In this document: one piece after another, positions 1 through 64,000 of the stretch | Numbering within the stretch: position 1 is the stretch's first letter | Layout of the letters: every line of letters starts with the position of its first letter | Source of the DNA: Fimbriosthenelais zetlandica | Taxonomy: Eukaryota | Length of the DNA stretch: 64,000 bases | Assembly (NCBI GenBank): GCA_977030845.1 | Contig: OZ365115.1 | Coordinates: 25,978,001 to 26,042,000 of the forward strand | Reading direction: 5' to 3' | Made by a program: the position numbers and the translations under genes | Notes under the pieces: generated by a model | Seen by the model: the letters and a program-made list of their open reading frames with translations, nothing else | Databases searched by the model: none | Told to the model about the DNA's origin: nothing

Positions 1-20
1 TGACGGCGGGCCAGCTTCGA
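1..20 (-). CDS. unc-22: Twitchin exon, partial (start of an FN3: (F)EAGPPS)
   Basis: Acceptor ...caccaacag|TC GAA GCT GGC CCG CCG TCA; phase 1 matches the donor at 1018. Confidence 0.65.
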
Positions 21-3000
21 CTGTTGGTGTTTGGATTTGAGAAAAGAGGTTTAGAAGGTGGGAATGCAGGTGAAAAGTCTCTTTAGATAATAGTAAATTG
101 TCGGCTGATTAGCTTCAAGCTAATGTTCTACTTTTCTGTAAATGCACTGACGATAAATAAGTTTGAAATGAAATTAAAAAGTCATCTCCATTGCGCTTAT
201 TCATTTTTTGAATGTGTAAAACCAGAATATTTATTTAATGTTTTAGTAAATGATCTTTGTCTCAATAGCATGTATACATACAATTTATCCACCATAGAGA
301 AACAACACTCTGAAATGAGGATACTAAAATCACCTGCAATGGTCCACAAGTCATTGCTATATTATATAGACAATTAAGCCATCTAGATACAGGAAACGGG
401 CTCAAATTGGAGCATGGGGAAAGCATGGTGGGATCCCTTCACTAGGTTTACAATAAACCATCAGTTAAGTCTGCAATCTCAACATGGTAAACTATACCGT
501 ACTGGTGGCAACTTTTAAAAAGGTCAAATTAACTTGAGTCAGGTTTCCCAGCAGTTCATGATAACAGAATTCCCTGAGTTTTCCCTTATTTTTTCCCTGA
601 GTAAGCCCTTAAAAGCCAGGAGATCTCTTAGTCATATGAAACACTCTGAACTTCAGTGGTGGGCGTTAGATTTAATTAATTTTACGCGTCAATTTTAGAA
701 AGATTATCCTTCTGAGTCAGTATTGAACGCGTCAATTTCAGAAAGGACATCATTCTGAGTCAGTGTTCAATTTCCCTGTTTTTTTCCAGTTTTTCTCAGA
801 TTCGCAGACTTTTCCCTGTCTGGAAAAGGTAAAATTCATTTTCCAGGTTTTCCCTGATTTCCAGGGAACCCTGAACCATCGAGATACTTGCTATAATAGT
901 TACATAATTTTATGAATGCTGTTTGCCATACTGCATACTGTCGTAGTAGTGTGGCAAACAAAATCGCAGGAGTAGAGTGCCGGATTTAAAGTTGAGGGTT
1001 GGGCTTGAAATACTTACAGACTGGGTCGCGGGCAGTGTGTGGGTCTGTGCATTTGGACGGTTTTCCAGGTCCAGCATCATTGACGGCTACTACACGGAAC
1101 TCATACACCGACCCCTCATTCAGTCCAGACACGGTATAATTATTCTCATCTACAGGGAACGTGTTGGCGGCTTGCCATTTTCCTCTTCCACGGGCCTTCT
1201 TTTGAATCTCATACCCTGAAACAGGCTTATACTCAATTGTGTATCCTGAAAAAGAGACCAGCGGAGACCAGATTAGTGTTGGGTATCCAGTGTTGGAAGG
1301 AGACACATTCAGGAACAAACAGGAGAAAAATACCGTATAATGCTTGTTTGAGAAAGGGGGAGAATCCTGCACACCGAAAAGCTGGAAATTGAGATTTGTT
1401 GAAAATTTTAAATTAGAAGTGCAATATGACGTCAACTGCCAATTGGAATTTGTGATTGAGCGTTCAGCGTGTGAATTTGACAACGCCATGAACGAGAAAT
1501 GTTCATAGACAAGGAACAAGTGAAAACTGTACCATATAAAAAGCTGGCAAGTGCTTTGGGAAGAGCCAGACCAAAATGGAATAAAAGTTTTGTTATCTAA
1601 CAATTAAGGCAAATGGGCTTTGAAACAATATCTTTGGAGAGGAATTTGTTTTTTTGGACAAAAATAATGCGTTATTTGTTACATTATATCCTCATATTTG
1701 TACTCTTCAATTGAGATAAACTTAAAAAACTTTTAGATAAACTTTAAAATTGAAACTTTCCTGCTTAATTACACTTTCTTTACAAGGATTTAGGTTAGTA
1801 ATGCATGTTAGTAAAATTTAGTCTGTAGTCTGTAAAATGCTATTGAAGTGGCGATGCAAAAATTCAGCTATTATTTATTTTTAAGACTTAGAAATAAAGA
1901 CATGACGTCAAAAAAGATTAATTTGTTGCTAGTTCTATTTGAAAAGAGAAACGTAAATTCGTTTCTGGAATGGAACATTCTTCAAAGAATTTGAAGATAT
2001 ATCCTTCTTTGAATAAAGAAAAATATGTAGAATACTTGTGGATTACAGAATATATGCACAGATAGATATAGAACAAGCAGAAGCAGATGCATAGTTCAAT
2101 CAACGATGGGTCTTTGGTTGTGTATAATTGTGAAGGCAACTAATGGAAATGAACTCCACTTTTATAAGCATGTGTAGGCCTATATACATTGATCTATTTA
2201 TAAGCATGTGTAGGCCTATATACATTATGATCTATGCTCTACGCTAGGCATGTTCTAGTAAAATCTCCCATGAACATGAAACGGACATCCAATGCAACAA
2301 CTCGTTACACAATTGAAATTTACCTGCAACATTGTTGTTTATTCAGGTTGTTGCTCATCCGAAATTTGTTGTGAAGAAATAAATAAGAAACTATGAAGTG
2401 TATGTTCGCAATATTTGGTCAAATATGTTGGCAACATTCTGTTGGAAAACTGTCTGCTGTTTCTTTTAAAGTCAAAATTTGGTTTTAATGTGTTAAATTG
2501 TATGATAAATGTATGTGAGTGAATGCTTTGGGGTGGTTTGTTGAAAAGAATCATTTCAAAAAACTGGTCAAATATCCAAAACGGGTCATTGTAAGTCATT
2601 GTGAAGGGGAAAAGTGGTGGAGTGACAGGGTGGGTAGGTTAGCTTTCTATTTTTTCCCTCAAAAGAGATCGGTGATAATTTTCAATGATGAAATTATCAC
2701 TGACCAAGGGAAAGAATAGAAATGTAACCAAATAATCGTTTGACAGAGGAATCAGGGACCATTTTGCAGTGGAAATGGTGTTTTTGTGCATGTTTTGGAT
2801 CATATTTGTGTCTCAAGGCAGGAATACCATACATGTGTCAGGGGAACCCACAAAAAGCAACTTCTGAGGCAGAAAACAAGGAGCAAATAAGTCTGTCCAA
2901 AATCAGTTGTCATCAGAAATCGACGTTCGTCTAGGATTGATCTGTGGAAGGCAATGATACAGTCAGATACAAGGTGTGTGCTGCCTACTTGTTCGGTTTT

Positions 3001-6000
3001 AGGAATCTTTACTAAGGATTTAGAATGAAATTTGGACTAAGAAATCAGAAATAAGTTTGGGGTTTCAGTTGGGATAATATTTCCCCTTTTCTTTGGTCTT
3101 TTCTACAGTAGCTGCACGGATTTTCCCAGCCAATGCCCAATAAGATAAATGGGTCAATGAGCATGTATCTAGCTTAAATCTCTGATCAGTGATAGTACCA
3201 CTTTAATTTAGAGGTAGGGCTAATGATGAGATATCAAAGAAAAGTGTTTAATCAGAAGTTTGTTTTTCCCTATTGTTCACAGATCGTAATTGCAAATATA
3301 ATTTGCACTCTAAAAACTCCAGAGCATTATTAGGCCTATAATAGGTTCGCTCAGAGCAGAGAAATAGCTAGCAGAGGACAATGGGAAATTTGAAGAATGC
3401 TTGGGGAATTGAACCGGGGAACTCCCACTTTCAAAACAATTTTTTGAAGGTCACCTTGTATTTGCCTGTCATAACACAAATAGGTCACGTATAGAGGTCA
3501 TGTGAAAACCAGCACTCTCTCAGAATCATCAGCCTGTGTACGTAGATAGACAATGCACCACCACCAGAAAATACACACATCTATCATAGAGGTCATCATC
3601 AGGTCAAGGTCATTTAGGCCACAGAAGGTCACACACGTCCAAAGTCTCATACCTACCAAAAGTTGGCTTTGAAAATGATCTCAAATATCCACTCCGATAC
3701 ATGGTCTACATTTATAATACCGCCTCCGATTTTTTTTATCATTTTTTCAAGGGAATTTGCCCAGTTTTGAATCAAATATACCTTTTATCAAATGGGTGGT
3801 TCGAATAAACCGCTCCAAATTATTCTCACTGCAAATTATCTAACAGATATATATGCAAACTTGGCCAGAAATGGAAAAAAAGTTTTAAAATCAAATGTGA
3901 TTAAAAGTACAAATAATTATGTTGGCAACATGAATAGGCTCCACAGTACAACGGTAAAACAGCAGTATTTTAAAATAAATAGAATGAAACAAAATCTCCA
4001 ATAGTTTACATTAAAGTCCTGAGAAAATCGGTCAAATATTTAGTAGAAATTTAAGTGTCCATATCATTATAAAAGAATCTTTTACTTCCAAGAATTTTCA
4101 AAACATTTGACATCTAATTCACAAGCAGCAGTCTCTGTGTTCATAATAATAGACTGGGCATTTAAAGCCATAAATTAGATTGATCTCATTTGCAACTCAT
4201 TTAAAAAATTGTGGATTGGACAAGTCCTTGCTTGTATCTGTTCATATGGGAAGTATGGAGCTAATTTGTTCATGTTAATTGACTTACCTTTGATTGGATT
4301 GCCACCATCTGTGTCTGGTTTCTTCCATTTGAGAGTAACAGAAGTAGCATCGAAACTATCGATCTTCAAATCTTTAGGTTCAGATGGAGCATCTGGAAAA
4401 TATTTTTTTCAACTATTAGTATAGCCCGAGAAAAGTGGATTTTCGCTGCCCATAGGCCGGAAGCCTGAAACGGGCATTTTTAGATCCCAAAATCCGGAGA
4501 GTTGGCAGTTGGCAAGAGTATTTAACTTACCATATGGGTTCTTGGCCTCGGTGGCTTTGTCTGTCAGCGTTGGTTCACTTACTCCGTAGAGATTCTGAGC
4601 AGCAACACGGAACTTGTATTTCTTGCCCTTCTCAAGGTCCTTAATGACGGCCTTGTTGTTACTGGCGATAGCAGGTACCTTCTCCCAGTACGTCGATCCT
4701 TCTTCACATTTCTCAATGACGTAATCTGTCCAAGAAAAGAGATATATTAAAGACGTCCATTGTCTGAGATACTCTTCCGAGAACGGAAAGAGCTTCGTGA
4801 GTTCTAAGAGAACTGACAAAGTGAAGATGCAACAGAAATAATCCCTTCCAAGAGAATTCCATAGTCCTTCCCATTTGGGAAAGGTCTTGGAAAAGAGTTG
4901 TTAAAATACATAGTGAACTCCTATCCCTCAGTCTACTGTTTTTCTCATTGAATGTAACCCATGCGTATAATATGTCCTATTCGGATGGCTAGATGTTGTA
5001 GACTAATGTCAATGAATACAAATATCAAATGAATCTAATTTAAACCATCAATGTTATTGATTTAGTCTCTTACCAGTGATTTCACCACCACCATCGTCTG
5101 CTGGGGGGTCCCAGGTTAGTGTCATTTTGTCAGCAAACACATTGCTTGTCTTCAGGTTCTGAGGTGACTGTGGTTTGTCTGAAAAAAAAATCAGGAATCA
5201 ATAGAGTTTTTTCCCATAACCATCAAACATATTGATATTCTTTTCTATAACACACATAAAAAGGTAGCACTGTCCATGCAGTGAGATAAAATTAATAACA
5301 TAAGATAACAGCAATTAGATAATGGACCTTATATCAAAGACAATGACAAAGTTGGACCATATTTCATGAAAACACGACAAATGACAAAATTTAAAGAGTA
5401 TTGTTTTCTGTTTATTATACCAATGGAAAGGGCAATGAAGTTTAACTGTATGTTTTTTTTTAAATTGACTAATGATGAATAACAGAATACAAGGCTGCTA
5501 GTCTGTATCCTTTTGTTAACTTACCAAGGACAATGACATTAAAGTCGGCCTCGTCCTCTCCAAACTCGTTCTTTAGTTTCACCTTGTACTTGCCAGTGTC
5601 ACCACGCTTAGCAACAGGGATAGCCATTTTGGTATTCTCATCCGTTGTGTCTTGTTTGTTCTGCAAATCATTCAAAATGTATTTAATTCCTCTTCGTCTT
5701 CAAGAGATTCCGGAAACGCATTGCACAAGGCGGGTTTGAAACAACCATCGGAAATAAGTCTCAAAAGAGTGTTTCATCTAAGCTAAAATTTAAGATAGTA
5801 CAAGACCCATGAATAACACCTTCTTAAAGTTCCATCTTAGTGCCATCTTAAGTCAGTTTTCACCATTGGCTTGACTATTTTTTGCGAGAGTGTCTTAAGA
5901 TGCGACAGCCGTTCTGCAATGCATCTCATGATTAAGACGCTCTTAAGATAGAACTTCTGCAATGGAACTAATAACGCCATCTTTAAATAAAAACCAATGG

Positions 6001-9000
6001 AAAAGGTATCATATGGTACATACGGTAGGACCAGCAGGGACATCCTTGCCGTCCTTGGACCAGGAAGCCAGGGGTGTGGGAGACCCATTGATGGGAACAT
6101 CGATCTCTAGTGGTTCTCCAGCGCGAACACGGATCTCCCGACCACCGATCATATTCTCCAAATCAAGCTTGGGCGCCTCTGTTAAAGATAACAAAGTCAT
6201 ATTCGATAATGATACACAGTGGAGATCCAGAAGATGCTTTGATACTATCTTTGGTCTCAAATTTTTGAGCTTGATAGAGTTTTTCTGTTGATTACATTTG
6301 CAACTGAAATGCAGTGACTGTTTTGTGGCATTCTAAAAAATACTAGACTAGTTTTACATTCTATCATAATAGGGAATCATCTTTTTAGTTAGAATTTTTA
6401 TAGAGTGAGTGTGCTCTAGAACATATTATGTACAACGCACCAACATCCTGAGGAGGGAGCTAGTTATTAGAAATGCCTTGGAGAATTCAGGGTGTTGGAC
6501 CGCCGACCCTAGGCCTTCAATCATTGGTCTGTGTGAGCTGGCGCTCCAACCAACTGAGCTAACTCCCCTCCTTAAAATCTGATTGGGATTATTTTGGGAA
6601 TATTATGTCAGAGAACATCTCTCTGCTTGCTACAACAAAATTAGTGTATTTTTTTGTCATAATTGCTATCGTTAAAGATACAATACAGTGGTTTCTTACC
6701 TTTGAGTGGGCGAGCCTTGATGGGTTTAGAGCACTCAGAGGGATCTGACTCTCCTCCGTCGTTGATGGCTGTTACACGGTACTCATACTCCTTCAGTGGT
6801 TGCACCTTCTCATCCCTGAACTTCTCGTCCTGTAACAATATCATATATAACCGTGTCAATATTTCTTTATAAGTGGTTTATTGTTATTATTTTCAGTTAT
6901 ATCATGACAGTGCATGGATATATATATATATATATATCTCCCTCCAATACCTAATATAATCGATCTAAGGCAATTGATATTTGACTTTTTCACTTGGTCG
7001 TTTAGGGGCTAACTCCCTCCACTATCTATTATAATTGATCTGAGGTAATGGATATATTACTTTCTTACTTGGTCGTTTAGGGGCTAACTCCCTCCACTAC
7101 ATATTATACTTCATCTAAGTCAGTGGATATATTACTTTCTCACTTGGTCGTTTAGGGGCTAACTCCCTCCACTACATATTATACTTGATCTAAGTTGGTG
7201 GATATATTACTTTCTCATTTGGTCGTTTAGGGGCTATCTCCCTGCACTACCTATAATAATCGATCTAAGGCAATTGATATTTGACTTTTTCACTTGGTCG
7301 TTTAGGAGCTATCTCCCTCCACTACCTACTATAATTGATCTAAGGTAGTAAATATTTTGCTTTCTCATTTGGTCGTTCAGGGGCTATCTCCCTCCACTAT
7401 TATAATTGATCTAAGGTAGTAGATATTTTGCTTTCTCACTTGGTCGTTTAGGGGCTATCTCCCTGCACTACCTATTATAATCGATCTAAGGCAATTGATA
7501 TTTGACTTTATCACTTGGTCGTTTAGGAGCTATCTCCCTCCACTACCTACTATAATTGATCTAAGGTAGTAAATATTTTGCTTTCTCATTTGGTCGTTTA
7601 GGGGCTATCTCCCTCCACACCATTCGAACGCTCGTGATCTGATCTATACGCATCCACAGCTAACTCAAAATCCGTTTTTACGACTTAAGACTCAAATTTC
7701 GACTTATTGAAACCGTATCACATGTTTAAAGTCATGTTCACTGACCGTGACAGGCTCCTTGTTGATCCTGTTCCAGCGCCCTGTGCGGGGATCTTTCCGC
7801 TCCACATTATAGCCCTGGATGGGGGCGCCACCATCGTTGGAGGGTTTCGACCATTTGATGGTGATTTGCTTCTTGTCACTGTCCTCCACTTCTGGTTTAC
7901 CAGGCTTGCCAGGACGTTCTGCACATCAAACAAAATGACAAAAATATAGCTTCAACATATTACTCAAATGTGTAGAGTTGAATATGTTACAATGTTGCTG
8001 TAATCGCTCAGCAACTATGATTGTGATGGTGATTGAATTTTAACGTAACTTTCAACAATTTTTCAGTTATATCATGATGATGCCTACTTGTGACAGTGAG
8101 CCCAATGCTCTATTATAGTGCTGCCTCACTGAAGTATCATATTGGAGGCACATTGTATGATTCTCACCCAGTCACATTATACTGACACCGGGTTGAGTCA
8201 GTGCTAGTACTGTCCTCTTGTTGCCGAGTGCCAAGGGAGGGAGTCTTTGGTATTAACCTAAAAACACTCGACAACCGTCATATGTGACAGACCCGGCCAC
8301 GGATTGAACTGGCGACCTTCCATACACGGGGCAGACACTCTAACCACTATACATGGTGGTCTTAAAATGATGTTATTTGCATAAGAATGTTAGAAGCACA
8401 ATCAGATACCTACCGTATGGATTCTTAGCAAGGGTGGTTGTCTCTGTTTCCAGAGGCTCAGAGGGTCCGTTCCTGTTCTCAGCTGTGACACGGAACTTGT
8501 ACTTCTCTCCTTCCTTCAGTTTGGTCACCTGGAAGGACTTGGCATCTTTGGGTACAAAGCTGGAAACCTTCTCCCATTTACCAGTCTTAGAACTCTGCTT
8601 CTCGATTGTGTAGCCTCTGTATGGGTAAAAAAGAGAGAACATTAGGGCCATTGCAGAAATTCTGCCTTAGGGCCATATTAGTTCCATTGCAGAAGTTCTG
8701 TCTTAAGAGCCTCTCAATCTAAGAATCTTGTAGGCATGACATGCATTGCAGAACGGCTGTCTGGAAAATAATAGTCAAACCAATGGTAAAAACTGACTTA
8801 AGATGGCAATAAGATGGGTTACTATCTTAAATTTGAGCTGAGATGAGACACTCTTAGGAGACTTATTTGCGAGGGTTGTCTCAAACCCGCCTTGTGAAAT
8901 ACGTTTCCGCCATCTTAAACTTCTGTGCACAATGGGGGTCTTTACTCCTATAGGTAAGGCTAACCACTGACAAAAATAATGACAAGTAATGGGTTTAACT

Positions 9001-12000
9001 AGGAATTATATAGTTTCGCAGGACTAAAATTTCTTTCATTTGAAGGTATATTATGACTGACTTACGTGAGTTCATTGCCTCCGTCGTCCTGGGGAGGCAC
9101 CCAGGAGAGTAGACAGCGGTCCTTGAATACCTCATCTACCTTCAGCGGTCCTCCTGGGCGGCATGGTGGTCCTGGATGCGATATAACAAATATTTAACAT
9201 ATTTAAAAGGTAAAACATCATACTATAGATTCTTCAAATAGACTGATATTTGGTTTTCAATAATCGTGGGGGTCCAGACACTCAGTCATTTCAAAATGAT
9301 GCAAAAGTGTCGTTCTTGGTGTCATTTTGAGATCAATTTTGGTCTGAGTGTCAAGCTAACAAATAAAAAAATGTTAGTTCTGCAGCCAAAATCAAATATG
9401 GCTGCCATCCGCCATGATGAAAATCTATTTTGTGCACTATAAAAAGTCGAATTTAAATAAGTAGGTGGTAAAAGTAAGTGGCCCTACTGGACTTCAAAAC
9501 CTTGCTGGCCGTTTTGGCTATCAGGTAGACAAGACTTAATTTAACTGGACATGAACAAAATTATCGTTAAACTCTTAAGATCAGATGACTAAAGCCTGTA
9601 CTCCACTGCTGCGATTTTCCTTGCGACACTATTGCGACAAAGGTGATGTTTGTGTGGTAATGAAAAAAGTGCAAGTGGAAGACGGCCTTGGAAATTTGGA
9701 CCACAATATATTAATTTTTTCGCGACACCAGCATCGCCTTTGTCACAGTAGTGTCACAGGTAAAATCGCAGCAGTTGAGTAGAAGCTTTCATGCTGACTT
9801 ACCCAAAACGACGACATCAATCTCGGCACTGTCAGAGCCATGTTCGTTGGTGACAGTTAGCTTGTAGATACCAGTATCTTTCCTCACTGAGTCCTTGTAC
9901 TTGAATACAGAGTGATGTTGCTCCGTGTGAACGTCAACTTGAGCTCCAGTCAGCTCCTGTGGATTTTTGCAACAGAAGAAAATGCTGAATTTCTGGTTTA
10001 TTTTGTTATTTCCATCAAAAATATATTATGAGTAATAAAGTATCTACTGATAGGGTAGGTGTGTGATCAGTGATTTTTGTGTTTTTTTTCTTTAAAATAG
10101 AATCATATTCAGTGTTCTTTTTCAGTGTTTGAAATATGGCCAGTGAGAAATACATTTATGTTATCATAACTATGTAAAACAAATGCATTTTATGACAAAA
10201 AGTATTTTGTTAACTGTTTCTGGATCAAAATATGGATTTGATGTTTTCGTTATATATTCAAATACTTTAACATTGGAAAAAGATATGACAAAAATCAAAT
10301 AATAATAATATATAATAAATCTTTTTGCTTGCTTGTAAAAAAATGAATTATAACAAAAGCACTTCATAATTGAATAAGAAAAAAACTTGAAAGTAATTTT
10401 CGTGCGAAAACAATGAACATGCATCTCCTCCTGCATAATCTATTGTAGAATCAAATAAATTGTTTGCTATAAATGAAATTACGTCTATACTAATTTTTTC
10501 ATGTTTAATTTGTTTCTTATCTGCCTAATTGATGCGACTCAAGATGTTGGTCCTATCCAGAATAAAACAGGGGGAAAGGGCAAGGAAAAAGTAAAAGTTT
10601 CATAAGTAACATTGTACATTGGAATCCGGTATATTGTCTGCATCTGAATAGTTATATCAAGTTTTCAAGTTCATATTCTGTTCGAAAAAGTATATATGTA
10701 CATGCCACCTTAAGTCTGCATTGTCTCAAAATTGTTGAAAATTGCAAAATTGATAATTTTCAACAAAATTCAAAATTGTATGTCAATGAGTAAATGGGTA
10801 AGCAGGTTAAAAGTAAGCAGGCTACAAAAGGTTAAAAGTATCCTAAAAATCTGTTTTATTTCTAGCGATAGGACCATGTACTAATTGCTAATTTTTCTCA
10901 ACATTGTATAGTCACACTGTATCTAAAATGTATATTTAAACATGAACATGATTAGTATTCATAAATTAGATCATTTAATAAAAAGTTAATATAAATAAAT
11001 TAAATGATGACTGAGATCAAGTAAGCAGAAGAAACCACCAGGAAGTCCATGGAAATAAATGCTTTCCATTTGTGTCTTCCCCGTTGCTTTCTTTTGCATT
11101 GTCAATAGGGACATAACATTAACAGCGGGGTAAGTAGCTCAATAGTCCCGTCATCTGTATTTTGTGAGTCAGAATCTATTTCTTTATCATTCCCTTCTCA
11201 TTCTCTGTCTCTCTCATGTTCTCTTTGTCGTTCTCTCTCTCTTGTTCTGTCTCTCGTTCACCCTCTCTCTCGCTCGTTCTGTCTCTCGCTCGTTCTCTCT
11301 CACTCGTTCCCTGTCTCTCCGTCTCTCGCCCTTTCACTATCTCTCTCTTTTGCTTTCACTTTCGTCCTTGCTACATGTATCTCTCCTCTCTCTTTCTCTC
11401 TATCTCGCTCTCTCAGTATTTCTCTTCTGCTCTCTCTCTCTCTCTCTCTTGTTCTCTCTCCCTCTCGTTATCTCCCTCTCCCTCTCTTGTTCTCTCCTTC
11501 TCGTTCTCTCTTTCCCTCTCTCTCATTCATTCTTTCTCATTACTATACTAGGCATTGTCAACTAATAATACACTTTTCATACTGTCTATAGTCTATTGTC
11601 TACATGGTCACATAGCGAGCAGTCACATTGACAGTAGATAAGGTGGCTGGCTTCAACATTGAGCTTGCCACTTTACTCTACTGTGCCCACCTGTCCAGGG
11701 GGAACTCTGGCAGATTTGGAGATAGTTCCGCGAACTGGATCTTCTTCAATAGGCTGTAAGAGCATCAATAATGAGGTGATTCAATGGTGAAAAATACACA
11801 GAAAAATAAAAAGCCTTAGGTGTGAGTGGCAGTGGCATTGGTAGAAGCAGCTCGAGGTGTAGAAGCAAAATGGGGGCTTGTAGAAAAACAAAAGGGATTT
11901 CAGACATGGATCTACATGGAAAAAATGTAAATGGATATTAAATGTAAGGAGTATGAGGAAAAGGATTAGGGAAAACTAAGAGGTAAGAGGAAAAACTTAT

Positions 12001-15000
12001 GTACATGAGTGATTACACAAATAAAATGAAAAACATTGAAGGAAATCCAAGGAGAATACATTGTAAATAAAGCTATCATTATTATGCAAATGATGATGGA
12101 AATTCTACAGAAAAAAAGTTACGCTAAGAATCTGACATGGAAGATGTGTTTTACAAAATATTTTGACTTTCATCTAAGCGATGATTGCCCAATATTTTGC
12201 TTCTAGAAAAATGACTATTTGTTATTTACATTTTAAAATTAATATTATGGTAGGTTTGACAGAAAACATATTAATTATAAATAAAAGGTGAAGATTTAAA
12301 TTGAAGCTGGGTAAAGCAGCTTTACAATTTCAATTCATATAAAATATGCATCATATATAAAAATCTATAATAAAATTAATTTCGCTGTAGATAGCTGTAT
12401 TTATACAAAAATTTCCAAAATTGCATCCAACAAAATGAAACTTTCTATTGCAAATTCAAGGATACAATATATTATGAGACTATTTAAATTAAGTTTAAAA
12501 ATAAACTTGTATGTCAATATCTCGATATTTTACTCGATTAGAATAACATCTTAGAATTAAAAAGAAATAAGAAATATAAAATTTCAGGAGTAATATAAGA
12601 AATTGATTTTCCATTGATCATTTTTTCTCTCCAAAAATTATGAATAAAATCTATTTGGGATTTCAGGTTTTACTGGGGGCTTTGACAAATGGGAATATGT
12701 ACAGTGTATGTTGGAATTTCGGACTTGGATATTTCAACATGGGTCTCAAACATGTTTCTTCGAGGACCTGGGATTTGAACACGGACTAAGACTGTCTGAA
12801 ATGGTACGGTATACCCAAAATGATGACAACAGATTGTCAACAGACAAGCGATTGAGAAGGGAAATGTATTTTACCTTGTCTCCTTTCGTCCATTTGGCAG
12901 TTGGCATGGGCTCACCGATGAATTTGACATCAATCATGATGGTCTGGGAACGTTTCAACTGCATGCTCTCTGTGTAACTGTCTTTCAGGATGCGAGGTTT
13001 CACTAAAAGAAGGATAGAGAATTTACAATACACTCAACAGGAATCTAAAAAAAATTTGCTCTCACGAATTATTGGAAACATTTGAAGGAATCGAGTTTTC
13101 TTTAGTGGATTTTTGGGAAGTGCAACGTTTATAAGAGATGCAAGTGTTACCATTAGTCGTTTTAGGGTCATTAATAAAGCGCTTTCTGCACTATACGGAT
13201 TTATGATCTGATCAGATAATAATCTGACATGCAGGATCCGCCCCCAAATCGCATAAGATCTGATATGCCAGATCACATGAGCACTGTACAGAGCTATAAG
13301 AGTCAGATCTAGTCCGATCAAGATCTGTTGTAGCTCAGATCGCTATCCACACTACACATGTATATCTATCTTATAAGTCCTGCTGATCTGTTCTTTCCCG
13401 GAAACTTCTCCCCGCTAAAGGTATCCGATCGTCTCTGATCGTGTGCGATCACTTTCGTTTTTAAACGTGATCATATTCGCCACGATTGTTGATCAGGAAG
13501 CGAAATGAAAACTAAACGATGTTCGAGAAAATCTGATGTCACTGCCATACTAATTGTACATTGGCACATCCTGACTACATATTGTTTAAAAAATACATTA
13601 AAGTTGAGATAAAATAACTCACTTCTCCTGATCTTGGTAAGAACAGGTGCTGAGCATTCAGAGGCGTCACCAGGGCCGGCAGCGTTGACTGGGATAACAC
13701 GGAACTCATACTCCTTACCCGTCTCCAGGTCTGGTACCTCGGCTTCAAGGTCGTCTGCTGATACCTTGCCAGCCTGTCAGAAGAGGAACAAAAAATGAAT
13801 GAATGAATTCATGGGGTTTAACGTCACTTTCAACAATTTGTCAGCCCAATGAGCCCAATGCTCCTTTATAGTGCTGTCTCACTGAGGTATCATGTCACAG
13901 GCACCTGACGTATCTCACCCAGGCAGATTATACTGACACCGGGTTGACCATTCCTAGTACTGTCCTAGTACTGTCCTATATTGAGGCTTCTTGAAAAGAA
14001 CAACTTATAAATTTGGACTAGATCAACAAGCCCTTACCTTCTTCCATTCTCCGCGTTTTGGTCTCTTCTCAATGACGTAGCCAGTGATGGGAGAGCCGCC
14101 ATCTTTCTTTGGAGCTGTCCATTTAATGGTGGCACGGTCCTTGTCATAATCCGCTACTTCTGGTTTGCCAGGTTTGCCAGGAGCGTCTGTAACAAAGTAA
14201 AACATGCTCCGATGATGACAGAATAAAAGAGAAATGGTGCTACATCCCACTATCAACCACTACACTCTAATAATATCACCTTTAAGTCAAGTCTCTTCAC
14301 GTCACTTGGTCGTTTAGGGGATATATCCCTCCACTACCTATTATAATTGATCTAAGGTAATGGATATATTACTTTCTTACTTGGTCGTTTAGGGGATATC
14401 TCCCTCCACTACCTATTATAATTAATCTAAGGTACTTGATATATTACTTTTGCACTTGGTCGTTTAGGGGCTATCTCCCTCCACTACCACACATATTGAT
14501 CTAAGGTACTTGATATATTACTTTTGCACTTGATCGTATAGGAACTATCTCCCTCCACTACCGATTATAATTAATCTAAGGCACTTGATATATTACTTTC
14601 TCACTTGGTCGTTTAGGGGCTATCTCCCTCCACTGACTATTATAATTGATCTAATGTACTTGATATTTTACTTCGTCACTTGGTCGTTTAATATATTCTA
14701 GAATTGATATAATTATCTAGAATTAATCATATGAATTCCAGGAGATGACCCAATCAATTACATGATAGGAAAAGATAGAAAAGTTCTAAGATAATCCAAA
14801 GGAATAATGGAAGAGAAAAGGCGTCTATTATCAATGGGCTCTATATAAAACTCCATCCTAATTCATTCAGAATACAATATTTAAGTTAGAAATGATAATT
14901 TCAAACATTAACGTACCCCATGGATCCTTGGCCAGGATCTCTGAGTCATTCTCCAGTGGGTCGCTGGCGCCTTCCGCGTTGACAGCTTTGACCCTGAACT

Positions 15001-18000
15001 TGTATTTCTTGCCGGGCTCAAGGCCGGGAACACCGCACTGTGTGTCACCGTGCACCTTGCCTACCTCCTCCCATGTGCCCTTCTTAACATCCATTTTCTC
15101 TACAACAAAGTGCTCCACTGGTAGACCACCGTCGTCCTTGGGGTCCTTCCAGGAGAGCATACAGCGGTCTTTGAAGACATCCTTTACTTGTAGTGGTCCC
15201 TCGGGTTTGCTTGGGCGATCTGGTAATTTTTTGAGATATTAGGTTATATATCCACAATTGGAATGTATGATGGGTAATTAAATGCGATATCAAGAATTGG
15301 AGCACATTTCCTTGTGATATTTTATATCTCAAGATGTGAAAAATTGCTGTTTCAATTGAACTTGTAAATGGGGAAACACACTGTTGGGATACACAGAGTT
15401 CCCAGCAGTTCATAGAAGCAAAATTTGAAAAACTAAGTTTCCCCTGATTTCTTTCCCTGAGTAAGCCCTGAAATTCCAGGAGATATTTTAGTCATATGAA
15501 GTACACTGAACTTCAGAGGTGGGCATGGGATTGTACGCGTCAATCTCCGAAAGGTTATCCTTCTGAGTCAGTGTTGAAATTCCCTGAGTTTTCCGCGATT
15601 TTTCCAGTTTTTCTTAAATTCCTGTCTGGAAAAAGGGTAACTCATTTTCCAGGTTTACCCTGATTTCCAGAGTCACTGGGAACCGTGCATTCAGTGCCCA
15701 GCTGTTATCTAAGAACAGCAATTGCTCAGACATGTCCCCCACAACAGGCAGCATAGCAATGAAGTAATACATTTCAAATTGTTACAGCATAAACTGGGAA
15801 TATTTCGATCACTTACCAATGACTTTGATTGTAATGGGTACCACTTCCTTTCCTGAATCATTGGAGAGTTCACATTGGTATTCTCCTTGGTCTCCACGGT
15901 TCACCTTCTTCAGCTTGATCTTACAGAAGTCGGGCGATTGTTCGACATTGTCGTTCAGTGGCTTACCATTCTTGGTCCATTTCATCAGAGGTTGGGGAGA
16001 GCCTAAAGTGAAGTACAAAACGACAATAGTCAATCTTGCCAAGCTTTTATACTTTAACAATCGTCCATATTCCTTCACAAAACGTATCAAAGTCGATTTT
16101 ATCTGGTGTTGTGATTATATTTTAATGAGCATGTCTACGATGAAAATGTGATGGAAGATCAAAGTGTTGCAGCAATTTTTTCTAGGATTCAAGCAAAAAG
16201 AAAAATGATCAGGCTTCGATGCTTTTATTTTAACCAGTGCTCTACTGATCATTTTTTCAAGTCTTCCTTTTACTTTCGACAATTTTCCAAAATAATATTC
16301 CTCTCATATTTTTTCCTGATTTGAAAACTTATCCAGAATGTTGATACAAAATGTATGTAATTCAAAAATGGTAGAAATTAAAAGTTCAAAAGGTTGTGTG
16401 TGATGTGTCAAAGAGCAAGGAAGAACTGACTTTTTGTTTCTAAAATAATTCAGCTTCAATCACCATTCTTGAATTTAAACAGAATAAATAAATAAAAGCA
16501 TAATTATTTGATACAGCACAGTCTATATTTAAAATATACTGCATGCATCTATCACAGCTCTAAATAATAATCATACAGGTTTGAGACTAAAACCAACTAA
16601 TGTATCTTTTCCACTGATAATATTTTTGGTAAAACTAAATTAAAATGATGGATATATGACAAAGGGTTTTTAGGGTGAGTGTGAATAGTCCACAACGTGC
16701 CTCTGAGTATAATCTCAGCAAAATTTTCAATTAAAGTTTTGACATGAAATATAGGTTTTTTTTCATCTTTGGAAAAAAAACCTCACTTCTATCAAACAAA
16801 GTAATTTAATTTGAGTTGGAACCAATCAAATTAAGACAGCACAGAATCATTGTTTTACAGCCAAAATACATGGAATACAATTATGATTTTTTCCATCAGA
16901 AATGTTGATGAAATGTAATATATCTAATTGTATTTCATTTTAGGGTAGATTTCTTCTGTAAATGAAGGAAATCTACCTTTTCTTTAGTATGGAAAGAGAG
17001 GAGTTATTGTAGAAAATGACAGAAATGCACGAAAAATCAGTGATTTAATTATAGGATAATAGACATAATCACATCACCAAGATGTTTCTAACACCTGAAT
17101 TTCTACTATAAAGTCATCTATCAGGTACAATATGGGATCTAACATGGAATATATGGATCCCATCTGATAGATTAGCATATCAATTAGCACTAAGTACCTC
17201 TAAGCCTCGGCTTTTGGCCTCTTGATGATCACATCAAACAAGCGACTGTGCTCAATTGATGTATCATCTTCTACTTAAAATTATGTATGTACATGTAGCC
17301 AATATTTATGGGAAAAAACGATGGTGGAGAACCCATATGGAATAGATATATTTTTTGAGACTCTTATTATCCCAGTAAACGGTGGGAACATTTCGGCCAA
17401 ATCGGTCAATTTGTTGGACTTATTTTTTTCTGGTATGTTTTTACCATCTTTGTTTCCATCAAAATTGGCAGAGTGCAGTTGAAAGCATGAGTTGCGCGAC
17501 GCGTGTAGCAAAACGCAAGTGAAGTTTTCTGTACAAAGTTTCAAATAAAGGTTGTATAAAATAGAACTTAAGTCAATTTAAATTTGGATCAAACTCTTCA
17601 CTTAAAGTAAACCAAATAAAGTAGATGGCATCTAAAATTCACACTATTTACAAGAATGTTCATGCATTGTGATCAAATTTGTGTAGATTTTTTTTAGGAT
17701 TTTCATTTTTGGTTTCTGAAGTGGAGGATAGGAAGAAGAGAAATTTGTGCAAGGAGCAATCAAGCTTCAACGCAACTCATTGTAAGGATGTATGTTGCAG
17801 AGTTGAGATGAAATGACATGAGGCCCATTGCACATCTTTCGAAACACACATTGTAATTTTTCTTTCACAAATACCCTCACGCATGGTTCTCAGCAGTTCA
17901 TGAAAATTAAATTCCCTTAGTTTTCCCTGAGTAAGCCGTTCAATTCCAGGAGATACTTTAGTTATATGAAGCAGTCTGAACTTCGGTGGTGGAAATAGGA

Positions 18001-21000
18001 TTGTACGCGTCAATTTCCGAAAGATTATCATTCTGAGTCAGTGTTGAAATTCCCAGAGTTTTCCTCGATTTTTTCTCAGTTTTTGGAAATTCATTTTCCA
18101 GGGTTTTCCCTGATTTCCAGAGTCACTGGGAACCCTATCACGTTAAACATTATCAGAGTAAAGACCAAATTAAAGTGAGTGTGTGAGGGGTTTTTGTGAA
18201 ACTTGCATTGCGTGAGTGTCGAAGTGAGTGCAGTGGTGGAATGATATACCGTCATGAATGGATGACAAATCTAACATGATACAAGTACTGATACTTATGA
18301 AAATGATATCAAAAATAAATTGGGGAGAAATTCAGTCATGATGATGCTTGTCAATAACAATTATGGAGATGAAGAGAATGATCTGTGATGAATTGTTAAC
18401 ATTGGGTTACATGAAAAATGATTTGTTTCTAAGGAGGTTTCTTATATATTCGAGGGCAGATGACCACAGTGCCCAGCAACAGATGCCTGGAAATTTGATG
18501 CCAATATCATTCTGATACAAACACTTTATATTTTATAATTTATCTTACTGATTTAACATTTTATTTCACATTATTTCTTTTGTCGGAGGATCTTTCCCTA
18601 TTTTTTCTCTCTTTTTGGAAATATTTTTAAATTTGGATCATTTGCTTACATTTTCAAAAAATAATTGTGCCGAATTATGTTATAAGATCTAATATAACGG
18701 ACAATCCATAAAATAAAAATCTCATGAGATTTTCCAATCCTCCGAGTCTGATTTTATTGAAACAAACTTTATAAATGATAAATTTTGAATTTAGTCGTCT
18801 TGGGAGTTTTCCCATTGATTCTAAACGCTATCACCGATGAATTCTGGGTGAGACCGGAATCATAAAATGCATGGGAATGCATAGTAAAATCTCTGTTTTA
18901 TCAAGATGATGTGGACATGGCTCATTTTTAGGCATAAGAGTGAACATGTGGTACTCTCTGCTTTACCCTCTTGAACTTCGGCAGCACTTCGGATAGGTTG
19001 TTGTCTTGGAATGTGTGTCCCTGTTGTAACCCAAAAGAATTGAAGAGACAATGACTTGGCTCACTTCTGGTGGTTTTAGCACACACAGAATGCAGGAAAA
19101 AAATAATCGACCAAAAAAAAGCTTTGGAAAAAACAAACAAGGTTCAAACCAGGATATGTTGATACAAAATCCTTGCTGGCTAGAAATGATTTACATGAAA
19201 TTATCATCTCGATTGATGGCCATTTCTGAGGGTTTCAGTTGGAAAATAAATCAATATTGAATATAATCGAAATATTGTTTTTCCTTATAATCATTTTTTA
19301 TTTCAAGCCAGCAAAGGTAAAGGAGATATGTTTATCGTTAAAGGCTGAGGAAATGTGCATTTTTGTGCAATATTTGCATTTGAACAGAACTATTACTTTT
19401 TTTTGGTGAAAGGTATACAAGGTTTCCGTGGATAAGGGCCAAGTTTAAAAAGACAGTGGTGTTACTTGTAATATCTTATTGTGCCTCTTGTGAATTAAGT
19501 TTGAAATTGAAGCAGATTTTGATTACAGAAATATTTCTTCATAATATTACTAGTTGCTCATTTACATAATATACACCGTAAACTTGTTTCAGATAAAAGT
19601 CTTTTACCATGTTCGAGCAGAATTTAGAAATGTCCTGCCCTTCCCATAAAGATAATTATTCAGTTATACAATAATATGTTTTACTATTGATATTATAATA
19701 GAAACACATATATCTAAAGGCCAGAATCAATGTCAGAAATAAGTATTACTCTTTGTATGATATGATTTTTATAATTCAGTCAAAATTTTAACTCTAAAGC
19801 GCTTATTATTTCCAAGTATCCAATCTATGAAATATGCAGATGAATTGAATTTTGATCATCATTCATTATGCTTTGTTCATTGTTTTCTTTCTACCTAAAG
19901 TCCAAGCGTGCACTCAAAACAAAGGAAGTGCTTTGTGGCATGTATTGGAGAAATTACAGAGAAAGTTTAAGGATACATTCTGGAGCATTCTGAAGTTTTT
20001 GCTCAAATAACGGTGGAGAAAAACCATGTACACTACCTTGACTGAGTTTCTTACCTGTATAGGGTATATCAAGTTCGAGTGGACTGCCAGCCTTGAGGGT
20101 AATCTCGCGGGGGATTTTGTCAAAGTCGACTTTGGGCGGTTTCTCAGCTGAAATACCAAATTAGTGGATGAAGCTGCAGTTTTTCTTTTCTTTTTTTTGG
20201 TATATAACATTAGTTTATTAATTTTTAATTAGTCATTAATGTTTATGTCAATTATGGCTGTAGTGTAGCTCAGAATTATCTTAAAGGAAATTCTAAGATT
20301 GTGTTGTCAATTTACCTTATAAATATCGTATAAGTCAATGTAAAGTTCTGCAGTATTTAAACTGCACCAGCTCACACTCTTGATTACTCAAGTTTTCGTA
20401 TGAGTTTCAGTTGGGGCCCTTTCCATGTGCATTACTACATTGCCTTCTGTGCAATGAATATTTCTAGGTGCATACATGCTCTAGAACATATATGTACAAC
20501 GCACTAACACTCTGAGGAGGGAGTCATTGGAAATGCCTTGGACAGCTCGGGGATTGAACCGCCGACCCTTCGATCATTAGTCAACCACCCTCTGTGAGCT
20601 GGCGCTCTAACCAACTCCCCTCCCCTAAGGAATTGAATGTCTAATGCAAAGTACAAAACCTAATGGGATTTCTTCCACAAAAGAATCATAGATCTAAGTG
20701 TACTAAAAGAGCATAATGTTAAAATAACACAATTATAAGACCTACCGATATCGACCATAAGTTTGGACTTTGTCTCTCTGTCGCCAATTTTACACGTGTA
20801 GACGGCTTCGTCGTCTGTTTTCAGATTCTTGATGATGAGTGCATGAGTGGGTTTGTCGTTTACAATTTCATACCTAGGGTCACTCTCGTCAATTGGTTGA
20901 CCATTCTTTAACCAAGTGATGGGGTAATCCTTGGGATTCTTCACCTTGCATTGGAGGCGCGCTGTTTCTCTCTCAACATGCTTCAAGTTCTGTAGTTGTT

Positions 21001-24000
21001 CCTTAATAATGACATCGGCTGAAAAACGTAATCAGAGGTTTGTTTAATTCATCATCACATTTACCATGAGCAATAATTTTAGACAAGATTATAAGAATTC
21101 GCAGGGCTGCCAACTCTCCGGATTTAGGCCGAAGACTCGGGCTTTTTGGGGTCTAAAATGCCATTTTCTCAAGCTTTTTTGAGACTCAACACTCATTAAG
21201 GCAAAATAGTCCACTGTTTAGGTGATATTTGCATTGTTTCTGGTGATTTTAAAGTAAAATGTATGTTGAGGCAATGGCTACACAAAGGAGCGACTGAAAT
21301 TCACCGGAAAGACTTAAAATTGCACAACGTCTGTTATAATGTCCCCCCTTATATTGCTCTGTGAGGGGCCCTTTGCCTCTGACACTAGGTTACTTAGGCC
21401 TGCAAAAATATCTCCGGCTTTTTGGCTTTCTTGAAGTTGGCAGCTCTAAATTCGGAAGTGATTGTGAGCCATGTAATGGCATTCAAAATGTGTGCTGCAA
21501 CAAATAAATTCGTGTCATAACATGCAAACTCTTTAGTTACTACAAGAAGAAATGACCAGGAGATACTTACGAGCCACGTAAAGCTTGGCTGTTGTCGTCT
21601 TGTTTTGAACTTTGCATGTGTACTTGCCTTCGTCTTTTGGACTTACATTAACTATACGCAGAATACGTTTGTTGCCATTTGAAACAAACATGTATTTTGG
21701 ATCGTTGATGTCGATTCTCTGCAAATGATTGAACAATTGATTGGAAAAGGGTATGAGAAGAATTTTTCCTTTTTTTTCCTGTTTTGTTTCAGAGTTTTCA
21801 GATGTGGATTTAGGGGGGGGGGGAGTGGGGGTTTGCGCTCCCCGCCCCTCCCCCCCCCCTATTATTTTTAGGGTTGATCTAAACCCAAACCTAACCCTAG
21901 GTTTTAAGCCTAGAGTAAACCCTAACCCTAGGGTAAGGGTTTACCCTAACCTTATAACCGTCCCCTCCCTCTTGAAAAACCCTGGATCCGCCCCTGTTTT
22001 TCCAACTTAATATAATATAATATAGGAATGAACTGAAAATGAATAGATTAGAGAAAGTGGAAGAAAAAGTACCTTGTCTTCTTTGAACCAAGTCACCATA
22101 GCATCGCTATCGTTGACTTCACACTGGAACTCGGAGGTTTCCTTCTCGTAGGCGTCTACGTCCTGGAGGCCCCTGTCAAAGTCATATTCCGGCTCTGTTT
22201 GACAATAATGTAAGAATAAATCAATATTAATCAATGGTTGGTCCAACATAACAATTTTTCAGTTATATCATATCAATTTTTTAGTTATATCATGACGGTG
22301 CCTTCTTGTGAGAGTGAGCCCAAAACTCTTTTATAGTGCTGTCTCACCGAGGTATCATGTCGAAGGCACTTGACATGATACCTCACCCAGTCACATTATA
22401 CTGTGTTGACCAGTCCTAGTACTGCCATCTTTTTGCTGAGTGCCAAGCGAGGGAGCCACCAGTCCCACTTTCTTTAGTCTTTGGTATGACCCTGCCGCGG
22501 TTCGAACCGGCGACCTTCCACACACGTGGCAGACACTCTCACTGTGCCTCAATCTTATACGACACTCACCTTCTACTGTGAGTTCACATGAAGTAGTTTC
22601 GTCCTCCAGCTTACAGCAATACTCTCCCGCGTCGTCAGCTTTACAGTTTTGGATTCTCAAGATGCAGCGGTTTTCACGTCTTGAGACCTGGTACTTTTTG
22701 GGTGTGAACTAAAAAGAAATCATGATCAAATTTAGTCTGTTGCTCTACCTGCTCCTGACCTATGTCGCTAGAGAAGGCATTGTGCCATTGAATCAGTTTG
22801 ATATGCCAGGGATGTAAGCCGGGGATGTAGGGCTGCCAACTGTCCGGATTTAGACCGGAAGCTCAGTTTTTTCTTGTCTAAAATGCCTGTCCCAGGCCTG
22901 CGGCCCTTGGGCTGCCAAAATCCACTTTTCTCAGGATTTTTTGGGACTCAAAACATTAAGGCAAAATAGACTCCTGATGAGCTGACATTTCCATTGTTTC
23001 TGGTGAAATAAATTGTCAAATTTCAGTGCCTGAAACAATAGACATGTCAGCTGAACAGGGGCTCTGTGTTGTACCTTGGCCTCGGCAGTATGCAAAATCA
23101 CAATCCATATCCACAATCCACAAGCAGTTTCAACCCTGTTTTGTGCAGTTTCTAAAGGCACAATGCAATAGCACAATCCACAAGCGGTTTCAACCCTGTT
23201 ATGGGCAGTCTGCAATGCACAATACACAAGCAGTTTCAACTCTATTTGGTGCAGTCTACAAAGACACAATACACAAGCAGTTTCAACCCTATTTTGTGCA
23301 GTTTCTAAAGGCACAATCTACAAGCAGTTTCAACCCTATTTTGTGCAGTTTCTAAAGGCACAATCTACAAGCAGTTTCAACCCTATTTTGTGCAGTTTCT
23401 AAAGGCACAATCCACAAGCAGTTCCAACCCTGTTTTGTGCAGTTTCTAAAGGGGCAATACACAAGCAGTTCCAACCCTGTATTGGGCAGTCTACAAAAGC
23501 ACAATACACAAGCAATTTCAACCTAGTTTTGTGCACGTCTACTTGGCTGGCCCTGCTACATAGACAGTGGTAGACATGTCCCCCGTTGTACAAGGAACCT
23601 CGCCAATGGCGAGGGTCGGCGAGGGCAACCTCGTCTTGCGTTTGCTTTGTTCAAGTACTATTTTCTTTTAAAAAGTGCTTGGACATTTTACTTGTTATTG
23701 CATTGTCCAAGCACAGTTTTCCTAAAGAAATAATGCTTGTACAATACAATCGCGCGACGAGGGTATCCTCGCAGACCCTCGCCATCGATGATTTACTTGT
23801 GCAACATCCTGTATTTCCAGAGAGTTGGCAGCCCTGGATCATCGCTATTATATTACAAAGCTGACGAAGGCCACCGTAGGCCGAAAGCGTAGTATATTTC
23901 AAAAAACTTTAAAAAAAACAACCCAATCAAAGCTTGTAAAAGAATCCCCACTTCTACCAATAAAATTCAACCCATACTTGGACAATCATATTTGAGGCTA

Positions 24001-27000
24001 TTTTTATACCTCAATATTACAAAGTGAATTGCAAAGTGTCAGTAAAAAACTTACATCGATCATTTCATCGTTGTGGTACCATTTTACTTGGGGTCGAGGG
24101 TCTGACAGCATACACTCTAATGTGATGTCCCTCTTCCTTGATGCTTTAGGCGTTGGTGGCAGTTTCTGCGTAAAGTAGTATCTGACTTTCTTTTCTGAAA
24201 AATCCAAATAGCAAGGATGACTGAAAGGTAAATACAGTTGAGATAATTCTAATAAATCACAAAATGATATGAAACATCATTTTTATCACTAAAGTAACAT
24301 GTAAACTCAACGCGTTTTCAGTAAATGAGTCTAAAGTCGCAAAAATGAGTTTTTGAGTTAGTTACAGATTCGCAGATCTGTCCAAATGGAAAAAATCGTG
24401 ATGGTACAACACACACAAAGATGATTTTTTTTCCAATTTCACAAAAATATTCAAAGCATACTTGCTTTTAATGCGACAATTCTAAAAGAAATAAATAACT
24501 TTTTTTTACAAAGCTTTCAGGCCTGTATGGCCCTGTGTGAATTTAGACTCATTTAGTAAAAAAACATCACAAATACTCACCTTCGACATGGACTTTTCCA
24601 TTAGTAGTTTTGTCCTCAGCTTGGCAAGAATAGCGACCAGCGTCCTCCATTCCAATATTTTGGATGGTCAAGGTAAAGACACCATCCTCCGTTTTGGAGA
24701 AATTATACTTCTTACCCTGGAAGATCTCGAGTTTGTTCTTCAGCCAGCGGACTTGTACGGAACATTTGGAGTACTTACAGGTCATTTTAACCGAGTCGTC
24801 CTTTTCCTTACAGTACGCATCTTGGAGAGGTTCCAACCACTGCTCTTGCGGCTATTTTGTAGGTATAAATGAGTAGCATTTTGTCATAATAAGGCGCAAA
24901 ATGTGCAGTAATTAATTAGAATAAATCTATAATAACCCATAAACAACTCAAAATGGGGTTTAAAACTTGTAAGCAAATTTGTGAGTATATGTATTTACAT
25001 TGATTTTTATCATTGTTTTTTCATAATCAAGAAAGTAGGATTATGTGTAAAATGGATATTTAAAAAAGAAAAATAAGAAGAACGAATATAGGTAGAAACA
25101 TCATATATAGCACAAAACATAGATCTATACAGAATGATCTAAGTACATGTATAAAGAGGCACTGTCTCCCTTATTTCCAATTAAGCGTAGAATATTGGCG
25201 GGATAAAATTGGGTTTATTCATATCAGAAAAAGGTTTTGTTTTGTTTTACAAGATCATATACCATGGCGAATATGATTTGTAACTTTAGCAAAAGAGAAC
25301 ATAGCGTATCTTCTTTAATGGGGGCACAAGTCCTTAAAGATTCATAATATAATTTTTTTCCTAAAGTAAGACATTTTTAAAGTCATATATTTACAAATGA
25401 AATTCATACGACAAATGCTAACAAAGAATTAAGATTAAATTATCGTAATAAGTGCTGAGAAAGAATTGAATATTTTACGGATAGGGTTTTGGAAGAGGGA
25501 TTCTTATTTCTTTCTGGTTGATACTTGAGAGGAATAATTAAACTTATGGGGATTTACGAGGAGACATTTGAATGAGACAAAGTTGAGGAGTCAAACACAG
25601 ACACTCCAAACATATAAGTAGTTACGCATGCCACCATTGGATACAACGACCAAGCTATCAAGTATTGAGAGCGCGCATTTGAAGTGAAAATATAGTTGGC
25701 TTAATTCTGGGCAGAGGATGGAAGGCATCCCCATTATAATAGCTCATCCATAAAAAGCTGGGATTAATATCAATTATATTTTGGAACGTATCTTGTGGTA
25801 CAACAATATCACCTTGTGTTGTTCAAAGCAATGAGATTTGAATTATACATTAATGTGCTCTGTTTTTTTAAATGAGAAGAAAACCTCATTTTAACATGAG
25901 TGGTAAATTATCAACAACTTATCAGCTACATGATTTTGGAAATATAGGATAATATAGAATATGGGAAATACAAAATGATTGACTTTCGTTATGTTTTGGC
26001 ACAGAATTTTGAAGTATTTGTGAACAATATTTGAATTTTGAAGTATCTTTGATCAATATTTCAAAAAATTTTGAACAATATTTCACAAGATACATTCCAG
26101 ACTTGGTGAGTTGCAAGTTATTCTTTGACAAAGTCAGGATAGAGAGAGAGAGACATGCAGCAGAACTTGTCACTATAGAAATCAGATGATACTCGGGGGA
26201 CCTGTAGAGAAGGAAGAATTTGATCATGAAAGAAAAAAAGTATGATAGAGAAAGAATACGAGGGTGTATAAGTATAATTATAGAAGTTCTTATCCATCCA
26301 CATCACCACTGGGCTGCATCAAAGTTCATAGAAACGGAGTAAAGCTTAATTAAAGGAAAGAATGCAAGAACTCCTGAAGAGTTAGGGAAGAAACACTGGC
26401 CAGACAGTGGACGTTTTTCAGCAACATCTTATGGCAGTACTTGTTTACAATTGGACATCATTTCAATTAAAATAATCAGTTCATGAAAAGCATATTATCA
26501 TGTCAGATGGATCTTCTAGATTCTGCAAAGTGGAAAAAAGTTGCATCAGTGAAATATAATCAGAGGAGGCAAAAAAGTTCAACAAAATTATAGTCAAAAT
26601 ATGAAAAAATGTATTATCTAGAGGACTATACAAAATGTACAAAATTTCAACTACTGGACGGTACAGAAACAGAGGACAGGATAAATGAAAGAGAGGACAG
26701 GACACGTAGATGGAAACATGGATGAAAAAATGGACAGATATTGGAATTAAGAGAGTGAGAGAGATACTTACCAAAAAAAGATTTCATGAAGAGTGCGACA
26801 GGACATAAAAAAGAACATTTGCAACATCAAACTTTAGGGAAAAGGCATTAGAATTGGATTATCTCATGTCAAAGACAGCCTCCTGAGCCTTTCATTTTTA
26901 TTCAAATTTAAAGATTTAGCCAAATATTTCAATGTGAGGGAGAATTCTCAATACCCATTTGGTTCAAGAAATGTCTGAAGAATGGATTTGAAGAATTTGA

Positions 27001-30000
27001 AGAATTCAAAGAATGAGCATTTGAAGGAGGAAGCTGCTTTGCATGATACCATGTACTACCATAAAGTTGCCTACACATTGTGGAGGTCCAGAAAAAATAT
27101 TTCACTTATCATATTTGAATTGAAAAACTGAAAACAATCAAAACCAAAGGGCGAGGTCCATTTGTTTGGCCAGTGTTATGAACAATGATATCACTTAAGT
27201 GGATATCAACTGTTCTGAGTTTTTGTTTTTGTTTCGTGCCTTTTCTGTCGAGAGCAGAACAAGGCACCTGACAACAAGAAGGGAAGATACATTATAAGGT
27301 GCACATAAATATTTGAGGAAAGCCATGACCATGCCAACAGATGTAGAGAGATATTACACATCAATAGCACAGCCACATATACCAATGGTGCAGCGAAGTG
27401 AAGCACTACTCACTACTTAGCCAGTCAAATGTCTAAAGAGAGAGGATGCAGGAAGAAGATCTAATTATAGTCATTCTACTGTCACCTTTCCAGCATTCTG
27501 GTGGTCTCAGTTTCAAGTCTATGATGGAGATGCAAACTCTAGTCTCCATTGCGCATGCGTGTAGCAACTTGGACCCGGAATAGCTTACAATCTAGTGTTT
27601 GTTAGAGTGTTTGGTTGTCCTGTTGCTATGATCTACACTCTATACTGTCAAGTAGTCTATCTACTAATATACCAAGTCTTGTATTCTATCAATCCAATCT
27701 CTTAATATATATGACAGTTGGACTGGGGGAAGAGGCAGGCAAGAGAGAAGAAAATAAATGTCAATGATGATTAGACAAAGGTGTATGAAGAGGGGTATAT
27801 CATTGTGCTCCCCAACCCACCATCCCAACTGCATTATTTCTTGTTATACCCCCTGTTGTACAAGGAACCTCGCCAATGGCCTTTACTTTGTCCAAGTACT
27901 GTTTTCTTGAAAAAATTGCTCGGTATTGCATTGTCCAAGCTCTGTTTTCTCAAAACTAGTGCATTTACAATACAATCGCTCGACGAGGGTACCCTCGCCA
28001 ACCCTCGCCATTAACGATTTTCTTGTACAACACAAGGATAGAAAGCCAAGCCTGTAAGTTCAGGATCTCCTTTGAAGCTTTTGAAAAACAAAGTGTATCA
28101 ACCCTATTTTTGAAAAGCTTCCAGTCTTAGTGTGTAGTAAGAAAAGAATCTTCGGCACAGATCATCTAGAGGGTGTGTATGTCATGTATGTACTACTAAG
28201 ATTCGGGGGAAAGAGAAATTATAGAGGAGTGGGTGGAAAAAGACCAAAAAATTCCCATCAGATCTTACAAGACTGGGTTGGGGATTGAATGCGTGTCCAC
28301 TGTGTCTGTCTTAGGATATACAAGGACCTTGGGGGGACCTTATAGTACAGGACTCTCTTGTGCTTTGGTGTAAACATGGGTGTACCTTTGGGGCAACTTT
28401 TCGTTTCCGTAGTTTAGGAAGGTCAGGGATTGCTTCCACCAAGGATCCTCTGCGAGGCTGTTGGGCCAGTAAGGAGTTACGTCGCTGTCTTTGAGTAACC
28501 TCTAGCTGTTCCACGTCGGCTTTACTATAGGTCTTTTGTGGCACCAGAACATCCTCTGAACCACGACGCTCTGGTGTCTGTTTTAAGGGGTAAGACAATG
28601 TTTCAACATGAGTGACGCAACAGTTGAGACGCAAAAGGTGGGGTTGACAGAAGCACATAAACAGTAACATCAACATGAAAAGTTTCACACTGAAGCTGGA
28701 TTGGCATTCAACTGCAGGGGGTTGTTTTGAGCAGTACCAAGGCAGGGAATACCAAAGTCAGTCCACAAAGGGTAGATGGGATCTATTTCTTCACAAAAGG
28801 TGGCATTTACTTTCGTTATGATAAACCCGTTAGATTTGTTAACACGTATCACTGCAATAGTTCTAGGTGTACACGTAAACCCGACCCTGTGAACTCCTCA
28901 AGTGATTTTTCACATGGATGAGGATGCAGTATTTGAAAACTCAAAATATTGAGCCAATCATTAATAGATTTTCTCTAACCCCCAGCACTTGAATTAAGGT
29001 CTGACACATTGGTAATTCGTGCTCTACAACACAGGGAAAAAAGAAATTTGGGATGCAATTTTTGATCGGAGCATTGAAGAACTTCAAGGGACTTGAGGTA
29101 CCATCATTTTGAGGGGCATAGGAGGACATTGGGGTTGAGTTCGATATTCCCTGTTCTTTTCATTTACGAACAATTCAACTGGAATCAAGACTAAAATTCA
29201 CTGCAAGGCCACACTGGTGTTAGGGGTCCAAGTGTGCAACATGTAAATAGTATACAAAAATGATTAGATTATACAATCTATTAAGTACATCAACGTTATA
29301 CTATCTTGCCACTGGACCATCACCCTTTTTCTATACTCAATACTAACGAATGTCTTTTTCACCTGATTGCTAGACACTTGAATATTCAAAATTCATTTTA
29401 TAATGCATGATGACAATACAAAGCCTAGCCATAATTATAGGCTCTCAAAAACTAGTCTTTAACAAAACATATTGAACAATATGAATGTAGAGCCATCTAT
29501 TATATATATACAATATCTAATATAAATTCTAAAGTTACTATCAAGATTCCTTAAGGAAATCCTCAACATTATGACATGACCTTTTTTGTTGCTAAGTACA
29601 GATAATTTTGATGCAGGAGAATTTTGTGATTTATATTTATGACAGTTTTCTGAACGACGTTTCTTTGACATTAAAATCCTTATCCATTCCAGCAACTTCA
29701 TTAATGGACAAAGCACAAAATTCTATTGCTCTGTCAAAATTAGCATTCTGCTACATTCATGTTGGTATATGAAAAGTCCATAATTTGTCGGCTACATTGT
29801 GTAAAAATAGGCCAAAATCTAATAGTGACAAATTTTCCTTCTAACCTACTTCATTCAATCTATTGATTTTGATTTCCATTACTGAATGTGACATAGCATC
29901 GACACTGGAAGAAGGAAATTTTAAGTTGATACACGAAGCTTCTAAACTAGCATTACTTTTCCATTCGTTGCATCCACGATACCTTTTCAAATGTTATTCT

Positions 30001-33000
30001 ACAAATGCAGAATTGAAACCTAGATCTAAGAAGTATCTACACTCAAACTAAAGGTCCTTACTCTTTGATTTTTACAAGGAATCTTGTAAAAATAGCCTTT
30101 GATTCTACTTCAGTTGACACAATTAGGGACATCTGGACTTTTAAAGAAACAAATGCCATTAAAGCAACAAAGGGTCGCAAAATACGAGAGAAAAATACCT
30201 GGGTATCAATGCTAGAACTCTGTCTTTTGTTGGGTCCAATATCGGCAGGGCTAGTCAAACCCGCTTGGATTTGCGCTGTAGCCCTTGTCTATTTTTAAAA
30301 TAAAACTCTCAGGTCCTGATGAGATAATGAAATATCCATAGTTATCCATCGCTGTCCTGGAGTCCTCTGCAATTTTCATTATCTGAACAGGACCTTTGGT
30401 TTAGGGACCAATTAAAATTTTGGTTGGATTTTCAATCAATTCATTGCATCTTTTCATTACATCAAATGGTCAGAAGGAGGTAATGATTGAATATAAAACG
30501 GACATCGTTCTAGCAGTTACTTAGGTCCAACTAAGAGCATTCAACATTCATTCAGCCATCTTAGATCTTCCGGAAGAAAAATTGAATTAACATCTAAAAG
30601 AAACGCGTTAATATTGACGCAAAAAGAGCACATCTGCATCCCAGTGCCTGTACATACAGATTGGTAGTGTTTTCTTCAAAAAATCATTTATGTGAACACA
30701 CACATATTATAATATGAGACTTACACAAGATTTTCATGATACTTTGAGAGGCTGAGTTTTTGGGATTGGGCACTGACCAGTTTTGATATTCGGATATCAC
30801 AGAGCCTACCAACAACAAAACAGATGTCATCATCTTCAGTGGTATAAACTAGATACAAAATGTTTCTGGAATACCAAAGTGAAAGTTATGCTTATATATT
30901 GACATTGCATTCATGTAAACATCATTCTCCTTTGCCTAACCTTTGTACAATTAAATCCCTAGCAAAATATATTGTTTGTATGCTGAGGAATCGCTTCACT
31001 TGACACCAAGACATACATTTTGATGCACCCACATGCAGAACCATCTAAGACACATTGATATAATTTCAGGGCTGTCAACTCTCAGGATTTTGGCCGGATA
31101 TTCTAGCTTTTTGGGGTCTAAAAATGCCTGTCTCAGGCCTCCGGCCTTTGGGCTACCAAAATCCACTTGTCTCAGGACTTTTTGAGACTCAAAAAAATTA
31201 AGCAACATGATTAGGTGACAATTCCATTGTTTCTGGTGAAATAAACTGACCAATCTAATTAAAATATATGTTTTTGTAATGGTTACACAAAAGAGGCACT
31301 GAAATAATAATCAGAAAGCCTTAAAATGGCACACAAGTGTTATAAGTTTCCAGGAGGCATGCCTCCTGAGCCAAAAAACAAAGCTCTGTGAGGGGCTCTG
31401 TGCCGCTGGCACTGGGTTTTAGGCCCGCGAAAATTCAGCTAGAAGATTCAAAACTTCATATTATGTTAAACAAGGAGGTAAATCTTTATAGCCTTGCAGT
31501 CAAGGGCTGGAACTACGTTTAACATTTCTTGAGGGGCAAAAATGCTTGGACAAAAAAATATATTGAAAATGTGACTTAGATCGTTCTGCCCATGGATGCT
31601 TCATTTGTGAAACATCCCAAAGGAATACCTAATGGTTAATCTTCAACGGAATGAATTGGGTGGAAATTATGTCTCGAATATTCCAGATATTGAATTTGTG
31701 AGTACACGGTTGAGAAACATGACATAACGAAGATTAGCGACAGAAAGGAGGCATCCAGATAGAATTATCCCTCGAGATGATAGCTTAACAATGACACTAG
31801 ATGAAAAGGGATGAAAAGGGGAAAGAACCAGTACATTTCCTTATTCATACACGTCCACCACTTGATTGAGTATCATATTTAATTGTTGCAAAAAAAGACT
31901 GAAAATGGAAAAGAAAGAAAAGAAAAAACAATAGGAAAAAAATTGTGGGTGGATTGAAAAAATTGTGGATTAATTGTATGGTTGACCCTACAACTTGGCA
32001 AATTGATGACAAAAATCTATTGTAATTAAAAATCTTCCACACAAAAAGGAAATGCTAATTTTGTTCCAAATGAGGTTTTCAGTGGTTACTTTCCAAATTA
32101 GATTTTTAGTATTTGGCTCAATAATTGTTATTTTCTTTCAAATCAAAAGTTGTAGCTAAAAACATTGATGGTTGTGTACATAAGGAAATGTCTTAACAGC
32201 AATTCTTTAGATTCAAAAGGAACAAGTTACTTTGTCCAAAAGCAATATTACTTGGAACATAATCCTTATATACCGATGGTCCCAGTGGCTTCTCCATTCT
32301 AGTCATATCACCATTTTGATATAAGAGATATATGTTTGCAAGTACGAAGGCACCTTTCAACTCTTGTGTTTCCATTAATTTTTCTGTATTTAATCAACGA
32401 AAAGGCTTATTCTGTTCATTCTTCAGTAAAGCTTTTTAGTTAAGTTTAGTCGTTAATTCCTTATTCTGTCAATAGAACATAGTCCTATTAAAAGTTTCTT
32501 GCACAAGGAACCTCGCCAATGACTAGGGTCGGCGAAGGCAACCTCGTCGAGCGTTTGCATTGTTCAAGTACTGTTTTCTCGAAAAAAGTGCCTGGACAAT
32601 TGCTTGTTATTGCATTGTCCAAGCACTTTCTTGTCTAGAATATTGCTTGTACAATACAAACGCTCGACGAGGGTACCCTCACCGACCCTCGCCATTGACG
32701 ATTTACTTGTAGCCTACAACACCCTGAATGTTAATTTGACTAATTTATTTTGATGAATTTTGGCAAAAGTTATTAAAACATTAAACTGGTTGTAAACTGA
32801 TAGTGTACAAGAGTTCAGAGGTGCCTTCAAAGCCTTTGGACATAGATGCTTGATTCCACTGGTCCGTGCGTGCATTAATCCAATCTGTGAAGAGTTTGCT
32901 TGACTCCAAATGTCCTTTAAAGACCATAAAGTTGTTAATCTGGCCTTAGAAAAGCAGTGTGTAAAGATCATTAACAGGAAAGGTACATTTTCAAACCTCT

Positions 33001-36000
33001 GACCTGAAGTTAGTCTTATTTCTTATAGTATTTTTTACAGTATGTTTTTTACATAAATATTTCTCCAAAATGAATACAAATTACATCCAAAAGGAGATCA
33101 GAGGAAAAAAAGATAATTTCTGAGATGTTCTTTTTATATAAAACTCATGAAATCTATTTTTTTCTAAATTGTAAAGGCATCAGGTCATTTTCACCTTGTA
33201 AGAGCCACATCGTCTTTTAACAGGTTCGAAAATTTTCAAATATTGAACAAATATTTTTTTACCAATGAATGTGGTTTTCTTCAATGTCAAATATTATTAT
33301 GGAATATGGCTCCTACGTGTGACTTAGGAATATTTAACATATTAGTCAGAAGCAGATGCTAATTGTTCTCATGCTATTAGTTAGGGTTCGAGCCCTAATT
33401 GGGTAAATTCCAAGTAAACCTACTCATTTTACTTTCTTCATTATTTTTTCTTTGTATTGATCTATAGATCTATTATTTCTGTTCACTATAACTTTCTATG
33501 GTTGGTTTTGCCACAGCTTAGTATATTAAGTGTCTTATCCAGTTCCCTGACCATAAAAGTTAGCAAATAAGTCCATTATTAACCAAGTGAAGTTAACAAC
33601 ACTTGGAAAGATTTCTTTGGGCAATTCTTAATGCAGCATTCCAAATATATTTTAGTGAATTCAATTGAACCAAATCTCATAAATAATTAAATTTTTTACA
33701 TTTTTACAAATTCAGCCCTACAGATTGGAGATTCTGTTGTTTTGAGACTGATAAAAGAAAGGAAAGGAAAAAAAAGAAAAGGAAAAAAATGAAAATTAAT
33801 AAAAATATAATTTAAATAATTTATAATTAATTATCTCAATGGCCAGGGGAGTGGATTTGAGGGATACACCTATAAAACAAATTAGGGTTTCTGCAGCAAA
33901 TATTTTCATGATTTGCAATGCCAATATAATGAGGAACAGTGCGGCCGGCACTTAAGATGTCCGGCCCAGTACCCCTTCCTTCCCACATCACCTTCTCCCG
34001 TGGCATCCTGAACTCGGGTTTTTCTGTGTATACGAGATCTGGCCAATCGGTCACTAGTTCCGCCAGTGATAATCGACGGAAAGTTTTATGGTTGGCAAGC
34101 TTGTGAACCCAAACCCACTCGAACTCCTCATCCTCATCAAACGTATCATCTTCTTCATCAAGAAAATCATCTTCTTCAAAAGTCTCACCAGTTACTGAGT
34201 CCAGATCATCCACATTGAATGGTCCCGGCTGTTTGGACGGTGCCCAGTGAAAGAAGGACATGCATTAAAATTCCACATCTTGAATTATGGTTTCATAAAA
34301 ATGACTCAGTTCGGGTTTGTTTCATTAATATTGAATTCTCTTAATAGTGCTTTGATCAGAAGGTTATATACAGAGAGATGAAACAAAAATCAAAGGGAAT
34401 AAAATTCTCTGTCAAAGTATTTGTTTTTTGTGTGTTTAATACTGGAATAATTGTGTGGCTGATTCTAGGCAATCACCCGGCCCAGAGCCCAAGTTCATGA
34501 GATCATAGAATTTAGAAAAAAAGTCAACTCAACACAGAGGGAAAATGGTAAAAAAAATTATGTAATCCTGAGTTAATATCCCTTGCTTTCATTTGTTTTA
34601 CTTCGTCTTAGTCTTACAGTCTTTACTTAGAAAAGAGATATGGGAGTACTAACTTCAAAATGTTCTTTCTCTCAAGATTATAGCCATATTCTGACATCCA
34701 TAATACAAGCTGTGGAATCAGTGCATGCTTTTAAGAACCTGGCATTCAAACTGAATTTCATTTTCAGAAGACGCTTGATAATTTCTTTGAACCCAGACCA
34801 CTGTTGCTACCATTATGCATTGAGAAATGACAATGTCAATACAGAGACAAAATCAACAGAATAATATAGTCAATATATGCCACTACCTCTATACGACATG
34901 GCTTCTGAACGGATGCAGATGTGCGAAGATTAGTTTGATATCTCTACCGACCTCACAAATACTAAATCTAACACTCGCTATAACCTATGGTTTAGTTGAA
35001 AAAAAAATCTTTTAAAATTGAGTACTAATAATGTTAAAACTATGATCAATCATTTAAAAATAGTATATAATATAATACATTTTTACAAACATTAGACAAT
35101 CTGATTTTGTGATTTTTTTTTTCAGCAATGTGTTGTTAAAAGAATAGGCCAATGATTTCATCAGATTGGAATTGTAAAAGAGATCAAAATTATATTAGTT
35201 CGAAAAATAAATCATTTCCAAATTTAAAGCTCTATACATGAACAAAATATTTTACCAATTTTCTTCCAAGAATAGCAGGAACATTGTTTATTTGGTGTTA
35301 AGTATGATCTATGTGCAAAATGCTTTCGACTCATGAATTCCCTAAAACTAGAATATTAATAAACAAAACGATCAACGACCTTGACATACATAATTGTCTA
35401 CCTAGCGTAATAATAACCATCGTGGAGCATGTCACCATACGGTAATGATCAAAATGACAAGGCTAATCACGAAAAAAATCCTTTCATTGACATAAATGAA
35501 TGGAAACAGGGAAAGAAAAGGATAAAGAATGAAGCACAAAACATGGTGCGGGGTAAGAATGGCATGTTTGCTGGGCAAAGTGACTACGATAGGTACCTGT
35601 GGAGGTTCGGACGATATGTTTATCATTGGTGCTAGGGATCCAGAGGCTCGGTCATAACCGTCATCTAAGCCTTCCGTGCCCCTATCTCCTCTAGAAGTGT
35701 CATGAGGATCCGATTCAAATTGCTGAAATTAAAGTTTCACACAACCCTTGTGTTTATACTTCTGGTCTCGATTCCGCTAGAACCCAGTCTCTGTCAGACC
35801 AAGTGTAGGCCTATAATCTCTCTCACAGTCTGGGACCTTTTCTCATGTTTTTTTTTAGAAAGAAATATTTGTCCAAGTCCGATGGGTTTGTCATGATTGT
35901 TCTACTTCGGGTTTTTAGGCTGAGAACAAACTGGGAGTGCACAGTACTACAGGCTATAGCTGGTTCAGATGGTTGGTTAACAACAGTTCAAAATCCATGC

Positions 36001-39000
36001 TCCTCGTAAAGGAGCATGATTTTCATGCTGGAAATTTGTAAACATTTGGATTGGTTTCATTGAAGTATGTACATGGACACACATAGTGGTAACGTTGCTA
36101 ATGGAATTACATATAATGGTAATGTACCGTACCATTATCAAGCACTCAGCGAGTGCTAACTATAGTATGGTCTAAGTGACAATGGTATTGGACATTGAGG
36201 AATTTGCAAAATGAATACTTTACAGGGGATTGACATTGAGAACGGACTAACTGTATCATCCGTTGTTGTGCAGATGAATAATGACTTAAAAGAAGGCAAA
36301 ATAAGCTCATGGAACAAAAGAGAAGGAAATAAATGAGAATTTTCCGTCTGCATCAACGATTGAAATGAAACAATGATACAAAGGACCCAAAACAGTGGTA
36401 GGAGAGAAAGAGAGAGTTGTGGATTCTTGACAATAATAATAAGCAATGATTGTACAGTCAAAGTCAGGAAAATTAAAAAATTCTGGTTGCCTGTGGGAAA
36501 AAGGAGTCATCAGTTGTCAATGCACAACAAAAAATTACGGAAAAATCGTGACAAAAAGTCTCCACTGCACCTGAAAGTTTCCAAATTCTGAAATTGGATT
36601 TTACAGTGCAGGGACAAGTATGGCTGGAGAGAGAATTTCAACTTTGCAAATAAAGCAATGACAATGAGTTTGCCAAAACAAAGTGAGTAAGAACGGTCCT
36701 CAAAAAACAGCAAAGCTGGGGTCGGGGAGTGAAATGGGATCAAAGTTCTTTAGTTCAAAAAATGAGAAACTCAGTCAAAAGGTGGGAAATTGAAACTATA
36801 AGAGAGTCAGTGCAGTGTAATACTGTAACAGCGTAAGTCACAAAATTGGTAGAGACAAAAAAAATAGACCGACGATTGTAGTAGATGTATACTAGAATAT
36901 AACCGTTTATTTCTGGTTTTAGAAGAAGTGGCAGTTATGAGGAGAAATTGGGGTTAGGGAGAGAAATTGTTTGAATGACTTCCCAAAGATCATCGGTTCT
37001 GAGTGATATCGTGAGACCTCATCCGTTGGTTATACAATTATGGAGGGATATAATTTGGAGATGAAGTGAGTGAGGCTTACCTTAGCTTTAGAAAGGTCGT
37101 ATCCAGACATTCTTCGTCGTCTGTCATGTTCCGGCTTCTCAATTTCCTCTGTTGAAGAGTAGCACAAACAGAAAATAAATCAGATTTGTGATATAAACTT
37201 TTCCTCTCTAACTGAAGTATAAAGTACAGTGTGTGGATCTTTTTTTTTCTTTTTTTTTTAATATTAGAAATTTATAGCAGTTTTTAAAGGAGTGCTCTGC
37301 CAGAGCTAAGGAACCTGTTGGTTAACACTTCGAGTTTCAGTGAATCATAAAGCGAAATTTAGATATTAAGACTTTCAAAGTTGAGATGGATACTCTATCC
37401 CAGCTAAAGCCGGGAGCACGCAAATCCGATTCTCTATCCGGTGCCATCGGATAGCTGTCAGAAACTGTATTTCTGTTCACACCAGAAATAGGGTATCGGA
37501 TGGTGACGGATTGGAGAATCGGATTAGTGTATTCCACGCTTAAGAGGGGCTTCTTTTGTTGAGAATCATGAAGAGAAATTTACATATTTCAAAGGGCGCT
37601 CTGCCACAGCTAAGGAAGTTTTTGACTTATTTCAGAATTTTGAAGAACATTGTATCCCAACTAAGGGAGAACCATGGATCTAGATGAAATATCTGAATGG
37701 TCGGACCGATAGTCGAAGTCAGATCCACCAAACTTTTTGGACTATTTGTAAGTATGGAAGGACAAACTCTGATCCGGCAAAGTACCAGAGTGTCTGTGGG
37801 TTGTGGTATACCTTAAGGCATACAGTCCAGATACTATTGCTAAGCTACCTTGCCCATCCTTATTTCAAGTATTTAGTTTAAAGTCGCGGACACTTTGTCC
37901 AATTTTATTTTAAATGTAACTGCTATCCAAGCTATGCATGTGCATTTCAGATTAGTTGTTTTATATTATAATGAGGTAATTAAATTAAAATAATATCTAC
38001 AATATAAGGTTGAAATATTATTATATTCAAGGAACTGCAAAAACTATTTATGTGGGGTAGGATTGGTAAGGTGAAAAACAAAATCAACCGAAGGGTAAAC
38101 TACATGCAGTCTACATCCTATGGAAAAGAACTGATGCAACTTAAAAGTGAAATGTGTTCCTAGGCTGAGAAAAGATTTTTCTCAATGCAAGGGAAATCAT
38201 CATATGTTCAAATGGACAGAGGAATTTACAATAACAGCATAGAGTAAGTTCTGTTCAACTAATCCCAGAATTCTAATATTTTATCATACAGTTCAAACTA
38301 GATAATTACAAGTCGGGTTCCTCCACTGAAAGTTCTGGCACAAATGTAAAGTTCTGCACCAGCAGGGGATTGCTATTTGCGAGGAGTGCCAATAGTATGG
38401 TCTATTTGCGAGTTGTGTGGCAGATATGGCAATTGAGGCCATAGAAAAGTCAGCCACAAGGGCTAGCCGCAATAAAATCGCAACAAAACCCACAAGACAA
38501 AAGAACTGCAGTGGAACTACTCCATTAACAAAATTCTATGAGGCATGGGAGTATTTTATATGAGGTATGGGGAAATTGTTCATTGAAGCACAGATTTATG
38601 TACTGCATGTCTCAATATACAATTCAGTTTCAGCTCTAGTTTTTTTTACAGTCAGAATGGTATACAATGTCATACGTCTCTGTAAGAGTACAGGTCGTTT
38701 ACGGCGAGCTGGCTTTCTGAGTGCCCACGGCTTCAATTCTACAGTTTCGGTCACAAAAGATAGAGCCAAAGAAAAGAAGAAAACATGATAACCACTGACA
38801 AATTGAAATCTAAGAAACTATAAGGGGAAAGAAACTATAGACATATTGTGGAACGATTGATAAAAAAAACATTCAGTGCCTTTTTCAGGTTTGATATTGA
38901 GGAAGAAATGACAAAACCAAGCTGTTTCATTTTAGACGAACAACATCCTTGCAACATAGATTAACCCACAAAATGACGTTTCTCCTTTTCATTATTTTGC

Positions 39001-42000
39001 CACGTTTTACTCTGTACATTACTAAAAGCTGTTTGTAAAGAGTTTATGAGGAAACCTTCCTGCTCATAACTAAGGTAATGTTTCGAACAGATGGAATAAA
39101 GGTCAAATATGGCTGTGCCAAGCAGAGGAATGTGAGCCGAGGCCAAAGCATTGATACGACTTCCAATTGTGCATTGCTGTACTTGCTACTCACACTAGGG
39201 CATTCATAATAAAAGTTGTTTCTCATTATCAAAGTAAACAAAGAAAATAATAATAAGTTTTAAAAAACCCTCAATGAGATGCAATAGGGGCCAAATTAGT
39301 TTGATTTTCTGAAGAGCCAGGGCTGCCAACTCTCCGGATTTTGGCCGGAGACTCCGGCTTTTTGGGTCCAAAAATGCCTGTCACAGGCCTCCGGCCTTTG
39401 GGCAGCCAAAATCCATTTTTGTCAGGCTTTTTTAAGACTCAAAACATTTAGGCCTAAGAAACCCCTGTTAGTTGACATTTCCATTGCTTCTGGTGAAATA
39501 AACTGTCCAATTTAAAGTAAAATATTATGTTGATGTAATGGTTAGGCCTACACAAAAGAGGCACTGATTTCACCAGAAAGCCTTAAAATGGAACAACATT
39601 TGTTTTAAATTTCCAAGAGGCATTGCTTGTGTAAATTCGTCATTGAAAAAGAAACATCATCTTTGTCGCAGAGGTGTCACAAGCAAAATCGCAGCAGTAG
39701 AGACCAGGATATAACAATGGCACATTGGATTGAGAAATAATGCATGTGGAATGATAATAATAGGGATGATCAGGAAGTGGTCAAGTTCTGTGCTAAACAA
39801 AGTTGACTTTTCAGGTTTGAGTCAAATTTTCAGGTTTTTTTGTTTTTACTTTATCAAAATCAAGAGATTTCTACAATACTAGTATGGTCCAAACAAACTG
39901 ATAAAAATGTTTTTGAACATTTCCAGATCTGGTACCCAAGCGAATAATCATAAACAAAGTAGAAAATGAAGCAAGGAAAACGGAAATTAAAAAGTGACAC
40001 AGGGTAAGTATGAGCTAGTATACACTAGGTTCTTACCAAAATCAAACTCTGTAATGAAATATTAGTGGATGTAGGGCACAAATTAATCAACTATCAATGA
40101 TCTTCCATTCTTAGTTTTTATTAGAAACTTGAATGGAATTCATTTAAATAATTAGAAATAATAATCAAATAACCAATATAAAATGGGAAATTATGTTTGG
40201 TGAGTTGTTAGTTTCTGCTTCGGTGTCTTCATTGGGGAGTAAATCATTTATCTTTGCTTTGTTTTTTTACTCTTTGTCTGCCGATTGTGCCGCCCTGCTA
40301 TGCATTCAGCACAGTCATTGCTTTTATTTTAATAAAATTTATTTTTAATTTTAATTAAAAGGCCTTTAGTTATACAAGTAGGCCCTACTTGTTCTTTTAT
40401 AGTCTTTCATAGGACAAAATGCAATTTTAGATTTTTATAATTTGCCCAATTAACAACAATTAATTACTTCAGTATTCAACTTATGTTCTCTTCTAATCTA
40501 AATCCAATTATAAAATGAACACTTACGAGGTTTAAGGTTGAGATCTTGTTGATCATCTGTTCCCTTCTTCTTCTTAATATCCTTGTGCTTGAGCAAATTT
40601 CTGAAGTCAACATTGGTGGAATCAGGATCTGAAATGCATTGATATAAGTCATATTAACATGGCTCTCAAATCAATCATGAGCTTCCATTCTTAGTTTTTA
40701 TTATAAACTTGAATTCAAGTGTCAATCGACATGGGTGATGCTTGTGTCGCAATAAAATTTATACATTGTGGTCCAAGTGTCCAAGTATCCTCCAGTGGCA
40801 CATTTTTCATTGGGACAAAAACATCACCTTTGTCACAGAAGTGTCGCAAGTAAAATCGCAGCAGTGGAGTACAGGGTTTAGAATAGATTTTCAGAAGAAA
40901 GAAGAAATAAAAGATCTGGAAGAATATGGCCAAACCAAGTCGATGGGACAGTTTGAATCTCTTAGATATGTAGGTTTCAGTACTGAAAAGTCATATTTAT
41001 AATAATGTGATTTCTTTCTTTCGCTGGTTTGTAAGGGACATTGATCCGAACCCAACTCAAATTCGAACCCCCATCTTTTCAAATCACAGGAACAGCCCCT
41101 GAACAAAGTAACCAAGCTTTCCACGTACCTTTGACAAACACTGAGAAGCCTACAAAGTCTAGAGATTTGTTATCCTTGTCGAGAAGCTCCAGTTTGTAGG
41201 AGGCCTCGTCCCGATCTTTACATTTCTTGAGCTCCAGGAAGCAACGCATCTGAGACTTATCGAAGATCATGGTCGTCTTAGGATTCTTCATGAGCTCACG
41301 ACCAGAAGCATGCCACTTGACGCTCACTGGGTTTTGTAACAAGAAGACCTCAACTGTCAACGTCCCACCTGCAAAAATAACACAAAGTGCTGTTCTAAAT
41401 ATTGTAAGAACTTGGACTCAGAATTATTGAAATCTTTACATGAGGCATGCTCTTTGAGTTGTACGTATATGACTTTTATTTACACAATTTCCATGTTTCT
41501 CCATGGATTTTCAGGTAATTAATCATAATCACATTTGTACATAATTATAATTATAAAATGTACAATAATACTTCAACATAAAAACATGTCCCTTCGAACC
41601 AATTTTAACAATTTATGACTTTGCAATAACATATCAATAACATAACTTTGCTTCGTTCACTGTTAAAGTTAAAATGATTGAAGGTCAGTTCAAGATCATT
41701 CAATGTTAAAAATGGTCATTTCAACATATATTCTCACTTGGTCGATTAGGAGCTATATCTTCATCCACTATACCTATAAATATTGATCGAAGTTAATCGA
41801 TATTTTACTTTCTAATTTGGTCGATTAGGGGCCTCGAACCTGGGACTTTCGACAAATATGGGGTAGACACTAACCACTACACCACCACGGTGGTCCAAAA
41901 CGATTCCTAGCAGTTCATAAACATAGACTTCCCCGAGTTTTCCCTGATTTTCCCCTGAGTAAGCCCTTAAATTCCAGGAGATATTTTAGCCATATGAAGC

Positions 42001-45000
42001 ACTGTGAACTTCAGTGGCGGGCATAGGATTGTATGCCTCAACATCCGAGGGATTATCGTTCTGAGTCAGTGTTGAAATTCCCTGAGTTTTCCATTTTTGT
42101 TCACAAGTTCCCTGAGTGGAAAGAGACATACCTTCATTGACGACCTGGTTCTGCGGTTTAGTTTTGAAGTATTTAGATGGTTCATCATCCTCATCGGGCC
42201 TGACACTGCCTCTCCTGGGTCCTGCTCCCGGTGGCTAGATTAAAAACAAAGGTTTATTAATTTATAATTCGATATTTATTTCCTCATCTTCAATGCATCA
42301 CTTTCATTACATTACTTATCCGCACATTGCGACCTCACTGAGCTACCACAATCTTCTTGTTCTATAACGGGGAAAAAAACGTAGGAATAATGCTCCTATG
42401 GTAGTGTGGAAACCCCCCTGTTGTACAAGGGTCGGCGAGTGCAACCTCGTCGAGCGTCTGCTTTGTTCAAGTATTGTTTTCTCAAAAACATTGCTAATAT
42501 ACAATACAATCGCTCCACGAGGGTACACTCGTCGACCCTCGCCATTGATGATTTACTTGTACAACACCCTGTAGGACTCCTGCAAGGGAAAGCCGACTCT
42601 CGCTTGCAAAAGATCTTGTCGCAGCGCTGGAGCCAACGAGAGGTTTCCACAGCTGCTCCAGGGCTTGCGCTGGAGTTTTCACCAATATTTGAAATCATTT
42701 GCAAAGTATATCCAGTAATACTAACCTTTGGTTCCAGTGTATCTGCAATATAAATTGAGACAAAATCAGAAACAAGATCCCATAGCAATATCAAATACAC
42801 AAGAGGAGTCCTTTTAACATTGGGCATAAGAGAAACAAATCGTAAATCTCTTCTGGATATCTCAATATAAAAAGGGAAACTTCGAATTATACAGAAATGA
42901 CAATCAAATATGCAACAATCAGAAATAGAATATCAATACCTTCTTAAAATATAAAATAAAGTGTGTATTCTAATGAAATTTTCTAGCCTAGTTTTTATAT
43001 GTACTGAATGCAAAAGAAAGAAAATATACATGTATCTATGAAATAAAATGAGTAATCTAAGATGCAAGAACAAACAGTACATATATTTATACCTATTGAA
43101 AACAGTATCTGTACATCATAATAATTTTCATGTGGGATAATTTTCATGTGGGATGAATTGGGAAGGGATAGATAGTGGATGGAATACGACAGACTAACAT
43201 GACAATTGAAGGAAAGAAAAGTTCTAAACTTTCCAGAAATACTCCCTAGACTCCGCACACATATTTATGCAAATTTATACAAAGAGTATATATGCAAATA
43301 GGCTACACCGCCAATAATTAGATACTCATAAATTTAAAAACAGATGAACCAATGAATGAGATATATGACGTAATTTTTTCTACGTCCAATTTAGTTATAG
43401 TAGAATTAAGTCTACTTCAAAGATTAAAATACATTTATAAATATTTATATTCATACCTTATCTTTAACGCCTCACCTTTATACATTACTTAAGAGTTTAA
43501 CTTGACCTGGTTTCCAAATTCTTTTGGCCATCTCTTTTTATACATGCAATCCTTTCTTTGAGTCGTTTATAACACCACCTAGATAATTGGTAGTTCCAGC
43601 TAAGTAACCAAGGGGCCTATTCATATCCGAATGATTCCAATTTATCGATTCTAAATTTATTTATTTATATTAAAAATCTGAATAACTTTCCCTCTGTAAT
43701 AAAATACCCCAACATCCAAATGCTGTGTTGCATTTTTTCCTACAAGAATACACAAACTCGGTTTAGGCCAATTTAAGTCTTTTTTCAAAAATGTTTGCCT
43801 TAACATTGATCAATTTACTATATAAACTATTATATTAATTATTTACAGCTAATTTTTATAATGTCCATGCCTGTACTAGATATTGTATAATGATCAAGGA
43901 CAAAAGTTGACAGAACAGACATAGGATTACAAGACATCAATAGACAAGACCTGAATAGTTATGTAGTCCTACACTATTATGGTACCACCTACAAAATAGA
44001 TTCAATTGTACACTACAGAAGCCTGGCATTGCATTCAAAATAAATTTGCATAAAAATCTGCAAATAAAGACTTATAATGCACTTGTCTAAGAAGATTGTG
44101 ACGATTTAAATGTAGGGTATTGTTTCCGCAGTTTTTTTTTCTGATTTTTCTTCTAGATTTTTTGTATATGGTTCTCCCCACTCACCTCTGGCTAAGTCAG
44201 GGACCCGATCGTCTTCTTCGTTCTCTTCTGCCATTGGTCAAGTCAAAAGTGCGATTAGCCAATCAGAATGTCATTCAGTTGGGATAGACTACAGCCCTCT
44301 ATTGGTTGGAGTGGATGACAATGTACACTTTCAGATTTCTCTCTACAGGTGGGGTGAAAATTATCAAGGTATCGAATATCTTTCCACCGAAAGATATACC
44401 AATAGCTCGGAGGACCGCAAAACGTAGTTATGTAAGAAATTGGTGAAGAACACTCAGAAATTTGGTGCGTAAATCCATGTTATGAAGACCTCCCAATAAT
44501 ATGAAAACACTGAGTTAATTGTGACAGTGACGTAATGTTTTGACAGTGCCAAACATTCTATGCTAACATAGTGAGGGGATTCAACACTGGGATAGATTTA
44601 CTTTTGATTGTTTTAAGTTATTCTAGGACATATTATTATAATATGTAATAATCAGACTGGGCTCTAAGACATGGGGTCTTGTATTGAATGACATTCGTCT
44701 GGCTTTTTGTCAGTCGGTTAGTAATTGCACGACAGTCAAGTCATATTCATCAGAGTTGTCGAGTCAATCTTTAGAATTTCTTTTAATTATTTTTCAACAC
44801 TGTCTAAATTTAAGAGCTAATTTTTAAATTTGTTTCATTTAAATTTGGTGTGGTTAGATAGGCCCTATTGATGTATAATTTGTATGAATGGATGTGTTGA
44901 AAAATGTATTTTGTGACATTGTAGTTAATTTTGATGTTGAAAGAAATGATTTGATTTGTTTATTGTGATCTTTTCAGTCTAATCTATAAGTCTAAAATAT

Positions 45001-48000
45001 TCATTGTCTTTTATGTATCAGACATTGAAAGTTCTTTCAACCACAGAGTGTACTACATGACTGTGTTTCTTCTTCAAACCGGATGAGAAAAAGTGAGAAA
45101 TTGTACCAAACCTTTTACATAGTTGAAATAAAATGACACCACCTAGCATACAACCTACTGTCTGACGCGCTCTACTCTATCATCCTACCTTCTAAAGGGA
45201 CATTCTGATGCAGCATATCTCCAAACATGCGAGATAAGCATGCTGTCTTTGACCTTGGCATGTGTTGAAATAGGATGAAGTTATAGAATAACAACTTCAC
45301 CGAAATGTAAATTATGTTGCTTGAGTTCAAAATGATTCAGTGATATTGGTATAGTTTGACCAAATCCAAATGATTATTGTTGTTTTGAACTTCATTCTTC
45401 ACTGTATCTGAATCAAGATGACACAGTGCATAGAAGAACGCTGATTTGAAAAGCAGCCCACCCCCAATAGAATGCGCATGTATTAATTAAATAATATACA
45501 AATTTGAATTGATATGGAACGGATATAATCAGAATCTATACTGACCACCTGTTGTACAAGGAACCTCGTCAATGGCGAGATTCGGCGAGGGCAACCCGTC
45601 GAGCGTTTGCTTTGTTCAAGTACTATTTTCTTAACAAAAGTGCTTGGGCAATAGCTTGTTATTGCATTGTCCAAGCACTGTTTTCTCAAAAAACATTGCC
45701 TGTACAATACAATCGCTCCACGAGGGTACCTTCGCCGACCCTCGCCATTTTCTTGTATGTAGGGCCTACAACACCCTGATGAAGAGCCCATTGAAAAATT
45801 TGATTTGATTTGATGTAAGAACCGCTGGCATATCACAACGATAGAGGAATTTGGAAAAATGAGATTTGACAGATTTAGAACCAGAAAAAACCACATGAAC
45901 CAAGGTCAAAGGTTGGATGTCACCTTTACCTTCTTCTTCCTCTATGGGAACTTCCTGTTGGTTTTTGAGTGTTGTTGATAACCGGGGGTAGCGTTTTCGA
46001 GCTAATTCACGCAAAGCTTCATCGTCAAGAGTTTCGTCATCGGACCCATTTTCATCAGAACCTCCACTCCCCCTACGCCCAGAATTACCAAGGCCATTTT
46101 CCTTGAGCAGTTCTGGGGTACTTTCTTTGGATTTACATTCAGTCTTTGGTAGGGAGTTGGACAGGGAGGGTTGTGTTGATTTGCGTTGTTGTTTTTCGGA
46201 GCCGTTTGTAAGAGGCGAGTTCTGCGGGGTCGAGTTGGCCTTGGCTGACAATGCAAAGAAAACAAGACAAGCAAACAGGAGCATTAGAGGGTGAAGTGAA
46301 GTGAAGAAGTGAGGGGTGGTGGAGAGAGAAAGAAGAGATTAGGAGAAGTGGGGAGGGTGAGTGAGATGGCCAGTGAGTCAGCCAGCGTGGTGGTCATACC
46401 AATGGGTTGTGTTAGGATGCCTTTGGTTCCTTACCTCAAAATCTGCCTGATTGACCAAATAATAGGCAGTATAGAGAAATTATTATGAGTGTTCGATTCA
46501 AAGATGACATTTCAAATAGCGGTAAGTACCACAACTTCGTTTTTGCCAATTGTTTGAGTTAGGAATGAGACCTATACCCCAAATGGTGCAATATTTCCCA
46601 TATTATGTTCCCCATTGTATTTGTTGATAGTTTTGGTTCAGAACGAATATTGAACAGACATTTTTGAATATTAACACTCATAATTATTGGGGGCAGGAAA
46701 AATCAGTATGGAAGAGTACTGTTAAAGTTGCATAACAGGAATACCTGGAAAAGGTAGAAAGAGAAATGGTAGGATATAAGTTAATTGGAAGACAGGAGAT
46801 GAGTTGAAGAGGGTGCACTGCAAATGACCTAGTGCCTAACTGTGGCATGAGAGAAAAAAACCGGTATTAATATTGGATGTGGATGGGCAAAAACATACAA
46901 AATCAGCACAAAATTCTTAAAATATACAATGCTGCAAAAAGCATGTCTCTCGGTACCATACCTTGAAAATCCTTGTACTAAGCTCCAATAGGTACACTGT
47001 TACACCCCGTCAAAATTTTACAAAGATCACCAAAATACATAAAAAGACAGATAAAAATCTGTAGAAAAACAGAGATTAGGATGGAAGGGAAAGGGTGAGA
47101 CACATAAGGGTGGTGGGGATTGAAAAGAGAGTTGTCTTGTCCAGAATGAGTACGTATGTGGAATGTCAAATGTTTTGGATAGTGTACATATACATCATAT
47201 TCTGGTACACACATAATATACAATTGTATTTCCTCTGCCTAACATTATGCATACGGATTTGCCAAATACTTGCAAAACATTAGGATCTTCTTCCATATTT
47301 TTCCTGAAATAAAGTGTTGTTATAAGATGAAAGGCTGCAAGAGACAGCTTGAAATGAAGGGTGATTAGTAATAATGTTACTAAAAATACTCCTCTACATT
47401 TCTATTAGTTATTAGAACAAAAAATGGGTCATGACAAATAATAATTGTGGAGCAAATACTTATTTGTTATGTTATTGCTAGGCTTACATACTAAAAGGCA
47501 TTGGATTCTTCCATCAATGGGAATCAACATCAAGCAGGTGGCATTTGTTCCACAGTGTTTGTGAAAAGCAACAGATATGAGCTCCAAGTGCTGCAATTGA
47601 CATCAGATTTTCAGCAAACTATCTGTCAATAACTACAGCTTGTCCACCAACAGACTGGTTGGAGAGATCCGTTGGAGATCCTGTATTGACAGACAAAATG
47701 TCTGACGGCACAGGAAAGTTTTTCGCAAACACTGTTTCATTAAGGTATTTTGTCTTAACATTTGTTACAGGCATATCCATGTGTGAATGGTTTTTGGGAT
47801 TTTATAGGCATTATCCTTTCAAAAGTAGGATTGATCAACACATCGGAGAAAGTCAGATGGTGAGGAAAAGAACAACTGGTTGGGAAGGCAGGATATTCAG
47901 GAACAATCTTTGTAACTGAGTGCATGGTATTTAATGGGCAAATGTGTCGCTTTCGTGGTCATTATGTATGTTCAAAGATCAAGTTTGGTATACATAAGGG

Positions 48001-51000
48001 CCACGGTGCATTGCATGATTCTATCAATAATATTGTTCATATCCATATTGCTATGTATGAAATCAATGCAATGTGTGACAATTAATCGTGAATAAACCCG
48101 ATGTATTCGACAGTCATACCCCCATCTTCAAGGGATGAGTCGAGTACTGAAGCACATTTTAAATATCTTCCTTGGTGCATAGGACGCATGATCAAAAGAA
48201 TATTTGCTGCCACATGGGCTCAGCTTCCTTACCTTTCTTAGCTACGAAAAGTAGAAATAAAGGAAAACATGGATAAATATTTGGAAATTGTTTGTTTTTA
48301 ATAAAGCTTAGGGTTTTTCCCCCAGACACAGCAATGTTGATTTCCGGTTCTGCTCATTTCTGAGAGATCGTCATGATTGCCCGGAAATCATTCCTCTCTG
48401 GTGAGAGATGGAAATTGGTGCTGGATGATTAATTCACTAGAAACCCTAGGCTTTGAGATGGCGGTTGCCAGGGAAAAAACTCCAGGCAACCTGCCTTAAT
48501 GAAATTGAAAATATAGGGGGGAAATGTTGGATTTGTAAAGATGGATTTTATCCAATAATACGTGGATAAACAACAATTTGGCTGAAAGCCTTTTCATCAC
48601 GAAAGGCCTTAGTACAAAGTCATTTGGAAATAGTTCTTCCCAACTATAATAGAGGAACATTCATTTCCAAAGACTTTCAGAAGAATCAGAATGAATAGTG
48701 AAAACATCATCTATAGGTGCTTTTGGAGCTATATTAAGACAATGCCCATCAAAAACTAAATAGTGTTGTTGTAATGTAAAACTAACATAACAATTAACAT
48801 TTATAACAAAAGTGGACAAACAGAGAAACAGAGAAAAGAATAGTGTTTGAGAAGTAATGTGAGAGAACGGGAAAGATGCGTACTACGTCATCAGAGGAGG
48901 GGGACCGCATAAACCTCTGACGTCATACCTACCTTCTTTAGGAGGTGGGGCCTTAGTTTCCTTTGGAGGTTCCGGCTCAACAATCTTAGGAACGACTGCA
49001 AACAGGGGTTAAGTGAGAAAAAGTCCAAAATTGAGTCAATGATCTTGGTAAAATGTATTGCACCAAGATATTGCCATTTTTGAAACCGTCAGCGAGCATA
49101 CAGAAATTTAAAATGTTACTACACAGAAAAAGTTTAGGATGTCACTCAAATTTATGACGAGACATCGAGAAGTATGAGTGTCAAATTTTCTAAGTAATTA
49201 CTAGCAACTACAAATATCTACGCATAAATGAAATTTCACCCAAAGATATGGGTGGATTCACTAGCTTAAGAGATGTAAATTAAAGTCTCAAAACACATGC
49301 AAAGTAATATTAAAATGTTGGTTATTTGCTTATAATGGAACATTATAAAACAAGATCAATTGTAATGAAAATGTAAAAGAGCAAATATATGCAATTTACA
49401 GAAGACTTTTATGAATATTCCCAGACAAAAAGAGAATATTATAATGATGAACAAAGTTATGTGAAGAAAGGCAATGCAAATTATTTACAAAGAACAGCTC
49501 CATCAAACATCAGCAATTTCTTCTAAAGCGGAAGAAGTCTGCAGATGTGATGAAATTTGTGACAAAATTGCAGTTAGAACAAAAGGTTACAGACAGAATC
49601 TTCCAAAATTGTTGGCCTCGACGCAAAATTAAGTATTTCAAAGAGAGTGAGTGATTTGGAGATATTTGGGAAGTACATTTGGACATTAACAGAAAAAGGA
49701 GGTTTCTTACAACACAATATAACAAAACAATGATCCCTTCAAATAAGAAAGAACGTATATATTATTCCTCCATGACAGAATAATAAAAAATGTACATAAT
49801 TGTTGCAGGACAGGCATCAGATCCTAGAAGGAAAGTGGGGGCAGCCACAGAGCTCTCTCTCTTCAACGAATAAATCCCAGTATCCACGAGGAATACCAGA
49901 ATATTGTACGATTTTTTTAAAAATTATTTTCTTTTTCAAAAATTCTAATACTCTGGTTGAATAACTCAAAAAGATATTTAATTATGCTGCACCCAAATAT
50001 CTCAGAGCAGAAGTCTCGAAACTTAATTTCCAGATGAATTCCTCGTCGAGAAAAGAGAGCTATATGTGCTTATATAATAGAATCATATAGTATTATTAGG
50101 AAAAGTTCAAATTATAATCTCACCTGATTCTTTTCTCTTGGGTTCCTCCTTCTTGGCTGGCGGTTTCTTTCCCGGTGGAGGTTTAGCTTGGGTCTTCGGG
50201 GCCGGTTCTGGTTCTACCTTCGGTTCCTTCTCGCCCTCTGGTTTCTGCCCTCCAGGAACGGCTTTAAGATCTGGCCAGTCCTGTGCAGACCACATAGGGT
50301 GTATGAAGGCAAGACCAATAGGTAACAACACTGCTCTGAATCTGACTGACCCGGCGCCTACAGCCCAACATGTTGGTCAGTAAGATCGTCCAGAGAGACT
50401 GAACGCATTCACAGCAAAAGCCAAACTGGTTCTGGGTGGCAGATCCAACCATGTTAAAAGAGTTAACTCAAATATATACTCCTCAAAAGGTTTGGAAGGT
50501 ATGTGCAAGTGGGTAGATTCCCCAGGCTTTGGGAGACCGCCCCCTTCAGGGCAAAAGGGGGCAACCTCTTCCATACGCGCTAGGCATTATTATTATTATT
50601 ATTATTATAGAAAGAGTGATAGCCATAGATCAGTTTGTAGTCTACCAAGACAAAAGCATTGGGCTTTCACCGGTAGAACAAACTCCTAATTTGTTATGTT
50701 GTGTTGTTTGTATCCCATAAAAACTAGGGTTTTCTCCAAAATAAATCATATCCGCTTGTCAAAATTGAAAGGGATAGTGATTTGAGATGGGTTAGTTCTT
50801 AGCTCGAAGAAGATGATATACGCTGTTCTTTTGGTGTATATCATCAAGAGAAAAGGGAAAGTGTTAGGAAAGGAAGAGAAACATAAATGGGCAGTGTTCC
50901 GAGAGTGAGACACATCAACAGAACACCCCCTGGATCTGCCACGCCATTTTGATCAAGAATTTTCAGGGTATCATCATGAAAAATGTACCCCTGATTGTTA

Positions 51001-54000
51001 TAGCAATCAGAAGTATTTTTCAGATGATCTAGATACGATTGTTATCATCATTAATATATGTCATTGATTATTCACTACATGGTTAAACATAATCAGCATA
51101 ATATGTACATATACATGTCTGGACTATTCAATTACCATCTAGCACTGCGCCTTTTACTATATAATCAAGCCGTGCAGTGTCTAGAAGGCTAAAAAAAAGT
51201 TCATTTTCAACAATCTACGGTCCAGACAGCATAATTACATGAAAAATACATCGTGGATGCCATCCCGAAGGTTGGCGCTGATTTTCTCGAGCTATTGTTT
51301 GTGACCGAGTTCCAAAAAGGCAAATGCCGATTAGACAAAGACAAATGCCGATTAGACAAAAATAAGAGAGAAAAGATAATAAAAGCTTATCATGAACATA
51401 ATATCAATCCTACCTTATGATCCTTTATTATGTTTAATTTACTTGAATATTAATTTTTTTATTTATTGAAATATATCGAATATCATTGCGAAAGCCATTA
51501 CGTGAAGTGGCATGAAAGCCGGAATAGTGTACGAAGCATAAACTAAACATATGTGTTCTATAGCTTTTGCTCAAAAAAAGAAATCCTTAGCCGTGAAGAT
51601 AAGCAATAAGCTTTGCCTTAAATTGAATTCTCAGCAACAAACGATAGCTTGAGAGACCCAGCGACAACTTGAGATGTTCCAACGTTTTCAACCAGCAAAA
51701 AGTGTCCACCAATACCTGATGATTTTTGTCATCTCATCTGTATTGTGTCTTTTAAATAACCACCTCTATTCTGTCACTAATTCAATACCAACCAATATCA
51801 TGTTAAGCCCGACGTCCACTGTTCGATCTTTCAGGACACCGATTTTTATGATCGGCACAGACCACCAAAAAACTCCCTTAAGATCATTATCAGATTGGTT
51901 TCCCATTGAAAAACTGGCGCCAATCCCAGATTTTGGCGTCGACCTGATCATCTGAATGGATTTTTAATATTTTTAAATATTGCTCCCCCGATCGCCTGTG
52001 ACCGCTTAAGATTTAAAGAAAATCACCCTGTAAATTTTAAAACCGTCAGAAACGAAATAAATGCACATCCTCTATGAGGGGTGGAAAGTAAAAAAAGATC
52101 GCAAAATCGGGCTAAAAATCGGGCCAGTGGATGTCGGGCTTTACTGATATCGAACTGGTATTGATCAGTGAATTGGTGTCTTACCAATGAATGCACCTGT
52201 ACATTGTATCAAATAGATATCATCCAGTCACCCAGCCAGACCGAGCTGGCCAAACCAAAGGATGATACGGTTAATGCGAGTGGTAAAAAATGGCTTTAAT
52301 CTTACATCTCCTTCATCGTCCTTCTTTGCTTTTTGCTTAGGCTTTTTAAGCTTGACGTCCTCTTTGACTGCAAGGCAAATAGAGTTCATAGGATTAATAT
52401 CAGTAAAGTGATTCTCAGTTTAATTGGTTTTATATGATTGTTAGATAATTATGGCGCGTTCCAATCAAAATAAATTGAGCGATTTTCTGGTGGGGATCAT
52501 TGAAAAAAGAGCATGTTGATTTTTACAATTTTGTATTCCAAATGATTGATGAGAATCTCAAAATTAATATTCAAATTTGTTGTACTGTTGAATTATACTA
52601 GGTTTTTCAGTATATGGCAGAATAATGCATTGTTGACTTTGGGGGTTTTCTTCTGTGTAGGCTATGGCAGAATAATTCACTGGTTTGTAAGAAAAGTAAT
52701 TAATTTAGAAGTAATTCTTGTTTAAGTAAGATTGATCAATTTAGCTTTTGATACTTGCTGAAGAAAAATCCAAATTGTCTGTATCTGGCTGTTTTTTCAA
52801 TGTGTTAGTGTGAAAATCGCAGAATTATTTTGGATTGCTTCCTTAAGCTACTGAACTACATGAAGGAGAATAACTCATACGCGCGCGATGAGTGAGACAT
52901 ATATATATAGAGAGGACTATATAGAGTTTGTTGTAAAATATATCTGATAAATTCAGAATATTTACAGAGTTGGTTCACAAAGATTTCATCTACAAGGTAA
53001 TACGATTGACATGATGGTTGTGAGATACTGCAGCGATTATTATCAGTCGATTAGGTGGACTTACAGGACTAGTATATTTATAATCATTCCAAAGTTGGAA
53101 TGAAGACAATTATAAAAGGTACAAAGTGTGCAATGCTTGAAAGGCATACTGGAAAGTTCAACCATTGCAGAACAATAGATCGAGAAACGATAGATATAGG
53201 TAAGGGAATTATGATAGGGATTTCCAAACGGAACTGCACTCAAGATAGAGATTGGGGAAAGAAATTCAAACTTTGCTTAAATGTTGGGTTCCGCATGACA
53301 TTCATTCTCAATATTTTCAGTGCCTGGGGTGGAGGAGTTCACTTCCCTAGCCGGGACTCCACTGATGCGATTTGGCTTGCGATAGTACTGCGACAACGTT
53401 GATGCTTGTGTTGCAGTAAAATTAAACAATTGCGGTCAATGTGTCGAAGGTGTCAAGGCCGTCCACCCCTGGTATATTTTTCATTGCGACACAAGCATCA
53501 CATTTGTCGCAGTAGTGTCGCAAGCAAAATCGCGGAAGTGGAGTACAGGCTTCAATATAAAGAAGTGGTTGAAATCATTATTATTTGGAGTTTCAATTTT
53601 GTCTTTCAATTAAGTGATATTAGTCAAAATATGTAATGGGGGTGGGGGATAGAATGTCGAATTATAAAGATATGTTAATTGTTATTCAAATAATGAGGAT
53701 AAAATATTTCATTCCACCAATTTAGAAGAAACATTTATAAGGGGATACGCTGATTTATTGGGGAATTAAAAGGGATGTTTTGAGATGTTATTGGCACCCA
53801 TATTGAGATATAAACCTGTATGCGAATGTTAGAACACATCATATTTGGTATTAAATGTTGAATTTTAGGGGCAAAATTGATCGAATCAGTGAACAAAAAA
53901 CAGACAAGACGGAACGTGAAAGACAAAGTATACATCAAAGACATGAGCAAAGATATACTGGAAACCCTAAAAATCTTCAGTGTGCAAATATGCGATCTGC

Positions 54001-57000
54001 ACAGAAAACTAATCAAAAATGATAAAACTTAGATACATTATTTAAACGAAAATAATTTAAAAACTCATAAAGACAATAACAATAAAAACACAATAAAAAA
54101 TCAAAATTAGTACACAGGATCAAAAACACCTTAAAACAAATTTTGGTGATGTGCGCTTTCCCTCTCACTTTGGAGAGGGATTTTTGTGTGTCTGGGACAT
54201 TTGCGTACAAAATTGGGAAACATTTTTTTTCGGAAATGGGGGTTTTTTTGTATGTGGAGAAAGGTATAAGGCATGGAAAAGGACAGCGCAGAAGAAAGGG
54301 TGGTGTACGTAGAGTAAAGTAGTGCAATGAGATACGTTCTGACAGCGAGAGATTTGACCATGCACCTCTGGGCAACTCTTTTATGTGTATAAAACCCAAT
54401 AATTTAAAATGACGACTTTGCGATGTAGACCACAGCTCAGTATCCTATCTTTTAGTATGTAACACTAGTTGAACAATAAAACACACACAAAAATAAATAA
54501 ATAATAGACAGTTAGTATGAACTGAAGCAGAACTCACACAATTATGTAACTTTAACAGAACTAAAATAAAAGAAAAATAAAGACATTTATGTCAGTATTT
54601 TACCTAGTCAAAGTTGAAAAACATCTTTCCATTTAAAGGCCTAGATATTTTTCAAAAATTTGGATGAATTCGGATAGTATATAAATTTGGTAAGTAAACG
54701 ATTTGTTTATTCGAAACTGAAATTATAACTCATGAAATAATTTTTGGGACAAACATCCAATTCAAATTGATAAGAGAAAATGATTGCCTTTTCATGTAAA
54801 CTGCAGCATTTTCTTTATCAAACATGTATGTACACCATAATAATTGATAAATAAGACATTTTTTCAAGACATTAGTTTGAGTGTAATCATTTGATTCAAG
54901 CAAAATGAGTCAAAGACACTTTTTCTGGATGAGAAAAAGGTTTGCCCATCTGTATGAATCAAATAAATAAAATAGATTATTGACAATTTCGATTTGGGAA
55001 CAGAGCTGTGGTCTTCGTTTTCAAGTCGTCACCTTGGTTACCACTTTACCTTCTTCCTCTCCTTCTACAGGCTTGGCTGTTGGATAAAAATGATTTTCAG
55101 TCATTCCCCTTCCGGTATCGTTTATCTATGACTTATTTCTCCCTATTTCTCTCCAATCAATTTGGTAATGCCAATTTTAAGGTATTCTATGCTAAGGTAA
55201 TTCCATGGATTATGTAATGGCTCTATATCTTCATCCTGAATTAGACTTTTAAATAAATCAGAAAATTTTAATTCTTAACTAATTCAATACGGTCATCCTA
55301 TCACTTTCTACTGAGAATTCCCTTGGCTGAACATAAATATTATAAAAAATACTATTTTTTTTACATAATATATATACAATTTTGTGATTCAAAGTAAAGG
55401 ATTTTCTATGTATCTCTGGGATCTATGTATCTATGTAAATATGTTAACTATCCTAAATATTGTTTCAAGGAATGGATATATACATGTACGGTGTTAAAAC
55501 AATAACAAAACATATAAAAACATGAAGGATAAAATCACCCGAAGATAGTTTCATTGCCGAAGCAAAGAGCACTTCCGGTTTTATTCTTCATGCACTTACC
55601 AGAACCTAGTTCTGAAAAGGGCTGAAGGGTCTTTTTATGCGAGTATGTACAACACAAAGTTTATATACAGCTGTATGTAATGACTATATCAAAAAATTGA
55701 TATTACTAAATGCAAAATCTTACATAATATTTACCTCTATAAATATTTGATAAGTAACATTTATCCCTTGTAAAATAGAAGATTATTGTACCAGTTTAAA
55801 ATCAGTTTAATTTATACTCTGGTCGTAGAGATTTCTTTATGCTATAGGCTGGAAAACACTGGCTAAACAAATATCGTTCAATGAAGATAATTATCGGTCT
55901 TATTGGTGATAAATAAATAAAATAATTCAGGGAAATTTGATGAGACATTGAACGGGAGCCAACAATATTCAGCAAGTGCATTCCAACTATCAGCAAAAAG
56001 ACCTGATCTCTACTATAATAACCAATATCCTTAATACTACTTTAACCAGAATGGGTTGTTTTTTTGTACTCACGGGTGACGTCAAGCTTGACCATTTGCT
56101 CGGCTTTACCAAATTTATTGGTAGCCTCGAGCCGGTATTCGGCGATGTCGTCTGCGCCACACTCGCTGACTTGAAGTCGCGCCGTGCCTCGTAGGAACGC
56201 GATTTTGATCGTACGAGAGGACTTCATCTTCACGCCATTCTTGAACCACGAACATGTGATTGGTGCAGTGCCCTTTACTACGGTCGGGAAGTCAGCCTTC
56301 TCGCCCTCATGTACGTTGAGGTCCACGAGTTTCTTGGTTATCGTTGGCGGATCTTCAGCAGCGGGCGCCTCCGCCGGCTTGGCCGGCGCAGGCGCGTCCT
56401 TCTTGGCGCCAAATCTACGCGACATCTCCGATTTTCCAGCTTCTTCAGCCTTAAGCTTTTCTTCCTCTTCTGCCTTCTTCTTCTTCTTCTCCTCCTCTTC
56501 TACCTTTTTCTTCTTTACCTCTTCTTTCTTCTTTTCCTCTTCTTTCTTCTTGGTTTCTTCGGCCTTTTTCTTCTCTACTTCAGCCTTTTTCTTGTCGTCG
56601 TCGGCCTTCTTCTTCTTGTCGTCTTCAGCCTTCTTCGTCTTGTCGTCGTCGGCCTTCTTCTTCTTGTCGTCTTCAGCCTTCTTTTTCTTGTCGTCTTCGG
56701 CCTTCTTTTTCTTTTCTTCTTCGGCTTTTTTCTTTTTATCGTCGTCTGCCTTTTTCTTCTTTTCTTCCTCCGCTTTCTTTTTCTTATCCTCTTCTACTTT
56801 TTTCTTATCGTCTTCTGCCTTTTTCTTCTTGTCGTCTTCAGCCTTCTTTTTCTTTTCTTCCTCTGCTTTCTTCTTCTTTTCTTCTTCGGCCTTCTTTTTC
56901 TTTTCTTCCTCGGCCTTCTTTTTCTTTTCTTCTTCTTGTTTCTTTTTCTCCTCCTCTTCGTCCTTCAGTGCTAGAAAAACAAGTGAGGAATTCATGTAAA

Positions 57001-59913
57001 GGTTGATAGAAACAGCTTTGAATATATCTAATAGGGCTGGTCCACTATAGGTCACAAGGGGCAAGAGATTGCTTGCGATAACTGTTATTAGCAATCAGAA
57101 GCGATCACAAGGCTGTGGATGAGGTGCCAGCGATCTGATCGTTTGTACCTGGCATATAATTATAGGCCTATGGATGGCCCTATCAATCTTATTCAATGAA
57201 CATTCTAATTAGCTAATGCACATTATCTTTGAACAAACTTGCCTCCAAATTTAATGATTTTAAATTTGCTTTCACTGTAGAAGGCAGAGTCATAATGATG
57301 ACTATTTATTCTAAAGCCTCGAGTACACTAATCCGATTTTCTATCCAGCTCCATCTGATAGCTCTCTGTAAGCACATTTCTATTTACACCAAATTCTTGA
57401 AATTTGAGCGGACTTTTACACCTAGGTAAGACTAACTACTGACATAATTTCAATCATTGGATACCATTAGAAATGGGGGTTCATGTGAGGACAGATTGGA
57501 GAATCGGATTAGTGTGTTCCAGGCTTTACATTATAATTTATTTATAGCTTAAGTATGAAAAGAACAACAGGGAACGACTGCTAGTCAATCATAATATTAT
57601 ATTGTTATTAAGCAGATATATTAGGTCCATTGCAGAATTTCTGTCTTAAGAGCGTCTTAATCTAAGAATCTTGTAGGCATGAGATGCATTGCAGAATGCC
57701 TGTCGCATCATAGAGACTTATTTGCGGTTTGTCTCAAACCCGCCTAGTCCTAGTTCCGCCATTTTAAACTTCTGCAATGGGTGTATCAAAATCCAATGCT
57801 TGCATGTATAACATGCAAGGAGACCCAACAGTTCAGTAGTGGAAGGTTTTGCATGGATTTACTAAAAAGTCTAGGACGACCTATACTGGGCAGGTACACA
57901 TCATTTAATGCACCATCTCTCTACTAAGCCTGCTATAATAGCTAGTATACACCATCCAGGTGTTGTACAAGAAAATCGATGGCGAGGGATCGGCGAGTGT
58001 GCCCTCGTCCAGCGATTGCATTGTTGAAGTGCTGTTTTTTTTAAAAAGTGCTTGGACAACTGCTTGTTATATATATTGCATTGTCCAAGCACTGTTTACT
58101 CCAAAACCTTGCTTGGTCAATGCAATCGCCCCACGAGGGTACCTTCTCCGACCCTCGCCATCGACGATTTCTCGTTGCTTGAACAACACACTGTATAGCT
58201 AGCATAGACCATGAGAGAGGTCTGACAAACGTGACCTACATTTCCTCTCCTCAGCTCAGATGCCTGGTTTTTATTTATTGCCCTCTGCCATGCCTTCCTG
58301 CCTGCTCTGTCTATACAGTTCCTACTTCTTCAGCTTCTCCACCCACTCCTCCAGTACCCACCCACCCACCCACCTACCTACCCTTCACCCACCTTCAAGC
58401 AGACCCCCTGCTGTTGGGAGTAAACCCCTCTAAACTTCTACACAAGTCTGGTGGAACAACTCAGCAAGTGCAACATTCAATCCAAGACTCGTGAGGTTAA
58501 GCCACCATGATTTTTTTTCAGGGATTTTTGACCTGCCGTATTCACTAATTGTAGCATAACACAAACTTAAGCATTGTTATACTATAAAAGGAATATCAAC
58601 CCAATTCCCATGGAAGTGGCATACCATGAAAATGTGTATACAATTCATAGATGTCTGTAATAACTTCTGCCAACATTTGAACGTTCAAAATTTGAGCATC
58701 ACCTATAGCGTTTTTGCATTCTCAGAATATCAAGGGGGTGAATTTAGTTTAAGGTTTTTTTTTTAAAGTTTAATAAGCCTTTTATTTGTACCATTTCCAT
58801 TTTAACAATGTAAAATCTTTTCTATTCGTTCATATATATTTCATTCCTCATGCTAAAAGAATTTTCTCTAGACAGCATCAATATATTTTAGACTGATGTT
58901 AGACTATGAAGTTCTTTGCATCTATGGGCACAGTAGTATAGAAAGCCAGCTATTTCGGCTCTGGAAATACCTCTGCCTCTGATACCACATTCACAAGCTC
59001 TAGTCACTGGGAAAAAGGTTCTTTCTCTTCAGAGCAGCCTCAGCCTTTTGCTAAAAAGGCACATGGAAGGAGCTTCTTATAGCTACTCACAACATCCACA
59101 AGACATCCCCACAAGACAATACCCTCATTGCAGATGTTTAAGATGGAGGAAACGCATTGCACAAGGCGGGTTTGAGACAACCCTCGCAAATAAGCCTCCT
59201 GTCTCATCTCAGCTCAAATTTATGATAGTACAAGACCCATTAATAACACCCTTTTAAACCATCATAGTGTCATCTTAAGTCAGTTTTCACCATTGAAATT
59301 ATTTGCCAAAGTGTCAATTTGCCAAGAATAACAAATGTGACAGTCGTTTTGCAATGCATCTCATGTCTACAAGATTCCTAGATTAAGACACTCTTTAAGG
59401 CAGAATTTCTGCAGTGGCCCTAATAGGGGCCTTGCACCATTGTGTCATATAGTGGATGACAAACGAAAGCATCAACCATATCGTATCTACCATAGGAAAG
59501 TCAGCTGCAAGGTCTAGCTGCAAAACTCACAAGGCATACAATCCAGTGGGACTATCCCATTATGGTCTATAGACTAAGACCATCCAGAAACACTGTTGTA
59601 AATGAATAACAGGAACCGTCTGTCACTGTCTAAGTCGCTATATAGGGTTTAGGGTATATCCGAAGCAATGACCAGGCCTTCAATCAGTGGATTCCATTAG
59701 AAATTGCGGTTCGGATGGCGACGGATTGGAGAATTGTATTAGTGTGTTCCAGGCTTAAGACAGAACTGCTGCAATGGCCCTCATGTTAATTGTCGAATGA
59801 AAATATAATAGTTTTCTATACTAACCTGCAGCTGCTACCTTGACTGTTTTTGTGATCTCCCCTGCCTCATTCTGTATGGTGACCTTGTAGTCACCGGCGT
59901 CCTTGGCTGTTAC
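1..59913 (-). CDS. unc-22: Span of multi-exon twitchin gene (giant Ig/FN3 sarcomeric protein), partial at both ends
   Basis: More than 30 phase-consistent GT-AG exons encode Ig-I domains and an Ig-FN3-FN3 super-repeat, plus a PEVK-like linker, a DFRxxL motif and an RRxSL..IPDxP (D1-like) site as in molluscan twitchin. The kinase domain lies outside the window. Confidence 0.88.
540..873. mobile_element. MITE family A (hAT-like ends cagggttcccag...ctgggaaccctg), copy 1
   Basis: Shared core ccctgagtaagccct...cttctgagtcagtgttgaaatt in four copies; short imperfect TIR; no 8-bp TSD seen. Confidence 0.7.
1018..1245 (-). CDS. unc-22: Twitchin exon, FN3 C-terminal part ([17 protein letters not shown]...[17 protein letters not shown]...ARDPV); alternative acceptor at 1215
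   Basis: FN3 motifs; acceptor ctttttcag, donor T|gtaagt; 228 nt, phase 1-1. Confidence 0.9.
4288..4392 (-). CDS. unc-22: Twitchin exon, FN3 N-terminal part ([10 protein letters not shown]...[13 protein letters not shown])
   Basis: ttttccag / G|gtaagt; 105 nt, phase 1-1. Confidence 0.95.
4531..4725 (-). CDS. unc-22: Twitchin exon, FN3 C-terminal part ([10 protein letters not shown]...[16 protein letters not shown]...KNPY)
   Basis: gacag / G|gtaagt; 195 nt, phase 1-1. Confidence 0.95.
5074..5178 (-). CDS. unc-22: Twitchin exon, FN3 N-terminal part ([35 protein letters not shown])
   Basis: Not in the ORF track; translated by hand; ttttcag / G|gtaaga; 105 nt, phase 1-1. Confidence 0.93.
5525..5660 (-). 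CDS. unc-22: Twitchin exon, Ig C-terminal half (NKQDTT...[25 protein letters not shown])
   Basis: D-x-G-x-Y Ig motif; tttgcag / G|gtaagt; phase 0-1. Confidence 0.95.
5693..5968. mobile_element. MITE family H (PIF/Harbinger-like, ggcccattgcagaa ends, TTA/TAA flanks), copy
   Basis: Similar to 8645-8938, 57624-57781 and 59086-59420. Confidence 0.65.
6024..6178 (-). CDS. unc-22: Twitchin exon, Ig N-terminal half (EAPKLDL...[27 protein letters not shown])
   Basis: tttaacag / ACC|gtatgt; phase 1-0. Confidence 0.95.
6411..6572 (-). mobile_element. tRNA-derived SINE family D, copy 1
   Basis: tRNA-like head on the minus strand (gagttagctcagttgg A-box-like); second copy at 20476-20625. Confidence 0.6.
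6700..6829 (-). CDS. unc-22: Twitchin exon, FN3 C-terminal part ([31 protein letters not shown]...RPLK)
   Basis: gttacag / G|gtaaga; phase 0-1. Confidence 0.95.
6940..7617. repeat. 75-bp tandem array, ~9 copies
   Basis: ggtcgttt at 6996, 7071, 7146, 7221, 7296, 7371, 7442, 7517 and 7592. Confidence 0.9.
7746..7918 (-). CDS. unc-22: Twitchin exon, FN3 N-terminal part ([11 protein letters not shown]...[20 protein letters not shown]...KEPVT)
   Basis: gtgcag / ACG|gtcagt; phase 1-0. Confidence 0.95.
8038..8361 (-). mobile_element. tRNA-derived SINE family C, near full length
   Basis: Minus-strand A box (tagtggttaga) and B box (gttcaatcc); central cacccagtcacattatactgacaccgg domain; other copies at 13815 and 22250. 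Confidence 0.75.
8414..8616 (-). CDS. unc-22: Twitchin exon, FN3 C-terminal part ([14 protein letters not shown]...[16 protein letters not shown]...KNPY)
   Basis: catacag / G|gtaggt; phase 2-1. Confidence 0.95.
8645..8938. mobile_element. MITE family H, copy
   Basis: tta|gggccattgcagaa...aacttctgtgcacaatgggg. Confidence 0.65.
9066..9171 (-). CDS. unc-22: Twitchin exon, FN3 N-terminal part ([36 protein letters not shown])
   Basis: Translated by hand; catccag / AC|gtaagt; phase 1-2. Confidence 0.93.
9598..9781. mobile_element. MITE family F (TA-flanked, ~50-bp TIR ctccactgctgcgatttt...; Tc1/mariner-like)
   Basis: Long inverted repeats; other copies at 40734-40871 and 53356-53545, fragments near 940-978 and 39655-39703. 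Confidence 0.7.
9803..9956 (-). CDS. unc-22: Twitchin exon, Ig C-terminal half ([16 protein letters not shown]...[26 protein letters not shown])
   Basis: Translated by hand; ccacag / G|gtaagt; phase 0-1. Confidence 0.93.
11190..11535. repeat. Degenerate (CT)n/(AG)n low-complexity tract
   Basis: Direct inspection; explains the Leu/Ser ORFs 11164 and 11216. Confidence 0.9.
11691..11753 (-). CDS. Candidate cassette (or terminal) exon [21 protein letters not shown]
   Basis: ctcttacag acceptor, 63 nt open in the phase of the host intron (0-0), weak donor CAG|gtgggc. Confidence 0.35.
12875..13002 (-). CDS. unc-22: Twitchin exon, Ig N-terminal half (KPRILKDSY...[16 protein letters not shown])
   Basis: tcttttag / AAG|gtaaaa; phase 1-0. 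Confidence 0.95.
13623..13773 (-). CDS. unc-22: Twitchin exon, FN3 C-terminal part ([40 protein letters not shown]...KIRR)
   Basis: Translated by hand; ctgacag / A|gtgagt; phase 0-1. Confidence 0.93.
13815..13982 (-). mobile_element. SINE family C, 5'-truncated copy
   Basis: Shared central and tail sequence. Confidence 0.65.
14038..14186 (-). CDS. unc-22: Twitchin exon, FN3 N-terminal part ([11 protein letters not shown]...[19 protein letters not shown]...EWKK)
   Basis: gttacag / AAG|gtaagg; phase 1-0. Confidence 0.95.
14300..14692. repeat. Same 75-bp tandem family, ~5-6 copies
   Basis: Unit anchor at 14308, 14383, 14458, 14532, 14607 and 14682. Confidence 0.9.
14917..15219 (-). CDS. unc-22: Twitchin exon, complete FN3 ([10 protein letters not shown]...[12 protein letters not shown]...[16 protein letters not shown]...KDPW)
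   Basis: ttaccag / G|gtacgt; 303 nt, phase 1-1. Confidence 0.95.
15394..15687. mobile_element. MITE family A, copy 2
   Basis: cagagttcccag...ctgggaaccgtg; similar to 540-873. Confidence 0.7.
15817..16002 (-). CDS. unc-22: Twitchin exon, Ig C-terminal part ([13 protein letters not shown]...[14 protein letters not shown]...IKVI)
   Basis: cactttag / G|gtaagt; phase 1-1. Confidence 0.95.
17200..17273 (-). CDS. Candidate alternative terminal exon ((V)[23 protein letters not shown])
   Basis: NAGNAG acceptor ttttaag/tag; open only in phase 1, the phase of the host intron; ends in TAG; weak pyrimidine tract. Confidence 0.25.
17882..18137. mobile_element. MITE family A, copy 3
   Basis: Same core sequence and right TIR. 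Confidence 0.7.
18967..19020 (-). CDS. Candidate 54-nt cassette exon (phase 1: [18 protein letters not shown]; phase 0: [18 protein letters not shown])
   Basis: Pyrimidine tract ...tctcttcaattcttttgggttacaacag, donor AGG|gtaaag, symmetric length. Confidence 0.4.
20055..20147 (-). CDS. unc-22: Twitchin exon, Ig N-terminal part ([31 protein letters not shown])
   Basis: Translated by hand; atttcag / G|gtaaga; phase 1-1. Confidence 0.93.
20476..20625 (-). mobile_element. tRNA-derived SINE family D, copy 2
   Basis: Shares gctctagaacat...ctgaggagggag...gaaatgccttgg...gagctggcgct with 6411-6572. Confidence 0.6.
20746..21018 (-). CDS. unc-22: Twitchin exon, complete Ig (PDVIIKEQL...LQCKVKNP...WLKNG...[11 protein letters not shown]...VDI)
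   Basis: tttttcag / G|gtaggt; 273 nt, phase 1-1. Confidence 0.95.
21102..21448. mobile_element. MITE family G (hAT-like TIR cagggctgccaact...agttggcagctcta)
   Basis: Both TIRs present; other copies at 22828, 31067 and 39318. Confidence 0.7.
21571..21718 (-). CDS. unc-22: Twitchin exon, Ig C-terminal half (RIDINDPKY...[11 protein letters not shown]...LYVA)
   Basis: tttgcag / C|gtaagt; phase 0-1. Confidence 0.95.
21790..22005. repeat. G/C-run element with degenerate (TAACCC)-like repeats ending ctggatccgcccctg
   Basis: ctaacccta units, polyG and polyC runs. Confidence 0.5.
22073..22194 (-). CDS. unc-22: Twitchin exon, Ig N-terminal half ([10 protein letters not shown]...[19 protein letters not shown])
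   Basis: caaacag / AAG|gtactt; phase 1-0. Confidence 0.95.
22250..22545 (-). mobile_element. SINE family C, near full length
   Basis: Shared central domain; B-box-like ggttcgaacc. Confidence 0.75.
22570..22708 (-). CDS. unc-22: Twitchin exon, Ig C-terminal half ([19 protein letters not shown]...[10 protein letters not shown]...LTVE)
   Basis: ctttttag / G|gtgagt; phase 0-1. Confidence 0.95.
23113..23535. repeat. ~47-52 bp tandem array (acaagcagtttcaaccctattttgtgcagtttctaaaggcacaat), ~9 copies
   Basis: Direct inspection; explains repetitive ORFs 22931, 23026 and 23399. Confidence 0.85.
23580..23811. mobile_element. MITE family E (nested palindrome, gttgtacaag...cttgtacaacaccctg), copy 1
   Basis: Arms ggcgagggtcggcgagg / cctcgccgaccctcgcc; seven copies in the window. 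Confidence 0.75.
24055..24194 (-). CDS. unc-22: Twitchin exon, Ig N-terminal half ([13 protein letters not shown]...[22 protein letters not shown])
   Basis: tttttcag / GAT|gtaagt; phase 1-0. Confidence 0.95.
24581..24851 (-). CDS. unc-22: Twitchin exon, complete Ig following the D1 linker ([14 protein letters not shown]...WLKNK...[11 protein letters not shown]...VHVE)
   Basis: caaaatag / G|gtgagt; 271 nt, phase 0-1. Confidence 0.93.
26118..26201 (-). CDS. Candidate alternative terminal exon ([27 protein letters not shown])
   Basis: Strong acceptor ttcttccttctctacag; phase 0 like the upstream D1 exon donor; ends in TAA. Confidence 0.25.
   Translation of the reverse strand, partial: VPRVSSDFYSDKFCCMSLSLYPDFVKE
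27414..27432 (-). CDS. Candidate 19-nt microexon (TFDWLS), phase 0-1
   Basis: Acceptor cttcttcctgcatcctctctctttag and donor GTA|gtgagt, both strong. Confidence 0.45.
27849..28033. mobile_element. MITE family E, copy 2
   Basis: Sequence similarity to copy 1. Confidence 0.7.
28386..28577 (-). CDS. unc-22: Twitchin D1-type PKA-site exon ([10 protein letters not shown]...[34 protein letters not shown])
   Basis: ttaaaacag / AAG|gtacac; 192 nt, phase 0-0; three RRxS motifs. Confidence 0.88.
31067..31440. mobile_element. MITE family G, copy lacking a clear right TIR
   Basis: Similar to 21102-21448. Confidence 0.65.
32499..32726. mobile_element. MITE family E, copy 3
   Basis: Sequence similarity to copy 1. 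Confidence 0.75.
33992..34228 (-). CDS. unc-22: Second D1-like cassette exon ([10 protein letters not shown]...acidic tract...[32 protein letters not shown])
   Basis: ccaaacag / AAG|gtgatg; 237 nt, phase 0-0; RRxSL...DWP motif. Confidence 0.8.
35597..35722 (-). CDS. unc-22: Cassette exon [42 protein letters not shown]
   Basis: Translated by hand; tttaatttcag / CAG|gtacct; 126 nt, phase 0-0, no stop codon. Confidence 0.7.
37081..37148 (-). CDS. unc-22: Linker exon (Q)[22 protein letters not shown] with a PKA site
   Basis: cttcaacag / AAG|gtaagc; 68 nt, phase 1-0, bridges the phase-1 DFRxxL exon to the phase-0 cassettes. Confidence 0.88.
38676..38738 (-). CDS. Candidate basic cassette exon (Q)[20 protein letters not shown]
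   Basis: aactgtag / C|gtatga; 63 nt, phase 1-1, open frame. Confidence 0.45.
39318..39625. mobile_element. MITE family G, truncated copy
   Basis: Similar to 21102-21448. Confidence 0.65.
40037..40048 (-). CDS. Candidate 12-nt microexon (QFDF)
   Basis: ctaatatttcattacag|AGTTTGATTTTG|gtaaga; phase 1-1. Confidence 0.4.
40527..40628 (-). CDS. unc-22: Linker exon with DFRxxL motif ([34 protein letters not shown])
   Basis: catttcag / C|gtaagt; 102 nt, phase 1-1. Confidence 0.9.
40734..40871. mobile_element. MITE family F, partial copy
   Basis: Right TIR ...aaaatcgcagcagtggag|ta. Confidence 0.65.
41129..41368 (-). CDS. unc-22: Twitchin exon, divergent Ig body ([23 protein letters not shown]...[11 protein letters not shown]...VFVK)
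   Basis: ttttgcag / G|gtacgt; 240 nt, phase 1-1. Confidence 0.92.
41733..41896. repeat. Degenerate 75-bp family units joined to a tRNA-SINE head fragment
   Basis: cacttggtcgattagg-like anchor twice, then cctcgaacctggg...ctaaccactacaccacc. Confidence 0.5.
41901..42118. mobile_element. MITE family A, copy 4 (truncated, close to the donor of exon 42132)
   Basis: Same core sequence; right end missing. Confidence 0.65.
42132..42234 (-). CDS. unc-22: Linker plus Ig A-strand exon ([34 protein letters not shown])
   Basis: ttttaatctag / G|gtatgt; 103 nt, phase 0-1; RRGS site. Confidence 0.88.
42339..42361 (-). CDS. Candidate 23-nt connector microexon ((E)QEDCGSS), phase 1-0
   Basis: ttttttccccgttatag / TCA|gtgagg; supplies the phase 1 to 0 switch needed before exon 42132-42234. 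Confidence 0.45.
42413..42571. mobile_element. MITE family E, copy 4 (internally deleted)
   Basis: Sequence similarity to copy 1. Confidence 0.7.
44186..44234 (-). CDS. unc-22: Candidate internal first coding exon [16 protein letters not shown]
   Basis: ATG with an in-frame TGA two codons upstream; canonical donor G|gtgagt; purine-rich coding-like sequence. Confidence 0.6.
44233..44305. promoter_or_regulatory. Cluster of three CCAAT/ATTGG pentamers at the putative internal start
   Basis: ATTGG 44233-44237 (overlaps the ATG), CCAAT 44259-44263, ATTGG 44301-44305. Confidence 0.3.
45545..45778. mobile_element. MITE family E, copy 5
   Basis: Sequence similarity to copy 1. Confidence 0.75.
45930..46244 (-). 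CDS. unc-22: Large low-complexity cassette exon ([11 protein letters not shown]...[17 protein letters not shown]...RKRYPRLS...PIEEEE); second donor at 45924
   Basis: Long pyrimidine tract ...ttctttgcattgtcag; donors G|gtaaag or G|gtgaca; 315 nt, phase 1-1. Confidence 0.75.
46435..46442 (-). CDS. Candidate 8-nt (or 12-nt, to 46446) microexon (D)FE
   Basis: Near-consensus donor GAG|gtaagg with tandem acceptors tcag|GCAG|AT. Confidence 0.3.
48233..48241 (-). CDS. 9-nt microexon (A)KK
   Basis: gttttcctttatttctacttttcgtag|CTAAGAAAG|gtaagg; phase 1-1. Confidence 0.65.
48933..48995 (-). CDS. unc-22: PEVK-like exon (V)[20 protein letters not shown]
   Basis: ctgtttgcag / G|gtaggt; 63 nt, phase 1-1; P/E/V/K composition. 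Confidence 0.85.
50124..50280 (-). CDS. unc-22: PEVK-like exon [52 protein letters not shown]
   Basis: ctgcacag / G|gtgaga; 157 nt, phase 0-1; acceptor position less certain. Confidence 0.8.
52306..52367 (-). CDS. unc-22: Linker exon (V)[20 protein letters not shown]
   Basis: ttgccttgcag / GAT|gtaaga; 62 nt, phase 1-0. Confidence 0.85.
53356..53545. mobile_element. MITE family F, copy
   Basis: actccactgatgcgattt...aaaatcgcggaagtggagta. Confidence 0.65.
55050..55076 (-). CDS. 27-nt microexon (x)KPVEGEEE
   Basis: tttttatccaacag / G|gtaaag; phase 1-1; further possible phase-0 donors just downstream. Confidence 0.6.
55600..55611 (-). CDS. 12-nt microexon (Q)LGS
   Basis: cagcccttttcag|AACTAGGTTCTG|gtaagt; phase 1-1; TGCATG directly after the donor. 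Confidence 0.6.
56074..56970 (-). CDS. unc-22: Twitchin exon: ~175-aa E/D-K repeat, AP-rich linker and complete Ig
   Basis: ORF 56042-57094; ttttctag / C|gtgagt; 897 nt, phase 1-1; Ig motifs WFKNG and DDIAEYRL. Confidence 0.93.
57315..57525. mobile_element. MITE family I (taa|agcct...cacactaatccgattctc TIR...aggct|tta; Harbinger-like)
   Basis: Both TIRs present; related pieces near 37400-37542, 59690-59756, 60340-60520 and 63490-63752. Confidence 0.7.
57624..57781. mobile_element. MITE family H, internally deleted copy
   Basis: tta|ggtccattgcagaa...aacttctgcaatggg. Confidence 0.65.
57957..58193. mobile_element. MITE family E, copy 6
   Basis: caggtgttgtacaag...cttgaacaacacactg, both ends matching. 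Confidence 0.7.
59086..59420. mobile_element. MITE family H, copy in opposite orientation to 8645
   Basis: cattgcagatgtttaagatgg...ttctgcagtggccc|taa. Confidence 0.65.
59826..59913 (-). CDS. unc-22: Twitchin exon, Ig C-terminal strands ([29 protein letters not shown])
   Basis: ttcccgtcacag / G|gttagt; phase 0-1; D-A-G-x-Y motif. Confidence 0.92.
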
Positions 59914-60123
59914 CTGTGACGGGAAAAACACTTCATTAGAAAAATATAATAAAATGTGAGAAATACATGGTTATTTTGTACACGATAGTCCCTATAACTA
60001 AGTATAATCTTTAGCGATACCTGCCTGACCCTTAAAATGGCAGTTAAGTATACAATCCCCCCATTGTATATAAATTTGTGAAGGCGAGGGAAGGGCTCAC
60101 ATAACTCTTTGCTATTTGCGTAA

Positions 60124-60321
60124 AGCCTGGACCGCATTAATTAATCCGATTCTCTTTCCGGCTCCATCCGATAGCTGTGTGAACCTATATTTGTATTCAC
60201 ACTAAATGCTTGTAATTTGAACAGACATTAACAAACACGTAGGTAAGCATTTCAATCATTGGATGCAATTAGAAATTGGGGTTCGGATGGATTGGAGAAT
60301 CGGATTAGTGTGTTCCAGGCT
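60124..60321. mobile_element. MITE family I, copy
   Basis: taa|agcctgg...ccaggct|tta. Confidence 0.7.
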
Positions 60322-61234
60322 TTAATGTGCCCACACAGTACCAACCAGTCGCCATCCGATCTTCCAATTCTAATGACATCCAAAGATTGAAATTGTATTG
60401 GTGGTAACCCTTACCTAGGTGTAAGGGACGATTCAAATTACAAGCATGGGTGTGAACAGAAATATAGTATTGGACGGTTATCGGATGGACCTGGATAGAG
60501 AGAGAATCGGACTAGTGTGTAGGTACCTCAGAGTGTCAACTTTGATATATTCCAATTACTGTCATTTTGTAGTTCAGATCAATGCTAATTTCAACCTCCT
60601 AGCAATGAAAAAATAAAAATAAAACAGATGGAAAGCTATCATTGAGAGACATATACCAAGAATGTATATCACTTTCTCTCTCATAATTGCTCAACAGGTC
60701 TGCGGAAGGAATTTCGTAATCCTGTCGTCAGTTAAATTGGTTGACCTACATTTTCCTTAGGCTGTTCAGAGGATTAACTAAAATCTGAAGAAAACGTTAT
60801 CTTAGACCTATGCATAGAAGAGAAACTAAATTCGTGTTTTCAACAGATTCCTTAACAAACCATTGGTTTTGGAAGCAAATACATGAAGCTCCCTGCAATC
60901 TGTTCTTGATGCAAATCTTCATGGGGTAGCTCACATTGGTGTTCTTCTGAATCGCTAGAGCTGCGATTTTGTTGCGCTCGCACTTTTCAATGGCTTCAAA
61001 TGCCAGATATGCCGCATCACTCACAAAAAGAGCATGATATATAGGCACTTATCACTAATAGCAAGCTCCTGCTAGTGTAGATACACGTGTGGAAAAAGCG
61101 GTAGAAAGTACAGAAGCTACCGCATTAATTCTGGTCTAATGTTAAGAAGTAACATTAATTATAATGATTGATACCAAATCATCAGGAGATGCTTAACTGA
61201 ACAGTATTGTGTGTTAGGACTAGACAATACATAG

Positions 61235-61333
61235 ATAGAGCTGACCTCGGGCAGGTCTGAGTGGTGGTATGTCCCCCCACCCGAAGCTGCACGGACATAC
61301 CACCTACCCAGACCTGCCCGAGGTCGGTCCTAT
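61235..61333. repeat. GC-rich near-perfect inverted repeat (~33-bp stem, 18-nt loop)
   Basis: gacctcgggcaggtctgagtggtggtatgtcc pairs with ggacataccacctacccagacctgcccgaggtc. Confidence 0.85.
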
Positions 61334-61927
61334 ACTTATTCCACCCCAAACCAACAAAAAATACCCCCAAAATTCACTGTATTCCCATTAATGTTAAAGG
61401 AAACTAGGTCAACCTTTATTTCCCTAGGGCAAATACTGGACACAATATGTCCCTCCCGACTGCATATTTCCCCCTATAGTAATCCTAAGGATGAACAATA
61501 CTTGGGGTGGAATAAATGGATCAAACCCGAGTTCCAAAATGTCAATCGGGAGGTATTCAGGTTTTCTGTACAACTGCCTTGGTTTGCTCTTTGGTAGTTT
61601 TGTTTTTAGCCCTAGTGACTACTAGCATAGTTTGTGACATTTCCTATGGCAAGAGAAACAGAGGGAGAATGCATCTTGCCAAGGGTTTATGCCAAAGGCC
61701 AATGCCAAGGCTGGAAAGGTGAAGGGGATTACAAAGGATATACTGGGTTCAGTGCTTCCCTATTCCACTGGGTAGGCCAAACTCACTTGGGTTTTCATTG
61801 CTTGGGACTCTTGCAAATTCTGTTGCAATTGTAAGTCCACTACAAGCTACATCACATTGAACGATAATGATTTTGCCAATGGTTGTACAATTGCTGGGGC
61901 TTGCTTAAGTCCCCCAAGCAGAACTAT

Positions 61928-62160
61928 CCCCCTGTTGTACATAAAAGGAACCTCGCCAATAGCGAGGGTCTGCGAGGCCAACCTCCTCGAGCGTTTACTT
62001 TGTTCAAGTACAGTTTTCTGAAAAAAGTGTTTGGACAATTGCTTGTTGTTGCATTATCAAAGCACAGTTTTTCTCAAAAATACTGTTTGGAAATATAATC
62101 GCTCCACGTGGGTACCCACGCCGACCCTCGCCATTGACAATTTACTTGTACAACACCCTG
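61928..62160. mobile_element. MITE family E, copy 7
   Basis: Sequence similarity to copy 1. Confidence 0.75.
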
Positions 62161-62669
62161 ATAATTTCGCAGCAATATCTTGTTGCCACTGACTGTCTTT
62201 TGTGAATCTTGCATGGTTGCTGCGAATGTCTAGCTACACTGTCACAAGAAGGCAGGCCCCTCCTTTTGCAGAATTTAAGACAATTTCAATGAGGAACTGC
62301 AAGAATCAAAATGAAAAAAAAATCCTTAATGAGTAAGCCCAGTACAGCCAATGGATCCAGTCTTTTCATATCTCTTAAAATGTATTAAATTGTAGTTGAA
62401 CAATATAGATTATATATAGGATGGGGGAAAATCTATAATACTCTTTGCAATCATGATTTCAGATTTTAAATGACTATATTGAAGCATTTTGAATAAATAA
62501 TGTCTGATAATGAAAAGACACACAGTATTCTTTATGGGCAGGTGATCCAAAATGACCCTTGCCAAGGCAACCTTTCTACGGGCCAGGTAAGGAAAGCAAG
62601 AGTATAGCTCCCAACTTATATATAGGACATTCACAAGCACAGCTGTACTTCCCCTCTCAGCTCTGAGAT

Positions 62670-62805
62670 NNNNNNNNNNNNNNNNNNNNNNNNNNNNNNN
62701 NNNNNNNNNNNNNNNNNNNNNNNNNNNNNNNNNNNNNNNNNNNNNNNNNNNNNNNNNNNNNNNNNNNNNNNNNNNNNNNNNNNNNNNNNNNNNNNNNNNN
62801 NNNNN
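62670..62805. other. Assembly gap (136 N)
   Basis: Run of N. Confidence 1.
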
Positions 62806-63167
62806 AAACTACGGTGGTGAAAACACTGCCTAGTCAGTGTTGATATGAACAGAAGCAGGGGGCCCAGAACCTAGGTCAAGATAGGCAGATAACAGAGGCC
62901 AAGTTTACACAAATCCTCAGTTTGATTTCTTGGAAGGAACTCCCCCTTTCTCTTGCTTATTTGCTTCATATTTCCATCGTATGTCAGCTTGGCATTGCTT
63001 GTACTTTTGCATTGATTACTCAAGAACATCAATCGGTTTTTTGGGGGGCTGCAGGCTTTGATGCTTTCTGGGTAATGTCTAATGAAAGATTGTTTTGAAA
63101 AGTGTCAAGAGTGTTGCCACATGTTTCGTCATGGGAGAGATGTAGAGATGATGACGGGGCATTTTCT

Positions 63168-63450
63168 TTTTTTGATTCTCTTATCTGAGCTACTAACTTA
63201 TTCTAACAGAGATTTCCAGGGAAGATGACAATGTTTTAACGGTTTTCCCAAGTGATGTATCAAGATTTTCCCAAGCGATACACCAAGATTTTTTCGATTC
63301 TCTTATCTGAGCTACTTAATATTCTAACAGAGATTTCCGGGGAAGATGACAATGTTTTAACGGTTTTCCCAAGTGATGCAGCAAGATTTTCCCAAGCGAT
63401 GCAGCAAGATTTTTCCAAGCGATGCAGCAAGATTTTCCCAAGCGATGCAG
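63168..63450. repeat. ~100-bp direct duplication followed by ~22-bp tandem units (caagattttcccaagcgatgcag)
   Basis: Direct inspection. Confidence 0.8.
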
Positions 63451-64000
63451 GGCGATAGTATATTTCTAATCACAATCAATGCTTGTACTTTTAACAGTCC
63501 TTTACACCTAGCTAAAGTTAACCACTGACAAAATTACAAGCATTGGGTGTGATTAATTTGATCCTCTATCTAACTCCATCTGATAATTGTCAGAAACCAT
63601 ATTTCTATTCACACTCAATGCTTGTAATTTGAACAGACCTTTACACCTAGGTAAGGCTAACTACTATTACTAATTTCAATAATTGGATGCCATTAGAAAT
63701 GGGAGTTTGGATGGAGACGTTTTGGAGAGTGGGATTTGTGTGTACCAAGCTAAGTTAGACTGCAAACTCCTCCGATTGCTTGCGTTTCTCTTGCCATGAG
63801 ACTTGCCAAAACACCAGCAAGCAAGCGCAAACATTAGATTTTAAATCTAACGGAGTCACAAATGCTATGCTTCGCTTAATTTAGGCTCTTGCTCTCTTGG
63901 CTAGTGGTGCACAAAGGGAATGGCCGAGGCAGGTGCATCAAATAAAGTCAACTCTGCCGCGACAGCGCCCACAAAAAAGCTCTGGTCTGTTCAAGCCATA

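Follow-up and report, generated by a model that had tools for sequence, protein, structure and literature searches.

The window, by which we mean the whole 64,000-nucleotide stretch of DNA analyzed here, contains about the first half of a gene of the twitchin (UNC-22) family, encoded on the minus strand. Across it, tblastn gave about 20 collinear segments with each of the twitchins of Gigantopelta (residues 642-2458), Littorina, and Dreissena, and Pfam I-set and fn3 domains were found on its exons. The domain order is that of twitchins, with an N-terminal run of Ig domains followed by Fn3-Fn3-Ig super-repeats, collinear with known family members. Exons 63-74% identical to the Mytilus twitchin kinase region lie downstream on this contig and strand, at a distance of 17-25 kb from the window, and supply by sequence match the single MLCK-like kinase near the C-terminus, if continuity in one transcript is assumed. 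Collinearity, domains, and kinase exons together bear out the preliminary description, which had named the gene a twitchin. A first homologue search, with the Seison region as query, returned mostly obscurin and titin; a search with the Ig8 exon likewise matched mainly titin and obscurin giants, with P0064 and P0089 the useful matches. The gene is ~44% identical alike to the twitchins of bivalves, gastropods, Octopus, and a nemertean. The source animal is a spiralian outside the sampled mollusc groups, and probably an annelid. Because it is equidistant from molluscs and the nemertean, bivalve catch is not established here, and the bivalve setting given to the gene earlier was abandoned.

The features of the locus are, in the direction of transcription:

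50124..50280, minus: PEVK-like exon, beginning with DWPDL, with low-complexity matches to the PEVK-like regions of orthologues
45930..46244, minus: linker exon ahead of Ig7, with RRGS at 46077-46066, ending in phase 1
42132..42234, minus: exon with RRGS (42216-42205) and the first strand of Ig7
41129..41368, minus: main Ig7 exon, with a weak Pfam I-set match below the curated cut-off; borders read
40527..40628, minus: exon with DFRNLLKH, a motif after Ig7; splice sites and frame read
37081..37148, minus: site-1 exon, 68 nt, phase 1 to 0, with RRMS at 37116-37105
35597..35722, minus: candidate further optional exon, 126 nt, phase 0-0, without RRxS, absent from the preliminary description
33992..34228, minus: extra exon, 237 nt, 79 aa, phase 0-0, with RRLS at 34078-34067
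32346..32828, minus: conserved intronic inverted pair (arms 32828-32807 and 32367-32346), between the extra exon and the D1 exon
28386..28577, minus: D1 exon, 192 nt, phase 0-0, with three RRxS motifs (site 2, RRGS, 28568-28557; site 3, RRNS, 28484-28473; D1 from 28454 onward)
24581..24851, minus: Ig8 exon, after the D1 exon (Pfam I-set, E 1.9e-12)
C25:25953228-25961761, same strand as the window gene: kinase exons, assigned by identity to Mytilus twitchin

Seven RRxS motifs on five minus-strand exons had been reported, and translation and motif scanning recovered each at its position: they start at 46077 (exon 46244-45930), 42216 (exon 42234-42132), 37116 (exon 37148-37081), 34078 (exon 34228-33992), and 28568, 28484, and 28454 (exon 28577-28386). 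These five exons and exon 50280-50124 all translate on the minus strand as described, each with an AG acceptor and a GT donor. When residues were shuffled within the five exons with composition kept, the mean was 0.19 RRxS against 7 observed, and 0 of 20,000 shuffles reached 7; across the window, RRxS occurs only 2-9 times per 21,000-codon frame. The motifs are thus real, but the bank of seven switches that had been made of them is mostly a linker already common across Spiralia. Four of the seven sites form the ordinary Ig7-Ig8 linker bank of every mollusc, nemertean, and rotifer twitchin examined, and those at 46077 and 42216 lie outside that linker.

The linker was reconstructed by joining exons 40628-40527, 37148-37081, and 28577-28386, and alignment to ten orthologues gave the four-site RRxS linker of mollusc, nemertean, and rotifer twitchins; the four sites also aligned in Tubulanus. 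Ahead of it, exon 41368-41129 gave tblastn matches to Ig7 of orthologues. Exon 40628-40527 aligns with the DPKDS.LDFR.LLKHR block, which is conserved in all orthologues, and the site-1 exon with the conserved RR(L/P/M)SQIE of mollusc, nemertean, and rotifer twitchins. The D1 exon aligns over ~58 aa to the stretch preceding Ig8 in Gigantopelta, Littorina, Dreissena, Brachionus, and Seison. The whole pattern of the spiralian D1 linker is present (DFRxxL block, RRxSQIE, RRQS, and RRxSMQ sites, and D1 core RRxSL.E.IPDWP.L before Ig8), the sole deviation of the window module being DLP for DWP. Comparison with a related species (dS 0.75-1.5 over the compared exons) indicated strong constraint. In the D1 exon (contig L001 of the relative), 57 of 64 residues were kept, with omega 0.10 and identical splice sites; the site-1 exon differed by nine nucleotide changes and only one amino-acid change, and the Ig8 exon was 87% identical (omega 0.045). 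At D1, neither the serine nor either arginine varies among the 19 distinct modules or in the window species and its relative. By alignment and D1 profile, exon 28577-28386, which is phase 0-0 as had been stated, is the orthologue of the mollusc D1 exon, and the Mytilus D1 sequence previously quoted, RRPSLVDVIPDWP, matches predicted Mytilus twitchins.

The remaining site, RRLS, lies on the extra exon, which carries an acidic stretch with FEWVWVHKL and then a second D1-like module. For a D1 profile, 19 modules from molluscs and rotifers were used and the window sequence was excluded. Run on all six-frame open reading frames of the window, the profile matched exactly two, in the D1 exon at E 1.8e-8 and in exon 34228-33992 at E 8e-5, and the following match had E 3.7. 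In the relative (L002, P0223), 63 of 80 residues were retained, with omega 0.095 at dS 1.4. A single 3-nt indel separates the two exons, the AG and GT are kept, and the open frame of the relative breaks just past both borders. RRLS and the D1 motifs persist amid dense synonymous change, and the exon is single-copy in its own genome. The earlier claim that exon 34228-33992 is a symmetric phase 0-0 exon with a D1-like module therefore holds (dN/dS 0.095, profile E 8e-5), and it is a real exon under selection. The second module was absent from all 87 D1-bearing proteins among the 342 fetched, the acidic half had no counterpart in mollusc, nemertean, or rotifer twitchins, the exon had no Pfam match, and a search for a spliced protein fragment found none. 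The lone metagenome match to the exon (L007) was rejected as a chance EWVWVHKL on a bacterial contig of 63% GC that lacks a twitchin exon or D1 module. This second D1-like module is the new part of the locus, since splicing that changes PKA-site number and multi-site linkers are already annotated in molluscs.

Exons 28577-28386, 34228-33992, and 35722-35597 are all phase 0-0, and because the D1 exon and the extra exon are symmetric, either can be omitted with the frame kept. We favor the reading that this is a spiralian twitchin with a four-site linker and an extra D1-like exon, in which one or more of the three symmetric exons are optional (probability roughly 0.6). Indirect hallmarks favor optional use of linker exons. 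Over the 50 nt of intron upstream, identity to the relative was 85% for the D1 exon and 71% for the extra exon, against 48% for exon 37148, 63% for the Ig8 exon, and 46 ± 3% for random pairs. Each of the three symmetric exons has a donor that departs from the consensus but is conserved (gtacac, gtgatg, and gtacct; the neighbors have gtaagc and gtgagt), and the extra exon contains 13 identical codons in a row, in a GA-rich stretch, despite its overall dS of 1.4. These hallmarks come from one species pair and five exons.

Comparison with molluscs points the same way. Splice variants of the D1 region, which the preliminary description had named for Mytilus, are indeed annotated. In isoforms of Mytilus, Mya, and Octopus the D1 exon is left out, which reduces the four sites to a single one, and in one Haliotis isoform it is replaced. 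The missing piece has the same borders as the window D1 exon, whose removal (192 nt, phase 0-0) leaves the frame intact. Such splice forms of Mytilus are described in Kusaka 2008 (cited through PMC6059360), according to which the D1-containing isoform is catch-muscle specific. Exons 35722-35597 and 34228-33992 sit between site 1 and the D1 exon, which is the spot where molluscs carry lineage-specific optional exons. At this spot lie the insert of Mya WAR03836, the RRES insert of Biomphalaria and Physella, and the long alternative region of scallop, which also alter the number of RRxS motifs, as the extra exon would; the mollusc inserts, however, have plain RRxS without a D1 core and no clear sequence likeness to exon 34228-33992. 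Exon 35722-35597 is less firmly backed than the other exons and stays a candidate. Its frame is open in both species without an internal indel, whereas indels of 11 and 5 nt occur in the adjoining intron; both splice sites (tttcag at the acceptor, CAG/gtacct at the donor) are conserved, and omega is 0.36.

The strongest alternative is that all linker exons are constitutive, giving one twitchin with five RRxS motifs and two D1-like modules in its Ig7-Ig8 linker and no splicing dial. The frame is open from 42234 to 24581 with both phase 0-0 exons joined to their neighbors, and purifying selection on the extra exon (omega 0.095) equals that on the D1 exon and is as strong as on constitutive exons, which is compatible with constant inclusion. 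Against this, four mollusc lineages use the orthologous D1 exon optionally, and optional exons are frequent at this insertion point in molluscs. Regulated exons also typically show features seen here, namely conserved upstream intron sequence, conserved non-consensus donors, and a stretch without synonymous change. We therefore regard constant inclusion of every exon as rather unlikely.

Under the favored reading of a four-site linker with at least one optional exon, a function can be proposed by analogy. In Mytilus, D1 sits between Ig7 and Ig8, and its phosphorylation by PKA weakens actin binding, as stated in PMC12040844. By extension from Mytilus, the unphosphorylated D1 region would tether thick to thin filaments until PKA phosphorylates the RRxS serines and so releases the tether. 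The extra exon would then add a second phosphorylation-gated tether, and optional use of one or more symmetric exons would let muscles vary in the number of sites and tethers. Bivalve catch muscle is the only setting in which the tether mechanism is known, and we infer it here for a non-bivalve. The full proposition, a non-mollusc (probably annelid) twitchin with two separately encoded PKA-gated D1 tethers chosen or combined by exon selection, is speculative and on balance unlikely; if true, catch-like, cAMP-released holding of tension would predate molluscs and be tunable in worms.

The RRxS serines might instead be targeted by another basophilic kinase (PKG, CaM kinase, or twitchin kinase), or owe their conservation to binding instead of phosphorylation. 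Kinases other than PKA also recognize RRxS, and two of the sites (RRGS-E and RRMS-G) have a +1 residue that suits PKA poorly. Such explanations are nevertheless quite improbable, given the invariance of the D1 serine and both arginines (19 of 19 distinct modules and both species here) and the phosphorylation of the orthologous Mytilus D1 site by PKA described in PMC12040844.

The two D1-like exons could also be mutually exclusive, each joining Ig8 directly, so that the linker would have either D1 with three sites or an acidic stretch with one. Both are phase 0-0 and end in a D1 module, and joining the MPREK end of the extra exon to Ig8 resembles, by eye, the D1-to-Ig8 junction EMPEKW of Dreissena. 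The intron between them also holds the conserved inverted pair, of 22 nt and 91% complementarity, whose arms lie at the inner ends of two conserved non-coding blocks; arms and pairing are kept in the relative. Yet the pair has no compensatory changes and may derive from a transposon, the two exons are of unequal length and alike only in the module, unlike typical tandem duplicates, and nothing forces exclusivity, since the frame is kept with both included. We consider strict exclusivity a poor prospect. It is scarcely credible that exon 34228-33992 is open by chance or is part of a different element within the intron: the lack of a Pfam match and of a counterpart for its acidic half would allow it, but omega 0.095, the single 3-nt indel, conserved splice sites at which frame conservation stops, single-copy status, and the D1-profile match speak against it.

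Other conserved blocks were considered as exons and rejected, each having stops in all frames in one or both species (33006-32807, 32366-32174, 36599-36469, 36813-36667, 27628-27358, 25786-25586, 26850-26761, and 26238-26165).

The nearest known system is the Mytilus twitchin D1 linker (Ser-1075, with tissue-specific splice forms), with which the window gene shares the position between Ig7 and Ig8, the DFRxxL block, the four RRxS sites, and the D1 core RRxSL..(I/V)PD.P.L. It differs in being ~44% identical and non-bivalve, in reading DLP and not DWP, and in having an extra D1-like exon that is absent from every fetched Mytilus isoform. The M-domain of cardiac myosin-binding protein C is likewise a disordered linker between Ig domains with several PKA sites, whose phosphorylation loosens binding to myosin and actin; it works alike, but it belongs to a different family, has no sequence relation, and its site number is not set by exons. 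In vertebrate titin, also a giant Ig/Fn3 protein, cassette exons set the length of the N2B/PEVK linker and PKA/PKG phosphorylation tunes its mechanics, shifting spring stiffness, whereas phosphorylation of twitchin D1 is thought to release a thin-filament tether. This is accordingly no new kind of system, as multi-site linkers and skipping of the D1 exon are already annotated in molluscs. The twitchin D1 site is the molecular switch of bivalve catch, and retention of the four-site linker from rotifers and a nemertean through molluscs to this animal means that the switch long predates catch muscle. A second copy of it, under selection and on its own exon, has been gained in one lineage; should that exon be optional, it would be a natural test of how passive tension and cAMP sensitivity depend on D1 tether number.

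The exons upstream of Ig7 add some minor observations. The recurrence of DWPDL at exon 50280-50124 was confirmed, in that the motif opens the exon, but it gave no D1-profile match; with no upstream exon ending in RRxS either, a third D1 module there was rejected. Direct splicing of exon 46244-45930 to exon 42234-42132 is not possible, since the former closes in phase 1 and the latter opens in phase 0; a phase 1-to-0 exon sought between 45930 and 42234 yielded weak candidates only, such as 42361-42339. No counterpart of the RRGS of exon 46244-45930 was found in orthologues, and the C-terminal end of that exon resembles, by eye, their conserved K.Y.K.PTTILEE segment. Exon 42234-42132 aligns with the start of Littorina Ig7, and its RRxS, the fifth site, ~12-14 aa ahead of the GP.F strand, recurs in Haliotis, Gigantopelta, and Octopus.

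The gene on the minus strand of the window was identified by sequence comparison as a twitchin orthologue. Its exons carry I-set and fn3 domains, and approximately 20 window segments are collinear with gastropod and bivalve "twitchin-like" proteins (for example, Gigantopelta residues 642–2458). Kinase exons lie 17–25 kb past the window on the same contig and strand, with 63–74% identity to the Mytilus twitchin kinase region; the window covers roughly the first half of the gene. Over all matched exons taken together, identity was 42–46% whether the comparison was with bivalves, gastropods, Octopus, or the nemertean Tubulanus, indicating that the animal falls outside the sampled mollusc groups. 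Bivalve catch, the frame adopted in the preliminary description, is therefore an analogy here and not a given.

All six exons named in that description had the stated translations and AG/GT borders, and its count of seven RRxS motifs on five exons was borne out. Whole frames of the 64-kb window contain only 2–9 such motifs each, and within-exon residue shuffles gave a mean of 0.19, with none of 20,000 reaching the observed 7, so the enrichment is real. The order of the linker exons was derived by reading splice sites.

Exons from Ig7 to Ig8, in order of transcription
42234–42132 and 41368–41129, minus strand: Ig7
40628–40527, minus strand: exon with the DFRNLL motif
37148–37081, minus strand: site 1 exon
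35722–35597, minus strand: candidate exon, bracketed in the model
34228–33992, minus strand: extra exon, bracketed in the model
28577–28386, minus strand: D1 exon (sites 2, 3, and D1)
24851–24581, minus strand: Ig8 exon

These linker exons are all in phase, and the frame is open both with and without 35722–35597 and 34228–33992. Exon 46244–45930 ends in phase 1 and exon 42234–42132 starts in phase 0; another exon, of length 2 mod 3, is therefore needed between 45930 and 42234, for which the 23-nt 42361–42339 makes no more than a weak candidate.

We compared the linker with twitchins of gastropods (Littorina, Haliotis, Gigantopelta, Biomphalaria, Physella, Lymnaea, and Babylonia), bivalves (Argopecten, Mizuhopecten, oysters, Mytilus, Mya, and Dreissena), Octopus, Tubulanus, and the rotifers Brachionus and Seison. 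One order after Ig7 recurs in nearly all of them: a DFRxxL block, site 1 (RR.SQIE), site 2 (RRQS), site 3 (RR.SMQ), and D1 (RR.SL.E.IPDWP.L), the last directly ahead of Ig8; Babylonia, Tubulanus, and Seison have three sites. The Mytilus D1 reads RRPSLVDVIPDWPTL, in agreement with the preliminary description. Without 35722–35597 and 34228–33992, the window product aligned column for column with the orthologue linkers, placing site 1 on exon 37148–37081 and sites 2, 3, and D1 on exon 28577–28386. For the RRGS at 42205–42216 (minus strand), Haliotis, Gigantopelta, and Octopus have counterparts (RRMS/RRAS) equally far ahead of the first Ig7 strand, and it may be a fifth ancestral site; the RRGS at 46077 had no counterpart in the compared orthologues. 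Seison (P0089), Brachionus (P0194), and Tubulanus (P0237) likewise have the D1 core and a multi-site RRxS linker ahead of Ig8, so the twitchin PKA linker is pan-spiralian and no invention of molluscs or catch muscle. The sites proposed as a "bank of PKA switches" are present, and the interpretation built on them is partly supported; by alignment, they are mostly the ordinary spiralian linker, ancient and already annotated.

What is new, on sequence evidence, is that a twitchin from outside the molluscs carries an extra exon, under selection, that encodes a second D1-like module. We built a profile from 19 distinct D1 modules of other phyla and ran it on six-frame ORFs of the window. Only two ORFs matched, in the D1 exon (E = 1.8e-8) and in the extra exon (E = 8e-5); the next-best match had E = 3.7. 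This agrees with the two D1-like cassettes first proposed. DWPDL of exon 50280, also considered as a D1 module, was not picked up. Each of the 87 D1-bearing proteins among 342 fetched contained exactly one module.

The single protein matched by the open frame around 34228–33992 was P0223, which comes from a related species' Logan assembly. It lies on a 6-kb contig (L002) that runs collinear with window positions 37152–32174, and a second contig from the same run (L001) carries the D1 and Ig8 exons.

Divergence from the relative
Extra exon, 34228–33992: dN/dS 0.095, dS 1.40
D1 exon, 28577–28386: dN/dS 0.10, dS 0.75
Ig8 exon, 24851–24582: dN/dS 0.045, dS 1.51

The extra exon, single-copy in the genome, differs in length from that of the relative by one codon; AG and GT are kept, and the relative's frame closes three codons past the donor. 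RRLSLA is unchanged although five of six codons differ, and a 15-residue motif is kept through twelve synonymous changes. In exon 37148–37081, nine nucleotides and one amino acid differ. These patterns identify the extra exon as a real, selected coding exon. We give a probability of about 0.9 that exons, orthology, and second module are as described.

Whether these exons are used optionally is less certain. All three exons that separate site 1 from Ig8 are phase 0-0. Identity to the relative in the 50 nt upstream was 85% for the D1 exon and 71% for the extra exon, compared with 48% for exon 37148, 63% for Ig8, and 46 ± 3% for random pairs. Donors of the symmetric exons (gtacac, gtgatg, and gtacct) are conserved though non-consensus, with gtaagc and gtgagt at neighbours. 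Within a GA-rich stretch of the extra exon, 13 codons are identical to those of the relative, against saturated synonymous divergence elsewhere. Drawn from a single pair of species and five exons, these signs are suggestive only; they favour optional use, and we lean towards at least one symmetric exon being optional. True interchangeability of the two D1-like modules seems unlikely. The 126-nt phase 0-0 open frame at 35597–35722 (minus strand; QFESDPHD...SEPPQ), absent from the preliminary description, is kept in the relative with no indels and identical splice sites, at an omega of 0.36. It probably represents one more optional exon of the linker. The intron between the extra and D1 exons contains two conserved non-coding blocks, and their inner ends form a 22-nt inverted pair (32807–32828 and 32346–32367; 91% complementary). 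Both arms are retained in the relative, with no compensatory changes; the pair may represent either a stem with a role in splicing or the ends of an old transposon.

A splicing dial exists in molluscs and is already on record. Annotated Mytilus, Mya, and Octopus isoforms join site 1 directly to Ig8, which leaves a single site out of four. In one isoform of Haliotis another exon substitutes for the D1 exon, and further Octopus forms have a short acidic exon in its place. In Mya, Biomphalaria, and Physella, additional RRxS-bearing inserts separate site 1 from the D1 exon, and in scallops a long alternative region is used at this place. As cited in PMC6059360, Kusaka (2008) reported a D1-containing isoform specific to catch muscle. 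By extension from Mytilus twitchin (PMC12040844), the unphosphorylated D1 region would help tie thick to thin filaments and PKA phosphorylation would weaken the tie; the extra exon would add a second gated contact and an acidic spacer. Argopecten X9 (P0232) and X10/X11 (P0227/P0228) diverge right after the D1 module (RESLAQVVEEN... vs REEPDKF...), which adds an annotated splice variant where D1 meets Ig8.

A long E/K-rich block with EEEKKKKA repeats lies within the Ig6 exon (56437–56970, minus strand); Octopus twitchin has a comparable E/K run ahead of Ig7. A dispersed repeat occurs in introns at least seven times (near 62230, 58330, 45830, 42900, 32710, 28060, and 23900 in minus-strand translation) with a common 17-residue translated stretch, and the copy at 32513–32701 forms a hairpin with 88-nt arms.
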